64,000 bases of DNA from Candidatus Daviesbacteria bacterium (lineage in GTDB: Bacteria > Patescibacteriota > Microgenomatia > Daviesbacterales > UBA10151): NCBI GenBank assembly GCA_016176415.1, contig JACOXH010000003.1, positions 12,419 through 76,418 of the forward strand, written 5' to 3'. Made by a program: the position numbers and the translations under genes. This document shows positions 1 through 64,000 of this stretch, piece by piece. How positions within the stretch are numbered: position 1 is the stretch's first letter; every line of letters starts with the position of its first letter. Below the pieces are notes generated by a model that did not search any database, was not told where the DNA came from, and saw only the letters and a program-made list of their open reading frames with translations.

Positions 1-1025
1 AAACTTCAAAACTAAGAGAACAAAGAAGAATAATTGTGGAACTGCCGGGGATAAAAGATGCCTCCGTTGCAGCCAGTTTGGTGGGAAAAACAGCGCAGCT
101 GGATTTTAGGGAACTTTCCCCGGAGGCAGAACAATCTGAAGCGACTCTTTCTGGTGTTCCTCTCGCGGCTTTAACAAAGTCCACGGGATTAACAGGGGCA
201 GATTTGAAAAAAGCTGAGGTGACTTTCGGGTCAGGAGGAGGAAAAAGCGGGCCGCAGGTGGCAATAGAATTTACCTCTGAAGGCAGCAAAAAATTTGCAG
301 AAATTACCAAAAGAAACGTGGGCAAACCATTGTGCATATTTTTAGACGATATTCCTGTACAGGATGGGTGTCCTACAGTTGAGCAGGAAATTATCGGAGG
401 TAGCGCCGTAATAACAGGTCAATTTACTACCCAGCAAACAAAGGAGCTGGCAGTTCAGCTTAATGCAGGCGCTTTGCCTGTCCCAATTAAAATTATTGAA
501 CAGCACTCTATTGGACCAACATTGGGTCAGGAGTCGGTAAATAAAAGTTTAGTTGCAGGTATTATTGGTCTTGGGATAGTTGCCTTATATATGGCAGCTT
601 ATTATGGTTTGTTGGGACTAATTGCAGATGCAGCTTTAATTATCTATACGCTTTTGGTTTTGGCAATTTTTAAAACAGGTTTATTTTTACTTCCTCCTGT
701 AACTTTAACTTTGGCAGGAATTGCCGGATTTATTTTATCAATCGGAATGGCGGTTGATGCAAATATTTTAATTTTTGAAAGAATGAAAGAAGAGATCAGG
801 TGGGGTAAAAGTAAGCAGATGGCTTTAGAGTTAGGGTTTAAAAGGGCTTGGGTATCAATTTGGGCCTCCAATGTTTCATCTCTTATGACCGCTGCAATTT
901 TAATTGGGATGGGAACATCTTTGATCCGCGGATTTGCCATAACTTTAACGATAGGAGTATTGGTATCAATGTTTACAAGTTATATAGTAACCAGAACTTT
1001 TTTAAGATTGATAATAAAGTATTAG
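1..1025 (+). CDS. secD: Protein-export membrane protein SecD (5' end truncated by window edge)
   Basis: Open frame runs to nt 1. '...IVELPGIKDASVA...TAQLDFREL' matches SecD periplasmic motif (E. coli '...VQLPGVQD...ATLEFR'). C-terminal multi-TM region typical of SecD. Confidence 0.8.
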   Translation, partial: TSKLREQRRIIVELPGIKDASVAASLVGKTAQLDFRELSPEAEQSEATLSGVPLAALTKSTGLTGADLKKAEVTFGSGGGKSGPQVAIEFTSEGSKKFAEITKRNVGKPLCIFLDDIPVQDGCPTVEQEIIGGSAVITGQFTTQQTKELAVQLNAGALPVPIKIIEQHSIGPTLGQESVNKSLVAGIIGLGIVALYMAAYYGLLGLIADAALIIYTLLVLAIFKTGLFLLPPVTLTLAGIAGFILSIGMAVDANILIFERMKEEIRWGKSKQMALELGFKRAWVSIWASNVSSLMTAAILIGMGTSLIRGFAITLTIGVLVSMFTSYIVTRTFLRLIIKY

Positions 1026-1026
1026 T

Positions 1027-1899
1027 ATGAAATTTAAAATAAAAAAACCACACTTTGAATATTTAAAAAATAAATGGGAATTGCGTCATCAGGCTATTCA
1101 AAATAATTTTTGGGATAATCATGGTCAGTCTTTAAAGCATCTGGCAATTGGTTCTTTAGGAGGGTTAATGCTGTTGTCTTCACCGGTTCATAAAGAGTTG
1201 TCTCCTCCTCATTTGGCTGTCAGTCGTGATGATGTAATGAGGGGTTTTGATAAAAATGTGCTTTTGGCTCAAATTTTGGCAGAAACTGTGCCCACAGAAG
1301 TAAGACCTTTAACTTCTGATGAAGAGAAAGAAATAACTGAAGTTTTATCCAAAAATTTTGGCTTTAAAGTTACGGTAGAAATGGATGATATAAAGCTTAA
1401 CAGAAACTATGGTTTGATTGGAGGGGAGCAGCATTTATATAGATACCCCGGTGATAATTTATACGCTCACGCAGATACTACTTCTGATTGGGCAAAATAC
1501 GGGGGTTCTGGGATTGCGCCGGGATTGGGAGCATGGGGACATTTTGCTTATTCAAAAGAAAATTTTACTCCTCAGGATAAGCTTAGAGAGCGTTATTATC
1601 TGGCAATACAGACATTTTTAGCGCCGGGTTTTGCAGAAAATTTTGCCAAATACAGGGATTTTTTCAAATACAGAAAAATGCTGGTAGTCAACGCTAAAAC
1701 CGGTCAGGCAGTAGTGGCAGTAATAGGTGATGCAGGACCTGCAGAGTGGACGGGAAAACATCTGGGAGGGTCACCGGAAGTAATGGATTATTTAGGACTT
1801 GCCCAGGGACCAAGAAAAGGGGCAGTGCTATACTTTTTTATTGATGACCCAAAAGACGAAGTGCCTTTGGGTCCGGTGAAAGTGAGGAGCGAGGCCTGA
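1027..1899 (+). CDS. Hypothetical protein inserted between secD and secF; C-terminal 'VIGDAGPAEWTGKHLGGSPEVMDYLG' weakly resembles DPBB/3D-domain proteins
   Basis: 290-aa ORF starting 2 nt after secD stop. No confident family from sequence alone. Confidence 0.4.
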   Translation: MKFKIKKPHFEYLKNKWELRHQAIQNNFWDNHGQSLKHLAIGSLGGLMLLSSPVHKELSPPHLAVSRDDVMRGFDKNVLLAQILAETVPTEVRPLTSDEEKEITEVLSKNFGFKVTVEMDDIKLNRNYGLIGGEQHLYRYPGDNLYAHADTTSDWAKYGGSGIAPGLGAWGHFAYSKENFTPQDKLRERYYLAIQTFLAPGFAENFAKYRDFFKYRKMLVVNAKTGQAVVAVIGDAGPAEWTGKHLGGSPEVMDYLGLAQGPRKGAVLYFFIDDPKDEVPLGPVKVRSEA

Positions 1900-2237
1900 T
1901 GAAAAATATTTTCTTTTATACACATTTGATTGAAATAGAATCTGTAACCAGAGAACTTGATCAGTTGGATTTATCACAAGAAGAGCGCCATCATTTGGCC
2001 CACCTGGTTGACTCCAGTATCCATCACACTATTTTGGATGCAATCTTTTCTAAATTATCTGAAACTGATAAAAAAGTTTTTCTAAATTACTTAAAAGATG
2101 ATGATCATCAAAAAATTTGGAATTTTTTAAATGAAAAAACAGAAAATATTGAAAGTAGTATAAAAGAAGCAGCTCAGGAGTTAAAAGAACAGTTAAGAAA
2201 AGATATTAAAGAGGCAAAACTAAGAGGAAAAATATGA
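1899..2237 (+). CDS. Hypothetical acidic/coiled-coil protein
   Basis: 112-aa ORF, start overlaps previous stop (ATGA). Charged, helical composition. Confidence 0.35.
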   Translation: MKNIFFYTHLIEIESVTRELDQLDLSQEERHHLAHLVDSSIHHTILDAIFSKLSETDKKVFLNYLKDDDHQKIWNFLNEKTENIESSIKEAAQELKEQLRKDIKEAKLRGKI

Positions 2238-3121
2238 ATAATTTAATGCGGTACAAAACTTTATATTTTATTCTGTCTTTGCTAATTATTCTGCCGGGCC
2301 TTTATTATTTGGTAACTTCAGGAGTGAAGCTGGGAATAGATTTTACAGGTGGGGCATTGCTTGAATATCAGTTTGAAAAAAGCATAAATTCAGATGAGTT
2401 AAAAAAAGAGATATCAAATAGGGGTATTGAAGTAGGTCAGGTTACTTCTTCATCTGAGAATACTTATATTATCAGAACAAAACCTATGGAGCAGGAGAAG
2501 ATAGGTAAATTAAAGTCTGATCTTAGTGAAAAATTTGGCAAGATAGAGGAGAGAAGAATAGAATTTGTAGGGCCTGTGATCGGTTCAGAATTAAGACAAA
2601 AAGCAGTAATTGGTATTGTGCTGGCCTCAATAGTGATAGTTTTGTATATTGCTTACTCTTTCAGAAAAATACCCAGACCTCAATCATCATGGCGTTTTGG
2701 GGTAGCAGCTGTACTGGCTTTAGTTCATGATATTTTGGTAGTGGCAGGAGCTTTTGCAATTTTAGGGCATTTTGCAGGAGTAGAAGTTGATACTTTGTTT
2801 GTAACAGCGCTTTTAACAATAATTGGTTTTTCTGTTCATGACACAATTGTGGTGTTTGACAGAATCAGGGAGAATTTGACAAAACACATAGGCAGGAAAT
2901 TCGTGGATGTAGCAAATCTTTCTATAGTTCAAACTATTGGCAGATCTTTAAACACGTCCTTAACCGTAGTATTTGTACTTCTTGCCCTGCTTTTATTTGG
3001 AGGAGAAAGCTTAAGGTGGTTTGTGGTGGCTTTGCTTGTAGGTATCGTTTCGGGAACTTATTCTTCAATTTTTAACGCCACAGCAATGCTTGTCTGGTGG
3101 GAAGAGCGGTTGGGTCATTAA
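2234..3121 (+). CDS. secF: Protein-export membrane protein SecF
   Basis: 'GIDFTGGALLEYQF' and C-terminal 6-TM region with 'FDRIREN' typical of SecF. Start overlaps upstream stop. Confidence 0.85.
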   Translation: MNNLMRYKTLYFILSLLIILPGLYYLVTSGVKLGIDFTGGALLEYQFEKSINSDELKKEISNRGIEVGQVTSSSENTYIIRTKPMEQEKIGKLKSDLSEKFGKIEERRIEFVGPVIGSELRQKAVIGIVLASIVIVLYIAYSFRKIPRPQSSWRFGVAAVLALVHDILVVAGAFAILGHFAGVEVDTLFVTALLTIIGFSVHDTIVVFDRIRENLTKHIGRKFVDVANLSIVQTIGRSLNTSLTVVFVLLALLLFGGESLRWFVVALLVGIVSGTYSSIFNATAMLVWWEERLGH

Positions 3122-4539
3122 GCGAGCTCTTTTATTCTGTTTAATAAGTAATCTTTATTGTTTTTTTCAGCGTTTTCTAAAACTTCTTCAAAAAGTTTTT
3201 GTAAAATTTCACCAATTTTAGGACCGGATTTAATATTTAATACCTCCATTATATCATTACCGTTTACTTTTAAATCTGAAATAGAAAATGGTTTTTGTAA
3301 AACCTGTTTAATTCTTTCATTGAATTTTTCCATTCTCCAAGAGACCGCTCTTTGTGTGCCTCCCCCCAGTCTGTCACCTATTCTCACTGCCATCATATCC
3401 TCAATATTTTCCAGCCCCACGTTATTAATAAAACGCCTGATGGCAGAATCAGTTTGATTTTCATCTACTGTAAAAAGATGCCATCTGACTAATTTGTATA
3501 ATTTATCAGTTTGTTTTTTGGATAAATTAAATCTTTGGGCAATTTGTAAAACTAACCTTCCTCCGTAAACATCATGGTTGTAAAAGGTAACATTGCCATC
3601 GCTTTCAGTTTTGACAGTTTGCACTTTGCCGATATCGTGTAAAAGTGCAGCTAATCTGACTAGGGAATTTTTTGATGGAGTATGCTGTAAAGTCATCAGA
3701 GAGTGTTCTCCTATATCGTAAACTCTGTCATGCTTGGGTCCTTGCTGCACAATACCAAAACATCTTTCCAGCTCAGGTAAAATAATTTGCAATATTCCTG
3801 CCTCCCTTAATTTGTTGATACCCTCAAGAGGGTTCTCAGCTGATAAAATTTTAAATAACTCATTTCTTACCCTTTCTTTTGCAATTTCCTCAATAAGTCC
3901 TGCATTTTCTTTTATTGCTTCAAAAGTTTTAATTTCTATCTCAAACTTTAATTGAGTAGCAATCCTTATTGCTCTTATCAACCTTAAGGCATCTTCTTTA
4001 AACCGATCATTGGGATTTCCAACAGTGCGAATGATTTTATCATGTATGTCTTTTTCTCCATGATAAGGATCTATGAGAGTCAAGTCGCTAGAATCTAGAG
4101 TCAAAGAGTTTATTTTCCTAGACTCTTGACTCTTGACTCTTGACTCTATACCCAAAGCAATAGCATTAATAGTAAAATCCCGTCTGGCTAAATCCTCTTC
4201 AATTTTATCAGTCCAGCCAACCTGGGCAGGGTGACGGAAATCTTTATAGTCACCCTCCTTCCTCATGGTAGTGACTTCGAAAACTTCCACCTCGGGGGAG
4301 TCAAAGCCCACCCCCGAGGTGTTCTTCGTCGGTATTCCCACAGTGCCGAATTTATTGTCGTAAAAGCCTTCAGGGATAATTTTTAAAATTTCCTCTGGTT
4401 TGGCATCAGTAGTAAAGTCCCAGTCGTTAACTTCTTTACCCATTAAAATGTCTCTGACTGCCCCTCCGACAATGTAAATTTGAAAACCGGCTTTTTGAAA
4501 CTTATTTAAAATATCTTCTACTTCTTTAGGTAAGTGCAT
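3118..4539 (-). CDS. cca: CCA-adding tRNA nucleotidyltransferase / poly(A) polymerase family with HD domain
   Basis: N-terminal 'IYIVGGAVRDILMG...DWDFTT' is the pol-beta nucleotidyltransferase head. C-terminal 'LAALLHDIGK' is the HD domain. Contains in-frame repeat insertions (see repeats). Confidence 0.75.
   Translation of the reverse strand: MHLPKEVEDILNKFQKAGFQIYIVGGAVRDILMGKEVNDWDFTTDAKPEEILKIIPEGFYDNKFGTVGIPTKNTSGVGFDSPEVEVFEVTTMRKEGDYKDFRHPAQVGWTDKIEEDLARRDFTINAIALGIESRVKSQESRKINSLTLDSSDLTLIDPYHGEKDIHDKIIRTVGNPNDRFKEDALRLIRAIRIATQLKFEIEIKTFEAIKENAGLIEEIAKERVRNELFKILSAENPLEGINKLREAGILQIILPELERCFGIVQQGPKHDRVYDIGEHSLMTLQHTPSKNSLVRLAALLHDIGKVQTVKTESDGNVTFYNHDVYGGRLVLQIAQRFNLSKKQTDKLYKLVRWHLFTVDENQTDSAIRRFINNVGLENIEDMMAVRIGDRLGGGTQRAVSWRMEKFNERIKQVLQKPFSISDLKVNGNDIMEVLNIKSGPKIGEILQKLFEEVLENAEKNNKDYLLNRIKELA
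4078..4147. repeat. Low-complexity insertion inside cca: inverted 'gagtcaag/cttgactc' plus 4 tandem heptamers 'gactctt'
   Basis: Direct reading: 4121-4147 gactcttgactcttgactcttgactct. Translates in-frame as 'ESRVKSQESRK'. Confidence 0.6.
4284..4321. repeat. REP-like hairpin copy (CCACCTCGGGGG-AGTCAAAGCCCA-CCCCCGAGGTG) inserted in-frame in cca
   Basis: Perfect 11-bp inverted repeat with 12-nt loop. Shares core CCACCCCCGAGGTG with the IS200-like element ends at 59000/59716. Confidence 0.7.
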
Positions 4540-4605
4540 ATATTTATGGATCCCATAACGAGTATGGGATGACAGTTACACTGTCATTTTACCCCGTAGC
4601 TGTCT

Positions 4606-6282
4606 ATGATACAATGCAGCTTGCAAAGGAAACTAAAAGTGAAGTGGAGAATACTGCCAAAAAAGTCAGATAGTTTAACAGAGCAGCTTTTGATAAACCG
4701 CGGTATAAAGAGCGAAAAGGAAATAAAACAATTTTTTAACCCCAGGATTTCAGATTTTGAAAAAGATTTACAAATCCCCGGTACTTCAAAAGCGCATAAA
4801 AGAATTCTGGAGGCAATAAAAAAAGAGGAACTGATAGCAGTGTATGGAGATTATGATGTAGACGGGATTTGCGCCTCGGCAATTTTGTATAAGGGTTTAA
4901 CATCAATTGGGGCAAAAGTCCTACCGTATATTCCTCACAGAGATAAAGAAGGGTATGGACTTTCTGTTACCGGACTTGATTCCATTAAACTGTCAGGCGC
5001 AAAGTTGGTAATTACTGTAGATAACGGGATTGTAGCAGTAGAACAGGCAAAATATGCTAAAAGTTTAGGACTGGATTTAATTATTACAGATCATCATATC
5101 CCGGGTGATCAGGAGCCTGATGCTTATGCAATAGTTCATTCAACAAAAATGTGTGGGGCCTCTGTGGCATGGTGTTTAACCCGTGACCTTATTAAAGAAG
5201 ATTTATCAGAGGAGCTTTTACAATTTGCAGCCATAGCTACAGTTTGTGATCTTTTGCCTTTGGTGGGTTTAGGCAGGGGATTCGTCACAGAAGGTCTTAA
5301 GGTTTTAAGAAGCACCACTAATCCCGGGATATTGGCACTTTTGAATGAAGCGGGTGTATCGGTTGGAAATATCAGCTCTTTTGAAATAGGTTTTATACTA
5401 GGTCCAAGACTTAATGCTATGGGCAGAATGGAGCATGCCATAGATTCTCTGCGTCTGCTTTGCACCAAAGATCCGGTTAAGGCAAGAAGTTTGGCAAAGC
5501 TTTTGTGTAATACCAACGCCAGTCGTCAAAAATTAACAACAGAGGCTTTGGAAGAAGCTAAAGAGATGGTTAAAAAAGACAGCAAAATTCATATTTTATA
5601 CTCAAAAAACTGGTCAGCAGGAATCATAGGACTCGTGGCAGGGAGGGTTTGTGAAGAATACTCGCTACCTGCAATTGCCATTTCAGTAGGGGAAGAAATT
5701 TCCAAAGGTTCGGCCCGTTCTGTTGACGGTATCAATATTGTGGAAGTAATCAGGAAGCATGCTGATATTTTAATTGATGTAGGAGGACACAAAGGGGCAG
5801 CAGGATTTTCTATTTTAAGCAAACATTTAGAAACTTTTAAAAAAAGATTAGAGCAGATAGTTTTGACAGTGCCGGAAGAGAAGGTTTTGGAAATTGATGC
5901 TGAGGTTTATAGCAGTCAGTTAAATAAAACTTTAATAAAAGAGCTGGAGAAATTTGAGCCTTTTGGACTGGATAACAGAAGGCCTGTGTTTGTTTCATTT
6001 AACATGAAAGTATCAGATATCAGAACTGTGGGGAATGGAAAACATTTGAAATTTAAAATTTCTTCCTGTCATTCTGAGCACATTTGCTTCGCTCAGTGTA
6101 AACTCCGCGAAGAATCTAATTATATTGATGCTATAGCATTTGGCATGGGAGAGTGGGAAAAGCTGCTTAAGACAGGACAGATGATAGATTTAGCTTTCAA
6201 TATAGAACTTGATACTTATGGTGGATTTGAAAAAGTGCAATTAAAAGTTAAGGACTTGAGAGTGGGGCAGTTTGGAGTGTAG
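4606..6282 (+). CDS. recJ: Single-stranded-DNA-specific exonuclease RecJ
   Basis: DHH motifs 'VYGDYDVDGI' and 'ITDHHIPG'. DHHA1-like C-terminal region. Confidence 0.85.
   Translation: MIQCSLQRKLKVKWRILPKKSDSLTEQLLINRGIKSEKEIKQFFNPRISDFEKDLQIPGTSKAHKRILEAIKKEELIAVYGDYDVDGICASAILYKGLTSIGAKVLPYIPHRDKEGYGLSVTGLDSIKLSGAKLVITVDNGIVAVEQAKYAKSLGLDLIITDHHIPGDQEPDAYAIVHSTKMCGASVAWCLTRDLIKEDLSEELLQFAAIATVCDLLPLVGLGRGFVTEGLKVLRSTTNPGILALLNEAGVSVGNISSFEIGFILGPRLNAMGRMEHAIDSLRLLCTKDPVKARSLAKLLCNTNASRQKLTTEALEEAKEMVKKDSKIHILYSKNWSAGIIGLVAGRVCEEYSLPAIAISVGEEISKGSARSVDGINIVEVIRKHADILIDVGGHKGAAGFSILSKHLETFKKRLEQIVLTVPEEKVLEIDAEVYSSQLNKTLIKELEKFEPFGLDNRRPVFVSFNMKVSDIRTVGNGKHLKFKISSCHSEHICFAQCKLREESNYIDAIAFGMGEWEKLLKTGQMIDLAFNIELDTYGGFEKVQLKVKDLRVGQFGV
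6067..6117. repeat. Family-2 short repeat copy (TGTCATTCTGAGC-[insert]-GCGAAGAATCT) in-frame inside recJ
   Basis: Flanks identical to copy at 49731-49756. Contains hairpin CTGAGC...CGCTCAG. Encodes 'SCHSEHICFAQCKLREESN'. Confidence 0.6.
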
Positions 6283-7923
6283 TATGACAGTTTGTGCAAA
6301 AGCTGCTTCTTCAGGAGTTTGTGAAGACGCTGCTCTTTTGGGTAATCGCAGATCTAAAATAAGCGGACGGGGAGTTGAAAGCATTTCGTCGCAGGCGAGC
6401 GCTAAATCGTAGCAGGTACGCACCGTCCTTCCTTCTATGCCGTAAGTTGCCCCTAAAGCCGGAAAGTCAGGGTTTGTAAGGTCAGTTAACGAAGAATCAA
6501 CTCCAAATTCTCTGATCATGCCGTAGCCGCAGTCATTGTAGATTACTATTTTAACAGGTAGTTGGTATTGCATTATTGTGCCTAATTCCTGTATATTCAT
6601 CTGGAAGCCTCCGTCTCCCATTATCGCTATAATTCTTCTATCCGGAGAAGCAATTTGTGCACCTATGGCAGCCGGTAGAGCAAAGCCCATTGTTCCCATG
6701 CCTCCTGTGGTAATAAAGCTGCCGGGTCGTCTGAATCTGCCATACCGCGCAACTGACATTTGATGTGAGCCGGCATCGGATACAATGGTGTCGGTATCCA
6801 AAGTGTTTTCAAAAAGTAAGTTGGTTGCATCAGTTATTGTCAGATCATTATCTCCGGCTAACATTTTTCTGGTTTCCGTCATCGAAGAACTGTCGCTAAT
6901 ATAATTATCGAGCGGTTTTTCTATTGCCTGTTCTGCAAGGACAGGGAGTGCCAGTGCTAAATCTGCTCTGATCGTTAATCTGTCTCCCCTTCTTCTGTTA
7001 AGTCGGTTTGAGTCAATATCAATACGGATAATATCAGCCAGTCTGGTAGAATCAAGAATTTTTCCACTGACCCGATCGTCAAATTTCATACCAAGAGCTA
7101 AAATTACATCAGCTTCCTGCGCCAGTAAATTTGCTACCGGTCGTCCGTGTGTTCCTATCATGCCGACAAACAAAGGATGGTCAGAAGGTAAAGCAGATAA
7201 TCCATGAAGTGTGCTGGCTACACGAATTTGAGTTTTTTCAGTAAGCCTCCTAAGGTCAGAGACAGCTCCGGATAATAAGACTCCCTGACCTGTAATAATT
7301 AAAGGATTTTGGGCGTCATGCAGTATTTGGGCTGCTTCTTTCAGTTGTGCGTGTATTTCAGGAGTAAGTTCCGGTTTATCTGCTTTGGGAGGTATTTCTT
7401 TTTCAGGGAATAAAGTTTCGTGTATCTGCAGATCTTTTGGTATATCAATAAGTACCGGTCCCGGACGGCCATTGGTTGCAATTGTAAAAGCTTTATCCAA
7501 AACATAGGGAATTTCTTCCGGAATTTTAATCTGATAGCTCCATTTTGTGATATGACCTGACATTTCTACAATAGGAGCTTCCTGAAATGCTTCAGTTCCA
7601 AGTAACGATGTTGGTACCTGACCACAGATTACAATGATAGGTGTTGAGTCCCATTGTGCATCGGCAATTGCTGTTAGAGTATTAATTGCACCAGGACCTG
7701 AAGTTACCAATCCTACCCCCACTTTTCTTGCTTCTCGGGCATACCCTGAAAGGGCATGACCAAGTCCCTGCTCATGGCGGAATAAAAAACGATTTATCCT
7801 GTTGGATATCAAAGCCTCGCAGATAGGCAAATTTGCTGCTCCGGGTATCAGAAAAACATCTTTTATGTCGTGTTCCTTAAGAGTGTTTACTAAAGCTTCG
7901 GCTCCCGTTAGAGTGCGCCCCAA
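6241..7923 (-). CDS. Thiamine-pyrophosphate-dependent enzyme, acetolactate synthase large-subunit family
   Basis: N-terminal TPP-enzyme pyrimidine-binding domain 'GHALSGYAREARKVGVGLVTSGPGAINT'. C-terminal TPP-binding 'IMGDGGFQMNIQEL'. Confidence 0.75.
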   Translation of the reverse strand: MGRTLTGAEALVNTLKEHDIKDVFLIPGAANLPICEALISNRINRFLFRHEQGLGHALSGYAREARKVGVGLVTSGPGAINTLTAIADAQWDSTPIIVICGQVPTSLLGTEAFQEAPIVEMSGHITKWSYQIKIPEEIPYVLDKAFTIATNGRPGPVLIDIPKDLQIHETLFPEKEIPPKADKPELTPEIHAQLKEAAQILHDAQNPLIITGQGVLLSGAVSDLRRLTEKTQIRVASTLHGLSALPSDHPLFVGMIGTHGRPVANLLAQEADVILALGMKFDDRVSGKILDSTRLADIIRIDIDSNRLNRRRGDRLTIRADLALALPVLAEQAIEKPLDNYISDSSSMTETRKMLAGDNDLTITDATNLLFENTLDTDTIVSDAGSHQMSVARYGRFRRPGSFITTGGMGTMGFALPAAIGAQIASPDRRIIAIMGDGGFQMNIQELGTIMQYQLPVKIVIYNDCGYGMIREFGVDSSLTDLTNPDFPALGATYGIEGRTVRTCYDLALACDEMLSTPRPLILDLRLPKRAASSQTPEEAAFAQTVILHSKLPHSQVLNF

Positions 7924-8062
7924 TGTTTCTTGTGTAATATTAAACTCCTTAGCAGTTAGGACAAACGGGCATTAAAGCGGCAAAAGCGGAATCTCTTTTC
8001 TCGGCAAGATTAAGAAGAAAACAAAGTTTTTTGAACCTTGTAATATACATTCTACTTACAAA

Positions 8063-8086
8063 ATTATCTATTTGTCAATAGATAAT
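8063..8086. promoter_or_regulatory. Perfect 10-bp inverted repeat ATTATCTATT-tgtc-AATAGATAAT (operator-like) upstream of the TPP-enzyme gene
   Basis: Palindrome seen directly; about 140 nt upstream of the minus-strand start at 7923. Confidence 0.3.
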
Positions 8087-8233
8087 CTCACAAAAATTCT
8101 ATCTTGCTAGAGGTGTTACTGATGGGTTATTTAATGTCATAAGCAGCTAGTGTTTCCGGACTGTCAACGTGTATAGATGTACACCTATGGTACCTGGTCT
8201 TAGTTCTATGCTTTTCATTGTAAACAGCCCCTT

Positions 8234-8617
8234 TCAAATTAATGTATGTACATTATTAATTGGATTTATTGTATTAATAAAGCAACTAACAGCTTGCGCA
8301 GAATTAACACGATCTTCTAATTTAGCAATCATTTTTGATAAGGCTCTGCCTGTCTTTCTTGAAGGATTTTCTGTAACAGAAGCAGTTTTTATAGCAACTT
8401 TAGATACTAAATCAGGATTAACATGATAATTTTGTCTCTGATCTGCTACTAAGGTAGCGATGAGTTTGCCCAATTTTCGATCATGAAATCGCTCTATAGG
8501 GGATAGAGCAACAATATGAACTTCTTTGTGCGTTTCTTCCTTTTCAATAGCAGTAGGACAGGTTGTAACTACCTTTAAAGGTGAAACTGTTTCTCGTTCT
8601 AATGCTAAAACTGGCAT
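8234..8617 (-). CDS. Hypothetical protein
   Basis: 127-aa ORF, no recognisable family. Confidence 0.35.
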   Translation of the reverse strand: MPVLALERETVSPLKVVTTCPTAIEKEETHKEVHIVALSPIERFHDRKLGKLIATLVADQRQNYHVNPDLVSKVAIKTASVTENPSRKTGRALSKMIAKLEDRVNSAQAVSCFINTINPINNVHTLI

Positions 8618-8630
8618 ATTTTTTCCTCAA

Positions 8631-8660
8631 AAAAACCTCCCGTTTGGGAGGCTTAAAATT
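8631..8660 (-). terminator. Rho-independent terminator (CCTCCC-gttt-GGGAGG + U6 on minus strand)
   Basis: 6-bp GC stem followed by T-run on minus strand, downstream of the aroG / small-peptide transcription unit. Confidence 0.5.
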
Positions 8661-8680
8661 CCTTTCTTTTTAGATTAATT

Positions 8681-8785
8681 TTATCTAAAAAGGCCTCCCA
8701 GAGTTGCTCCTAAAAGGAGCACTGTAAGGAGGACTAAACCTAAATTTTCTACTCTTTTTAAATCAATACTAATTACTTTTGACAT
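8681..8785 (-). CDS. Small hydrophobic peptide (34 aa) MSKVISIDLKRVENLGLVLLTVLLLGATLGGLFR
   Basis: Below ORF-track length cutoff. ATG with weak SD (GGGGAA), single TM helix, followed by terminator. Confidence 0.25.
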   Translation of the reverse strand: MSKVISIDLKRVENLGLVLLTVLLLGATLGGLFR

Positions 8786-8851
8786 ATAATTTCCCCAAAG
8801 GGTTTAAGATTATTATTCTAAGTACAGTTTAACACTTTGTCAATGTTTATT

Positions 8852-9934
8852 TTAAGTTAATGCATATATTGGGAGTCTTATTGATCTTGCAAAATTTAAC
8901 AAAAGACGCTCTGTTTCTTTCCAACCAATACAACCATCTGTTAATGAAACTCCGCGTTTAGGAGTTTTGCCAGGAACGTAGCTTTGTTGACCTTCAACTA
9001 AATTACTTTCAATTAAAAGTCCCATTATCCGTCGTTGTCCGGTTTTGATTTGATCTAAAACATTTTCAGCAACACCTGATTGTTTTTTATAATCCTTTGA
9101 AGAATTTCCGTGCGAACAATCTATCATTATCGGGCGACTAGATTCAGTAAGCAATCCAGCTCCTTCGACTAAATTAACTGCATTACCGATAGATACTGCA
9201 TCGTAATTTGTACCCTTATTGCTACCTCTTAAAACAATATGAGTATCCGGATTGCCGTTTGTTTTTACTACTGCTACCCTGCCCGATGCGTCAATACCGT
9301 AAAAAGTATGACTACTAGCTGCTGATACCATAGCATCGGCGGCTACTTTGATATTACCTTCAGTAGAATTTTTAAATCCAACAGGCATTGATAATCCGCT
9401 GGCAAGCTGCCTATGAGTTTGACTTTCTGTAGTTCTGGCTCCAATGGCAGCCCATGAGACTAGCTCGTCAAAATATTGCGGTGTGAATGGGTCTAAAAAT
9501 TCAACAGCACAGGGTAATCCTAGTTTATTAACATCAGATAATACTTGACGTGAAATCGCGAGTCCTACACCTGGTGCCGCTGATCCATCCAAAGAGGGGT
9601 CGTATGCCAACCCCTTCCAGCCAACAGTTGTTCGAGGTTTTTCAAAGTAAGTTCGCATTACAATAACTAAATCGTCTTCAACTCTTTTTTTGATATCTAT
9701 TAGTGTCTCGGCATATTCAATTGCTTGCTCCGGGTCATGTATTGAGCATGGGCCAACAACCAATAGCAATCTTCTGCTATCTCGTCCATGCAGTATATCG
9801 CCGATTTCTCTCCGGGTCTTTACCACCAGATCATCGCTGCCATTTGTAATTCTTTTTTTTAGTTCAATAGGTGATTCAATTGGAGTGATTGAAGTAACCC
9901 GCGTATTTATAATATTGCTTTCTATTTTGTTCAT
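8852..9934 (-). CDS. aroG: 3-deoxy-7-phosphoheptulonate (DAHP) synthase, class I alpha (AroG/AroF type)
   Basis: Long collinear identity to E. coli AroG: 'LLVVGPCSIHDP', 'YFEKPRTTVGWKGL', 'GARTTESQ', 'DCSHGNS', 'DGCIGW'. Confidence 0.9.
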   Translation of the reverse strand: MNKIESNIINTRVTSITPIESPIELKKRITNGSDDLVVKTRREIGDILHGRDSRRLLLVVGPCSIHDPEQAIEYAETLIDIKKRVEDDLVIVMRTYFEKPRTTVGWKGLAYDPSLDGSAAPGVGLAISRQVLSDVNKLGLPCAVEFLDPFTPQYFDELVSWAAIGARTTESQTHRQLASGLSMPVGFKNSTEGNIKVAADAMVSAASSHTFYGIDASGRVAVVKTNGNPDTHIVLRGSNKGTNYDAVSIGNAVNLVEGAGLLTESSRPIMIDCSHGNSSKDYKKQSGVAENVLDQIKTGQRRIMGLLIESNLVEGQQSYVPGKTPKRGVSLTDGCIGWKETERLLLNFARSIRLPIYALT

Positions 9935-9960
9935 AAATTTATAACCTGTTAACCATAAAA

Positions 9961-9992
9961 AAACCTCCCAGTCCGGGAGGTTATAATTGGTT
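9961..9992 (-). terminator. Attenuator terminator between leader peptide and aroG start (AACCUCCC-ggacu-GGGAGGUU + U7)
   Basis: 8-bp stem plus 7 U on minus strand, about 27 nt upstream of aroG ATG. Confidence 0.45.
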
Positions 9993-10010
9993 GAAACCTT
10001 TAAAAGGTTT

Positions 10011-10079
10011 TTATCCCAACAAGCCTCCCTCCTTTCGGAAGGTAAAGCTAAACCAAAAATAATTCTTTACGAGATTCAT
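10011..10079 (-). CDS. Putative aromatic-rich leader peptide MNLVKNYFWFSFTFRKEGGLLG (22 aa)
   Basis: Codons UAU UUU UGG UUU AGC UUU ACC UUC in a row. Overlaps a 1:2 hairpin (CCUUCC-GAAA-GGAGGG) whose 3' arm can alternatively pair with the terminator 5' arm. Confidence 0.3.
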   Translation of the reverse strand: MNLVKNYFWFSFTFRKEGGLLG

Positions 10080-10148
10080 AAAAAGTACTTTACCATCGAA
10101 GATGGCATCTTGTCAATATTCTTACTCTGCTGATATGATGCAGAAAGT

Positions 10149-11492
10149 ATGGAGAGAACATTAATTTTAGACTGTAATGAGAAAATTGATCAAACAGTAC
10201 ATATTTGTGGTTTTGTGCAAGTCAGGCGCGATCACGGAAAAATTGTATTTTTAGACATAGCTGACAGATCTGCTGTTATTCAGGTGGTAATATCGTCAGA
10301 TGCAATCCACCTCGAAGGAGTCAAAGCCCACCTTCGAGGTGATATTAGGCCGCAGGATGTTGTCTGTATAACAGGAAAAGTTAATAAACGCCCCGAACAC
10401 TTAATAAATAAAAATATCCCTACAGGCGGTATTGAGATTTTTGCTGAGAGTATTGAAGTTTTGTCAAAAGCATCAGAATTACCTTTTGACATGGGCGGAA
10501 AGGATCTGGATCTGCAGCTTCCCACTTTGCTGGATTACCGTTCTTTAACTTTGCGTCACCCAAAAATAAAATCAATTTTTAAAGTGCAGTCTGCAATTTT
10601 AGAAGGTTTTAGAAAAGCAGTAAAAGAGATTGGGTGTACTGAAATTGTAGTGCCCACTATTGTGGCAGGTTCTACAGAAGGAGGGGCAGAAGTGTTTAAA
10701 GTAGATTATTTTGAACACAAAGCATATTTATCCCAAAGCCCGCAACTTTATAAACAAATGTTGATACCGGTATTGGAAAGAGTGTTTACCATTGCCAAAG
10801 CATACAGAGCAGAACCTTCAGTCACAACCAGACATTTAACAGAGGTAACTCAAATGGATGTGGAAATTGGATTTACCAACTTTGAGGAACTATTGGATAT
10901 TTTGGAAAATACTGCCACAAATATGTTGGAGTTTTGCCAAAAAGAATGCGAAGATATTTTATCTGAATTTGGAGTGGAAAAAATTAGTATTGGAAAAATT
11001 CCCAGACTTACTTTAAGAGAAGCACAAGAGTTAATTTTAAAAGAGTTTGGCCGTGACAACAGAAAAGAGAAAGATTTAACACCGCAAGATGAAATTGATC
11101 TTTGTAAGTGGGCCAAAGAAAAACACGACAGTGATTTTGTGACGGTGACTCATTTTCCAACTAATGCCAAGCCTTTTTATACTATGCCTGACCCCAAAAA
11201 TCCTGAATATTCTCTAAGTTATGATTTGCTTTTCAGGGGGGTTGAGGTAATGAGTGGTAGTCAAAGGATTAATGATTATGGGCAGCTGGTAGATTCTATT
11301 AAAGGAAGGGGCATGGATCCGGATAGTTTTGAGATGTATCTTCAGGCTTTTAAATACGGCATGCCTCCTGAAGGAGGATTTTCTTTCGGTTTGGAAAGAG
11401 TAACAATGCATGTATTAAATCTTGCTAATATCAGAGAAGCTTCACTTTTTCCCAGAGATATGGAAAGAGTAGATACTAGATTAAGTAAGTGA
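10149..11492 (+). CDS. aspS: Class IIb aspartyl/asparaginyl-tRNA synthetase (archaeal/type-2 AspRS-like)
   Basis: N-terminal OB anticodon-binding domain. Class II motifs 'FRAE', 'GGFSFGLERV', C-terminal 'FPRD'. Size ~447 aa fits type-2 AspRS/AsnRS. Confidence 0.75.
   Translation: MERTLILDCNEKIDQTVHICGFVQVRRDHGKIVFLDIADRSAVIQVVISSDAIHLEGVKAHLRGDIRPQDVVCITGKVNKRPEHLINKNIPTGGIEIFAESIEVLSKASELPFDMGGKDLDLQLPTLLDYRSLTLRHPKIKSIFKVQSAILEGFRKAVKEIGCTEIVVPTIVAGSTEGGAEVFKVDYFEHKAYLSQSPQLYKQMLIPVLERVFTIAKAYRAEPSVTTRHLTEVTQMDVEIGFTNFEELLDILENTATNMLEFCQKECEDILSEFGVEKISIGKIPRLTLREAQELILKEFGRDNRKEKDLTPQDEIDLCKWAKEKHDSDFVTVTHFPTNAKPFYTMPDPKNPEYSLSYDLLFRGVEVMSGSQRINDYGQLVDSIKGRGMDPDSFEMYLQAFKYGMPPEGGFSFGLERVTMHVLNLANIREASLFPRDMERVDTRLSK
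10307..10341. repeat. REP-like hairpin copy (CCACCTCGAAGG-AGTCAAAGCCCA-CCTTCGAGGTG) in-frame in aspS
   Basis: Same loop and outer stem as 4284-4321 copy. Inner stem GGGG/CCCC replaced by AAGG/CCTT (compensatory). Confidence 0.7.
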
Positions 11493-11498
11493 TTTTTC

Positions 11499-12413
11499 AT
11501 GAAGTATTATTTTTATTCCGTCGTTTTAATTCTGGCAGCAATTTTTATTGTAACTGCTTTTTCTTTTTCTGCTGATTTTGTTGATAATTTGATTGTTTCC
11601 TTACAGATTCCTCAGAATAATTCTCAGATTGCAGGTGTCCAAAAATACAATATTCCTCCCATAAGTAAAAACTTACCGGTCCCTTCTTTTTCTGCGAGGG
11701 CAGTTCTAATAAAAGATTTAGGAACGGGTAGCGCTCTTTTTCAAAAAGATGTTAATATTTCATATCCAATTGCTTCCACAACCAAGATTATTACAGCTTT
11801 AGTAGCAAATGAATATTTTAAACAGAATTCTGTTCTGACGGTTGGTAAAAGTGCTGCTATGCCCGGTTCAAAAGTCGGGCTTTATCAGGGAGAAGATTTA
11901 AGTTTCCGCTCCTTGCTTTACGGAATGTTGCTAAATTCCGGTAATGATGCTGCTTTTGCTTTGGCAGAAAACTATCCCGGGGGAGTATTGGGGTTTGTTT
12001 CTGCTATGAACAAAAAAGTTATGGATTTGGAGCTTAAAAACACGCATTTTGATAATCCTGCAGGTTTTGACAGTCCTAAACATTATTCTTCTGCTGCAGA
12101 TTTGGCAGTTATTACAGAGGAAGCTTTGAAAGATTCAACACTGGCCCGGATATTTGCCACCAAAGAGACAAATATTGTTTCTTTAGATAAAAAATATACT
12201 CACCAGCTATTTAATTTAAACAGGCTTTTGTCAGATGTTAAAGGGGTGTTGGGGGTTAAAACCGGTACCACAGAAGGAGCAAAAGAGAATCTGGTAACTT
12301 TGGTAGAAAGAGACGGTCATAAAGTGCTGTTGGTATTGTTGGGGAGTGACAGCAGGTTTGCAGAAACCACAAAATTAATTGATTGGACTTATTCTAATTT
12401 TGACTGGCCCTGA
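11499..12413 (+). CDS. D-alanyl-D-alanine carboxypeptidase (S11 serine peptidase, PBP5-like)
   Basis: SxxK 'ASTTK', SxN 'SGND', KTG 'KTGTT'. N-terminal signal/TM. Confidence 0.8.
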   Translation: MKYYFYSVVLILAAIFIVTAFSFSADFVDNLIVSLQIPQNNSQIAGVQKYNIPPISKNLPVPSFSARAVLIKDLGTGSALFQKDVNISYPIASTTKIITALVANEYFKQNSVLTVGKSAAMPGSKVGLYQGEDLSFRSLLYGMLLNSGNDAAFALAENYPGGVLGFVSAMNKKVMDLELKNTHFDNPAGFDSPKHYSSAADLAVITEEALKDSTLARIFATKETNIVSLDKKYTHQLFNLNRLLSDVKGVLGVKTGTTEGAKENLVTLVERDGHKVLLVLLGSDSRFAETTKLIDWTYSNFDWP

Positions 12414-13465
12414 TATTGGTCAGGAACAGCTGAAACATAAGCCATAAATTGAGGCCCTTCAAAGATAAAAATCGGCTGGAGGTAGGGACTGTAATTTTGA
12501 GGTAAGTAGTAGCCTAAGCTGACAGAAGAGATGGAAACCTGAGGCTTTTCCGGTTCAATAATAACTACCCCTTTACCGCTTTTTAAATCCTCAAACGCTA
12601 AGGCAGTATCTTTAAGAGGGTAGGTGGCAAAGGTAGAGGCGTCTATCGGATGATAGGTAAAATCCAGTGACAAATAATTGTCTATTTGAGAAGAGCTTCC
12701 CAAAACAACAGCAGTAACCAGGGATTCATCGGATCTGGCTGTTAGAACAGGCTTGCCGTCTACTGAATTTGGCCATAAAGAGATTTGAGCAGCCTGCGCT
12801 TCAGATCTGATTTGAGTAGGAATTAAAGCATTTTGAAATATTTTAAATAATACAACTTTATCTCTGCCTGCAGCCAGATCGTCTTTTATCATCCCCAAGG
12901 TAGCAAGAATAGATTTAAATCCTGAAACCAAACTGGTGTTATCGCTCAGACTTTCTTTAGCTGAAGGAGAAGATTCATTGGTATAGGAAAAATTCCCGTT
13001 ATCCAAATCTACAAAAAGGGTTTTATCGTTTTGAGAGAATTGATATTGTGTTTCACTTAAAATTTGCGGTTGTTCGGTTATGTCAAATTGCCGGGCTAAA
13101 TTTGTGGAACGGTCTGGTGAAAGCAGTGTGGCAAAAGACCGGGTAATAAAATAAACTTTGATCAGTTTTTCAAAACCCTCATCTTGTCCTATGCGCGGCA
13201 GGCCGCCTGTGACAGTATCCAAAGAATAGGAAAAGTTGGAGGAGGAAACAGAGACTTTGGGGAAGTCAATTGGAGGAAGTGTCCCGAATTTGAGATCAGG
13301 TTTTTCTTCAACAGGGGGCAAATTTGCCAGGTAGTATGCATGCCAAACGTTGTAGCCTATCAAACCCCCAATCAACAGCACCAAACCAATCACTGTAAAT
13401 ACAATGATTTGTCTTGTTAAAATGGCAGTTTGAGTCAGGGTCATGGGCGTACTGTTATTATACAA
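12389..13465 (-). CDS. Hypothetical membrane-anchored protein
   Basis: 358-aa ORF with N-terminal TM; no family recognised. Confidence 0.4.
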   Translation of the reverse strand: MYNNSTPMTLTQTAILTRQIIVFTVIGLVLLIGGLIGYNVWHAYYLANLPPVEEKPDLKFGTLPPIDFPKVSVSSSNFSYSLDTVTGGLPRIGQDEGFEKLIKVYFITRSFATLLSPDRSTNLARQFDITEQPQILSETQYQFSQNDKTLFVDLDNGNFSYTNESSPSAKESLSDNTSLVSGFKSILATLGMIKDDLAAGRDKVVLFKIFQNALIPTQIRSEAQAAQISLWPNSVDGKPVLTARSDESLVTAVVLGSSSQIDNYLSLDFTYHPIDASTFATYPLKDTALAFEDLKSGKGVVIIEPEKPQVSISSVSLGYYLPQNYSPYLQPIFIFEGPQFMAYVSAVPDQYQGQSKLE

Positions 13466-13488
13466 GAATGAGGGATATAATGATTGCT

Positions 13489-14802
13489 ATGAAAATAAAA
13501 ACAAGATTTGCTCCCTCTCCAACAGGCATGATGCATATCGGAGGAGTGAGAACTGCTCTATACGCCTGTCTGGTTGCCAGAAAAAATGGCGGGATGTTTT
13601 CCTTAAGAATAGAAGATACTGACAGATACAGGTTTGTGCCTGAAGCTCAGGAAGACATAATTGCCGGTCTTAAATGGCTGGGGTTGGAATTTGACGGAGA
13701 ACCTATTATTCAGTCAGAAAGAAAAGATTTGTATCAGAAATATGCAAAAGAATTAGTGGATAAAGGTTTGGCTTACGAGAGTGACGGGGCTGTCTGGTTT
13801 AAGATGCCAAAAGAGGGAGAGGTTAGGTTTAAGGATTTAATCGGTGAAAGGGAAGTGGTTTTTAATTTGGCAGATCAAAAGGATTTTGTACTTTTAAAAT
13901 CTGACGGTTTTCCCACATATCATCTGGCTCATGTGGTTGATGATCATTTGATGGAAACAAATCCGGTAATCAGGGGAGATGAGTGGCTGCCTTCAATTCC
14001 AAAACATATTTTAACTTTTAAAGCCTTTGATTGGGAGATTCCCTCTTATGCTCATCTGCCTTTGATTGTGGGAACTGACAGAGCAAAACTTTCCAAAAGA
14101 CACGGGGCCAAATCAGTGGGAGAATTCAGAAAAGACGGATTTTTGCCTGAAGCAATTTTAAATTACATGGCGCTTTTGGGCTGGACCCCACCAAATGATA
14201 AAGAAATTTTAAGTTTTGAAGAGATGGTGAAATTATTTGATTTAAAAGATGTGCACTGGGCTCCTGCTGTTTTTGATGTTACAAAACTGGAATGGATGAA
14301 TGGGGAGTATATCAGGAAATCTCAAAACTCAAATCTCAAAACTCAAATCTCAAATTATTTAAAAGATTTGTCAGGGGGAGCTTTGGAGCATCCTACAGAA
14401 GAAGAAATTGAGAAAGTAGTTCCTTTAGTTAAAGAAAGAATTAAAAAATTATCTGATTTTGTGCCTTTAACAGACTTTTTATGGGAAAAGCCGGAATATG
14501 ATCAGTCTCAATTTAAAAAATTAAATATTAAAAATGAAAAAGAAGTACTGGAAAAGGTTTTGGAAAAACTGGAAGAGATGGAAAAACCATGGGATGCTAA
14601 AATATTTGAAGAGACTTTCAGAAAACTGGCTGAGGATTTAGAGTTATCAGCTTCTCAGATGTTTCAGCTGATCAGAGTATCGGTTTCAGGACAAACTGTA
14701 ACTCCACCGCTTTTTGAAAGCATACAAATTTTAGGGGAAGAAGAAACTAAAATCAGGATAAGAGATGCTGTAGAGTTTGTGAAAAATTCCCCCGTTGCAT
14801 AG
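13489..14802 (+). CDS. gltX: Glutamate--tRNA ligase
   Basis: 'FAPSPTGMMHIGGVRTALY' (HIGH) and 'KLSKRHG' (KMSKS). Likely start MKIKTRF at 13489 (track ORF begins 13414). Confidence 0.85.
   Translation: MKIKTRFAPSPTGMMHIGGVRTALYACLVARKNGGMFSLRIEDTDRYRFVPEAQEDIIAGLKWLGLEFDGEPIIQSERKDLYQKYAKELVDKGLAYESDGAVWFKMPKEGEVRFKDLIGEREVVFNLADQKDFVLLKSDGFPTYHLAHVVDDHLMETNPVIRGDEWLPSIPKHILTFKAFDWEIPSYAHLPLIVGTDRAKLSKRHGAKSVGEFRKDGFLPEAILNYMALLGWTPPNDKEILSFEEMVKLFDLKDVHWAPAVFDVTKLEWMNGEYIRKSQNSNLKTQISNYLKDLSGGALEHPTEEEIEKVVPLVKERIKKLSDFVPLTDFLWEKPEYDQSQFKKLNIKNEKEVLEKVLEKLEEMEKPWDAKIFEETFRKLAEDLELSASQMFQLIRVSVSGQTVTPPLFESIQILGEEETKIRIRDAVEFVKNSPVA
14320..14356. repeat. 2.6 tandem copies of 14-mer TCTCAAAACTCAAA inside gltX
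   Basis: Seen directly. Translates 'KSQNSNLKTQISN'. Confidence 0.6.
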
Positions 14803-14832
14803 TTTAGGGCTTTCTGATAATATGCGGCCATA

Positions 14833-15180
14833 ATGGAAGACCCAAAGTGGCTAAGACTAGTGACTATTGGTTTAGTTCTGGCAGCAGTTGCTGTGGGGTA
14901 CTTTTTATTAAGCGGCAGATTTACTTCAGATACTAAAAAGCCTGCAACTCAAATCAGTCAGGCAAGTCCTACTCCAACCATGAGTCCTGTCCCCACTCAA
15001 ACACCAGCAACTCCTTCACCCGCTTCTGCTTATGACAGAATTGCCCAAAGGACAAACGGAGCAACTGGCGGACAGAATCTGCAAACACTTCCAAGGACAG
15101 GTTTTCCAATAGGGGCAGCAGCTGCTTTATCAGGATCTGCTATTTTAATTGGCTGGGGTCTTAAACGTTTTCCTCATTAG
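14833..15180 (+). CDS. Small putative sortase substrate: N-terminal TM/signal, Pro/Thr-rich linker, LPRTG + hydrophobic + KR tail
   Basis: '...QTLPRTGFPIGAAAALSGSAILIGWGLKRFPH' is a classic LPXTG cell-wall sorting signal architecture. Confidence 0.5.
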   Translation: MEDPKWLRLVTIGLVLAAVAVGYFLLSGRFTSDTKKPATQISQASPTPTMSPVPTQTPATPSPASAYDRIAQRTNGATGGQNLQTLPRTGFPIGAAAALSGSAILIGWGLKRFPH

Positions 15181-15216
15181 TTTATACAGGTAAAAATTGG
15201 TATAATTTCCATGCAT

Positions 15217-15287
15217 TGCGGGATCATCTAACGGTAGGATACATGCCTCTGGAGCATGGCATCTTGGTTCAAATCCAAGTCCCGCAA
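15217..15287 (+). tRNA. tRNA-Gln (anticodon CUG)
   Basis: Manual fold: acceptor TGCGGGA/TCCCGCA, D-loop with GG, anticodon stem CATGC/GCATG with loop CTCTGGA (U33, anticodon CTG), T-arm CTTGG-TTCAAAT-CCAAG, discriminator A. CCA not encoded. Confidence 0.75.
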
Positions 15288-15365
15288 CCCTTCGACTTTG
15301 GTTCGACTACTTCGACTCCGCTCAGTACAGGAACGCTCACCATCGCTCAGGGTTATAACCCTGAT
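15288..15365. repeat. Family-2 repeat cluster immediately 3' of tRNA-Gln (TTCGACT x3, CGCTCAG x2, palindrome CAGGGTTATAACCCTG)
   Basis: Direct reading; related copies at 22061-22106 (inverted), 40438-40457, 6067-6117, 49731-49756. Confidence 0.55.
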
Positions 15366-15385
15366 AAATGTACTATACTTACTTA

Positions 15386-15691
15386 ATGAGTAGGTCGAAG
15401 GGCTGTTATACTGTTTATATTCTTAGGACCTCTGCTAATACACTGTATATTGGTCAAACTAATAATTTAGAAAAAAGGCTAAAAGAACATCAAAATAAAT
15501 CTTCCAAATCTGCCAAATATATTAAATATTTTGATTCTTTTCGATTGGTTTACTCAGAACAATACCCTACCAGAATTGAAACAATGAGAAGAGAATATCA
15601 ACTTAAACATTGGTCAAAAGCTAAAAAAGAAGCATTAATTTCCGGTAACGTGCAATTAATAAAATTGCCAAAACTGCAACAGCCACAATAA
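15386..15691 (+). CDS. GIY-YIG nuclease-family small protein
   Basis: 'YTVYILRTSANTLYIGQTNNLEKRLKEH' is the GIY-YIG motif. Likely start MSRSKGCY (track ORF starts 15368). Confidence 0.7.
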   Translation: MSRSKGCYTVYILRTSANTLYIGQTNNLEKRLKEHQNKSSKSAKYIKYFDSFRLVYSEQYPTRIETMRREYQLKHWSKAKKEALISGNVQLIKLPKLQQPQ

Positions 15692-16046
15692 GCCAAACCA
15701 TATAACCATAATAGCAGATATAATAAATTGATTTGTGGCATGGCAGTGAGCACCCGTCCTGAACTTGCTGAAGGATGTTGAATGGGCTATAGTACTGAGT
15801 GAAATCGAAGTGCTAAAATAAGGCAAGAAAATATGGGATTAAATGAAGCAGATACAAGAATACAATTAATGACTCTAATTCTAATGCTTGTGATTGGTAT
15901 GAGTACCTTATTACAGTTTCTGGAAAATCAAAAGCTGGATGATGAACCTGTAAAAACACCATTCACGCCTATCTTTGCAACGACAAGTTCTAACTACAGT
16001 GGTACTGCTAGTGGCACAACTACCACTTTGTAGGTAAAATAAAAAA

Positions 16047-17714
16047 ATGGCACAACTACAATTTAAAGGAAAACAATTTGTACAAAATCATCATTTATCT
16101 GTTCCTTATCATGAGTTGATTCCCAAAAAGGATAAAAGTTTAACGGATAAAGTTAGCTTGCATGATAATTTAATTATTCATGGTGATAATCTAAAGGCAT
16201 TAAAAGCCTTACTCCCCACTTACGCTGGTAAAATCAAATGTATTTATATTGATCCTCCATATAACACAGGTAATGAGGGATGGGTTTACTCCGATAATGT
16301 TAATTCCCCAATGATTCAGGAATGGCTGAAGGCAAATAAACCAGTAGACAACGAAGACCTAACCCGTCATGACAAATGGCTTTGTATGATGACTCCACGA
16401 CTTAAACTTCTTAGAGAGCTACTAAAAGATGATGGTGTAATTTTTGTATCAATAGATGACAACGAAGTTCATCACTTACGAATGTTAATGGATGAAATTT
16501 TTGGAGCGGAAAACTTTATAGCCATACTTCCTACGATAATGAACCTAAAAGGAAATCAGGATCAATATGGTTTCGCTGGAACGCATGAATATATTGTTGT
16601 ATTTGCTAATTATAGAGATAAGTCTAAGGTAGGAGAGTTTAGTTTAAATAATTTAGAGGAAGAGGGGTGGGAGGAAGACGAGGTTAGTTATTTTAAAAAG
16701 GGCGCAAATCTAAAATCTTCAGGGGTTAATGCGCCTCGAGAGAAGAGACCCAACCTTTACTTTCCTATTTATATTACAAAGGATAACAATATTATCCTAA
16801 ATAGATCTTCTAAAGATGACTTAGAAATTTTCCCAGTTACTGACGGAAAAGAAATGTGTTGGCGATGGAGTAAAGAGAAAATGAAAAGCGAAACTTATGA
16901 TTTAATGGTTGCAAGAGAGGGGGATGTAGTTAGCATATACAAGAAACAGAGACCAGAATTAGGTGAGCTGCCCTCTAGAAAACCAAAATCACTATTTTAT
17001 AAACCGCAGTATAGTAGCGGTAATGGAACCAATCAAATAAAAACAATTTTTGGGGAGAAGGTTTTTGACAATCCTAAACCGCTTGAACTAATCAAAGATA
17101 TATTATCCATTTCAACTGACTCTGATTCAATAGTTTTGGATTCCTTCGCTGGCTCAGGAACTACAGCTCATGCTACGCTTGTCTTAAATAAAGAAGATGG
17201 TGGTAATCGTAAATTTATACTCGTTGAACTTGAAGATACTGTAGCAGATAAAATTACTGCTGAAAGAGTAAAAAAAGTTATCAAAGGTGTTCCAAGAGCG
17301 AGGAATGAGAATCTTAAAAATGGATTAGGTGGGACTTTTAGTTATTTTGAACTTGGGAAACCGATTGAGTTAGAAAGTATTCTTTCAGGAAGTAACTTAC
17401 CTACGTATAAAGAATTAGCTAGGTATGTATTTTATACTGCAACCGGTGAAGAATTTGACGAGAGTAAAGTTGATGAAGAGAAAAATTTTATTGGAGAAAG
17501 CAAAGATTATGAAGTCTACTTATTTTATAAACCGGATTTAGATTATCTTAAAAATACTGCATTAACTTTAGACCGTGCCAGATCTTTGGGTAAGCACAAC
17601 GGCAAAAAACGTCTTATTTTTGCTCCTGCAAAATATTTAGATCAAGATCATTTAGATGAACTAAGAATAGACTTTGCCCAGTTACCTTTTGAGATTTACA
17701 AACTAGCTAAATAA
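16047..17714 (+). CDS. mod: Type III restriction-modification system methyltransferase (Mod), N6-adenine/N4-cytosine beta-class
   Basis: Motif IV 'IYIDPPYNTG' precedes motif I 'DSFAGSGTTAHA'. 555 aa. Confidence 0.85.
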   Translation: MAQLQFKGKQFVQNHHLSVPYHELIPKKDKSLTDKVSLHDNLIIHGDNLKALKALLPTYAGKIKCIYIDPPYNTGNEGWVYSDNVNSPMIQEWLKANKPVDNEDLTRHDKWLCMMTPRLKLLRELLKDDGVIFVSIDDNEVHHLRMLMDEIFGAENFIAILPTIMNLKGNQDQYGFAGTHEYIVVFANYRDKSKVGEFSLNNLEEEGWEEDEVSYFKKGANLKSSGVNAPREKRPNLYFPIYITKDNNIILNRSSKDDLEIFPVTDGKEMCWRWSKEKMKSETYDLMVAREGDVVSIYKKQRPELGELPSRKPKSLFYKPQYSSGNGTNQIKTIFGEKVFDNPKPLELIKDILSISTDSDSIVLDSFAGSGTTAHATLVLNKEDGGNRKFILVELEDTVADKITAERVKKVIKGVPRARNENLKNGLGGTFSYFELGKPIELESILSGSNLPTYKELARYVFYTATGEEFDESKVDEEKNFIGESKDYEVYLFYKPDLDYLKNTALTLDRARSLGKHNGKKRLIFAPAKYLDQDHLDELRIDFAQLPFEIYKLAK

Positions 17715-17723
17715 CCAGATAAT

Positions 17724-17942
17724 ATGGCACGAGTAACTTTTAATTCAATTTTTATTCAACACCCTGATGGAAGCCTAGAACCGAGACAACGTATAAGAAT
17801 AAGTGGTATTGAATTGGGTCCTGGCGTCAGATTTACTAGAGGCGCATCCTTCGCTGGCATAGATTTTACTCAATTCATAGGTAGAGATTTGGATATTGGT
17901 ATTGGCGATGGAGGGATAGTTATTATTAAAGGAATTTATTAG
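17724..17942 (+). CDS. Hypothetical small protein between mod and res
   Basis: 72-aa ORF, tight spacing. Confidence 0.3.
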   Translation: MARVTFNSIFIQHPDGSLEPRQRIRISGIELGPGVRFTRGASFAGIDFTQFIGRDLDIGIGDGGIVIIKGIY

Positions 17943-17944
17943 AA

Positions 17945-18283
17945 ATGGCAAAGAGTAGACCAGAAATTGTTATATCTTCGGGTAAAAAAGATCAACCTGC
18001 AGTTAAATTACCACCAGACCCCAATCAAATTATAGCTGATAGATATGATTTTCAGACAAAGATAATACTTGCAATTTTTGTGATAGCTTTCATTACAATG
18101 ATAGTTATGGTTGCTACTCTTGTGATAGACTCATTTCATATAAATTCAACAATTTATAAAGAATATTCGGATAAAAATGATGTAATAAAAAGTCTACAAG
18201 AAAGCAATAAAATTCTTTTAGAAACCGTTCAGCAAAACCAAAAAATTATAGAAGAATTTATTAATAAAAATTCTAAACAATAA
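17945..18283 (+). CDS. Hypothetical membrane-anchored coiled-coil protein between mod and res
   Basis: 112 aa; TM 'ILAIFVIAFITMIVMVATLVI', C-terminal helical region. Confidence 0.35.
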   Translation: MAKSRPEIVISSGKKDQPAVKLPPDPNQIIADRYDFQTKIILAIFVIAFITMIVMVATLVIDSFHINSTIYKEYSDKNDVIKSLQESNKILLETVQQNQKIIEEFINKNSKQ

Positions 18284-18285
18284 AT

Positions 18286-20769
18286 ATGGAACTTAAGGAA
18301 TATCAGCAAAAAGCATTAAAGCAGGTTAGATCATTTTTGACTGTTTTATCAAATGAAGTTAAAGCAGGGAATTTAAAACATGCTTCTGAAGATGCATGGG
18401 AAGCTATTGAACTGAAAAGTTATACAGAAAGCAGAAACGGGCTAGATAAAGACCTTCCAAATTTTTGTTTAAAAATTCCAACGGGTGGAGGAAAAACGCT
18501 GCTTGCCGTTAGGGTTATTGACCTTGTTAATCAAATTTATTTGCAAAAAAGAAATGGTTTAGTGCTTTGGATTGTACCGACAACTCAAATCTATAACCAA
18601 ACCATTAAAAATTTAAGGAATAAGGAGCATCCCTACAGACAATATCTTGACATAGCCAGTGGCGGGAAAACTTTGATTATAGAAAAGACAGAAAAGTTTA
18701 CCCCTTTAGATATTGAGGAAAACTTAGTGGTTTTAATGTTAATGCTGCCTTCGGCTTCCAGAAGTAATAAAGAAGCACTGAAGGTTTTTAGGGATAGTGG
18801 TGGTTTTACCGACTTTTTTCCTGGGGAAGATGATAGAAAAGGTCAACAAGAACTTCTTGCAAAGGCACCTAATTTAGATGCCTTTGGAGATGATCAGGAT
18901 TTTTGGGGAAGGCAAATAAAAACTTCTTTAGGAAATGTAATTAGAGTACTTAACCCTTTAGTAATTTTAGATGAAAGCCACAAAGGTAAAAGTCCAATCG
19001 CAGAGGATACATTATCTAATCTTAACCCTTCAATGGTGGTTGAATTATCTGCTACACCACACGAAGAAAGTAATATTTTGGTGGATATTTTAGGGAAAGA
19101 ATTGAATCAGGAAGAAATGATTAAGTTGGACTTGCATGTAATTAACAAAGCAAGTACTGAGTGGAAAAATACCATGCTTGCCAGTAAAGATAAACTGGAT
19201 TTGCTGGACCAAAAGGCAAGAGAACATGAAGCAAATACAGGGGTTTATATAAGGCCTATTTGTTTAATTCAGGCGGAGAGAACCGGAAAAGATCAAAGAG
19301 ACGGCAGGTATATACATTCAGAAGATGTTAAGGAATATTTAATTAAAGGCCTGGGAATACCGGAGGAGGAAATAGCAATTAAAACCAGTGAAAAGGATGA
19401 GCTGAAACAAATTGATGATATTGGCGGTTTGATGTCTAAAGATGCCAAGATTCGCTATATTATTACAAAACAGGCGTTGCAAGAGGGATGGGATTGTGCA
19501 TTTGCTTATGTATTAACAATATTAACAAATCCATCCTCTAGAAATGCTTTAACTCAGCTGGTTGGAAGAATTTTGAGACAGCCTTATGCCAGAAAAACAA
19601 AAGTTGAGGCATTGGATGAGAGTTATGTTTTTTGTTTTCAGCAAAGAGGTACTATTTTACTGGACGAGATAAGAAAAGGTTTCGGTCAAGAAGGATTGGG
19701 AGATCTGCAAAGTAAGGTAACAATAAGCGAAGAAGCAGAAGCAAGGGATAAAGAAAAGAAAACTTATGCAGTTAGAGATAGGTTCAAAGGGTTAGTAGAT
19801 GATGTTATTCTGCCATTTTTTCTTACCAAAGATATGGATAATTGGAGATTAATTGAGTATGAAACAGATATTTTAATTAATGTGGACTGGAAAAAAGTCA
19901 ATCTTAAAGAGCTTTTCAATTTAAGTTTATCTACCTCAGAAGAACAGGATAAGGAGCATATAACCAATCTTTCAGAAGATGTTAAGGAGTTAATAGAGCA
20001 GAAACAGATAATCCGTTTAAAAGAGGGTGGTTTAGTCCTGGATCCTGTATTCATAGCCCGACAATTATTGGAAATAATACCTAACCCTTGGATGGCCTAT
20101 GAGATAGGAGAAAAAGTTTTGTCTAATTTGCATAAAAAGTATGATATCAAACGCATAATTAATAATTTAGTTTTTATTATTGAAGAGACGAAAAAACAAT
20201 TAGAACGGGAACGTGACAGATTAGCACAAGAGGAATTTATGAAACTACTTGTAGTAAAAAGGATTAAGTTTATGGTTGCCGGAAACAATATAGGGTTTAA
20301 GATAAAGAAGGAATACAAAGCTAATGTCAATGCAAGAAGGCTAAATAATCAGGATGGAGCGCCCCTGCAGAAAAGTCTGTTTGAATTTTTAGAAGAGGAT
20401 GAATTAAATGAGGATGAGAAGAGTGTGGCTTGGTATTTAGAGGAGCAAGAGAAATTGCTTTTTTGGTATAGGAATTTAGCAAGAACAGATTATCCAATAC
20501 AAGGCTGGAGAAAACAAAAAATTTATCCGGACTTTGTTTTTACAAGTTCAGAAGACCAGAAAGATATTGATGAAATCTTTGTGGTTGAAACTAAAGGTAT
20601 ACATTTGAAGGAAAGTGATGATACTAAGTATAAAAGGTCAGTCCTGGAGATATGTAATACCCAAGCAAAATCTGAAAGTTTTATAAAGTTGTTTGGAGAT
20701 AAAAAAATTCATTATGAATTAGTATACGGGGATGAATGGGAAAGAAAACTAAACGAGTTATTAAGCTGA
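18286..20769 (+). CDS. res: Type III restriction endonuclease Res subunit (SF2 helicase + nuclease)
   Basis: Walker A 'KIPTGGGKTLLA', motif II 'VILDESHKG', helicase C-terminal motifs. 827 aa. Confidence 0.85.
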   Translation: MELKEYQQKALKQVRSFLTVLSNEVKAGNLKHASEDAWEAIELKSYTESRNGLDKDLPNFCLKIPTGGGKTLLAVRVIDLVNQIYLQKRNGLVLWIVPTTQIYNQTIKNLRNKEHPYRQYLDIASGGKTLIIEKTEKFTPLDIEENLVVLMLMLPSASRSNKEALKVFRDSGGFTDFFPGEDDRKGQQELLAKAPNLDAFGDDQDFWGRQIKTSLGNVIRVLNPLVILDESHKGKSPIAEDTLSNLNPSMVVELSATPHEESNILVDILGKELNQEEMIKLDLHVINKASTEWKNTMLASKDKLDLLDQKAREHEANTGVYIRPICLIQAERTGKDQRDGRYIHSEDVKEYLIKGLGIPEEEIAIKTSEKDELKQIDDIGGLMSKDAKIRYIITKQALQEGWDCAFAYVLTILTNPSSRNALTQLVGRILRQPYARKTKVEALDESYVFCFQQRGTILLDEIRKGFGQEGLGDLQSKVTISEEAEARDKEKKTYAVRDRFKGLVDDVILPFFLTKDMDNWRLIEYETDILINVDWKKVNLKELFNLSLSTSEEQDKEHITNLSEDVKELIEQKQIIRLKEGGLVLDPVFIARQLLEIIPNPWMAYEIGEKVLSNLHKKYDIKRIINNLVFIIEETKKQLERERDRLAQEEFMKLLVVKRIKFMVAGNNIGFKIKKEYKANVNARRLNNQDGAPLQKSLFEFLEEDELNEDEKSVAWYLEEQEKLLFWYRNLARTDYPIQGWRKQKIYPDFVFTSSEDQKDIDEIFVVETKGIHLKESDDTKYKRSVLEICNTQAKSESFIKLFGDKKIHYELVYGDEWERKLNELLS

Positions 20770-20904
20770 TAAACTGTACGACCTAACGCCAGAGGAGATT
20801 AAAATTGTGGAGGTTAATACAAAATAACTTTTTATTTAAAGGCAAAACAAAGGGGAAATAAAGGAGAGGCTCTTGTTGAAAGTGTTTTATCTGAACATGC
20901 AATA

Positions 20905-21483
20905 GTGCATAAAATCGATGGTTCAAAAGATGTTGGTATTGACATGATTTGTGAGTGGGTTAATGGAGAAAAACCAACACAAATAATGTTCGGAGTTCAG
21001 GTTAAAACTTTAAACATAAAACTTACGCCCAGAAGGGAAAAAAGTAAAAGAAATTTCTTAGAGGAATACGAGGGAAATGTCTCAATCAAACAAACAACCC
21101 TAGGTTATTGGAAAGGCTTTGATTTTCCAGTTTTTGTATTTTTAGTAGATCTAAAAAATTCAAAAATTTATTTCAAAAGGTATACTTCAATTGTTCATAG
21201 TTTAATAAAACATACAAAGGAACCTTTTTATCTGGTAACAGAAAATGGTAAGTTTCAAGCTTATGTCCAAGGAAAAGAGCATACATTTGGATTTTGTCGG
21301 GATTTATTTTTTGATCACCTTCGTTGTCAACACAATAAAGGCATATTAAGCGGAATAGATCCTAATGATTTAGACTTAAGGGGTTGGACTAAAGAAGCTC
21401 TTTATAAAGGGGTGTTTGATCAATACAAAGACAAAATCCGCGCTACATATAGAAGGTATCAAAAATGGAGCAAGTTTTTTTAA
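20905..21483 (+). CDS. Hypothetical protein with putative PD-(D/E)xK nuclease-like motif (D..GID...VQVK)
   Basis: 'DVGIDMICEW...FGVQVKT' resembles a restriction-endonuclease-fold core. GTG start. No confident family. Confidence 0.4.
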   Translation: MHKIDGSKDVGIDMICEWVNGEKPTQIMFGVQVKTLNIKLTPRREKSKRNFLEEYEGNVSIKQTTLGYWKGFDFPVFVFLVDLKNSKIYFKRYTSIVHSLIKHTKEPFYLVTENGKFQAYVQGKEHTFGFCRDLFFDHLRCQHNKGILSGIDPNDLDLRGWTKEALYKGVFDQYKDKIRATYRRYQKWSKFF

Positions 21484-21543
21484 GTAAACTCTACGGCCTG
21501 AATTCAGAGAAAATTAAGATTCTAGAAAATAACATATAAAAAA

Positions 21544-21942
21544 ATGAACAATTCTGACAGGTCACAGCTCTACAAAGAAGAGATTAAATTTATTTTCAGC
21601 AGAAAAGGATCCGATGTAAGGCGTGCGACAGTGATCTCTGCATTTATAGAATGGCAGATATTCTCTTTAGCAAGTCATTTTCTAGAGAAACGGAAGGTCG
21701 CACATAAGCCAGAACCTAATCAAGAATACAATCAGTCGTTTAATGTTTTAAAAGTAAATAAAATACTTGCGTTGATAGAACTTGAAAAAATACAAAAATT
21801 CCGCAGAGAAAGAAATAAATCTATCCACAGCATATTTAAAGGTATGACACGTATTGAATGGGAAAGACAAAATAAACTCGTAATAGAACTCGGGAGACCT
21901 ATTGTGAAAGCACTTGATAAGAAACTATATTCGTTAACGTAA
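21544..21942 (+). CDS. Hypothetical protein (partner of preceding ORF)
   Basis: 132-aa ORF, RBS-spaced, no family recognised. Confidence 0.4.
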   Translation: MNNSDRSQLYKEEIKFIFSRKGSDVRRATVISAFIEWQIFSLASHFLEKRKVAHKPEPNQEYNQSFNVLKVNKILALIELEKIQKFRRERNKSIHSIFKGMTRIEWERQNKLVIELGRPIVKALDKKLYSLT

Positions 21943-22060
21943 TTATTTAGGAATGGCGTACAATTGGGATTGATTAATTTAGCTTCCCACCCTCCAGGTA
22001 TTATAACTTCACACCCGCCAAAGGCGGGCAAGCCTGGGGAGTTTTATTAATAGGACAACT

Positions 22061-22106
22061 CATTCGAGTCTGAGCGACGAGGTCGCTAGACCTCAGAGTC
22101 GAAGAC
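22061..22106. repeat. Family-2 repeat copy, inverted relative to the copy at 15288-15365
   Basis: CTGAGCG...AGTCGAAG core. Imperfect palindrome TCGAGTCTGAGCGAC / GTCGCTAGACCTCAGAGTCGAA. Confidence 0.5.
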
Positions 22107-22172
22107 CACCTGTCCCATTAGGCTGCTGTTGATGTTTACAATTTGTATTAAATCTGTAATGATGTATATAAA

Positions 22173-22673
22173 GTGAAACTGCCTGTAAATATCTTTAAAC
22201 TGGTTGCATCTATTGCCCTTTGCCAGTCTGCCGGGATAATAGGCTCTTTTTTTACTGTTTCTTCCATCTCAAACTGGTATAACTTACTAAATCAGCCCTC
22301 ATTTAGACCTCCAAACTTTCTTTTTGGTCCTGTTTGGATAACACTTTATACCCTTATGGGCATCTCCTTTTACTTAATCTGGATTAAATTAGGAGATAAA
22401 AAATACAGTAAAAAAGCAAAACTCATAAAGCTGTCCTTAGTAATTTTTTTAATACACCTCTTCTTTAATGCCACCTGGTCAATTGTCTTTTTTGGCTTAC
22501 ACAATATCTTTTTAGCTCTAATAAATATTCTGGTTATCTGGGTGTTTATAGTGATTTTGATTAGTAAGTTTTGGAGTTTAGATAAAAGAGCATCTGTTCT
22601 GCTGATTCCATACCTGGCTTGGGTAAGCTTCGCCACCATCTTAAACTACAGCATCTGGATTTTAAACAGATGA
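22173..22673 (+). CDS. tspO: TspO/MBR family tryptophan-rich sensory protein
   Basis: 5-TM protein with 'PSFRPPNFLFGPVWITLYTLMG' and 'LLIPYLAWVSFATILN'. Confidence 0.8.
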   Translation: MKLPVNIFKLVASIALCQSAGIIGSFFTVSSISNWYNLLNQPSFRPPNFLFGPVWITLYTLMGISFYLIWIKLGDKKYSKKAKLIKLSLVIFLIHLFFNATWSIVFFGLHNIFLALINILVIWVFIVILISKFWSLDKRASVLLIPYLAWVSFATILNYSIWILNR

Positions 22674-22703
22674 AACTTTAAAATTTTTAGCTTCATACTG
22701 AAA

Positions 22704-23264
22704 TTACTCGGTTTTGCCGGTGAGGAGAGCGTCAATAATATCATGAGGTAACGCGGCAGCATTAAGTAAAGCTTTTCGAACGATTCCACCTGTTTCTGAT
22801 CCTATTTCATCTGCTGCCCTAAGGGTTCCCATTACCGCGCTCCTGGCCAGTTCTCCTGAGTCTGCACCAATGTCGCCTGCTGCTTTAATTGCTCCCTGTA
22901 CAGAAGATATAGCCACTTCTCCTACATCTTCACCAACTTTAGAGGCTGTTCTAACAGCTTGTGAAGCTGCTTCTCCTGCCGCTTCCGTGGTATTTACACC
23001 TGTATCTTTTGCTCCATCAATAACTCCTCTTACCAAACCTGTAACTCCATCAGTCAGGGATGCTCCTGTTGAGGAGACAGCTTCTAAACCTTCACCTACT
23101 ACATCATCAACAGTTTGAAGGCCTGTGACAGCTACATCTCCCGCTCCAGATATAAGTTTGACAACATTTTTCCTGGCTACATCCTGAACAGTTGAGGCAA
23201 CATCACCGGCACCGGATACTACAGAAGAAAGAGCATTTTTTAAATCATCAGTCAAATTTGCCAT
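22704..23264 (-). CDS. Gly/Ala/Asp/Val-rich repetitive protein
   Basis: Repeats of 'GAGDVA.TG / GE.AS.AV / G.D.G' units; no TM. Confidence 0.5.
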   Translation of the reverse strand: MANLTDDLKNALSSVVSGAGDVASTVQDVARKNVVKLISGAGDVAVTGLQTVDDVVGEGLEAVSSTGASLTDGVTGLVRGVIDGAKDTGVNTTEAAGEAASQAVRTASKVGEDVGEVAISSVQGAIKAAGDIGADSGELARSAVMGTLRAADEIGSETGGIVRKALLNAAALPHDIIDALLTGKTE

Positions 23265-23563
23265 TATAATTACACTAACACAACAAAAACTTTCCTGTCA
23301 ACTAAAAACCATTTTTCATTTAACACATATGGTAAATTATTAGTATGAAGGAATTTATTTTTTTGCTATATTTTAAGCGGCTGATTTGTTTGCTGAAGTA
23401 AATCACAATAATAATTTGTAAAAGGGCAGCCATGTAAACCCCCAAAAGCGAGAAAAAATTTCGTTGTTGTCTCCTAAAAAAAGAGGTATCAAAACTACTG
23501 AATCATCCAGGTAAGTAATAAAAGAAATGACAAATGAACAATAGCTTTCAAATTTTGCAGGCT

Positions 23564-23821
23564 TTAAGCCTGCAAAAGTTTATAAACCCGCATAAAAATC
23601 CAGCCGATCACCCAGGCAGTAACACCTGATGAGATTAAACCGGTGATAACAGATGATGCGGTGATCTCTAGGGCAGCTGTTTTAGTCAATTCTATACCAT
23701 GAAACCATGACCGGGCTACGGCAAAAGAAGCGTCAGGGAATAAAGCTACCAAAATCAGACATGCCACATATACAATAGCAGTAGTTACGGCTAAAGCATT
23801 CGGAATTACGTACGCTTTCAT
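23564..23821 (-). CDS. Small membrane protein
   Basis: 85 aa, 2-3 TM. Confidence 0.4.
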   Translation of the reverse strand: MKAYVIPNALAVTTAIVYVACLILVALFPDASFAVARSWFHGIELTKTAALEITASSVITGLISSGVTAWVIGWIFMRVYKLLQA

Positions 23822-23825
23822 ATTC

Positions 23826-24497
23826 TCACCTCCTTACTGTTAATTTAATACCCAAAAGATATTCATAAATTGGCCCAAGTAGGGCTCCGACTCCAAATGC
23901 CCAGACAATCTCCTCAAGAGGAACACCTAAAATAATAAGTCCTGAAAGATTATTTATATTCCAATGCATGATAAAGTCAGGGATGAAGAAAGCAAATATT
24001 GAAAAGAACAGGAAATAAAAAAGCCCAAAGAGTAAGCCTGAATAAATAACTTTTTTTATAAGGTCTGGTCTGGTAACAGCGATAAGGGCAATATTTATTA
24101 TTATCCCGATATATACAGCATACATGAAGTTTATCTTAAATATTGTGTATGTCAGGAAGATAGCTATTACACCTGTCCCTAAAAGCAAGCCATGGAAAAT
24201 TCCTCCATTAAAACAATCACAAAGCCTTTGATGTTTAACCCTACCCTTCATAAATAGTTCATAAATTACTGCTACTATGCCGCCTACAGCAAAGGTAAAG
24301 ATAAAGTCTTCTATAGAAAGCTTGGGATTGCCAATAGTATCGGGAAGCCAGTAGCCGGGAACAAAGAAGACTTCGGATAAAGCGGCAGGAGTAACAATAA
24401 GGCTTGCTATGAGCATTTCTTTTCTTAATTTCTTTTGAGAAATAAAAATTAAAAGCCAAATGGCAAGTAGAAGCAGTGAGCCGAGCAGATAGTGCAT
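23826..24497 (-). CDS. Multi-TM protein, possibly lycopene-cyclase-domain (CrtYcd-like) family
   Basis: 'GVPLEEIVWAFGVGALLG' resembles the PxEE motif of the lycopene cyclase domain. Weak call. Confidence 0.35.
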   Translation of the reverse strand: MHYLLGSLLLLAIWLLIFISQKKLRKEMLIASLIVTPAALSEVFFVPGYWLPDTIGNPKLSIEDFIFTFAVGGIVAVIYELFMKGRVKHQRLCDCFNGGIFHGLLLGTGVIAIFLTYTIFKINFMYAVYIGIIINIALIAVTRPDLIKKVIYSGLLFGLFYFLFFSIFAFFIPDFIMHWNINNLSGLIILGVPLEEIVWAFGVGALLGPIYEYLLGIKLTVRR

Positions 24498-24522
24498 ATA
24501 TTTAGTGTATCATCATAATTTT

Positions 24523-25923
24523 TCAGATACAGCAACTTAATTTAGAGATATCCTTAGTAAAGGATAAGGCGGCAATTTTAATAGCCTCTGAAAGAGTCGG
24601 AAACATGGGTAAAGAATTTATCACATCATCAATTGTATTTTTGTTTTTAATTAGCATCATGGCTTCTGCAATAAGTTCTCCAGCATTGGGAGCTAAGATA
24701 TGCACACCCATAATCTGTTTTGTTTCAGGATGGATAGCCATTTTAATAAGTCCTTCTGTACGATTTAGGATTAATGCTTTTGGGACATCTTTGAAAGATA
24801 CAGTCTTGCACATACACGTACCAAATTTTTCCATTTGTTCATCTTCTGTAAAACCCACTCCTGCAAGCTGCGGATCAGTAAAAATAGTCCAGGGGGCACT
24901 TTTATAATCTATGCTATTTTGAGTATTCTTTAAAGCATTTTCTGTGGCCAGTGTTCCTTCCCGTCCGGCCGTTGTTTCAAGACGAAGCGGAGCATTCGTG
25001 ACATCTCCCACTGCATAAATATGAAGTTGTGAAGTTTGGAATTGTGCGTTTACTTTTATCGCCTGCTTCTCATCAATCTCAACGCCTGCCTTATTAAGAG
25101 CTAATCTTTCGGTATTTGGAGTTTTGCCTACAGCCAGTAAGATCTCCTGTCCTGATATTTCTTCCTGCTGATCGTGAGTTTTGTAAGTAACAATCTTTTT
25201 GTTTCCCTCTTTTCGGGCACTCTTTACCTGAATATCTGTTTTAATAGTAATTCCTTCGTTGGTAAGTATCTCGGTGAGTCTTGTTGTTAATTCTTCTTCT
25301 CCCCGGAAAATGGATGGTCCCCGATGAAGAATGGTAACTTTCGTTCCAAAACGGGCATACATCTGGGCAAACTCAAGTCCTACCGGACCAGCTCCTATAA
25401 CAATAAGTTCTTTGGGTTGCTGCTTCATTTTCAAAGCCTCAATATGCGTTACAAAACCGGTCTCCTTTATGCCTTCAATTGGCACAACAGTTGCAGTCGA
25501 ACCGGTCGCAACAATAAACTTTCCGGCAGTATACTTTTGTCCATTAACTTCTATCTCACTTGAAGAAACAAAGCTTGCTTTTCCTTCTACATAAGTAATA
25601 TTTTCTAACTGGCTTAATACTTTTTCGTATTTTTCATTCCTAAGTTTTGTTACTAAATCAAGTTCGTGTTGGATAACTGTAGCAAAATCAAAGTTTTTAA
25701 CCTTAATTTCTAATCCCGGAATACCATGATTTCTTGCCTGATGCATTACTTCGCCTGCCCAAAGAAGAGTTTTTGAAGGTACACAGCCTACATTTACACA
25801 AGTACCACCAAGAGGTAGGCCCTTATTCACCATTAAAGTTTTTGCACCAAGTTCATTTGCTTTGATAGCTGATGCAAAAGCTCCTGCACCCCCACCGATA
25901 ATAATTAAGTTATATTGCTCCAT
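24523..25923 (-). CDS. merA: Mercuric reductase MerA (core, no N-terminal HMA domain)
   Basis: FAD motif 'IIGGGAGAFASA', redox disulfide 'GGTCVNVGCVPSK', NAD motif 'VIGAGPVGLEFAQ', C-terminal vicinal Cys 'KLSCCI'. True start at MEQYN (25923); track ORF extends to 26070. Confidence 0.7.
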   Translation of the reverse strand: MEQYNLIIIGGGAGAFASAIKANELGAKTLMVNKGLPLGGTCVNVGCVPSKTLLWAGEVMHQARNHGIPGLEIKVKNFDFATVIQHELDLVTKLRNEKYEKVLSQLENITYVEGKASFVSSSEIEVNGQKYTAGKFIVATGSTATVVPIEGIKETGFVTHIEALKMKQQPKELIVIGAGPVGLEFAQMYARFGTKVTILHRGPSIFRGEEELTTRLTEILTNEGITIKTDIQVKSARKEGNKKIVTYKTHDQQEEISGQEILLAVGKTPNTERLALNKAGVEIDEKQAIKVNAQFQTSQLHIYAVGDVTNAPLRLETTAGREGTLATENALKNTQNSIDYKSAPWTIFTDPQLAGVGFTEDEQMEKFGTCMCKTVSFKDVPKALILNRTEGLIKMAIHPETKQIMGVHILAPNAGELIAEAMMLIKNKNTIDDVINSLPMFPTLSEAIKIAALSFTKDISKLSCCI

Positions 25924-25963
25924 CTTGACACATACCCCCCAGGGGTGTATATTAACAGAATAT

Positions 25964-26233
25964 ATGAAAAGCAGTATGGATGTCAAGCAAGAGGAGCGTA
26001 AGAGGATAAATATCATCAAAGGGCAGCTGGATGGCCTTTTGAAAATGATTGAAGAAGATAAATACTGCATTGATGTGTTAAATCAAAGCCTGGCTATTCA
26101 AAATTCCATCAAAAGTCTGGATTCTTTAATTTTGGAAAAACATTTAAAAACTCACGTTGCAGATCAGTTTAATAAAGAAAGAGAAAAAGCAGTTGAGGAA
26201 CTTTTAAAGCTTTTCGGGAGAATACACCAATAA
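25964..26233 (+). CDS. csoR: CsoR/RcnR-family metal-sensing transcriptional repressor
   Basis: '[37 protein letters not shown]...LEKHL' is the DUF156/CsoR fold with Cys ligand. Start MKSSMDV at 25964. Confidence 0.75.
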
Positions 26234-28326
26234 TGAAAATGTATACCTGTCCAATGGATCCGGATGTAATAAAAGATGAGCCCGGTAATTGCCCAAAGTG
26301 TGGAATGAAGCTGGTAGTAATGGGGGATCATGGCGCCCACGAGGGTCATGCTTCGATGGAATATGATTTTAGAAAGCGCTTTTTTATCACACTTCCTTTT
26401 GTAATTCTTTCAATCTTTCTTTCCCCGATGATCCGGATGTGGCTGGGGATTGATGTGGCGATTCCTTTTGGGGAAATGCTGCTTTTTGTAGTCGGCGCTT
26501 TTATCTTTTTCTACGGCGGTTGGCCTTTTTTCATTGCAGCCAAAGGTGAGATATCCACCCGCAACTACGGCATGATGACTTTAGTGGCTTTTGCCATTAC
26601 TGTAGGATTTACCTTTTCAGTGGCAGCCACGTTTCTATTCCCCGGTGAGTCTTTATATTGGGAAATTGCAACTTTAATTTCGGTATTTTTGCTGGGACAC
26701 TGGCTGGAAATGAGAGCGGTGAGAGGCGCTACCGGCGCTTTGGCAGAACTGGCTAAACTGATTCCTCCCTCAGCGCACCTTTTAAAGGATGGCAAGGTGA
26801 CTGATGTGCAGACAAGTGAACTTAAGATTAAAGACGTGGTTTTGGTCAAACCCGGTGAAAAAATCCCGGTTGACGGCATTGTGATTGATGGAGAAAGCTC
26901 TGTTAACGAATCAATGGTGACAGGGGAATCAAGACCAATCGGTAAAAAGAAAGGTGATAAAGTAATCGGAGGCACCATCAATCAGGATGGATCGTTGACA
27001 ATTGAGGTTGCCAAAACAGGCGCAGATACTGCCGTCTCACAAATTATGAAGCTGGTCAGGGAAGCTCAAGCCTCAAAGCCCAATGTCCAGCATTTGGCTG
27101 ATAAAGCGGCTAATGTTTTGACATTTGCGGCTATTATTGCCGGTGGTGGAGCATTTTTATTTTGGTTTTTCATTGAACCCAGGGGTGCTGTTTTTGCAGC
27201 CACTTTGGCAGTTTCAGCAATTGTAGTGGCTTGTCCTCATGCTTTGGGACTGGCTATTCCTACAGTTACAACTATAACTTCTATGCTCGGGGCAAAAAAC
27301 GGCATTTTGATAAAAGATATGAAGGGTTTGGAGATAGCCAGAAAAATAAGTTATGTAGTTTTTGATAAGACCGGCACTTTAACAAAAGGGGAATTTGGAG
27401 TTGTTGATGTTATTCTGAACGAAGTGAAGAATCTCAAAATTAAATCTAGAGATTCTTCGCTAATCACTCAGAATGACATATTAAAATTGGCGGCGGCTGT
27501 AGAGGTTCAATCACAACATTCGATTGCCCAGGGGATTGTTAATGAAGCTAAAAAGAAAAATCTGGAGATACCGCAAGTTAAAGAGTTCAAATCTTTTCCC
27601 GGTAAAGGAGCGCAAGGCAAAGTTGACGGCATGACTGTGGCTGTGGGCAACAAGGTCTTAATGGAAGAGTTGAAGGTCAAAATGGAAGATCTGAAAACAG
27701 GGAAAAAAGGCAATACCCCGATTTTTGCTGCCATTGACGGGAAGCTGGCGGGAATCATTCTGCTGGCTGATATTATCAGGGAAGAATCAAAAGAGGCGGT
27801 AAAAAGGCTTCATGATATGGGAATAAAAACAGCAATGTTAACAGGTGATGTTAAAGATGTAGCAGATGAAGTAGGGAAAGAACTTGATATGGATACTGTT
27901 TTTGCCCAGGTTTTACCTGAAGATAAGGTGAATAAAATAAAACAGCTGCAAGCGCAAGGTAATATAGTGGCAATGGTAGGGGACGGGGTGAATGATGCCC
28001 CTTCTTTGACTCAATCACATGTAGGAATTGCTATTGGCGCAGGAACTGATGTAGCAGTGGAATCTGCTGATATAGTGCTGATGAAAAACGACCCGATGGA
28101 TGTGGTTAAAGCCATATCTTTGAGCAGAAAAACCAACAGCAAAATGATTCAAAATTTAATTTGGGCCACAGGTTATAATGTATTTGCTATTCCCACTGCA
28201 GCAGGGGTTTTGTATTTGAATCTGGGAATACTTTTAAGACCTGAATGGGCAGCTTTGCTTATGAGCGCATCATCAATAATTGTGGTTTTTAATGCCTTGC
28301 TTTTAAGAAGAGCAAAGTTAGATTGA
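26233..28326 (+). CDS. copB: Copper-translocating P1B-type ATPase, CopB-like (CPH motif)
   Basis: N-terminal 'CPMDPDV...CPKCGM' metal-binding, TM 'CPH', 'DKTGTLT', 'GDGVNDAP'. Confidence 0.85.
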
Positions 28327-28342
28327 AAAGAAAGGAGGAAAT

Positions 28343-28534
28343 ATGTTTGGACTTTTCGGCGGAGTAAAAGACCCGGTTTGCGGGATGAAGGTGGATAAAA
28401 AAAGCCAGTTCTCGACAGAGTTTAAGGGCCAAAAGTATTACTTTTGTTCTGAAAATTGCTTAAATCAGTTTAAAGGAGCTCCGGAAAAATATGTCACTGT
28501 TCAAAGCAATCATTCCCAGAGTTGCTGCCACTAA
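28343..28534 (+). CDS. YHS/TRASH-domain metal-binding protein
   Basis: 'DPVCGMKV...YYFCSENC' is the YHS/TRASH signature. Confidence 0.7.
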   Translation: MFGLFGGVKDPVCGMKVDKKSQFSTEFKGQKYYFCSENCLNQFKGAPEKYVTVQSNHSQSCCH

Positions 28535-28560
28535 AGTATTTTTTTTGGTAAAATTAAGCA

Positions 28561-29475
28561 GTGAAAAGATTAATTTTTTTAATCCTGATACTTTTTCTTG
28601 GAGCCTTCTCTTATTTACAGGCACCTTTTTTAAAGGAAAATTATAAAAAACTAATGTATTATTCTCCCTGCGATAAGCCTTTGGGGTACACAATCGGAGA
28701 AGTAGATTCTGAATTTGGTATTTCCTCTGCTGATTTTGCTCAAATTGCAAATGAGACAGCCCGGGAGTGGAATGAAGCTTATGGGAAGCAATTACTAGCT
28801 CCGGATTTTAAAGCAGAACTGGATATTAATTTACTTTATGATGAAAGACAGTCTTCAAAAAGCAAAGTAACCAGCATTAAAGATGAGGTGCAGCAGGATA
28901 AAGCAAAGCTGACTCCGACAATTGGGGAATATGAAAAGAAAAAAGGAGAATTTGAAGCTCGTATAACCTCCTTAAATGAAACAGTCAAACGCTGGAATGA
29001 ACAGGGAGGAGCTCCTGAAGAGGAATATAATAAACTGATTGAAGAGCAAAAAGCCTTAAAGCAGGAGGCTGATCAGTTAAATGGGTTGGCCAGGTCTTTA
29101 AATAAATCAACCTCGCAGTACAATGCCAAAGTAGATACTTTAAGACAGGCAGCTTCTGATTACAACTCAACTATTCAGATCAAACCTGAAGGAGGGATTT
29201 ATAATCCTCAAACTCAAAAAATTGAAGTTTATTATGGAAATGATCAGGATGAGTTGAGACGGATTTTAACTCATGAATTTGGACATGCTTTAGGATTAGG
29301 TCACAGTCAAAGTCCTGATGATATTATGTATTTTGAATTTAGCGGCAGAGACAGCAGTATTTCCAAAGAAGATATTTACTCACTTGAAATAATTTGTCAG
29401 CAAAGAAGCAGGCTATTTTTACTTCAGGAAATTTTACAGGAACGCATACAGGTTCTCCTGCAAACGTTCCTGTAA
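28561..29475 (+). CDS. Secreted matrixin-like zinc metalloprotease with coiled-coil insert
   Basis: Signal peptide; 'HEFGHALGLGHS' (HExxHxxGxxH) followed by Met-turn 'DIMY'. Confidence 0.65.
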   Translation: MKRLIFLILILFLGAFSYLQAPFLKENYKKLMYYSPCDKPLGYTIGEVDSEFGISSADFAQIANETAREWNEAYGKQLLAPDFKAELDINLLYDERQSSKSKVTSIKDEVQQDKAKLTPTIGEYEKKKGEFEARITSLNETVKRWNEQGGAPEEEYNKLIEEQKALKQEADQLNGLARSLNKSTSQYNAKVDTLRQAASDYNSTIQIKPEGGIYNPQTQKIEVYYGNDQDELRRILTHEFGHALGLGHSQSPDDIMYFEFSGRDSSISKEDIYSLEIICQQRSRLFLLQEILQERIQVLLQTFL

Positions 29476-29476
29476 A

Positions 29477-30127
29477 TTAAATTTTTTCCAATTCTGCTGA
29501 AAGTTCACTGTTTCTGACTGCCATAGAAACATCATCTCTGACAAATCTTACAACACCTTCTTTATCAATTAGGACATAGCTGTGTCCGGGGTATTGCCCT
29601 TTATGCATAGATGAAGGGAGCGTTAAAACTCCGTAACTTTTGGAAACTTCTCCTGCGGTATCAAAAAGTACAGTAGCTTTGGCCAGTTCAGGCATTTTGT
29701 TTACAGCATAGTTCCAGTCTTTTTGCGGATCAACAGTAATACTTAATATCACTGCTTTTTTGCTGATTTCACTGTCTTTGCCAAAAGCTGCAATTTGATT
29801 CCAGCAGGATGGATAACACATTAGGCCCTCGTTAAAAAAGAGAATGACACTTTGCCCTTTTAACCCGCTTAAGGTAACCTTTTTTCCGTCATAGTTTTCC
29901 AAAGTAAAATCAGGTGCGCTTTTGTCGACTAGACTATCAAAAACAGCGGAATCGACAGCAGTTCCCCCTCCATGATGACTGTCCATTGAGTCTGCCTGCT
30001 GGCTTGCATTTTTTGTAGCCGAGCCATTGTTGTTAACATTGATTTCTATATTAAAGTTACTGACAATTAAAACGAGCGCTACTATAATACCGGTAGCTAC
30101 AATTGCAATCATTTTGGTTTTACTCAT
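29477..30127 (-). CDS. Thiol-disulfide oxidoreductase, TlpA/ResA-like redoxin
   Basis: N-terminal TM; thioredoxin fold with 'CYPSC'. Confidence 0.6.
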   Translation of the reverse strand: MSKTKMIAIVATGIIVALVLIVSNFNIEINVNNNGSATKNASQQADSMDSHHGGGTAVDSAVFDSLVDKSAPDFTLENYDGKKVTLSGLKGQSVILFFNEGLMCYPSCWNQIAAFGKDSEISKKAVILSITVDPQKDWNYAVNKMPELAKATVLFDTAGEVSKSYGVLTLPSSMHKGQYPGHSYVLIDKEGVVRFVRDDVSMAVRNSELSAELEKI

Positions 30128-30998
30128 TTATTTCACCCCCTTTTTTTAAATTAATAAATTGTTTTACAGCAAAATAAGTAATAGTTAAAGTAATGACACT
30201 GAAAATTGCTGCCCAGCCTATCTCAGGAATAACAGAAGTAAACTGACTGATGGATTTAATTAAGTTTGTCATATAAATATTTAAAGCCACCTGATATTGA
30301 GAATGAGAAGTAAGTTGGCTGGTTCTGGCAAGGTAAATAATAATTATTCCCAAAACCAAAAACATCAGTCCTGAAAATAGGTTGGCTAAAGTTAAAGATA
30401 TTTTTTGTCCCAAAATTGTGTAAGAAATACTTTTCCTGAAGGCAAAAAACTTCTTGGTAAAATCTACCTTGTCCAAAAACGCAGCAATAACAAAAAGAGG
30501 AATCACCATTCCCAATACATAAGCTAAGGTATAAATTCCTCCCAGCAAAACTGAACCAGGAAGAGCAGACAGGGCCAACACTCCTGCCAAAACAGGCGCG
30601 CAGCAGGTGGTAGCTATGGCAGAGAATATCCCTAGCACATAAACAGAGATGAAATCCTGCCTTTTAAGCTGAGGGTGGACACTGAAAGGCAGAGAGAATT
30701 GTTGTCCGGTAAGTAAAGTCATTCCAAGGAGAAGCAGGAATATTCCTCCTATTAAAAAGACAATGTCATGATACTGGCTGAAAATTTGAGTTAAAAATGA
30801 AACTCCAAGTCCAATGGGAAGGAAAATAGTTAGTATCCCCAAAAAGTAAACAAATGTCATCAAAAATACTGTGGATTTTTGTTTAAAAATAGAGGCAAAA
30901 TATGTCGGAAGAAGTACTGTGATACAGCAGGGAGCAAAAAGAGCAGCGATACCTGCAACGAATGAAGCTATAAATGATGCGCTTACTAAAAGATCCAC
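30120..30998 (-). CDS. ccdA: Cytochrome c-type biogenesis / disulfide-reductant transporter CcdA (DsbD TM domain)
   Basis: 6+ TM with TM cysteines 'LFAPCC' and 'TTCCAPVLAG'. Confidence 0.6.
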   Translation of the reverse strand: MDLLVSASFIASFVAGIAALFAPCCITVLLPTYFASIFKQKSTVFLMTFVYFLGILTIFLPIGLGVSFLTQIFSQYHDIVFLIGGIFLLLLGMTLLTGQQFSLPFSVHPQLKRQDFISVYVLGIFSAIATTCCAPVLAGVLALSALPGSVLLGGIYTLAYVLGMVIPLFVIAAFLDKVDFTKKFFAFRKSISYTILGQKISLTLANLFSGLMFLVLGIIIIYLARTSQLTSHSQYQVALNIYMTNLIKSISQFTSVIPEIGWAAIFSVITLTITYFAVKQFINLKKGGEINE

Positions 30999-31423
30999 TT
31001 AAAACTCCTTTCCACCCCTCCGATATTTTTAACTTTTAACTCTACTGATTTTGGTTTTGGGGAGATTGGGTTAAATTTCAAAGTTCCGTTACGGTGCTGG
31101 CCTCCGGGAGGGGCGCCTTCCCATGAGACAGCAGTGTATGATTTACCCTTATCATCAATTAGTTCAGAAACAGTTACCAGGTCCATATCCAATTCTTCAG
31201 AGTGGGTATTTAAACTGATTGCAAAATTCCAGGTGCCGGTAAAAGAGGGGGTAACAGCAATAGAAACCGGTCCTTGTGTATCCTCTTTTGTCTCAAAGCT
31301 TGTGGTTTGCGCTGTAGGAGCTGCCTCGTTTTTTGAGTTAATTTTAATGGAGAAGTTGTCTTTTAGGACAAAAGCCAAAACCGCAACTAAGGCAATAATG
31401 TAAACTGGCCAGATCTTTTTCAT
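30986..31423 (-). CDS. Hypothetical secreted protein
   Basis: Signal/TM then soluble domain; no family. Confidence 0.35.
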   Translation of the reverse strand: MKKIWPVYIIALVAVLAFVLKDNFSIKINSKNEAAPTAQTTSFETKEDTQGPVSIAVTPSFTGTWNFAISLNTHSEELDMDLVTVSELIDDKGKSYTAVSWEGAPPGGQHRNGTLKFNPISPKPKSVELKVKNIGGVERSFKWIF

Positions 31424-31848
31424 GATTGTTTAGAAAATTTTAGCACCTTGTTTCCCAAATATAAAATCCCCAAAAAATTAAACAATAAACCAAGCCAGAA
31501 AAATTTAACCTGATATTGACTGATAAAAGTTATTATTCCTGCAACTCCCAGTAGGGGAAGAATATTAGTCAGGTAATGGGCACAGCAGGAAATCATAGCA
31601 GCAGTGGAAGTGGTACCTGTGGCTGTCAAAACATGTCCGGTTTGAGCCCTTTCTTTGATGAGGTTTTTAAGGTGTGTATAAAGGCCAAACTGTATTGCAA
31701 AACCTAAAGCCAAGCCTGTTATGTAATACCAGAATTTTGAAAACTCCTCCAGGGCAAATGTCCACCCTGAAATAAGAGTCAAAAGGGAAAAATAAACGGT
31801 TAAGAGAGCAATAAAAGCTAAAAATCCTTTTAAAATTGGTTTGCCCAT
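31420..31848 (-). CDS. Small 4-TM membrane protein with vicinal-Cys motif (possible MerT/MerF-like metal transporter)
   Basis: 'AAMISCCAHYL' in TM3; context with merA. Low-confidence family. Confidence 0.3.
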   Translation of the reverse strand: MGKPILKGFLAFIALLTVYFSLLTLISGWTFALEEFSKFWYYITGLALGFAIQFGLYTHLKNLIKERAQTGHVLTATGTTSTAAMISCCAHYLTNILPLLGVAGIITFISQYQVKFFWLGLLFNFLGILYLGNKVLKFSKQS

Positions 31849-31887
31849 ATAATCAGTTTAGCATAAGTAATACTACAATGTGTAGTA

Positions 31888-33003
31888 TTACTTTCTGTTA
31901 AAAAATGCCGCAATCGCTGTAGTAATTGGTACTGCTGCAACCAGCCCTAAACTGCCTACAACAGTTCTTACAATTTCCGTTGCTATCATTTCCCGATTAA
32001 GCAGCACGTTAATAGGTTCTCCGCCGTTTAGAGTAAATAAAAGCAGGAGCGGCAAAGATGCTCCGGCATAAGCCAACACTAAAGTATTTACCAGTGAAGC
32101 AATATGCTCTCTTCCTATCCTTAAACCTCTTATGTACAACTCTTTCCATGAAAGATTCTTATTGGCATTCTTCAGTTCAAAAACACAGGCTGACTGACTG
32201 ATGGTAATATCGTCAAGCACCCCCAAAGAACCGATAATGATGCCTCCCAAAAGTATGCCTTGTAAATTTACCTGCATGCCGGGGAACATACTTAAAAAGC
32301 TGGCCTCTTCAGAACCAAAGCCTGAAAGTTTGCTGGCGCTGACAAAAAGAGAAGCCAAAAATGCTGTCAGTATTAAACTGAAAAAAGTGCCTAAAACTGC
32401 AGCTGTGGTTTTTTTACTGAAACCATGAGCAAGATATAAAGAGGCAATGAGAATCATTAAAGAGCCTGAAACGGCAATAAAAACAGGATCTCCTCCTGAA
32501 GCTATTTTTGGAATTATGTATTTAATTAAAACAATTAAGGAAATAACTAAACCTATAAACGAGCTTAGACCCCTTAATCCTCCAATTGCCACTACAGAGA
32601 CAAGAAAGGCAATCATCAGTAGATAGAGAGAGTCTGTCCTGATAAAATCTGCCACATAAAACTGCTCGCTGCCATCAATGTTTCTGATATGAGCTACTGA
32701 TATTTTGTCACCAACTTTAACTCTTTGATTGTCATTAGTTAAAACAAGGCCGCCCATTTGAGCTTCTACTTTTTGTCCTTTAAGCGGGCCTTCGGAGATT
32801 GCAGCTTCTACTTTTTGAAACGGTTGTTTAACTCCCGGTCCCACTTCATTTTCCCCTTCTTCCAAAATTGCAGTCACTTGCGCTTCGTGTCTTTCTTCAG
32901 GCGGAGGAGTTTCGGCCGGCATTTGGGCAAAAACAGTCTTAAAAGAAATAAAAAGTATAAATAGTGATCCGCCTAAAAAAATAATTTTTTTCATTGCAGA
33001 CAA
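31888..33003 (-). CDS. YibE/F-family-like membrane protein
   Basis: Signal peptide, periplasmic region, then about 6 TM; weak family resemblance. Confidence 0.4.
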   Translation of the reverse strand: MSAMKKIIFLGGSLFILFISFKTVFAQMPAETPPPEERHEAQVTAILEEGENEVGPGVKQPFQKVEAAISEGPLKGQKVEAQMGGLVLTNDNQRVKVGDKISVAHIRNIDGSEQFYVADFIRTDSLYLLMIAFLVSVVAIGGLRGLSSFIGLVISLIVLIKYIIPKIASGGDPVFIAVSGSLMILIASLYLAHGFSKKTTAAVLGTFFSLILTAFLASLFVSASKLSGFGSEEASFLSMFPGMQVNLQGILLGGIIIGSLGVLDDITISQSACVFELKNANKNLSWKELYIRGLRIGREHIASLVNTLVLAYAGASLPLLLLFTLNGGEPINVLLNREMIATEIVRTVVGSLGLVAAVPITTAIAAFFNRK

Positions 33004-33006
33004 AAA

Positions 33007-33561
33007 TTAAAGGGGAGCTTTTTCAGGACCTCTGTTTTCATTTGTTTCCATAAATGTTTTAATCTTATCTTCCTCTATGGTTTGAAGTTTTAAAAGTCTG
33101 CCCCATGAAGTTAAAACAATGGGCGCATCATCGAGGCTTTCCCGGGGAACCATGATTTTTTTGCTGACCGGTACAGAAGAAAAGATTCCTTTTAGTTTGT
33201 TAATTTCTTCTTTTGACAAACCCAATGTGCCTGATTGCGTTGACTCTCTGTACCAAAGAATAACTGCTCCGTGTTCCATGCTGTGAATTAAATTGCCGTC
33301 AGGTATGGCTTTTTCATAAATTCCAGCATCTGCAGACTGGGCATAATGAGGACCTGAAGTTGGAGGATTGGTATTATATGTGGCAGTTTCGTTACTGGGG
33401 ATATGTTGTGCTCCTTCATCAGGAATAACTTCCCCTAATTTAGGCTGAGTTAATTTTGCTTCCTCTTTTTGGGTCTGGCTGGTTAAAAACCAGACAGCTC
33501 CTCCCAAAATAAGGATGGTTACTACTATTACAGCAATGATAGTTTTTGAACCTGTGGTCAT
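33007..33561 (-). CDS. Membrane-anchored protein, DUF3105-like (GPH...SMEHG)
   Basis: 'TSGPHY...HSMEHGAVILWY' resembles DUF3105 metal-binding motifs. Confidence 0.35.
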   Translation of the reverse strand: MTTGSKTIIAVIVVTILILGGAVWFLTSQTQKEEAKLTQPKLGEVIPDEGAQHIPSNETATYNTNPPTSGPHYAQSADAGIYEKAIPDGNLIHSMEHGAVILWYRESTQSGTLGLSKEEINKLKGIFSSVPVSKKIMVPRESLDDAPIVLTSWGRLLKLQTIEEDKIKTFMETNENRGPEKAPL

Positions 33562-33775
33562 TTTTTGGTAACTACAATATTAACATTAAAAATTTTGAAA
33601 ATGTTGCTGAAGTAATCCGCCTTCCAAAGCAGGAACTGGTTTGTTAAAAATCCGGCAATAATTAAACCTATTAGAATTTTTTTAACAGGAACTTTGGGAA
33701 TGACTATTTTTAAATCCTCTTTTTCAGGTTGAAGCTTGTTAAGTTCCTCTTCAGATATAGAGCTAAATTTAATTT

Positions 33776-35020
33776 TCATCTTTTAAGTCCGTGCATACCG
33801 TCAGGTCCTGCTCCTCCGTGAGATTCGTGCGGCAGGGCGCTTTCATTGCCCGTTGCCAAAAGGTAATCTGAAAGCATACCTTTGGGATACCACAGCGCAT
33901 ACCAGCGGTGAGATTCTCCCACCATCTGTTCGTCTGTGTATTTATCACCATAATTTTGGATCATAAAACGGTAAAAACCTCTGACTGCTTTGGCATGGGC
34001 GCAGCCACAGTTTTTATTCATAGTCACTCTGTCAGCGCTGCCGCAACAATAGCTGCAGGTCATCATGGTAGAAATTAATTTTTGATATCTTGTTTCCTGA
34101 TCGCCGCTTAATTTTATAGAAGCTTCGTACGCTCCCCATTTGTTTTGAGCATTAATTGGGTCATCAAAGGAAACATCATCAGGAGCATAAAATGGTTTGC
34201 CTGTGGCAATCATTACTACCTTTGCATCAGTTAAAGCATTTGCGCTATTGGGGTTGGCTGGCACTTCAGTGATTGTGGGCCACTCATAAAGCACAGTTGT
34301 CCTCCCGTCAGGATTTACCTTTGGAGCAATAATAGTGAAAGACGATTTAGTTTGAATTCCCAAAAGACTGGCAACAATGCCTTTATGAGAAGTCATACCC
34401 ATATGGGCTGCAATTTGGGCCATTAAGATTTGATTTCCTAAAAATAATCCTGCAAGTAAGAAAACGAGAATATTTTTAACAGGAACAATAATGGTATGAG
34501 GTCCTTTTTGTTTTGCCACTTTGTGAGTTATATCGTTGCATTCTTTACAATGAAGGGCAGATTTTACCCTCGACAGACTGTAAAAAAGGGAACCTCCTAA
34601 AAGAACAAGACTTAAAATTTTAAGTTCCAGACCTTGTAGCGGGAATACAGATAATCCTCCGGCCACACCGATTGCAGAGAGTAAAAATGCTCCGCATACA
34701 GGGCAGCCCATACTGAAAGCAGATGCTACCAACCCCCCTAAATTAGCTGTCATGTTTTTAGTCTGACTTAAAACCGAGTGGTTAAAAAGCCAGACAACAG
34801 CAGAAACGCTGATTCCGGACAAAAAGATAATTATGATTGTGGCAGCAAAATAAATTATGCTGTATAAAAGAGTAGAATTTTCCAAAAATCTTTGGATACT
34901 GGTAGTCTGATAAAAAAGCCAGTATGAAATCAATGAAAAAACAACAGTGGTAAAAAGGGCAACATATTTGTAAAAAGGTTTTCGCAGTATTATTTTCAGT
35001 GCTGCAAACAGTTGCTTCAT
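33776..35020 (-). CDS. Multi-TM protein with TM CxxC ('GCPVCGAF') and Cys-rich C-terminal domain ('CSYCCGS...CGCAHAK')
   Basis: Seen in translation; family unknown. Confidence 0.4.
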   Translation of the reverse strand: MKQLFAALKIILRKPFYKYVALFTTVVFSLISYWLFYQTTSIQRFLENSTLLYSIIYFAATIIIIFLSGISVSAVVWLFNHSVLSQTKNMTANLGGLVASAFSMGCPVCGAFLLSAIGVAGGLSVFPLQGLELKILSLVLLGGSLFYSLSRVKSALHCKECNDITHKVAKQKGPHTIIVPVKNILVFLLAGLFLGNQILMAQIAAHMGMTSHKGIVASLLGIQTKSSFTIIAPKVNPDGRTTVLYEWPTITEVPANPNSANALTDAKVVMIATGKPFYAPDDVSFDDPINAQNKWGAYEASIKLSGDQETRYQKLISTMMTCSYCCGSADRVTMNKNCGCAHAKAVRGFYRFMIQNYGDKYTDEQMVGESHRWYALWYPKGMLSDYLLATGNESALPHESHGGAGPDGMHGLKR

Positions 35021-36150
35021 TTATTTTCTCCCTGTGGTGTTGGCGCTGCCTGACCTGTTATTTGATTGGTTACAAGATCCTTATATATCACTCCCTGAAG
35101 TTGCTGCATTTCCCTGAAAACATACCAGCCGTCGGCTTCCACAGTCCCTACGTTTTTCCAGACATTCTTTAAATTAGCATACTGATCTGCATCAGCGGAT
35201 AGTAATACAGTAGGAACTTTGGTTATATTATATCTGCTAATTAAGTTTTGTCCCTCAAAAGAGGAAATATCAACAGCCCGTTCATAATTTAATGCTATCC
35301 CATAACCTTGAGTTAAAATTGGTTTTTGCACCTGATCTGCTTTATAACAGGCAGGACAAGTTGAGTCTACAAGATATGTTAAATTAACAAGTCCCATTAT
35401 TTGATTTTTTTCTAAATCCCTGTAAGGTAAAAACAAATTCCTTGCTATATATGTTTTATCCTCTTCAATAGTGCCAATATTTGTCCAACTGGATTTAACG
35501 TTGTCATACAAATCTATATCAGAAGAAAAGAGGAAGGTTGGGATTTTGGTGATTTTATACTGATTAATAAGTTTAGTTCCTTCATAAGAATTATAACTGG
35601 CTTCTCTTTGATCAACTATTTTTATCCCTGCTTTTTTAAAATTCTCTATAGTTAGTTTAGGATCGATACATTTAGGGCAGGAAGGATCAGTTAAAATGGT
35701 GGCTACAACTTTGCCTTTTTCCTCGCGGCTATCAGCATCAACAAAAACAGGAAGGACTTTTTTAAAGACAAAAGTATCTGCTTTGATCTCTCCGTTATTT
35801 TTTACATAGCTTTCTAAATTACTTTTTGTAACCTCTCCTGTTACAAAGTAGGTAGGCACTTTTGTAATTCCCAATTGTTTTATAGAGGAGGCAGCTTCTT
35901 CCGAATCAAAGTTTAAGGTTTTTTCTTCCTCAACTTTAACATTTTGTTTTTTGAAATCACTGACAGCTTTTTCAACATCAAAACAATCAAGACAGGAATC
36001 GGTGGTGATTTTTACGATTTTTACATTGGCAGGGCGGGCTTCCTCTTTTGCGTCAGCAATATTTTTTTCAACCAAAGAAAGCGTTTTTGTTGAAAAAAAA
36101 GCGCCAGCTAAAGCCGCAACGAATGCAACAACCAAAAAGATTTTATTCAT
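35017..36150 (-). CDS. Secreted protein with three tandem thioredoxin-fold domains, each with a CxxC (CLDC, CPKC, CPAC) and a cis-Pro 'V/IPT' loop
   Basis: Three internal repeats '...C..C...K(V/I)PT(Y/F/V)...'. Confidence 0.5.
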   Translation of the reverse strand: MNKIFLVVAFVAALAGAFFSTKTLSLVEKNIADAKEEARPANVKIVKITTDSCLDCFDVEKAVSDFKKQNVKVEEEKTLNFDSEEAASSIKQLGITKVPTYFVTGEVTKSNLESYVKNNGEIKADTFVFKKVLPVFVDADSREEKGKVVATILTDPSCPKCIDPKLTIENFKKAGIKIVDQREASYNSYEGTKLINQYKITKIPTFLFSSDIDLYDNVKSSWTNIGTIEEDKTYIARNLFLPYRDLEKNQIMGLVNLTYLVDSTCPACYKADQVQKPILTQGYGIALNYERAVDISSFEGQNLISRYNITKVPTVLLSADADQYANLKNVWKNVGTVEADGWYVFREMQQLQGVIYKDLVTNQITGQAAPTPQGENK

Positions 36151-36157
36151 AGTTTAA

Positions 36158-36394
36158 TTAACAACCTCCTACCATTGATTCAGGTACATCGCTGTTGCCT
36201 CCCGTACCGGTTGTACCGGTATTAGAATTTGAAGCAGGCGCTGTTATAGCTTTAGTAGTAGCAGTTTTGGAATTTATCCTTACCAACTGGATGGTTTGAA
36301 AAACAGTGATTAGGGCAATAAGAGCTAAAACTATTGTCTGCAAATTAAGTTTTGGTACACGCAGTACGTAACTATTGTTATTCGTAAAAAACAC
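36158..36394 (-). CDS. Small TM protein
   Basis: 78 aa with one TM. Confidence 0.25.
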   Translation of the reverse strand: MFFTNNNSYVLRVPKLNLQTIVLALIALITVFQTIQLVRINSKTATTKAITAPASNSNTGTTGTGGNSDVPESMVGGC

Positions 36395-36412
36395 CCCCTT
36401 TCGTAATACTAC

Positions 36413-37375
36413 CTAGTGTAGTAGAAAATTTGAGCATTTGTCAACCGGAATATAATTTAGTTCCTTCTGTTTTGAAGGGTGGCATTGTTTTTGACAGGAT
36501 TGATTTTCTATGCATGCTGTTTGCAAATCTTGTTTTTGCATATGATCAGCCTTTGCCGGAGCATTTAGCATAACAAAGCTGACAATAATAAAAATAGAAG
36601 TAGTTGCTACACTAAAGAAGGAAAATCTTTTTTTAAGTTTTAAGTTGGGGTTAACCAAACGGTGAATTCTTATTTCAAAATAATCGGGATTTGAAGCATT
36701 GGAAACAAGCCCTAAGTTTTCAGAAGGTTTGCTCAAAACTTTTTTTAAAGCTTTTCTTAAATACCCTGATTTTTTCTGATATTTAATTGTCCACTGATCA
36801 GCCAAAAATTCTGCAGAGCTTTCTGCGTTTTTATGAAGTTCCTTAAAAATCGGCAGAAAGAAAAACATAGATGAAAGAGTTTTACCAATAAATACTTTTA
36901 ATGGATCTCTGTTTAAAAGATGAGATTGCTCATGAAGCAAAACAGCCTCAAGTTCTTTTTTAGTTAATGACTTTATCAGGGATGTGCTTATTACGATAAA
37001 AGGAAAGACAAATCCTGCGCAAAAGGAAAAAAGATTTTTGTCTTTAATTACCACTACTTTATTATTAATGCCTACATTTTGGAAAATTTTTTTCAAATCA
37101 GATGAGGGTGGCATTTTTTTTGAAAGCAGATTATTTAAAAACAGCTGTGTTTTAATTATTTGAATTAAAGCAGACAGCAGGCCTATCCCTAAAAGTGTAC
37201 CTGCGCCTAAAAGAAAAATGGTAGGGAAGGGAGAGGAGAAAAGCGCCGGTCCCATACAAGATAAGTTTTTTTCATCAAAGAGCGCAAAAGTTTTTTTGGG
37301 AATAAGGGTTAAAATAAAAGTTACAACAAGAGCGGAAATTACCAAAATTAAAAAGAATGTATTTACTTTTTTCAT
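36413..37375 (-). CDS. BlaR1/MecR1-like M56 peptidase sensor (antirepressor)
   Basis: 4-TM N-terminus, 'LLHEQSHLLNRD' HExxH, partnered with a BlaI/CopY-family repressor. Confidence 0.65.
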   Translation of the reverse strand: MKKVNTFFLILVISALVVTFILTLIPKKTFALFDEKNLSCMGPALFSSPFPTIFLLGAGTLLGIGLLSALIQIIKTQLFLNNLLSKKMPPSSDLKKIFQNVGINNKVVVIKDKNLFSFCAGFVFPFIVISTSLIKSLTKKELEAVLLHEQSHLLNRDPLKVFIGKTLSSMFFFLPIFKELHKNAESSAEFLADQWTIKYQKKSGYLRKALKKVLSKPSENLGLVSNASNPDYFEIRIHRLVNPNLKLKKRFSFFSVATTSIFIIVSFVMLNAPAKADHMQKQDLQTACIENQSCQKQCHPSKQKELNYIPVDKCSNFLLH

Positions 37376-37758
37376 TTATTGTCCAAAATCTTTAAAAGAT
37401 CCTGTCTTTTTTGCGGACTGACTTTTTGTATTTCTTTAACAAAATGAGTTAAAACTTCATCTCCCAAAGCAGAGATTGAAGAAGAGAAAATATTGTGGAC
37501 TGTTTTTGCAATAAATTTATCCTTGGAAACTTTGGGTTTATATAAGTAACTTGACCCGTTTAAACGTCTTATTAAAATACCTTTGCTAACAAGTCTTGCC
37601 ATTACAGTCATGACGGTAGTATAGGCAATTTTTCTCCTTATTTTTAAAATATCTGCAACTGTTTTTACTGAAACTGTTTCTTTATGGCCCCAGATGATGT
37701 CCATAATTTCAGATTCCAGTTCCCCCATCACCTTACCGTTTACCAATTTTTTATTCAT
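37372..37758 (-). CDS. BlaI/MecI/CopY-family transcriptional repressor
   Basis: Winged-helix 'ELESEIMDIIW...VSVKTVADIL...AYTTVMTVMARLVSKG'. Confidence 0.75.
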   Translation of the reverse strand: MNKKLVNGKVMGELESEIMDIIWGHKETVSVKTVADILKIRRKIAYTTVMTVMARLVSKGILIRRLNGSSYLYKPKVSKDKFIAKTVHNIFSSSISALGDEVLTHFVKEIQKVSPQKRQDLLKILDNK

Positions 37759-37788
37759 TACTATCTATTGTAGTACAAAAGGATTATT

Positions 37789-38784
37789 TTATACATAACC
37801 AATCGTTAAGATGTTGTCACCGAATTTTTTAAAGGATAAATTTTTTAAATAAATTGCTTTGCTGATGCTTTCCGCTCCATTTCCCTCAATGCTCACAGCA
37901 GTTTTACCTCCCAGAAGAATTGGGGCGTGAAAAGCGTATACCTCATCGATTATTTGGCAGTCAACAAATTTTCCTAAAGTTTTACCTCCGCCTTCAACCA
38001 GGATACTGATAATTCCTTTTTGTTTAAGCATTGATAACAGATCAGGGATGTTGTCGGTTGATGTAATAAGGATATTGGGGTCCCGTAAGATTTGAGAATG
38101 TTTTGGAATTTGCGTTTTAGAACCTAAGACCACCCGCAGGGGGTCTTTTTTTCCTTTTATGCGTGCTCCCAAATGCGGATTATCTTTGAGGATAGTATTT
38201 ATTCCTACTACTACTGCCTGATATTTGCTTCGTAAACCCCTTGCGTAAATTCTCGCCTTTTCATTAGTAATCCACTTTGAATTACCTGTGGAAGTAGCCA
38301 GTTTTCCGTCTAAAGAAGCTGCAAATTTTAAGGCAACAAACGGGCGTTTTTTTTCATGGAAAGTAAAAAATGTCCTGTTTAACAACCGGGCCTCATTTTC
38401 CAATATTCCAACGGAAGTTTCTATGCAGGCTTTTTTTAATGTTGCCAAACCCTTTCCGTTTACTTTTGGATTTGGATCTTTGGTTGCGCAAACGACCCTT
38501 TTTACCCCTGATGTAATAATTGCATCCGTGCAAGGCGGGGTTTTGCCGTAGTGAGAGCAGGGTTCAAGATTAACATAGAGCGTTGCTCCTCTTGGACTCC
38601 TCTTTACAGAATTTAATGCTTCAATTTCTGCGTGCGGAAGACCTGCCCTGCGGTGATACCCCTGCCCGATTATCTGGCCGTCTTTAACTATTACTGCTCC
38701 AACCATTGGGTTGGGGTTTGTCCAGCTTAAGCCTTTTTTAGCAAGTCTTAAGGTTTCTTTAAGGTATTTAATATCTTCGTCCAT
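37789..38784 (-). CDS. ribD: Bifunctional riboflavin biosynthesis deaminase/reductase RibD
   Basis: CMP/dCMP deaminase zinc motif 'HAEIEAL...EPCSHYGKTPPC' plus C-terminal reductase domain. Confidence 0.85.
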   Translation of the reverse strand: MDEDIKYLKETLRLAKKGLSWTNPNPMVGAVIVKDGQIIGQGYHRRAGLPHAEIEALNSVKRSPRGATLYVNLEPCSHYGKTPPCTDAIITSGVKRVVCATKDPNPKVNGKGLATLKKACIETSVGILENEARLLNRTFFTFHEKKRPFVALKFAASLDGKLATSTGNSKWITNEKARIYARGLRSKYQAVVVGINTILKDNPHLGARIKGKKDPLRVVLGSKTQIPKHSQILRDPNILITSTDNIPDLLSMLKQKGIISILVEGGGKTLGKFVDCQIIDEVYAFHAPILLGGKTAVSIEGNGAESISKAIYLKNLSFKKFGDNILTIGYV

Positions 38785-38786
38785 AG

Positions 38787-39365
38787 CTAAACCAGATTTA
38801 ATTTGTGGTTCATTTTATATTTTTTGGTTTTTAAATAAGTATTATTTGTTTTGTTTGGAGCAATTTCAAGAGAAAGACATTTTTTTATATTTACTCCAAG
38901 TTGTCTAAGTTGATTGACTTTATCAGGATTATTAGTGAGCAGGTTAATCTGATTAATATTTAATTTCTTTAAGATTTGGGCAGCTATTTTATAATTCCGC
39001 TGGTCAGCAGCAAATCCCAATTGTTCATTGGCAGTAACTGTATCCAGTCCATTCTCCTGTAAAGCGTAAGCTCTGATTTTATTAGTCAACCCGATACCTC
39101 TTCCTTCCTGGTTTAAATAAATTAAGACTCCATTTCGGGCCCGGCTGATTTTTTTCAAACTTTGTTGTAGTTGCTCACGGCAGTCGCATCTTAAGGAAGA
39201 GAATGTGTCGCCTGTTAAACATTGGGAATGGATTCTAACCAAAACTTCTTTGTCAAAATTTTTTCCTTTGATTAAAGCCGCATGTTCTAAATTATCCTTT
39301 GATTTAAAGATGCTGATTTGAAAAATTCCAAATTTTGTAGGTAAAGTAGCTTGTGCAATACTCAT
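38787..39365 (-). CDS. ribA: GTP cyclohydrolase II
   Basis: 'RIHSQCLTGDTFSSLRCDCREQL' zinc site and 'NQEGRGIGL'. Confidence 0.8.
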   Translation of the reverse strand: MSIAQATLPTKFGIFQISIFKSKDNLEHAALIKGKNFDKEVLVRIHSQCLTGDTFSSLRCDCREQLQQSLKKISRARNGVLIYLNQEGRGIGLTNKIRAYALQENGLDTVTANEQLGFAADQRNYKIAAQILKKLNINQINLLTNNPDKVNQLRQLGVNIKKCLSLEIAPNKTNNTYLKTKKYKMNHKLNLV

Positions 39366-39835
39366 ATTTTAGATAGTGTTTTAATCGTTTCCAGTAAAGT
39401 GCTGGCTGCTTCAATACCTTTATTATATTTGCCAATGCTTCTTTTTCTGGCTTGTTGCAAATTATAAACTGCCAATATTTCCAAAGTAACAGGAATGTTA
39501 AATTCTAAAGAAATTTTCATCAAAGCTCTGGTGCACTCATTGGCAATCATCTCAAAATGATAAGTTTCTCCCTTTAAGATAATGCCAAAAGCGATAATCC
39601 CGTCAAATTTTTCGCTAGCTGCAATATTTTTGGCAATAAGAGGGATTTCCCAGGAACCGGAAACTTCAAAAGTGGTTATATTATTTTCAGAAACGCCGGA
39701 AGCTGCTAAATGCTTTCTGCATGCTCTTTCCATGCTTTGAGTCAAATCTTTGTGATAATTACTTCTGATAATCGCAATTTTAAGTTTTTGATTTAGAGTA
39801 TCAAACCGGGTTAATTTTTGATGTTGTTTGATCAT
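39362..39835 (-). CDS. ribH: 6,7-dimethyl-8-ribityllumazine synthase
   Basis: 'KIAIIRSNYHKDLT', 'GSWEIP', 'FDGIIAFG'. Confidence 0.85.
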   Translation of the reverse strand: MIKQHQKLTRFDTLNQKLKIAIIRSNYHKDLTQSMERACRKHLAASGVSENNITTFEVSGSWEIPLIAKNIAASEKFDGIIAFGIILKGETYHFEMIANECTRALMKISLEFNIPVTLEILAVYNLQQARKRSIGKYNKGIEAASTLLETIKTLSKI

Positions 39836-40413
39836 TGTTTCAAAAGTCTTTCTGTGTATTTTGCCAAAATATCTGTTTCAATGTTGACTAAGTCGCCGGT
39901 TTTTAAGGTGTTTAGCATGGTATTGTTCCATGTATACGTGATAATTCCAACCGTAAAATGAGTTTTTCCTGCCTCAATTACGGTCAAAGAGATACCATTG
40001 ACAGTAATCGATCCTTTTTCTGCAATGTATCTGGTAAGACGGGAGGGAAGAGAGAATTTAAGAATAAAGCTATTTTTTTGTTTTGTAATGCTTAAAAGTT
40101 TAGCAACTCCGTCAACGTGGCCTTGTACTATATGCCCTGATAAAAAAGCTTGAGGGGTTAAAGGTAATTCCAAATTAACTATATCATTTACCTTAAGATA
40201 AGCCAGCATGGTTTTCTTTCGTGTCTCGGGCATCACTTCAACAGAAAAAGAATCTTTTGTAGGTTTTTTGAAAATAGTTAGGCAAACTCCATTTATGGCA
40301 ACACTGGTGCCGATTTTCAGTTTTTTGCAGAAAGATTGTTCAGCATTAAATGCCAGAACTGATCCGTTGCTACTATAAAGTTTCCCTAGATGGGTAATAA
40401 TTCCTGTAAACAT
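39832..40413 (-). CDS. ribE: Riboflavin synthase alpha subunit
   Basis: 'MFTGIITHLG' start and duplicated lumazine-binding halves. Confidence 0.85.
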   Translation of the reverse strand: MFTGIITHLGKLYSSNGSVLAFNAEQSFCKKLKIGTSVAINGVCLTIFKKPTKDSFSVEVMPETRKKTMLAYLKVNDIVNLELPLTPQAFLSGHIVQGHVDGVAKLLSITKQKNSFILKFSLPSRLTRYIAEKGSITVNGISLTVIEAGKTHFTVGIITYTWNNTMLNTLKTGDLVNIETDILAKYTERLLKQ

Positions 40414-40416
40414 ATT

Positions 40417-40586
40417 CTCTCTTTCATCCCGACTGTACCCTTCGACTACGCTCAGGGTCCTTCTCTGAAGGACGGTCGCTACCGGAGTTTCGCCGGTTCC
40501 TGCTTTTTAGGGCTCGTGGAGTTTACCACCGATCTTGACTTACACAACGTTGAAGTTGATTTACAACTTCAACCCCCGAAAGAATG
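40417..40586 (-). ncRNA. FMN riboswitch (RFN element)-like leader of the rib operon, with an extra ~38-nt insertion
   Basis: Minus-strand RNA read by eye: 'CUUUCGGGGG', 'GAUCGGUGGUA...GAGCCC', 'AACCGGCGAAACUCCGGUAGCGACC', 3' 'CAGUCGGGAUGAAAGAGAG'. Resembles RFN blocks (CUUCGGGGC / ACCGGCGGUA / GGAUUCGGUGAGAUUCCGGAGCCGAC / AGUCUGGAUGGGAGAAG). Extended -10 'TGaTATAAT' at ~40593-40603. Confidence 0.5.
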
Positions 40587-40736
40587 GCTACATTATATCA
40601 TTTTCCCTCAAAAAAACTCGCACAAAGCGAGTTTTCTTGAAAACTTACTTTTCAGTAAGCGTTAATATTTAATCAAAAACAAATTTGTTGGTCAAGTGGT
40701 ACAAAATAGATCATGAGGTGTGATATAGTATCTTCA

Positions 40737-41186
40737 ATGAAAGTATATCTCGCTACAGATCATGCAGGGTTTGAGTTAAAAGAAACAGTTAAAGAGTTTT
40801 TAATAAAAGAAGGGTATGAAGTAGAGGACTGCGGAGCTTACCAGTATGATAAAAACGATGATTACCCTGATTTTATCTCCAAGGCGGCAGAGATGGTTTC
40901 CAAAGATCCGGAAAATTCAAAAAGTATAATCTTTGGTGGTTCCGGACAAGGAGAAGCAATAGTAGCAAACAAGTTTCCAAAAGTAAGAGCAGCTGTTTAT
41001 TACGGAAAAGCTGAAGATATGCCTTCTTTAACCCGTCAGCATAATGATTCTAATATTTTGTCGCTGGGAGCAAGATTTTTAAATGAGGAAGAAGCAAATA
41101 ATGCTGTTAAATTATTCCTGGATACTCCATTCTCAGAAGATGAAAGACATATCAGAAGAATTAAAAAAATAGAAGAAATCAAATGA
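40737..41186 (+). CDS. rpiB: Ribose-5-phosphate isomerase B
   Basis: 'MKVYLATDHAGFELK', 'IIFGGSGQGEAIVANK'. Start taken at MKVYL (40737). Confidence 0.8.
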   Translation: MKVYLATDHAGFELKETVKEFLIKEGYEVEDCGAYQYDKNDDYPDFISKAAEMVSKDPENSKSIIFGGSGQGEAIVANKFPKVRAAVYYGKAEDMPSLTRQHNDSNILSLGARFLNEEEANNAVKLFLDTPFSEDERHIRRIKKIEEIK

Positions 41187-41830
41187 TTCAAATTCTTCCC
41201 GCAATACTTGATAAAACTCCCGAAGAGTTCGGGAAACATATTGATCAGTTAAGTCGCTCTGCTTCATTTCAGGAGGGTTGGGTACATATTGACTTCGCGG
41301 ACAATAAATTTGTTCTAAATGAGGCGATTGGCCCTGAAGAAGTAGCCAAATACCCCCTTAATCTTAATAAGGAAGCACATTTGATGGTGTCTCATCCTTT
41401 GCAGTGGATTGACAGGCTAAAAGAAGCAGGTTTCAAAAGAGTAGTTTTCCATTTTGAATCAGATGATGATCCTTTGGAAGTTATTAATAAAATAAAAGAG
41501 GCAGGAATGGAAGCAGGGATTGCTTTAAAAATGGAAACACCGATTGAAAAACTGGAACCATATAAAGATAAAATAGATTTAGTGTTACTCATGTCAATTG
41601 TGCCGGGTTTTCAGGGACAACCTTTTTTGCCTGAAGCGTTAGATAGGATTAAAAGTTTAAAGGAAAAAGGTTGGCCAGTCAGGATTTCTGTAGATGGTTC
41701 TGTACGTGACAGTAATGCCAGGCAAATAGTCCAAGCAGGAGCAGACCAGTTGTCTGTTGGATCTTTTTTGCTGACAGGAGATATTAATGAAAATATGGAA
41801 AAACTCTGGGAGGCTATAGGTGGATCTTAA
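41183..41830 (+). CDS. rpe: Ribulose-phosphate 3-epimerase-like (TIM barrel)
   Basis: 'ILPAIL...WVHIDFADNKFV', 'HLMV', 'VDGSV' resemble Rpe. Confidence 0.6.
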   Translation: MIQILPAILDKTPEEFGKHIDQLSRSASFQEGWVHIDFADNKFVLNEAIGPEEVAKYPLNLNKEAHLMVSHPLQWIDRLKEAGFKRVVFHFESDDDPLEVINKIKEAGMEAGIALKMETPIEKLEPYKDKIDLVLLMSIVPGFQGQPFLPEALDRIKSLKEKGWPVRISVDGSVRDSNARQIVQAGADQLSVGSFLLTGDINENMEKLWEAIGGS

Positions 41831-42449
41831 GGAAAAAAAGGCTAGAACAATTCAATATGTGGCAATTTTTGGTTATGCTGATGCTTCTGAAAAGGATGGA
41901 CTTTTCCAGTCTGTTGAGGGGGTCGCTAAAGAGTTGGCAGAGGCAGGCTACACAGTAGTAGACGGGGGAGGTCCCGGAGTGATGAGGGCTGCTACTATCG
42001 GGGCCAAAGAAGGCGGAGGCAAGGTGATTGGAGTGACTTTATATTCTGAAGATATTCCCAATTTTGAAGGACGGGATCCCAAAAATCTTTTTGATGAGGA
42101 AATAAAAACCACCAGTTACGTTGAAAGAACCCTGGCTTTGATGAAAATGGGGCAGGTTTACATTGTTTTTAACGGGGGAACAGGCACAATTTCAGAGTTT
42201 GGCATGGCCTGGGGTTTGGCTAAGTTGTATTTTGGCCATCACAAACCCTTAATTTTGTACGGTAAATTTTGGGAAGAAATTATAGAAGTTTTTAAGAAAA
42301 AAATGCTTCTTCGCCCTGAAGAGTTAAAAGTTTATAAAATAGTAAACAGTCCTTTACAGGTACTGGATGCTATAGCTGATTTTGAAAAGGAGTTGGAAAG
42401 AGGAGAACATGATCATGGCGTGCGTACAAGCAAAGATTACAGTTTGTAG
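41820..42449 (+). CDS. LOG-family protein (TIGR00730, cytokinin riboside 5'-monophosphate phosphoribohydrolase-like)
   Basis: 'VVDGGGPGVMRA' and 'FNGGTGTISEF' motifs. Confidence 0.7.
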   Translation: MDLKEKKARTIQYVAIFGYADASEKDGLFQSVEGVAKELAEAGYTVVDGGGPGVMRAATIGAKEGGGKVIGVTLYSEDIPNFEGRDPKNLFDEEIKTTSYVERTLALMKMGQVYIVFNGGTGTISEFGMAWGLAKLYFGHHKPLILYGKFWEEIIEVFKKKMLLRPEELKVYKIVNSPLQVLDAIADFEKELERGEHDHGVRTSKDYSL

Positions 42450-42605
42450 ATTATGAATTGTTATTTCTGTGGAGAGTTATTATCGCAACTTTTTGCCGCT
42501 TTTATAGCTTTGATAACCTTTTTAGTTGTACCAGTAATGCAGATTTTAGGAGCTACTATGAAATTAATTAGTGATAAAATTATATCTTTGAAAAAAGTTT
42601 AAACT

Positions 42606-43034
42606 ATGATTTCATCAAAACTTTCAAACAGACTGATTTTTATTTTCAGCTTACTGGGTTTTGCGGTGTCTGCTTTTTTGCTTTATGAATATTCTTTAAG
42701 CGGGCCAATGGTTTGTCCTGTAGGAAAAGGTTGTGATATTGTCCGGTCCAGTCCGTACGCTTCTTTTTTTGGTATTCCGATTCCTGCTTTTGGGATTGTT
42801 TTTTACCTTACTATGGCAGCGTTATCTGTTATCCATTCTCATGAAATACCTACAAAAATAATTAAAAGATTACAACTTTTACTTGCTTTAACAGGAGTTG
42901 GTTTTGGAGCGTATTTAACATACCTGGAAGCTTTTGTGATTAAAGCTTTTTGTTTTTGGTGTGTTTTATCTTTTATTATTTCAGTTATAATCTTAAAAGT
43001 TATACTTATCAGAAGAAATGAAAACAGAGACTAA
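42606..43034 (+). CDS. Vitamin K epoxide reductase (VKOR)-family disulfide oxidoreductase
   Basis: 4-TM with loop Cys 'CPVGKGC' and TM 'CFWC'. Confidence 0.7.
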   Translation: MISSKLSNRLIFIFSLLGFAVSAFLLYEYSLSGPMVCPVGKGCDIVRSSPYASFFGIPIPAFGIVFYLTMAALSVIHSHEIPTKIIKRLQLLLALTGVGFGAYLTYLEAFVIKAFCFWCVLSFIISVIILKVILIRRNENRD

Positions 43035-43668
43035 AGTACTGGGGATAATTTTACTTGTTACAGTGGCATTGCTTTTGGGTTTTGTATTTTTTTTAGGCAA
43101 AAGTTCAAATTCTTCCAATAATATAAGCAGTGAAGTTTTACAAATTGATTATTCCAAAGGGCAAAGAATAGGCAGTGACAGTGCTAAAGTAAGGCTGGTG
43201 GAATTTTCAGATTTTCAGTGTCCTGCCTGCAGATCAGCAGAACCATATATAAAGCAGGTGATTTCCTCTTATGGTGACAATGTGCAATTTATTTACCGCC
43301 ACTTCCCTCTTCCTCAACATCAGTTTGGTAAAAAAACAGCCTATCTGGCAGAAGCAGCAGGAGAGCAGGGTAAGTTTTGGCAGATGCATGAGAAGATTTT
43401 TGAAACCCAGGACAGTTGGTCTAAGATGTCAGGAAGTGATGCTGATTCATATTTCTTAAAATTAGCAAAAGAATTAGAAATTGATGAAAGTAAGGCAAAA
43501 GAGGCTATGGAGGGGGATGTTTACAAAACAAAAATAGATGAGGATATTGCTGAAGGCAGAAAATTGAGGATCAATTCAACCCCAACATTTTTCCTAAACG
43601 GAAAAAAATTAAACTTGCAAAGTTTTGCTGATTTAAATACTATAGTAGGAGAAGAGCTGAAAAAATGA
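43018..43668 (+). CDS. DsbA-like thioredoxin-domain protein
   Basis: TM anchor then 'FSDFQCPACRSAEP'. Confidence 0.7.
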   Translation: MKTETKVLGIILLVTVALLLGFVFFLGKSSNSSNNISSEVLQIDYSKGQRIGSDSAKVRLVEFSDFQCPACRSAEPYIKQVISSYGDNVQFIYRHFPLPQHQFGKKTAYLAEAAGEQGKFWQMHEKIFETQDSWSKMSGSDADSYFLKLAKELEIDESKAKEAMEGDVYKTKIDEDIAEGRKLRINSTPTFFLNGKKLNLQSFADLNTIVGEELKK

Positions 43669-44369
43669 ACATAGATTTATCAGATAAAGTAGCCATAGTT
43701 ACAGGAGGGGCGATGGGGATAGGTTTGGGGGTGGTAAAAAGATTAGAAGAAGCAGGAGCCAAAGTGAAAGTTGCTGATAAGACTTTGGGTACTGATGTGT
43801 CTTCAGAAGAAGACGTTAAAAGAATGGTTGAAGAAACTGTGGCGGAGTTTGGAGGGATAGATATTTTGGTAAATAACGCAGGAATCTATCCTGTGAAACC
43901 AGTAGAGCAGATGAGTGCAGAAGAGTTTGATAAAGTTATTGCCGTAAACTTAAAAGGTGTCTTTCTTTGTACAAAATATGTCTCTGAACAGATGATCAAA
44001 CAAGGAAGAGGGGGAAAAATTATCAATATTACCTCCATTGATGCCCTGCATCCCTCATCAGTGGGTTTAGCTCACTACGATGCTTCCAAACACGGAGTAT
44101 GGGGTTTTACTAAAAATGTAGCTTTAGAGTTGGCTCCACACAAAATTTGGGTTAATGCCATTGCTCCCGGGGCAATAGAAACACCGGGGGTCACTCAAGG
44201 GAAGCCTTTGGATACTGCTATTATGGAAAAATTCCTTGCCAAAATCCCCATGAAAAGAATGGGACAGCCTGATGAGATTGGTAAAGTAGCCCTCTTTTTA
44301 GCCTCTGATATGTCATCCTATATGACAGGCAGCCAGATAGTGGTTGATGGCGGGGTGCTGCTCTCCTGA
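43665..44369 (+). CDS. SDR-family oxidoreductase (FabG-like)
   Basis: 'VAIVTGGAMGIG', 'NNAG', 'YDASKHGV' (YxxxK). Confidence 0.8.
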   Translation: MNIDLSDKVAIVTGGAMGIGLGVVKRLEEAGAKVKVADKTLGTDVSSEEDVKRMVEETVAEFGGIDILVNNAGIYPVKPVEQMSAEEFDKVIAVNLKGVFLCTKYVSEQMIKQGRGGKIINITSIDALHPSSVGLAHYDASKHGVWGFTKNVALELAPHKIWVNAIAPGAIETPGVTQGKPLDTAIMEKFLAKIPMKRMGQPDEIGKVALFLASDMSSYMTGSQIVVDGGVLLS

Positions 44370-44372
44370 GCC

Positions 44373-45392
44373 TTATTCGTTTACAGATTTTGGTTTTTCA
44401 ATTAATCGTTCCCATTCTTTTTGTTTTTCCGGATCAGCTATTTTATTATCTGCATTCATCAGATTATTGACAGGACCTGGTTTATAACCTGCATTGATTA
44501 AAGCTCGCATATTGTCTGTTGTTTGCAGACCAGCATAATACTTGCCGTCAGGTCCTATAAAAGTAACAGCGCCGTCATTTCCTTGCATAGAGCCAATTAG
44601 TGCAAGTCTTTTTTCTGTTTGGGTTGGATCAAAAGCCGAAGGTACAACACTGCCTTCTTCATCAGCCCACGAGGTGATTCTCTGTCCGTCAAGGCATATA
44701 AAATCACCTTCAGGCATGGTAACACCTTTTTCATCAGCCTGTTTTTGATATCTGGTAAGAACCTCAACTTTTATTTGATCTTCAGTATCCACGCTAGATT
44801 CGGTTATTTCGACGTGCACTGGTTTTAAATTATCTAAGGGGATTCCTGTCAAACTGCCCTCAATCTGTACATATCTTCGGCCATCAGGCCCTATCCCCAG
44901 ATCGTCGATAACTCTAATAGGAATGTCGCCATCCTTGGCTTCCCAAAGATATTCTCCAAGGAGAGGCTTCGTTGCTTGAGGTGATGAGAGTGCTGGTTCT
45001 GTTTGAGGGGTTGCAGGAAAATTATACTTTTTCCTTAAGGCATTTATAAACGCCTGTTCTTCAGGTTTGATATCTATACCTAAGTCTTCCCTTAGTTTGA
45101 TACTACGTTGGATAGCACCTTCTTTATTATGATGGCGCTGATCTTCAATGTATAGTTTTTTTAATCTATCAATGAAAGATGTCTGCATTACTCCCTCAGG
45201 TGCTCTTCTCACAGCTTCCAAAAGAAACGGCTGGATTTGTTCCCTGCCTTGCTCGCCTGCTGCTTGAAATAATTTATCTGCATCATCTATTAGCTGGCTG
45301 GGTTTTATTTTGCCGGACAGAACTTGTTTGGTTATACGGTCAATAGCTTTGGATGCATTTCCGGAAGGTCGGTGTTCGGGTGAAGCAGGCAT
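44373..45392 (-). CDS. Hypothetical protein
   Basis: 339 aa, no signal peptide, no family recognised. Confidence 0.4.
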   Translation of the reverse strand: MPASPEHRPSGNASKAIDRITKQVLSGKIKPSQLIDDADKLFQAAGEQGREQIQPFLLEAVRRAPEGVMQTSFIDRLKKLYIEDQRHHNKEGAIQRSIKLREDLGIDIKPEEQAFINALRKKYNFPATPQTEPALSSPQATKPLLGEYLWEAKDGDIPIRVIDDLGIGPDGRRYVQIEGSLTGIPLDNLKPVHVEITESSVDTEDQIKVEVLTRYQKQADEKGVTMPEGDFICLDGQRITSWADEEGSVVPSAFDPTQTEKRLALIGSMQGNDGAVTFIGPDGKYYAGLQTTDNMRALINAGYKPGPVNNLMNADNKIADPEKQKEWERLIEKPKSVNE

Positions 45393-45471
45393 ATTTCTTA
45401 GTGTTATTTATAATATAGTACTATATTTGACACAAAGCAAATATTTAAAGTAAGATATAAAAAGTAAGAAT

Positions 45472-47382
45472 ATGGCAGTAGAAGATCCTATCTTGAAGTT
45501 AGCTGACGAAGCCCGTAGGGCTGTTGCCCCTAGTGGGGAAAATGTCTTTAAAAGAGGTTTAAATAAACTTGGAAATTTGGCAGGCGGGGTAGGCAGAAAG
45601 GCAGGAGGGGCTTTGGGAGGTGTGGGTAATGCAGCAGGCGGTGCCAGAGATATGGCAGGAAACATGGTAGGAGGAGTAGGTCATGGCTTGGGTGCAGGAG
45701 CCAGAGCAGTTGGTGATGGGACAGTGGGGGTTTTAGGCGGAGTAGCTCATTTAGGAATTGAGGGAGCCAAATTGCCTTTTAAGGGGGCAGGAAAAGGGGT
45801 AGAACTAGCTAAAAAATTAGGTACAGAAGCTGTAATTGGGAAAGCAGGAGATGTATTGAAAAATGTTCCTGCGTTTGGTAAGTCTATTGCCGGTTTTGCA
45901 ACGGGTAAAATAGGTGAAGTAGGGGCAGGTATGGCTTCCAGAGAATTAGCCAAAGGTGTACTTGCCTGGACTGCTACTACTGCAGGAATAGGAACAGGTA
46001 TAACAGGAACATGGGTAGGCGGAGCTTTTGTAGGCGCTATGGGTGGCGCTATGATTGAATGGGGCCGGCAGATAAATCAAAATCTTAAGGAGTCAGATCC
46101 TTCTATTGCCGGAAGAAGAGCGGCTTTTTTGCTGAAATTTAAAGAATTGCGTCATGCAGGAGTATTAAAACCCCGTGATTTGAAGAAGATCCGTAATGCA
46201 GCTATTTTTGGAGCTATCGCCGGCGCAGGCGCAGGAGCATTAGTTCAATTTGTTCCGGAAATTGCCCAATTCGTCGGCGAACATTCAGGGTTTTTGACAG
46301 GAACAGGTGATACAGCGGGAGCTGCAGCAGGTACTACAGCAGATGCTTTAGGAGGGGTAGGGGGTAGTATTGGTAATGCGGCAGGAGGAATCGGAGAAGG
46401 AATTGGTGGAGTATGGAGCGGAACGGGAGAGGCTATTGGGGGTATTGCCGGTGGAGCGGGCGAAATGACGCAAGGCGTTAGAGATATGGCTGGTAACCTT
46501 CCCGGAGTCAAAGGAACAGGAGATGTTTTAGGAGGTATAGGTAATGCTGCAGGAAATGTTTGGAGTGGAACAGGTGAAGTGGCAGGAGGAGCGCTGGCTA
46601 GAACAGGAGAAACAATAGGCGGAGCCACACAAACCACTGGAGATTTTGCCCGTAGTCTTCCCATGGGACAAGGAGCTGCTGATACTTTAGGAGGGGTGGG
46701 CGGTGCTATCGGCGGAGGGTTAGGACAAGCAGGAGAAGCAATAGGAAACGCCGCGCAAGCTGTGGGGTTAGGTGGTGCGCAAGAGGCAGCCCAGCAGGCG
46801 GGTCAGGAAACAGCCCAGGGAGCAGCAGAGCAGGCAGCCGGGGAAGCAGGAAATACAGGCTTGAGTGAGACTGTACAGGCAGCGGCAGATGAGGCCAATA
46901 GTACGGCTGCACTTGATGCAAGTAATGCAGCGGTCGGTGAAGCAGTCCAACAGACCGGTCAGGAAACGGTCCAGCAAGTAGGTCAGGAAGCGCTTGAGGA
47001 AGCAGGACAAGAGGTTGCTCAAGGTACAGAACCTATTGCCAATACAATGGTGCATGGTCATGAGGTTGCAGGGTCTGTGGTTGACCAGTCTTTAACTTAT
47101 GATGGTGCCCCCTGGGTACTGCTGGAAAACGGGACTAAAAACATTGGTAATGTTTTGGAGGCTGCAGGAATTGACGGCGCTCTTGAGGCTGTTGATAAAG
47201 GTGTGTTGGCCCAAAACTTACAGCAGGCAACCAATCTTTGGACACAGGGGCAGTTAACTCCTTCTGCCTATCCTGATCTTTATACTTTATTTCATTTGAG
47301 CAACGGCACTGCCAGTGTTTATAATGATCTTTTAAATGAAGATACTGTTGATATTCTTAAGAAGTTGAAAGTATTAAAGTAA
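45472..47382 (+). CDS. Large (636 aa) Gly/Ala-rich repetitive protein with central hydrophobic stretch and Gln/Glu/Ala-rich tail
   Basis: Dozens of 'G.(A/V)GG.(G/A)..G' units (e.g. GNLAGGVGRKAGGALGGVGNAAGGA), 'WTATTAGIGTGITGTWVGGAFVGAMGGAMI', then 'QQAGQETAQGAAEQAAGEAG'. Confidence 0.5.
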   Translation: MAVEDPILKLADEARRAVAPSGENVFKRGLNKLGNLAGGVGRKAGGALGGVGNAAGGARDMAGNMVGGVGHGLGAGARAVGDGTVGVLGGVAHLGIEGAKLPFKGAGKGVELAKKLGTEAVIGKAGDVLKNVPAFGKSIAGFATGKIGEVGAGMASRELAKGVLAWTATTAGIGTGITGTWVGGAFVGAMGGAMIEWGRQINQNLKESDPSIAGRRAAFLLKFKELRHAGVLKPRDLKKIRNAAIFGAIAGAGAGALVQFVPEIAQFVGEHSGFLTGTGDTAGAAAGTTADALGGVGGSIGNAAGGIGEGIGGVWSGTGEAIGGIAGGAGEMTQGVRDMAGNLPGVKGTGDVLGGIGNAAGNVWSGTGEVAGGALARTGETIGGATQTTGDFARSLPMGQGAADTLGGVGGAIGGGLGQAGEAIGNAAQAVGLGGAQEAAQQAGQETAQGAAEQAAGEAGNTGLSETVQAAADEANSTAALDASNAAVGEAVQQTGQETVQQVGQEALEEAGQEVAQGTEPIANTMVHGHEVAGSVVDQSLTYDGAPWVLLENGTKNIGNVLEAAGIDGALEAVDKGVLAQNLQQATNLWTQGQLTPSAYPDLYTLFHLSNGTASVYNDLLNEDTVDILKKLKVLK

Positions 47383-47383
47383 A

Positions 47384-47734
47384 ATGGATCCAATTACGCA
47401 GAATGTAAATGCAAATATTGAAGAATATATAAACAGTTTAGCTGCTGAATGTTTACAGGCACAGGGAATTGTTAACCTTACACAAGAGCAAAAGGATGCA
47501 TTTGCCGCTTCTGTGCAGGAATATCTTTCCCAAGCAGCTCTTGAGGTTTTGGTAAATAGACTTAATTCTGAACAATTAAGCCAGATTGAGAATCTTGATC
47601 CTGCAAGCGATGAGATGATGGAAAAAATACAGCAACTGGCAGCTCAGGTGCCAGGATTGGCAGACGAGATGGAGAAAAGATTCAGATCCGATGTAGAATA
47701 TATAAAACAGAATTCTAAAGTTCCTCAAGGTTAA
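47384..47734 (+). CDS. Hypothetical acidic Gln/Glu-rich helical protein
   Basis: 116 aa, starts 2 nt after previous stop. Confidence 0.4.
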   Translation: MDPITQNVNANIEEYINSLAAECLQAQGIVNLTQEQKDAFAASVQEYLSQAALEVLVNRLNSEQLSQIENLDPASDEMMEKIQQLAAQVPGLADEMEKRFRSDVEYIKQNSKVPQG

Positions 47735-47754
47735 AAACAGGAGGTGATTTTAAA

Positions 47755-47886
47755 ATGATGGGTGGGGGATATGGTGGAATGATGGGTGCAGGTTTTGGGT
47801 TTTTTGGAACAATCTTGTGGATAGTAATTGTAGCTGATCTTATTCTTCTGGGTGTGTGGCTTTTTAAACAAGTAAATAAGAAATAG
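47755..47886 (+). CDS. Small Gly-rich TM peptide MMGGGYGGMMGAGFGFFGTILWIVIVADLILLGVWLFKQVNKK
   Basis: Strong SD 'GGAGGTGA' 7 nt upstream of ATG; below track cutoff. Confidence 0.35.
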   Translation: MMGGGYGGMMGAGFGFFGTILWIVIVADLILLGVWLFKQVNKK

Positions 47887-47906
47887 GCTTCTGTTATACT
47901 AAAATA

Positions 47907-48896
47907 ATGACCTTTGATTTAATCTCCATTGGGGTTACTTTTGTTGATACTTTTATCCCTTTAATAGACGCCAAAATTTTAAAAGACGGGGAAGTGAATT
48001 ATTTGGGTGTACCATTTGGGTCTAAAGTTCCTGTGGGTCCTTCTACTTCTGCTATTGGAGGAAATGCTGCCAATAATGCTGTAGCTTCCTCAAGATTAGG
48101 ACTTAAAACTGCCATTTATACTCATGTAGGAAATAAAGATGAAGATCAGTGGGATAACAGGGTGCTGGCAAAATTTAAAAAAGAAAAGATAGATACAAGA
48201 TATGTCAAAGAAATACAGGAGCTGCCAACAGGGCACAATATAATTTTAGAGTTTAAAGGAGAAAGGACAATTTTGTCCCATCATCAACCGTGGGAGTACG
48301 GTTTGCCTGATCTGGAAAAAACAAAGTGGGTGTATTTAACTTCCCTTGCTCCCAGTTTTGAAAAGTCTAATTTAATAAATCAGCTGTTAAATTTTACAGA
48401 AAGATCAGGGGCAAGACTGGCTTATCAGCCGGGGACTTTTCAGATTAGTTTGGGTTATAAAAAAAACAGTAAAGTTTTAGTTTTGTCAGATATTTTTATT
48501 CTAAATTTAGAAGAGGCAAAAATTTTTTTAGGACTAGATATTACTGAAAAAATTCCTGTTAAAAAGCTATTATCAAAGCTTTATGATTTGGGCCCCAAAA
48601 AGGTAATAATTACTGACAGTATAAGGGGCTCTTTTGGATTTGATGGAAGTAATTTTTATCAGATGGGAATTTTTCCTGTGGATGCTATACAAGTTACAGG
48701 TTGCGGGGATGCTTATGCTTCGGCAGTAGCGGCAGGGTTGTTTTACGGGAAAGATTTGTCAGAGGCAATGAGGTGGGGAGCAGTAAACAGTGCTGCTGTA
48801 GCCCGGTCAGTGGGAGCCCAGGCAGGTCTTTTAACTTATGAAAAAATGCAGAGTATTTTAAAAGAAAACTCTAAAATTAAAGCTTTAGAAATTTAG
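47907..48896 (+). CDS. PfkB-family carbohydrate kinase (ribokinase-like)
   Basis: N-terminal 'GGNAANNAVA' and C-terminal 'VTGCGDAYASAVAAG'. Confidence 0.75.
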   Translation: MTFDLISIGVTFVDTFIPLIDAKILKDGEVNYLGVPFGSKVPVGPSTSAIGGNAANNAVASSRLGLKTAIYTHVGNKDEDQWDNRVLAKFKKEKIDTRYVKEIQELPTGHNIILEFKGERTILSHHQPWEYGLPDLEKTKWVYLTSLAPSFEKSNLINQLLNFTERSGARLAYQPGTFQISLGYKKNSKVLVLSDIFILNLEEAKIFLGLDITEKIPVKKLLSKLYDLGPKKVIITDSIRGSFGFDGSNFYQMGIFPVDAIQVTGCGDAYASAVAAGLFYGKDLSEAMRWGAVNSAAVARSVGAQAGLLTYEKMQSILKENSKIKALEI

Positions 48897-49774
48897 CGGA
48901 CTACTACTCTTGTCCCGGGGTTTTCAGGGGTGGCATGACCCACATTTTCCCCTGCAGGAACCACTGGTCCTGCCCATTCAAACAGTTTTGCCACAGAGGC
49001 CAGAGGGGAGTTGACGCAACCATGGCTCATTGGGTGACCAAAGTTGTTGTGCCAGTAAGCCCCGTGAATTGCATAGCCTTTATGAAAAAAAATGTTGTGG
49101 GGAACATTAGGCAGATAGTAGTAAGTTCCCAGCTCTTTTGAGCCTCCTGACATGGTTTGACTTCTGGTTTTGTGCCAGATATTAAAAGTGCCTTTTGGTG
49201 TAGGTGCCCAAAGGCCTGAAGAAATAGGAAATTCCATAACTAATTTATTTCCTTCCCATGCCCGTAGTTTTTGTTCTGCCAAAGAGACTTCTATCCACTT
49301 CTCTTCACCACTTTCAGTAGTGGTGCCTAACACTGCCTGATCTTGATTTGAAGATTTTGCCAAAGATTCCTTAAGATCGTCAGATCGCAAGCTTTGCTTA
49401 TAGCTGTAAGCAAGAGAGGTTTTTGGGTAATCAATTACCTTGCTGTTAAAAATAGCAGTAGCAGCTTCTTCGTCAAATTTACCATTAGCTTTTAAAACAT
49501 CTTCCTCGTTAAAGTCAGAATGGGTGATATCACCTGAAATATTTAACTTATATACTACAGTTCTTTTGATAGTTTGAAAATTCAAAGAAACAAATAAAAT
49601 AACGCCTATTAACAGTAAAAGAGGTATCAGACGGTGCAACATATCTTTAAGAGTGTGTCCGTCTTCCACACTAATTCCATTGTTGATTACTTTTAATATA
49701 GACGTCAAGGGCCAGTTTGCTCCCCCTCTGTCATTCTGAGCGAAGCGAAGAATCTGATATGATAGATAATTCAT
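48893..49774 (-). CDS. L,D-transpeptidase (YkuD domain)
   Basis: 'HGAYWHNNFGHPMSHGCVNS' catalytic motif. N-terminal 22 aa are encoded by a Family-2 repeat, so true start may be the internal MLHRLIP. Confidence 0.7.
   Translation of the reverse strand: MNYLSYQILRFAQNDRGGANWPLTSILKVINNGISVEDGHTLKDMLHRLIPLLLLIGVILFVSLNFQTIKRTVVYKLNISGDITHSDFNEEDVLKANGKFDEEAATAIFNSKVIDYPKTSLAYSYKQSLRSDDLKESLAKSSNQDQAVLGTTTESGEEKWIEVSLAEQKLRAWEGNKLVMEFPISSGLWAPTPKGTFNIWHKTRSQTMSGGSKELGTYYYLPNVPHNIFFHKGYAIHGAYWHNNFGHPMSHGCVNSPLASVAKLFEWAGPVVPAGENVGHATPENPGTRVVVR
49731..49756. repeat. Family-2 repeat copy GTCATTCTGAGCGAAGCGAAGAATCT at ldt N-terminus / dac junction
   Basis: Exact flank match to 6067-6117 copy. Confidence 0.6.
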
Positions 49775-50687
49775 GAGAAAACTCTTTCCCCTTGGTGTTT
49801 TTTTGACAATTTTTTTATTGTTTGGAATTTTTCATTTTAGTTTAAATACAAAACCATTTCAGTTAGTTTCACCACTTTTAAAGCAGGAAAGTGTGCTCGG
49901 AGTTAACCAGTGGTTTCCTGCCATGGCAACAGAGGGAGCAGAGGGTCCTCAAGTCAGCGCTAAAGCAGCTTTGTTTACTGATACAAAAGAGGGAAAAATG
50001 CTGTATGGAAAAAGTATCCATGAGAAATTACCAATAGCCTCTTTGGTGAAAGTGATGACAATATTGGTGGCTTTAGAGCACAAGAATATGGATGATGAGT
50101 TTATAGTGAGTTCCAGGGCTGCTGATATGGAGCCTGATAAAATGCTGCTTATTGCAGGAGAGAGGTTAACTTTAAGGGAGCTTTTGGACGGGATTTTTTT
50201 AATTTCTGCAAATGATGCAGCAGAGGTTTTAGCAGAAGGGGTTACAGGAAATAGAGAAGAATTTCTAAAACTCATGAATGCAAAAGCTCAACAGTTGGGA
50301 ATGAAAAATACTTATTACGCAAACCCAACAGGACTGGATGAAGATACTAATAACTCCCGCTCTTCAGCTTATGACCAGGCAATTTTAACAAGGTATTTAA
50401 TCAGAAATTTTCCTGAAGTAGTTAAAATTTCTTCACAGGAAAGAGTATACCTGCCTCAAACAGAAAAACACCAAGATTATGATATGTATTCAGGGATCAA
50501 TCTTTTAACAACTTACACGGGGGTAGTAGGTTTTAAAACAGGTTATACCCCAGAGGCAGGAATGACCCTTATAACTTTGGCCAGAAAAAACGGGTTTGAG
50601 GTAATAGGTGTGCTCTTGGGTTCAGCCAGCAGAAGAGATGAGGCAAGGGAGCTTTTGGATTATAGTTTTGAAAAGTTAGAAAATTAG
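49773..50687 (+). CDS. D-alanyl-D-alanine carboxypeptidase (S11), second paralog
   Basis: 'ASLVK', 'SAND', 'KTGYT'. Confidence 0.75.
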   Translation: MRKLFPLGVFLTIFLLFGIFHFSLNTKPFQLVSPLLKQESVLGVNQWFPAMATEGAEGPQVSAKAALFTDTKEGKMLYGKSIHEKLPIASLVKVMTILVALEHKNMDDEFIVSSRAADMEPDKMLLIAGERLTLRELLDGIFLISANDAAEVLAEGVTGNREEFLKLMNAKAQQLGMKNTYYANPTGLDEDTNNSRSSAYDQAILTRYLIRNFPEVVKISSQERVYLPQTEKHQDYDMYSGINLLTTYTGVVGFKTGYTPEAGMTLITLARKNGFEVIGVLLGSASRRDEARELLDYSFEKLEN

Positions 50688-51310
50688 AGGGAGATGTCAA
50701 TTTCACCTAAAAGATCATTAAATTTTTCCCGTTCTAATGTTTCCTGTTTTCTTTCATCATCTGTTAATTTAACAGGTAATCTATTTCCCACTTCAAAAAA
50801 TTTAAAGGTCCTTAACAGTGGAGGATAAGCTTCCAAAGTAGTGCGCGGTTCTACATCTCCCACCACTACCAGCCATACCCCAATTCTTAATTCCTTAATT
50901 CTTTCTAAAAATTCTTCCAATGTAGCAGGGGGTTTTAAAGAGCCCTTTTTAGAAAATCCTTGAGGGTAAATGGCAGATTTTGCTTTGTCTGGAAGGAAAG
51001 ACATAATAACTGCAGCATAGTCTGTAGCTTCTCTTGTTTCTAAATCAACTTCATGAACAGATTGTCCTTTTATCTGCTCGTAGTATGCAGGTGCACCGTC
51101 TGCAGCTGCTTTTAAATAGCCTAAAGTATAATCATGCAGGTATTCTTGCGCAGGTTCTGAGTTTCTGATTACTCCCTGATAATAAAGTCCAAGTAGGGTA
51201 TGGGTTTGTCTAACTACAACAGGTGGAGATTTCTCAACCTCTCTGTAACCAATAACAGATTGGAAGTTGAATTTATTAGGAACAAATAAGTCTCTTTCAG
51301 AATCAGCCAT
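50684..51310 (-). CDS. Hypothetical protein
   Basis: 208 aa, no family recognised. Confidence 0.4.
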   Translation of the reverse strand: MADSERDLFVPNKFNFQSVIGYREVEKSPPVVVRQTHTLLGLYYQGVIRNSEPAQEYLHDYTLGYLKAAADGAPAYYEQIKGQSVHEVDLETREATDYAAVIMSFLPDKAKSAIYPQGFSKKGSLKPPATLEEFLERIKELRIGVWLVVVGDVEPRTTLEAYPPLLRTFKFFEVGNRLPVKLTDDERKQETLEREKFNDLLGEIDISL

Positions 51311-51373
51311 AATAGGGTCAAAGTTTATAGGGTAAAATTTTTAATGTCAATGGTTAAGAAAAATTCTTGTAAA

Positions 51374-51410
51374 TATCACACCTCGGAGGTGTGATAGAGG
51401 TGTGATAAAA
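51374..51410. repeat. REP-like palindrome TATCACACCTCGGAGGTGTGATA plus partial direct repeat (intergenic)
   Basis: Perfect 23-nt palindrome containing CACCTCGG/CCGAGGTG core. Confidence 0.6.
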
Positions 51411-51722
51411 AGCAAGATGGAAAATAAACAAATAGTAAGGTATGCTGAAAGTATGTTGGGATTTACATTAAAAAGATTTTTAATTACTTTAGGGGCAAGT
51501 GTAGGGGTATGGATTATATCTGCTATTATTCAGGCGTACTTAACTTTTGGGAAATATATAGGCACATTTTCAAGCGGTTGTCAGGTGACTGGATATCCAA
51601 TAGATGTGTGCGCATTAAGAGGTCCAGATATTCCTGCAATTTTAATCATTATTATTAATATCGTTTTTTGGTTTTGGGTTTTACATTTTATATTTAATTT
51701 GTTTAACAAACGCGCTAAATAA
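51402..51722 (+). CDS. Small membrane protein
   Basis: 106 aa, 3 TM. Confidence 0.3.
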   Translation: MIKSKMENKQIVRYAESMLGFTLKRFLITLGASVGVWIISAIIQAYLTFGKYIGTFSSGCQVTGYPIDVCALRGPDIPAILIIIINIVFWFWVLHFIFNLFNKRAK

Positions 51723-54644
51723 ACTAAAAGAAGCAAAAGATGCTACGCTCCCTGAAACTATAAGCAGCCCTCCAAGAATTTCTTTATAAGAATAACCAGT
51801 ATTTTGGTTTATTGATAATTGTTTTTGTTGATCTAGAAATCCCTCTTTATTTATCTGATCAGAAATTTCATCAGGGTTTTTAAAAGTAATTCCCAAAATA
51901 TCAGATTGAGAAAGTATAGAATCAGGAGATTGGTTTGTTTTACTGCCAATGTTCACCCCGGAGGTGTTAACCTGGTTACTGCTTGCGCCCACCTCCGGGG
52001 TGGTGCTGATGGAAGATGGTGCCGGAGTAGGTGATAGAGCAATTTGAATAGTAAAGGTTTGAGGGATTTCCTCATTTCCTAATTTGTCTATTGCCTTAAT
52101 TTGTAATGTAGTAGTACCGGGAGTTGAGATGGTAAAAGGTTCTGAATAAGTTTGAACAGTTTGGCCGTTATCTAAACTGTATTCAATTTTTAATATTCCT
52201 GCTTCTGTATCGCTGGCAGTTAGAGTAATGGTAACGGGTCCTGTATAAATACCTGAAGAGTTTTTAGTACCGGAGATTTGTATAGAAGTAGAAGGAGGGG
52301 TTTGATCTGTAGCTGCAGAACCGGTTACTTCACTGGTAGAAATAATAGTGGTGGTAGTTGAGCCCTGATAAAGATTTAGAGAAGGAGAGGTATCTAAAGA
52401 TGGATCAAGGTCAAATTCTATTTTATCTGCAAAAGAAATACTCAGATCTTTATAAAGAGTAGTTTTGGAGATTTTATCTTCTCTGTAAGTTCTTTTTTTA
52501 AGATTGGTAGTTTTAGAGCTGTTTGAAGGGTTTTTCCGGGTAGCTTTAACTTTTACTTTGGAAGCTTTCTTTTTTACAAAAGCATGTTTGGTATTACCGG
52601 AAGTAGTACAAGTTACGTCAGGAATATTTTCTTCGATTTCGCCATTATCATTTAATCCACAGTGGCGGTTTTGATCGTCATATAAATCAAGTTCTCCGTC
52701 ATCCAAAGTTAATTGCTCGCCTTCCAAACTTATTTTTTCGCTCTTAACCTGAACAGGAATAGCTAAATTATCATCATTTAAGATTCCTCTTACAGCTGCC
52801 ATTGCAGGACCGCTGCTATTAACAAGATCACTGTGCTTTTGTTCTACATAGTAAATTTGAGAAGCTCCGGAAATATCTAAAGAATCATTTTTTAAAGAAG
52901 CGCTATAAAGGGGGACAGTGCCGTCACCGTTAATAAAAATTTCATCTCTTTTTGTAATGAGATTAATTGGCCATGTGATCCACCAAGTTTCGTGAATTTG
53001 TCCTAAGGTAGGTTGTGATGTGCCAACTATTTCATATGCAATAACACCATTTGCTTGGTTAAGGGTGACATCAAGACTGTGAAATTGTTCTGCGATCCCA
53101 AAAGTAGTCATGTTGTAATTAAGATTTGTTAAAAGTGTTTTTATCTGATTAAAATTTAGGGAACCTGTAACGTTGTTATTATCAATATCGCGATCATCTT
53201 TAAAAGGATATAATATTTCATTCCTTGAGTTATCATAAAAATCAAAGTATTTGTTTGACGGTAAAAGTTGAAAAGCGCTCGAAAAATTTTGGAAAAGATC
53301 TTTAACTTCTGATGATGGAATACCGAGATAAAAATCTCCCAATATTTGCCTACCTAGAGGCTTGCCATACATCAGAGCTTTTGTAGCATCTACTGCTCCC
53401 AAATGGGGAACACCTAGTTCAATTAATTTATTTACCTTTGTAGCCTTTGAAGAATCTGAAATATAATACCTGGCTACTAAACCGCCCATGGAGTGAACAA
53501 CTAAATTTACCTGTGATTGTCCGGAGGCAATCCTGGCTGATTCTATTAAAGCATCTAAGCTGTCTTTTGTGCTTCTGACATCTTTTCTCCAGTCGTATGG
53601 AAAAACAAAAAAGTTTGTGCCCTTGTTATATCCCATTTCAGCAAAAAAGGAATCAATTTGCGAATAACCATCAGAAACTAAAGCTCCTGTTAAAGATAAA
53701 TCTGCTTCTGAAGTTACCCCATCAGATTTTAATTTCAATACATCAAAATAATCATCATTACCCAAGGCAGCTGCCTCATTTGTGTTAACCCAAATTTTTT
53801 CATCAGCTGTATATGCATGAGAATATGTTCCCCCGTGTCCATTATCAGCAGACCACACAATATCTTGAGTAGCTTTCATTTCTGATCCACCAATTCCGGG
53901 GATAAAAATTACAGGAAGTCTGGGCGGAGATGGTGGAGGAGAGTTGTTGTTTAAAACAAAGTATAAATCATTTTTATAGTAACCAAAAATATTACAACCA
54001 AAACTTGCAGTTTGTGAGTTCCAAATATAAGAGGAGGCATTACACACTCCATTATCAAAAGCATATCTGACTCCTCCTCCGGTGAAATAATCATTAGAGG
54101 TGCCGCTATAATTTGCAGTAGCAAGCTTCATTCTTTTGCCTCCCCATTGAGCTGCATTTGCATTTGTTAAAAGAATTAAATATCTGTGACCGAAAATAAA
54201 TTCATAATTTCTGCAGGAAAAATCTATGGTAACGTCTTCATACCCTGCAGGAACACCTGTAGTGGTAAATGTTAGACCTGTCAGTGGATCTGAGGCATTT
54301 GAGACACAGGGAATAGTGTATGAATTATTGTTGTCTTTATCGTAAATTTTAGTATTTAAACCAGCGAAATCAAACTGATCTATATTTGAAGCAGAAGTTG
54401 AAACCCTGAAAGTAAAATTTTCCAGTGTTCCTGAAAGGTTGTTTCCGAGTTCTTGAATTGCCTGCCAGACATTTAAAGTGGAATCGTATCCTTGTGTTTG
54501 TTCTGCTACAGAAACTGCATAAGATGGATGGGTGAAAGTCACAAAAACTCCTCCCAAAAGGGCAAACCCGAAAATTAGGGCAATTGGCAGTTTTTGATTC
54601 ACTTTTACTAAAATGATTGTTGATCGTGAAAAAGGGAAGCGCAA
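51681..54644 (-). CDS. Large (987 aa) secreted alpha/beta-hydrolase (lipase/PGAP1-like GxSxG 'VHSMGG') with C-terminal Ig-like domain and hydrophobic anchor
   Basis: N-terminal signal/TM, 'VIFIPGIGGSE', 'LVVHSMGGLVARYY', Thr/Ser-rich linker, beta-rich domain, C-terminal hydrophobic + basic tail. Confidence 0.55.
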   Translation of the reverse strand: MRFPFSRSTIILVKVNQKLPIALIFGFALLGGVFVTFTHPSYAVSVAEQTQGYDSTLNVWQAIQELGNNLSGTLENFTFRVSTSASNIDQFDFAGLNTKIYDKDNNNSYTIPCVSNASDPLTGLTFTTTGVPAGYEDVTIDFSCRNYEFIFGHRYLILLTNANAAQWGGKRMKLATANYSGTSNDYFTGGGVRYAFDNGVCNASSYIWNSQTASFGCNIFGYYKNDLYFVLNNNSPPPSPPRLPVIFIPGIGGSEMKATQDIVWSADNGHGGTYSHAYTADEKIWVNTNEAAALGNDDYFDVLKLKSDGVTSEADLSLTGALVSDGYSQIDSFFAEMGYNKGTNFFVFPYDWRKDVRSTKDSLDALIESARIASGQSQVNLVVHSMGGLVARYYISDSSKATKVNKLIELGVPHLGAVDATKALMYGKPLGRQILGDFYLGIPSSEVKDLFQNFSSAFQLLPSNKYFDFYDNSRNEILYPFKDDRDIDNNNVTGSLNFNQIKTLLTNLNYNMTTFGIAEQFHSLDVTLNQANGVIAYEIVGTSQPTLGQIHETWWITWPINLITKRDEIFINGDGTVPLYSASLKNDSLDISGASQIYYVEQKHSDLVNSSGPAMAAVRGILNDDNLAIPVQVKSEKISLEGEQLTLDDGELDLYDDQNRHCGLNDNGEIEENIPDVTCTTSGNTKHAFVKKKASKVKVKATRKNPSNSSKTTNLKKRTYREDKISKTTLYKDLSISFADKIEFDLDPSLDTSPSLNLYQGSTTTTIISTSEVTGSAATDQTPPSTSIQISGTKNSSGIYTGPVTITLTASDTEAGILKIEYSLDNGQTVQTYSEPFTISTPGTTTLQIKAIDKLGNEEIPQTFTIQIALSPTPAPSSISTTPEVGASSNQVNTSGVNIGSKTNQSPDSILSQSDILGITFKNPDEISDQINKEGFLDQQKQLSINQNTGYSYKEILGGLLIVSGSVASFASFSLFSAFVKQIKYKM
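51954..52002. repeat. REP-like inverted repeat CACCCCGGAGGTG ...23 nt... CACCTCCGGGGTG inside the 987-aa hydrolase gene (in-frame)
   Basis: 13-bp arms are exact reverse complements. Confidence 0.6.
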
Positions 54645-54769
54645 GAGAGATTAAAGGTGATTTAAAGTAACAAACAAATACACAGGCCCACCTGGAAGGT
54701 GAGCTTTGGCTCCTTCCAGGTGAACGGGAAGTCTTGCAAAAGAGGTTTGGGAAGTGATATAAAAGGGCA

Positions 54770-55465
54770 GTGTTTACCAATCAAAAAGTTTTGGGATTAG
54801 TTTTAATTTTATTTCTTTTGGGAACCGGAATTTATTTTGCTGTTTCAAAATTAAAAGCAGATGTGGATAGCGCTACTGCTTCACCTACCCCTTCTCCCTC
54901 ACCCTCTGCGCAGCTTAATTTCTTTGCCAGTCCTACCCCTAATGCCCAACAAACTCAAACCCAGGAACTGCCTCTTTCTAAAAACAAAAGACTGGATAAA
55001 TTCCCGGGGGTTTTACAACCTGAAGTTTTAAATGGTAAGCAGGCAGTAATTCAAACTACTAAAGGTTTAATATCTTTGGAAATTTATCCTGAAGCCACGA
55101 TGGCTGCTTCTAATTTTATCCTGCTTTCTGCTAATGGTTTTTATGACGGGTTAAAGTTTCACAGGGTGGAAGATTGGGTGGTGCAGGGGGGAGATCCGCA
55201 GGGGACTGGCAGGGGTGGCCCCGGGTACCAATTTCCTGATGAGCCTGTAAACAGAGAGTATACGAAGGGAATAGTAGCAATGGCTAACTCAGGTCCTGAT
55301 ACCAACGGTAGCCAGTTTTTTATTTTGAAAAAAGATACTCCGTTGCCTCCTAATTACACAATCTTTGGGAAAGTAATAGCTGGTCAGGAAGTGGTGGATA
55401 AATTAAATACTGGAGATGTGATGCAAAAAGTTGTAATTGGGGATCTTCAGCAAACCTCTCACTAA
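54770..55465 (+). CDS. Cyclophilin-type peptidyl-prolyl cis-trans isomerase (secreted/anchored)
   Basis: 'FHRVEDWVVQGGDPQGTGRGGPGYQF', 'MANSGPDTNGSQFFI'. Confidence 0.8.
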   Translation: MFTNQKVLGLVLILFLLGTGIYFAVSKLKADVDSATASPTPSPSPSAQLNFFASPTPNAQQTQTQELPLSKNKRLDKFPGVLQPEVLNGKQAVIQTTKGLISLEIYPEATMAASNFILLSANGFYDGLKFHRVEDWVVQGGDPQGTGRGGPGYQFPDEPVNREYTKGIVAMANSGPDTNGSQFFILKKDTPLPPNYTIFGKVIAGQEVVDKLNTGDVMQKVVIGDLQQTSH

Positions 55466-55480
55466 AATCTTACTAAGATT

Positions 55481-55496
55481 ACACAATATATTGTAT
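55481..55496. promoter_or_regulatory. Putative NrdR box ACACAATATATTGTAT upstream of nrdR-nrdJ
   Basis: 16-bp near-palindrome (1 mismatch) resembling the NrdR box consensus acaCwAtATaTwGtgt; about 45 nt upstream of nrdR. Confidence 0.4.
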
Positions 55497-55541
55497 ATTG
55501 ACACTTTAAGATATCAATATGTTATGTTAGAATGGTTGTAA

Positions 55542-55982
55542 ATGAAATGCCCCTTTTGCAACAGTACTTTAAGTAAGGTTATCGATAAAAGGTCAGTGGA
55601 AAAACGCGGCCAAATCAGAAGAAGGAGAGAGTGTTTAAAGTGTTTTAAACGCTACACTACTTATGAGATGTGCGCACAGCTGGAAATTTTAGTTATCAAA
55701 AAAGACGGCAGCAAACAACCATATATAAGAGAAAAACTGGAAGTTGGGTTGACGAAAGCTTTGGAAAAAAGGCCGGGGATTGACAAGGTTTGCATACTGC
55801 TTGATAGAATAGAAAGCCGGATCAGGACACGGGGACTAAGTGAGGTTGCCTCGCAAATGTTGGGTAAGTGGGTCTTGTCGGAACTTAAAAAGTTGGACCC
55901 GGTTGCCTATTTGCGTTTTGCCAGCGTCTACCGGACTTTTTCTGACCCGAAAGACTTTAAAAAAGAATTGGAGACATTATGA
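55542..55982 (+). CDS. nrdR: Transcriptional repressor NrdR
   Basis: Zn-ribbon 'MKCPFCNSTLSKVIDKR...RRRECLKC' plus ATP-cone. Confidence 0.85.
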   Translation: MKCPFCNSTLSKVIDKRSVEKRGQIRRRRECLKCFKRYTTYEMCAQLEILVIKKDGSKQPYIREKLEVGLTKALEKRPGIDKVCILLDRIESRIRTRGLSEVASQMLGKWVLSELKKLDPVAYLRFASVYRTFSDPKDFKKELETL

Positions 55983-58555
55983 AAAAAACAAAAGCCACAT
56001 TACAAGTTGTAACAGCGCCAAGAATCCAAAGAGGCAAGAAAACTAATGGTCAGGTCAAGCCCAATGGTTTGGATCATAACAGCAGGACTTTTGAAACAAG
56101 GTTTATTCCCCGCTACAAAACTATTCCTCAGATGCCAGAGGGTTTGCCTGAACCTACTTTTTCTGAATCCTCCAATAAGATTTTATCTGAAAGATATCTT
56201 TTAAAGGGTGGCAATTTAGAAGTGGTAGAAAGCGTGGCTGAAAGATTTTGGCACATTGCTTATGATATTGCCTCCGGTGACTTTGACTTTAAAGTTTCTC
56301 AAAGCCAGGTTTTTGATATGGCCAAAGATTTTTATACCATGATGGTCAAACAGGAATTTTTACCCAATTCTCCTACAATCATGAATGCCGGTAAGCAAAA
56401 CGGTTTGCAGTATTCTGCCTGTTTTGTGTTGCCTGTTGGGGATTCTTTGCCGGAAATTTTTGATACCGTAAAGTATGCAGCCTTAATTCATCAAACAGGA
56501 GGAGGCACAGGTTTTTCTTTTTCCCGTCTTCGTTCTGCAGGCTCAATTGTTAACACAACCGGCGGCGTGGCTTCCGGGCCAGTTTCATTTTTACGGGTTT
56601 TTAATGCAGCCACTGAATCAATAAAGCAGGGGGGTACCAGAAGGGGGGCTAATATGGGTATTTTAAGAATAGACCACCCTGATGTTTTGGAATTTATCCG
56701 CTGTAAAGCAGAACTGGACGATTTAAACAAGCCAGTATACGAGAGAATTGCCCCGCTTTTATCTTCTGATGAAGCCAGGGATTTTGTAAAAACTTTGCTT
56801 TTGGACAAGCAAATATCCAATTTTAATATTTCTGTGGCTATAACTAATAAATTTATGGAAGCTTTGGCAAAGGAAGAAGATTATGAACTGATCAGTCCTC
56901 ATGATGGCAGCGTGGTTGGTAAATTAAATTCAAAAGAGGTATTTGATGAAATAGTGGAGAGGGCATGGAAAACAGGCGATCCTGGTTTGATTTTTATTGA
57001 CAGGATTAACAACTCCCCTGCCAATCCTGTACCTGGTTTAGAGCATATTGAAGCCACAAATCCATGTGGCGAACAGCCACTTGCACCTTGGGATGCCTGT
57101 AATTTGGGTTCTATAAATTTAGGAAAATTTGTGCTGGCAGACGGGATGGATGTGGACTGGGAAAAGTTAAGACAAATAACCCGTCAGGCTGTGCGCTTTT
57201 TGGATAATGTGGTACAAGCAAATCCTTTTACTCTAAAACAAATTTATGATCAAGTGCATAAAAACAGAAGGATTGGCTTAGGAGTAATGGGGTTTGCTGA
57301 TATGCTTTTTAAGTTAAAAATCCCTTACAACTCTGATGCTGCTTTGGAACTGGCTGCCAGAATAATGAAGTTTATTAATGAAGAAGGACACAAAAAATCA
57401 GAAGAGTTGGCTGAAGAAAAAGGCGCTTTTCCTAACTGGATTCACTCTATTTATGCCAAAGGCAACCCAATCAGAAATTCCACTATCACCACCATTGCTC
57501 CCACAGGTACTATTTCCATTATCGGTGATTGTTCTTCAGGGATTGAGCCTGTATTTGCTTTAGCTTACATCCACAGAGCCAAAGCTAAGGGTGACCAGTA
57601 CAGGACTTTAACTATTGCCAATCAGACATTTACAGATATTGCCAAAAGGGAAAGTTTTTATTCAGACGACCTGGCAGCTAAAGTATTGGAGCATGGTTCA
57701 GTCAGCGGGGTTGACGGCGTTCCCCAGGAATGGCAAAAGGTGTTTGTGACAGCTCCTGAAATTGATCCTGTTTGGCACGTTAAGATGCAGGCGGCTTTTC
57801 AACAATTTACTGATAACGGGGTTTCCAAAACCATTAACTTACCAAACAGCGCTACCCGTGACGATGTCAGAGATTCTTATATGCTGGCATGGGAAACAGG
57901 CTGTAATGGCATCACTATTTACCGTGATGGTTCCAAAAGTACTCAAGTATTAAATGTTTCTTCATCTTTGGATAGTCAGGTTGCTCAAGATGATTCGCAA
58001 GCGCCGGTAGCAGAAAGGCCAATGATTTTAAGAGGCAGGACTTATAAAATTTCTACCCCTGTAGGTGAAGCTTTTATTACTGTTAACCGTGATGAGCAGG
58101 ATCAGCCTTTTGAGGTATTCGTAACAGTGGGTCGGGCAGGAATGCACACTATGGCAGATGCAGAAGCCATGGGCAGGTTAGTTTCACTTTCTTTAAGACT
58201 GGCCAGAGGTGCCAAAGAAACAGATCCCAAAGCTGTGGCTTTGAAGATTGTAGACCAGCTCAAAGGAATAGGGGGAGCTTCATATGTGGGATTTGGTAAA
58301 AACAGGGTGATGAGTCTGGCTGACGCTATTGCCAAGGTTTTGGCAGAAGATTTGTCTTTAGGGTCTCAAGGGGAGATAATTGAAACAATACCTTTGAATT
58401 TAACTATGAACGGAAACAGTAATGATCCAGAGCCTTCAAGCTATGGTTCTCACTCCAAAACCAATGCTGATCTTTGTCCTGAATGCGGCAGCGCTTCCTT
58501 TGTAATGGAAGAAGGATGTAAGAAATGTCATAGCTGTGGATACAGCATGTGCTGA
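55979..58555 (+). CDS. nrdJ: Class II (adenosylcobalamin-dependent) ribonucleotide reductase NrdJ with C-terminal Zn-ribbon
   Basis: Active-site '[11 protein letters not shown]', 10-stranded barrel region, C-terminal 'CPECGS...CKKCHSCG'. Confidence 0.85.
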
Positions 58556-58950
58556 CATTTCTTGCGACAGCAGGCTGTCTTAAGAAGTGTCATTCGTGCG
58601 GGTACTCGATGTGTTAACCAAGAATTGGCAGGGGGAAACCTTTCCTTTAGAAACTTAAGGTAAATTTCAATATCTTCTCCGTGATCAAATGCCATTTCTT
58701 CTTTCGCGGGAAGATTGTCTAATTCAAACCATCTTAGCTCCTTTACTTCCCGTTTTACGGCTTGTTCCAGGTTTTCATCTCTGTCAAAAAAACCTCCAAG
58801 CAACGCCCATTTTCCTGATTCAAGAATAGGTTGACCATTCAGAGCCCCCCTTTTGCCTAAAAGTATTTTGCTATCTTTTATTACTATTGCATTAACGGTG
58901 ATATGTTTTGATGAGGCTTTATTTTTATTTTCAAAATGACATGTAATCAT
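58528..58950 (-). CDS. NUDIX-family hydrolase
   Basis: Nudix-box-like 'GGFFDRDENLEQAVKREVKEL'. Confidence 0.5.
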   Translation of the reverse strand: MITCHFENKNKASSKHITVNAIVIKDSKILLGKRGALNGQPILESGKWALLGGFFDRDENLEQAVKREVKELRWFELDNLPAKEEMAFDHGEDIEIYLKFLKERFPPANSWLTHRVPARMTLLKTACCRKKCQHMLYPQL

Positions 58951-58999
58951 AGATATATTTTATCACTCTCTACTGTTGACTAACCCGACGTGCAGCTAC

Positions 59000-59738
59000 A
59001 CTTCCACCCCCGAGGTGGAAGTTAGGTGGAAGTTAATCTTCGCCATCTAAGAGCTGGTGTTTAATTAATTCCAATTCCTGCGCATAGCTAATTTGGTCGT
59101 CAGTAAACTTTTTATAATCTGCAACAGATTTAAAAAAATTAAGTATTTCTTCCTTTGTACATACTCCTTTACCATTCAAATATTCATTGTAAGATGACCA
59201 TTCATAATCCTCTGGTTTCTTGGTCAGAAACGAAGAAACAGAATTTAAGTGGATATATCTTGATACATGGACTAATTGTTCGTCAGATTCTATTAAGACA
59301 GCTTTAAATTGTCCCTGCAATAGAGGGCCAACTCTATTAAATTTAGTATTATAAAATTTAGTATAGCTATTGGTAAGCTTGCTAATAAATTCGCTTATAC
59401 CACCTTCTTTCAGTTGTTTTATCAGGAAATGAAAATGGTTAGGCATTAAGCAGTAACAGACGATGTCAACTATTTTTTTATTAGGATCAGGCTCGAATGA
59501 TTTATATTGGATAAAGTTTGAAAATTTCGGTTTAGGCCCTTCTAAGCGATAATAATTAATTGCCTGTAAAAATCGTGTATATGTTCTTCTGTTTTCATAT
59601 ATTCTTCTTTTTTCCACTCCACGGTTGTAAATGTGATAAAACTGACCGTTAATTAAAGGAATAATTCTTGCTGGCATAGATTTAGAATAAATAAAAATTA
59701 CCGAGGTGTCAATACACTTTCACCCCCGAGGTGGAAGT
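59000..59738 (-). mobile_element. IS200/IS605-like element: Y1 HUH transposase flanked by same-orientation subterminal hairpins ACTT(C/T)CACC-CCCGA-GGTGGAAGT
   Basis: Hairpins at 59000-59022 and 59716-59738, gene between. About 740 bp is typical IS200 size. Confidence 0.55.
59033..59677 (-). CDS. tnpA: IS200-like / REP-associated tyrosine (Y1, HUH) transposase
   Basis: HUH motif 'CLMPNHFHFLI' and catalytic Tyr region 'VSRYIHLNSV'. 214 aa (longer than canonical IS200 TnpA, like RAYTs). Confidence 0.7.
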   Translation of the reverse strand: MPARIIPLINGQFYHIYNRGVEKRRIYENRRTYTRFLQAINYYRLEGPKPKFSNFIQYKSFEPDPNKKIVDIVCYCLMPNHFHFLIKQLKEGGISEFISKLTNSYTKFYNTKFNRVGPLLQGQFKAVLIESDEQLVHVSRYIHLNSVSSFLTKKPEDYEWSSYNEYLNGKGVCTKEEILNFFKSVADYKKFTDDQISYAQELELIKHQLLDGED

Positions 59739-59771
59739 ACAAATTCATAGATTCTCTGGTAAAATCAGCTC

Positions 59772-60305
59772 ATGAGCGAGGGCAAGGGTCTGATTATTTT
59801 ATATACTGGTGAAGGGAAAGGGAAAACTACAGCTGCTTTGGGATTGGTTTTAAGGGCTGTGGGCTATAAAAGAAAATGCTTAATTGTTCAATTTGGCAAA
59901 ATGTGGTTTACAGGTGAGGCTGAAGGGGTGAAAATGCTCTCCCCTTTTGTTAAATTTGTTCAAGGCGGAAAAGGATTTGTAAAAATTTTGGGGGATAAAC
60001 TGCCTTTAAAAGAACACAAAAAGGCAGCGAATAAGACCTTTGATCTATTATATAAGGAAGTAATGTCCGGTAAGTGGGATGTAATAGTGGCTGATGAAAT
60101 AGCGGGAGCGGTCTCTTCAAAAATACTTTCTCTTACAAAAGTATTACGCCTTTTGAAGGCTAAACCTCAAAGACTGGATTTAGTATTAACTGGTCACCAT
60201 GCACCTGAAAAATTAGTTCAACTGGCAGATTTGGTTACTGAAATGCAAGAAGTCAAACACCCCTACAAAACCGGAATTTTGGCAAAAAAGGGGGTTGACT
60301 TTTAG
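59772..60305 (+). CDS. cobO: ATP:cob(I)alamin adenosyltransferase (CobA/CobO/BtuR family)
   Basis: 'LYTGEGKGKTTAALGLVLRAVG' P-loop and 'VIVADEIAGAV'. Confidence 0.75.
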   Translation: MSEGKGLIILYTGEGKGKTTAALGLVLRAVGYKRKCLIVQFGKMWFTGEAEGVKMLSPFVKFVQGGKGFVKILGDKLPLKEHKKAANKTFDLLYKEVMSGKWDVIVADEIAGAVSSKILSLTKVLRLLKAKPQRLDLVLTGHHAPEKLVQLADLVTEMQEVKHPYKTGILAKKGVDF

Positions 60306-60329
60306 CACTCTGCATGGTAATCTGCTAAT

Positions 60330-60806
60330 ATGTCTGATTTTATTAAACCTTCTGCGCGCGAACCTTTGAAACTTAAACCTACTTTACCTGTGGGTCCTTT
60401 AAGAGATACAGTAATTTTTCCCGGTAATTCTGTCCCGATTGTTTCAGGCAGGCCCAAATCTAAAGCCGCTTTGGATATTGCCTGGAATTCTGATAAACTA
60501 ATTGTTTTTGTTACCCAAAAAAACTCCCGTATAGAAGACCCTGTTGAAAAAGATTTATATAAAGTAGGAACTGTCTGTTTAATCAGAAGAGTGGTTAAAA
60601 ACCCTGAAGGTGAGTATACACTGCAGGCAGAGGGGTTAAGCCGTGTATTTTTGAAAAACTTTACAAAAATAGAGCCATATCTGGAGGCAGGGGTAATCCT
60701 TTCTTTGATCAAAGCAATTTTGCCAACTGGTCACTTTTTACTTACAGTGATGATCCGAATCAGTTGGTTAATTCTGTTACTCAGGCCATTGATTTTAAAA
60801 CCATAG
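60330..60806 (+). CDS. lon: Lon protease N-terminal (LON substrate-binding) domain fragment, frame-shifted relative to the rest of lon
   Basis: '[25 protein letters not shown]...KLIVFVTQK' is the Lon N-domain. Frame 0 ends in a non-Lon tail after ~60695. Confidence 0.6.
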
Positions 60807-62650
60807 ATAAACAGCAGATTTTAGAAATGGTTTCTGCTGCAGACAGGCTACAAAGATTATCAGAGCTTTTAGCTAAAGAAATCAGGATTTTAGAGATTTC
60901 CCAAAAAATTTCTTCCCAAACACAGGAAAGAGTTTCCAAGATGACCAAAGAGGCAATCTTAAGAGAGCAGATGAAAAGTATTGAGGAGGAGTTGGGGGGA
61001 GCAGATACAGAACATCAGGAAATAAGGGAATTCGAGCTGAAGATCAAAAAAGCAGGCATGTCTAAAGAAGTGCTGGAAAGAGCCAGAAAAGAGTTGGCAA
61101 GGCTTGCCAAAATGTCCTCATACAACCCTGAAGCAGGCTATATAAGAAATTATTTAGAGTGGCTGACAGATTTGCCCTGGAGAAATGAAAAGAAAAGCAG
61201 CGTAGATCTTAAAAAAGCAGAAGGAATTTTAGAAGAAGATCATTATGGTTTAAAAAAGGTCAAAGAAAGAATTTTGGAATATCTGGCAGTTTATAAGCTG
61301 GCAGGTAAAATGAGAGGGCCAATCCTTTGTTTTGTGGGCCCTCCGGGTACAGGTAAAACTTCCATCGGTAAATCAATTGCCAGAGCATTGGGCAGAAAAT
61401 TCATAAAAGTCTCTTTAGGAGGGATCAGGGATGAGGCGGAGATAAGGGGTCACAGAAGAACTTATGTAGGTTCTATGCCGGGCAGAGTTGTGCAGGGAAT
61501 AAAACAGGCAGGCGCTACAAACCCTGTATTTATGCTGGATGAAATTGATAAAATTGGCGCAGACTACAGAGGTGACCCTTCAGCAGCATTACTGGAAGCT
61601 TTGGATCCTGAACAAAATGAAGGATTTTCAGACCACTATCTGGAGGTGCCTTATGATTTGTCTAATGTGATGTTTATCACTACAGCCAATATTTTAGACA
61701 CTATTCCCCCGGCTTTAAGAGACAGATTAGAAGTTATAAGATATCCAGGTTATACAGAGGATGAAAAATTCCACATTGCCAAAAAATTCTTAATCCCCAA
61801 ACAGATGGAAAACCATGGCTTAAAAGGCGATAAGATAGAGTTTGAAGACGAAAGCATCCGCGCAATTATCCGGGGATATACCAGAGAAGCAGGAGTGAGA
61901 AATCTGGAAAGAGAAGTTTCAGCAGTATTTAGAAAAGTGGCGAGAAAAATTGCAGAAGGTGAAACCAAAAAATTCACTATTACCGTAAAAGATATTCATG
62001 GATTTTTAGGTCCAATTAAATTTCTGCCGATTTTGGCTGAGAAAGAAGATGAGATAGGGATGGTGACTGGTTTGTCTGTTACAGAAGCAGGCGGAGAGGT
62101 GCTGTTTATTGAAGTGACTTTAATGCCGGGTAAAGGCAACTTAATTCTTACGGGTCAGCTGGGAGACGTGATGAAAGAATCAGGACAGGCAGCCATGTCT
62201 TATGTCAGGTCTCGCTGGGCAAGCTTGGGGCTAAAGGAGAATTTCTTTCAAAAAGTTGACGTGCATGTGCATGTGCCGGAAGGAGCTATTCCCAAAGACG
62301 GTCCTTCAGCAGGTATTGCCTTAACTACCGCCATTGTTTCAGCATTTACAAAAGTTTCTGTACATAAGGAAGTTGCTATGACAGGTGAGGTAACTTTAAG
62401 AGGCAGGGTGCTGGAAATAGGCGGACTTAAAGAAAAAGTTTTGGCAGCTCACCGGGCCGGAGTCAAAATAGTGATTTGTCCGGCTGACAATGAAAAAGAC
62501 ATGGAAGATATTCCTGATTATGTACAAAAAGATTTAAAATTCTTCTTTGTCAAACATATGGATGAGGTTTTAAAAGTGGCTCTTATCAGGCCTCCTCAAC
62601 CGGCATCCCGTAAAAGTGTCCCAATCCCCCCTCCGGCCTATATGGCTTGA
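60764..62650 (+). CDS. lon: ATP-dependent Lon protease (AAA+ and S16 protease domains); upstream in-frame sequence also Lon-like back to ~60695
   Basis: Walker A '[15 protein letters not shown]', 'FMLDEIDK', catalytic '[10 protein letters not shown]'. Track start is TTG at 60764. Confidence 0.8.
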
Positions 62651-62685
62651 TTGTCATACTAACCTTTTTGTGAAATAATTAGGGT

Positions 62686-63072
62686 ATGGATCAGCAGCAA
62701 CAGATGTCTCCTCAACAACCACAGCCTTCCGTACCCCAAGTCAATAGAACCTCTTTAGGCCTGGATGAAAATATTGAAGGATTGCTTTGCTATGTTTTCG
62801 GCTGGATTACAGGTCTGATTTTTCTGCTTCTTGAGAAAAATAGTAGATTTGTGAAATTTCATGCGATCCAATCTTTAATTGTTTCTGTTGCCGGTTTTAT
62901 TTTAATTATAGGAACAAATCTTCTGCCTATGGGGTTTTTAATACTCTTTGCGATAGGTCCAATCACTTTTATCCTTTGGATTGTGCTTATGGTAAAAGCT
63001 TATCAGGGAGAATGGTTTAAATTGCCTATAGCAGGAGAAATTGCTTTAAATCAAGTAAATAAGCAAGCTTGA
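62686..63072 (+). CDS. DUF4870-family small membrane protein
   Basis: Gln/Pro-rich N-terminus then 'LCYVFGWITGLIFLLLEKNSRFVKFHAIQS' typical of DUF4870. Confidence 0.55.
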   Translation: MDQQQQMSPQQPQPSVPQVNRTSLGLDENIEGLLCYVFGWITGLIFLLLEKNSRFVKFHAIQSLIVSVAGFILIIGTNLLPMGFLILFAIGPITFILWIVLMVKAYQGEWFKLPIAGEIALNQVNKQA

Positions 63073-63088
63073 TGTTTCATGATAAGAG

Positions 63089-63670
63089 TTAATTTTTAAC
63101 TGCGATATTAATCATCACAGCATTTTCAAACCTTTGGTCCTGGGAGATATTAATTGTTAATTGTACCTGGCGGGTACCCTTGGTATAAGCAAAAAGACTA
63201 CCTTGTGCCGTAGAGGCTGTAGATCCTTCTGTCCAACCATTTGCGACCATTTCATTTTTGTAAAAATCGGAAATTTGACTAAGATTTCCATTGTTAACAG
63301 CCCAGCTTACAATATCTACCCCTTCCTGGTTCAGTGCCATTACCAAAGTACTATTTGGATATTCTGGGATGTCAGTAGGAAAATTAGTAGGCAGCTTAAC
63401 TGTTTGGCCAACGCTTATAGTTTTACCTGGGGTTTTAATATTAATAGTATTGCCGGAAGTGTTAATTTGGGAATCAGGTCCAAGTTGGCTGCGGGCTTGA
63501 AATAAGCCAATCTGCATAATAATAAAAGGGATGCTTGAACCAATAGCCAGTATCACAGCACCAACAATAATTAAGATAATAACTAGTTTAGATTTGCTTT
63601 TAGTAGGGATAGGAGGTGGGGTAGTGGATTGAGGGAGGGGAGTAACAGAAATTGGATTTTGTGGGTCCAT
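63089..63670 (-). CDS. Hypothetical membrane-anchored protein
   Basis: Pro-rich N-terminus, one TM, soluble domain. Confidence 0.4.
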   Translation of the reverse strand: MDPQNPISVTPLPQSTTPPPIPTKSKSKLVIILIIVGAVILAIGSSIPFIIMQIGLFQARSQLGPDSQINTSGNTINIKTPGKTISVGQTVKLPTNFPTDIPEYPNSTLVMALNQEGVDIVSWAVNNGNLSQISDFYKNEMVANGWTEGSTASTAQGSLFAYTKGTRQVQLTINISQDQRFENAVMINIAVKN

Positions 63671-63773
63671 ATAAAAAACTATGACAGCTTATTCTTTTAC
63701 TGTCAAGTTGCCTTCTTGACTAAATAATATCTTCTAGTGTAAATTCTATTAAGTTACTGCTCCGAAAATTTTC

Positions 63774-64000
63774 ATGGATTTCATAGTAAATAACACAAAT
63801 TTAATTATCTGGCTCGCCGTGGCGAGTGCTTTAGGTTATGGTTTTTGGCTGGTTATTGATGTTTTAAAAAGAGACTCCGGTGACGAGAGAATGAAGGAGA
63901 TTGCTTCTGCTATACAACTGGGAGCTGCAGCATACTTACAAAGGCAGTACAAAGTAGTAGCTGTAGTAGCAATAGCTCTGGCCATAGGCATTTATTTTTT
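63774..64000 (+). CDS. hppA: Membrane-bound proton-translocating pyrophosphatase (H+-PPase), 3'-truncated by window edge
   Basis: 'MKEIASAIQLGAAAYLQRQYKVVAVV' matches the conserved H+-PPase N-terminus. Confidence 0.7.
   Translation, partial: MDFIVNNTNLIIWLAVASALGYGFWLVIDVLKRDSGDERMKEIASAIQLGAAAYLQRQYKVVAVVAIALAIGIYF

Follow-up and report, generated by a model that had tools for sequence, protein, structure and literature searches.

A RAYT-like tyrosine transposase gene and in-frame REP doublets in a Candidatus Daviesbacteria genome

Palindromes set in frame inside genes are a known phenomenon, and the DNA analysed here (a stretch of 64 kb, which we call the window) extends it to a new lineage, Candidatus Daviesbacteria (CPR, Microgenomates), a groundwater bacterium with a tiny genome, and in an unusually extreme form. 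We think it likely that the locus is a REPtron-like unit, made up of a domesticated RAYT-like Y1 gene and the hairpins beside it, and that related REP cores have been dispersed mostly as minimal inverted doublets (mini-REPINs). In many housekeeping genes such palindromes stand in frame and encode loops of 12 residues. To our knowledge, work on RAYTs and REPINs has been almost confined to Proteobacteria, where an extragenic location is part of how the repeats are defined.

Results

A preliminary description of this DNA had proposed a 214-aa HUH/Y1 transposase, and the assignment holds: the ORF (Table 1) matches Pfam PF01797 (Y1_Tnp) over residues 67-143 at 30.8 bits, over the cutoff of 23, with the HUH motif at H81-F82-H83 and the catalytic tyrosine at Y141 in SRYIHLNP, and motif and tyrosine alike are invariant among 51 aligned homologs down to 42% identity. 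The HMM search that the description had outlined was less clear for the RAYT equivalog of NCBIfam (NF047646, REP_Tyr_transpos), where the protein scores 50.9 bits, under the cutoff of 80. Searching PDB with the single sequence (phmmer) gave noise only and a profile of the 51 sequences was needed, for which the best match is 4ER8, E. coli TnpA-REP (E=1e-3), with ISDra2 at 1.4e-2. The AF2 model (pLDDT 88) has an HUH fold to which Foldseek assigns a probability of 1.00 with 4ER8, 2VJV, 2A6M and 2XO6; the top fold match is again 4ER8 (E=1.4e-6 vs 2.4e-4), and IS608 and ISDra2 rank lower. By profile and fold alike, the nearest solved relative of the protein is thus E. coli TnpA-REP, a RAYT. Shortly upstream of the ATG, within the upstream repeat unit and its conserved GTATTGACACC motif, lies a promoter-like site that we regard from its consensus match as a putative Y1 promoter; the motif is common to the flanks of several Y1 orthologs.

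The gene stands, as had been described, between two copies of the same hairpin in direct orientation. Both copies (ACTTYCACC-CCCGA-GGTGGAAGT) lie on one strand inside a 38-nt direct repeat; the downstream copy folds as DNA at -9.2 kcal/mol (z = -3.5), with its 3' arm recurring at 59025-59033, and the upstream copy at -5.7 kcal/mol (z = -2.8). Nearly all of 79 related Y1 loci likewise have one string on both flanks, mostly a small, lineage-specific hairpin, usually direct and sometimes inverted, and Y1 paralogs within one genome carry differing hairpins. The 5' GT[AG]G guide is absent from the Y1 flanks, where GTAG or GTAT instead stands 3' of the hairpin on the gene strand; GTAG was rejected as a defining tag, since it adjoins the 59000 hairpin on the wrong side and is unconserved in other loci. 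Rfam contains no known RNA family matching any of the hairpins.

Table 1. Coordinates of the Y1 locus and of the palindromic elements within the window
Feature	Position	Strand	Context or basis
34-nt inverted REP doublet, N5 = TCGGG/CCCGA	4288..4321	+	in-frame in cca (3118-4539, -)
34-nt inverted REP doublet, N5 = TCGAA/TTCGA	10308..10341	+	in-frame in aspS (10149-11492, +)
34-nt doublet, N5 = TGGAA/TTCCA, loop variant AGCCAAAGCT	54689..54722	-	intergenic
49-nt doublet, CACCCCGGAGGTG-23 nt-CACCTCCGGGGTG	51954..52002		in-frame, 987-aa gene (51681-54644, -)
REP singlet, TCACACCTC-G-GAGGTGTGA	51376..51405	+	intergenic
Second palindromic cca insert, AGAGTCAAG.../...CTTGACTCT	4076..4148		inverted repeats
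RAYT-like HUH/Y1 tyrosine transposase gene	59033..59677	-	214 aa ORF
Promoter-like site, TTGACA-17-TATTCT	59684..59712	-	consensus scan, 10/12
REP hairpin 3' of Y1 gene, ACTTCCACC-CCCGA-GGTGGAAGT	59000..59022	+	sequence, DNA fold
REP hairpin 5' of Y1 gene, ACTTTCACC-CCCGA-GGTGGAAGT	59716..59738	+	sequence, DNA fold
38-nt direct repeat bracketing Y1 gene	58985..59022 / 59701-59738	+	local alignment

A hairpin-gene-hairpin arrangement could be read as an active, autonomous IS of the IS200/IS605 type, with the short palindromes as its MITE-like deletion derivatives. The Y1 transposase fold would suit this, as would the subterminal hairpins, direct on one strand as at IS200/IS605 ends, and the 2-3 gene copies held by several genomes. 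But the order Lon-CobA-Y1-RNR recurs in 14 other Daviesbacteria-group genomes, whose orthologs fill the same slot at 63-86% identity, and so fixed a position argues for vertical inheritance rather than for a jumping IS; within-genome paralogs, at only 45-62% identity and with differing hairpins, are not recent copies; the window's ORF list holds no tnpB partner; and by profile and fold the protein appears nearer to TnpA-REP than to the TnpA of IS200/IS608. We therefore consider an active IS highly improbable. The gene's behaviour is that of a RAYT-like gene passed down vertically, not of a mobile IS200/IS605 copy, so that, of the two affinities first proposed for it, the RAYT one is retained and the mobile element is given up. 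L037 has the same neighbourhood with a gap that lacks the Y1 gene but holds a solo REP, and a Y1 gene lies about 5 kb away.

The end-hairpin had also been said to recur elsewhere in the window. All of the copies listed are present, but the intragenic units are inverted, REPIN-like doublets, and among the five window elements (three 34-nt doublets, in cca, in aspS and between genes, one longer doublet and one singlet) the cca doublet alone belongs to the same N5 class as the local Y1 hairpin. The intragenic unit is CACC-N5-GG-AGTCAAAGCC-CACC-N5'-GGTG, 34 nt long, or probably 36 nt when a 5' TY is included, and its arms (13+8+13 nt) form an 11-bp stem with a 12-nt loop; the 34-nt doublets, each of a different N5 class, fold as DNA at -12 to -14 kcal/mol (z -4.4 to -6.9). 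Allowing at most two mismatches, the core CCACCCCCGAGGTG occurs 9 times in the window against 0.07 expected, and the window has 6 perfect, GC-rich hairpins whose stem is 9 bp or longer, where shuffles have 0.4.

Much of the earlier picture of the single elements survives. The cca and aspS doublets do share an identical 12-nt loop, AGTCAAAGCCCA, between perfect 11-bp stems that differ by compensatory changes (GG/CC vs AA/TT), and both leave the host frame intact, the first encoding T74-V84 of the CCA protein as NTSGVGFDSPEV and the second translating to HLEGVKAHLRG. The longer doublet is in frame, as stated, and encodes TPEVGASSNQVNTSGV in the S/T-rich C-terminal linker of a 987-aa LCAT-like hydrolase, whose orthologs have other doublets at other linker positions. 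The singlet, intergenic as described, is followed by TA and a repeat of its 3' arm, a layout that matches the 59000 site. Two elements were absent from the preliminary description: the third 34-nt copy, which sits in opposite orientation between the start of the 987-aa gene and a cyclophilin gene, and a second, unrelated palindromic insert in cca of about 70 nt, which is in frame, belongs to a separate repeat family and encodes approximately residues 134-150.

Comparison with orthologs, which the description had proposed as a check, leads us to conclude that the cca and aspS elements are lineage-specific insertions and not ancestral loops, because most orthologs are empty and because aspS regains the AAT codon of an empty ortholog once 36 nt are deleted. 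About 100 of 120 AspRS orthologs are without any insert, including the closest (L081, 84% identity), as are roughly half of the CCA orthologs at the doublet loop. Where the elements are shared, they are strikingly alike: the aspS doublet is identical at 34 of 34 nt and at the same codon in L083 and L084, in genes that are themselves 73-77% identical in nucleotides and diverge by about 50% at third, synonymous positions. Such identity across three diverged genomes is unpredicted by simple selfish insertion followed by neutral decay. The cca doublet is likewise 34/34 identical in L085 and absent in L083, and at the same site L086 has a compensated double change, from TCGGG/CCCGA to TCGGA/TCCGA; the second cca insert is common to L083 and absent in L085. 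AspRS insert carriers share flanking features, and partial remnants exist (P0132, for example, has AHLRG only). On an NJ tree of AspRS the carriers are not a clade, and the star-like tree fits either recurrent insertion or inheritance with loss. One loop holds the element in differing frames between lineages (HLEGVKAHLRG vs TSKESKPTFEV), which requires independent insertions. The model of CCA falls below pLDDT 50 at just two segments, residues 74-83 (the doublet, between strands 66-70 and 86-91) and 134-150 (the second insert), so both inserts are predicted to lie in disordered loops.

Beyond the window, 1.35 Mb of sequence contains 173 instances of CACC-N5-GGTG, whereas permuted controls reach 7-13. 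Hairpins that are GC-rich and have a stem of 10 bp or longer number 61, compared with 6 in shuffles, and half of the 61 lie inside ORFs of at least 200 aa. A chance origin of the hairpins was ruled out by these excesses over shuffles and permuted controls, and over expectation. The further copies that the description had looked for thus exist, one more in the window, others in related genomes and at least 120 doublets, in 104 contexts, in a metagenome scan that placed no constraint on the right arm. That arm is nonetheless perfectly complementary in 89 of 118 copies, which comprise 19 N5 variants, and all five N5 pairs covary, with the observed score reached in 0 of 500 shuffles; among single arm mismatches, a strand-specific wobble test gave 6 G.T vs 3 A.C, which are small counts. 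The dominant classes are TCCGA, TCGAA, TTCCA, TCGGG and CCGGG. The 5' flank of 104 doublets shows just T(-2) Y(-1); the palindromes themselves start with CACC and finish with GGTG, and they have neither a GTAG nor a CGTC tag. In-frame copies within long ORFs make up 64% of the metagenome set, vs 66% for random placement; the host ORFs match 107 Pfam families, and copies occur in both orientations, in four frames and also between genes. No doublet matched viral contigs, which gave no sign of phage carriage.

It is worth asking whether the intragenic hairpins move at all, or are old, vertically inherited insertions that stay in place because the host selects for a structure in DNA or RNA, such as a protein-binding site or a translational pause. 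The exact identity of the aspS copies at one codon despite their diverged third positions points that way, as do the identical cca copy in L085, the compensated change in L086, and the shared flanking features and remnants among AspRS carriers. We nevertheless find immobility very unlikely, given 104 unrelated contexts and 107 Pfam families, occupied in both orientations and four frames and also outside genes, orthologs that mostly lack the element, a loop filled in different frames in different lineages, and two identical 38-nt doublets in two different genes of L021.

What ties the doublets to the Y1 genes is the match between hairpins. The cca doublet arm is identical to the core of the Y1 flank, and dispersed copies in L005, L062, L080, L054 and L019 match the hairpin of their own Y1 gene, including unusual classes such as the rare stem type CACATCGGGAGTG of L005, which matches exactly. 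Matches to the own-locus hairpin occur at 10.4 per Mb vs 3.25 per Mb across loci, a modest 3.2-fold enrichment based on 11 hits, and Y1 paralogs are flanked by the very N5 classes that dominate among the doublets. On its upstream side, the Y1 gene of L037 is flanked by a 13+12+13 doublet, a layout that recurs in the intragenic doublets of L021. One could still hold that the in-frame palindromes are a separate mobile family, comparable to Rickettsia RPEs or CGTC REPs, that the Y1 enzyme does not mobilise, alike only through a shared preference for CACC/GGTG stems. Most doublets near a Y1 gene do differ from its N5 class (the Y1 gene and a 34-nt element agreed on 0 of 4 metagenome contigs carrying the two), no copy of the loop AGTCAAAGCC lies beside the Y1 gene, and CGTC REPs have been reported without a dedicated transposase (PMC3733652). 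Set against the exact arm matches to own hairpins with rare stems (L005, L062, L080, L054), the cca arm, the layout common to L037 and L021 and the own-locus enrichment, such a separate family seems to us improbable.

Discussion

We infer that the Y1 enzyme family mobilises the doublets and that N5 serves as its recognition code. By analogy with E. coli TnpA-REP and with the TnpA of IS608 and ISDra2, the enzyme would bind the small hairpin on single-stranded DNA, cleave by means of an HUH-bound metal and the catalytic Tyr141, and move or copy the doublet, with the 5-nt hairpin loop (N5) as a specificity determinant that different Y1 paralogs might read. The doublet unit amounts to 12 codons, open in five of six frames, and for this reason its insertions into coding DNA are not frameshifting; selection may then retain those that land in tolerant surface loops. 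Together, a non-frameshifting unit and selection for tolerant loops could produce an in-gene frequency equal to that of random positions.

Another, rather doubtful model is that the 34-36-nt cassette is not simply decaying selfish DNA but is actively maintained, with cognate Y1 paralogs reading N5 as an exchangeable address and time and again excising 12-codon cassettes and putting them back, or homogenising them, in the same permissive loops of housekeeping proteins. Active maintenance would account for arms that are perfectly compensated in 19 N5 classes around an unchanging spacer, for 34/34 identity at the same codon of orthologs whose synonymous sites are saturated, and for a coding-region occupancy equal to random. 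If true, it would represent a domesticated ssDNA-editing system that writes into the proteins of a minimal genome.

Under the favoured reading, a REPtron-like locus with dispersed doublets, the CPR would offer a compact, sequence-defined system in which one hairpin code may be common to a family of Y1 enzymes and a family of 34-36-nt doublets. In-frame palindromes of the Rickettsia type, reportedly described by Ogata in 2000, are without a known mobilising enzyme. Natural N5 variants with compensated arms bear on what a RAYT reads in a hairpin, and the elements as a whole bear on how palindromes enter proteins harmlessly. Doublet inserts also account for some of the differences in length among CPR housekeeping proteins, and they introduce spurious differences when these lineages are aligned or placed in phylogenies.

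We found no relevant report of REPs or RAYTs in CPR bacteria or Microgenomates in the open-access literature. The preliminary description called intragenic, in-frame copies unusual, and this is valid for the lineage and the extent but not in principle, because intragenic in-frame REPs had already been described (Di Nocera 2013 PMC3733652; PMC6006769), with cases of intragenic palindromes in O. terrae, R. conorii (RPE-4/-6) and Thauera (PMC3733652).

The closest comparison is with RAYT/TnpA-REP and REP/REPIN systems, or REPtrons (Nunvar 2010 PMC2817692; Bertels and Rainey 2011 PMC3116915; Quentin 2018 PMC6006769). Like the RAYT of E. coli (YafM/RayT, 4ER8), the Daviesbacteria Y1 gene occupies a single locus, passes down vertically and has its own hairpin on its flanks, each paralog has its own hairpin class, and the dispersed inverted doublets are able to form a long hairpin; as in REPINs, two inverted REPs separated by a short spacer make one long hairpin, and in the Daviesbacteria doublets the variable pairs covary. 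The foot of a canonical REP hairpin bears a guide tetranucleotide, 5' GT[AG]G (PMC6006769, PMC3733652), whereas the Daviesbacteria hairpins lack it and are much smaller (4-5 bp stem, 3-5 nt loop, 34-36 nt doublet); the ends of the palindromes also lack the tags of the GTAG and CGTC REP superfamilies (Di Nocera 2013). The protein further differs in falling under the NCBIfam RAYT cutoff, the flanking hairpins in being direct, the dispersed elements in showing no avoidance of coding DNA, and the host in being a CPR bacterium. With IS200/IS605 elements (IS608, ISDra2 TnpA) the locus shares the Y1 HUH fold, direct subterminal hairpins at both gene ends and, by analogy, the likely recognition of small hairpins on one strand; unlike them, it is syntenic, has no identical copies and no tnpB, and encodes extra N- and C-terminal segments (a YH.YNRG motif; a WSSY motif followed by a helical tail).

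Rickettsia RPEs are 105-146 nt long and have no known transposase (PMC3733652). Like RPEs and other intragenic REPs, the Daviesbacteria elements are in-frame palindromes in housekeeping proteins, often dimers, with some genes hit twice and with sites presumed, in both cases, to be loops or linkers; to RPEs the likeness is functional only, and a sequence relation is not expected. In the published cases of intragenic REPs most copies are still intergenic (PMC3733652), whereas the in-ORF fraction of the Daviesbacteria type equals random expectation. What further sets this family apart from RPEs and intragenic REPs is a fixed spacer between interchangeable, perfectly compensated arms.

The Y1 transposase and its genomic slot

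The preliminary description read this region, which comes from a member of Candidatus Daviesbacteria (CPR/Microgenomates), as a Y1 transposase whose end-hairpins recur as REP-like elements placed in frame within essential genes, and our analysis supports that interpretation and finds the feature to be real. The open reading frame it named (the Y1 gene) is confirmed, and the protein matches Pfam Y1_Tnp at 30.8 bits (cutoff 23); with the NCBIfam RAYT equivalog model the score is 50.9 bits and falls short of the cutoff (80). A profile built from 51 homologs, with identity down to 42%, finds E. coli TnpA-REP (4ER8) as best match (E=1e-3) and then ISDra2 TnpA, and a fold search with an AlphaFold2 model (pLDDT 88) again returns 4ER8 first (E=1.4e-6), followed by the IS608, ISDra2 and IS200 transposases. 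Across these 51 homologs Y14, H15, N18, R19, the HUH motif H81-F-H83 and Y141 (SRYIHLNP) are invariant. Because of these scores and the profile and fold matches, we place the protein as a predicted Y1 HUH nuclease-transposase, nearest the RAYTs but a distant member.

Relatives of the Y1 gene were sought in one genome per species, and from the 566 relatives found the best 79 loci were kept (1.29 Mb). Among these 79, the slot Lon-CobA-Y1-RNR holds a Y1 gene in 14 loci, at 63-86% identity, and this shared position led us to reject the idea that the gene is a jumping insertion sequence. One Y1 gene is 66% identical yet located outside the slot (locus L012), paralogs of 62% identity or less are sited elsewhere, and some genomes have 2-3 paralogs. 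In locus L037 the CobA-RNR gap lacks a Y1 gene and the locus's own copy lies about 5 kb away; at the empty slot (~14040) a solo REP and the GTATTGACACC unit remain, a remnant that would be expected from excision or recombination between flanking direct repeats.

The window's Lon (60330-62650) is split between two ORFs that overlap, one at 60330-60806 and the other at 60764-62650. Compared with the 807-aa ortholog of locus L002 it lacks residues 118-153 and shifts frame near 60680-60692; the gene could have become a pseudogene, suffered a deletion or been misassembled. An NrdR repressor gene adjoins the 858-aa ribonucleotide reductase (55542-58555), whose C-terminus is a Cys-rich, zinc-ribbon-like tail (CPECG...CKKCHSCG).

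Features of the window and of locus L021 (a related genomic locus)
Feature	Position	Strand or orientation	Context or basis
Y1 ORF, 214 aa	59033-59677	-	ORF call
REP hairpin ACTTCCACC-CCCGA-GGTGGAAGT	59000-59022	same strand as 59716-59738 hairpin	sequence
REP hairpin ACTTTCACC-CCCGA-GGTGGAAGT	59716-59738	same strand as 59000-59022 hairpin	sequence
38-nt direct repeat enclosing both Y1-flank hairpins	58985-59022 and 59701-59738		local comparison
Second in-frame palindromic cca insert, ~70 nt, other repeat family (AGAGTCAAG.../...CTTGACTCT)	4076-4148		cca (3118-4539, -); encodes roughly VKSQESRKINSLTLDS
L021 38-nt doublets CACTCCCGGTGTG-GAATTGACTTGA-CACACCGGGAGTG	7434-7471 and 16058-16095 (L021)		two different long ORFs, one genome

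Flanking hairpins and dispersed doublets

A string common to both Y1 flanks, mostly a small hairpin, occurs in nearly all of the best 79 loci, usually in direct orientation, with nothing but inverted copies in some loci. The hairpin co-varies with the Y1 gene and is different from lineage to lineage (CACC-TCGGG-GGTG, CACC-CTTGG-GGTG, CACA-TCGGG-AGTG, AACC-TCGAA-GGTT, CAAACC-CGG-TTTG and others). Several flanks share GTATTGACACC, which in the window gives a TTGACA-17-TATTCT site just upstream of the Y1 ATG, a predicted promoter. The window also has an extra copy of the 3' arm of the 59000-59022 hairpin at 59025-59033.

The window (38% GC) has nine core motifs with at most two mismatches vs 0.07 expected, and six perfect GC-rich hairpins whose stems reach 9 bp or more vs 0.4 in shuffles; folded as single-stranded DNA, all its hairpins have z-scores of -2.8 to -6.9. 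Its sole Rfam match is a tRNA gene (15217-15287, +). Every one of the four further hairpin sites listed previously is present, and a third 34-nt copy, intergenic (54689-54722), was absent from that list. Alignment of copies from the window and related loci defines an element of exactly 34 nt, CACC-N5-GG-AGTCAAAGCC-CACC-N5'-GGTG, in unrelated flanks: a pair of 13-nt REP cores in inverted orientation, 8 nt apart. N5 is TCGGG in cca (which matches the local Y1 hairpin class), TCGAA in aspS and TGGAA in the intergenic copy. Doublets with the same arms and other spacers lie at window 51954-52002 and in L004, L017, L024, L030, L034, L036 and L056. Other stems also occur, and two identical 38-nt copies in L021, one each in two genes, give the strongest indication that such elements have recently spread into coding DNA.

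Several observations suggest that the enzyme and the elements are linked. The arm of the cca doublet is identical to the local Y1-flank hairpin core, an in-ORF doublet in L005 has arms identical to the unusual hairpin beside the Y1 gene of the same locus, and exact copies of a locus's own hairpin are dispersed in L005, L019, L054, L062 and L080. Y1-flank 13-mers recur at 10.4 per Mb in their own locus vs 3.25 per Mb across loci, and the upstream flank of the L037 Y1 gene is itself a 13+12+13 doublet. Against such a link, most doublets near Y1 genes carry another N5 class; those classes would need to be served by Y1 paralogs located elsewhere in the respective genome.

A metagenome scan with CACCNNNNNGGAGTCAAAGCCCACC, the right arm left unspecified, gave at least 120 matches; those listed represent 104 distinct contexts and 19 N5 variants. 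Among them 89 of 118 copies have, as their free 9-nt right arm, exactly the sequence that complementarity to the left arm predicts, and 22 are one mismatch away. In 108 copies, two-sided changes occur at all five variable pairs (59 such cells vs 18.5 in shuffles), a covariation score reached by 0 of 500 shuffles. Counted jointly with reverse complements, the commonest N5 classes among matches listed are TCCGA/TCGGA (36), TCGAA/TTCGA (24), TTCCA/TGGAA (21), TCGGG/CCCGA (13) and CCCGG (7); the commonest doublet classes are those found flanking Y1 paralogs.

Insertion into coding sequences

Among the matches listed, 67 of 104 contexts (64.4%) are coding, taken as an open stretch of 150 codons or more that leaves 15 or more on either side of the element, vs 66.2% of random 34-nt windows from the same contigs; the elements thus show no avoidance of coding DNA. 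They are read in four frames (TS.ESKPT.EV 25, HL.GVKAHL.G 19, TS.VGFDS.EV 18, SP.RSQSPP.R 5), one frame of the element has a stop codon, and the ORFs that contain them match 107 Pfam families, with TsaD, AspRS, PurL, YchF, MiaA, FtsJ, TatD and M24 peptidase among them. In the 5' flank, position -2 is T in 66 of these 104 contexts and position -1 is a pyrimidine in 90. With this TY the element spans 36 nt, or 12 codons, and removing exactly 36 nt from aspS regains the AAT codon of the empty ortholog.

Orthologs bear out insertion rather than an ancestral loop. The AspRS loop is short in about 100 of 120 orthologs, including the closest (P0122, 84% identity), and holds palindrome-type inserts of several kinds and frames in about 20 (HLEGVKAHLRG, TSKESKPTFEV, VHLGGVMASQAQPATIRG, HLRGVGQTESKSHLGG and others). 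The CCA loop reads FGTVG-LETKLGI-FEITT at baseline, and about half of 120 orthologs have inserts there. The table's second cca insert, also present in L083 and absent in L085, marks another CCA hotspot, after residue 134; L084 and L086 have other palindromes here ('IASE..KQS / ..VRND' type). In a CCA model pLDDT falls below 50 only at residues 74-83 and 134-150, exactly the two inserts, both modeled between beta-strands. The S/T-rich linker of the 987-aa hydrolase has different doublets at different positions in four genomes. A second AspRS hotspot lies after residue 281 (window numbering): 9 of 120 orthologs are longer there by 6-9 aa (GSPRSAGGA or similar), through an insert that is absent from the window and may represent a further palindromic family. 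In the L084 aspS (10001-11386), a decayed doublet-like stretch (...CAGGTGCAACGCTACCTGGAAGGTG...) right after the intact element, giving HLEGVKAHLRGEELQVQRYLEGG, suggests tandem or nested insertion.

L083 and L084 share the window's aspS element at 34 of 34 positions and L082 at 33 of 34, in genes of 73-77% nucleotide identity with third positions 46-54% identical. Likewise L085, whose cca gene is 72% identical, has the window's cca element without a change; in L086 that site holds the compensated form TCGGA/TCCGA. Such identity in diverged genes could mean that elements were recently reinserted at hotspots, that they are homogenised, or that selection acts on the DNA as such; the AspRS tree, being star-like, does not discriminate among the three.

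Relation to known REP/RAYT systems

Published work has established REPtrons and REPINs, as well as several RAYT paralogs that are each paired with a separate REP family (PMC2817692, PMC3116915, PMC6006769). The 5' GT[AG]G tag of canonical REPs is absent from window-type elements at the Y1 and doublet flanks examined. The preliminary description called in-frame copies unusual, and this holds in that we found no report of REP/RAYT systems in CPR bacteria in the open-access literature; it does not hold for intragenic placement as such, since in-frame REPs, often dimers, are known from Opitutus terrae, Rickettsia conorii (RPE-4/-6) and Thauera, and also within tnpAREP genes themselves (PMC3733652; PMC6006769).
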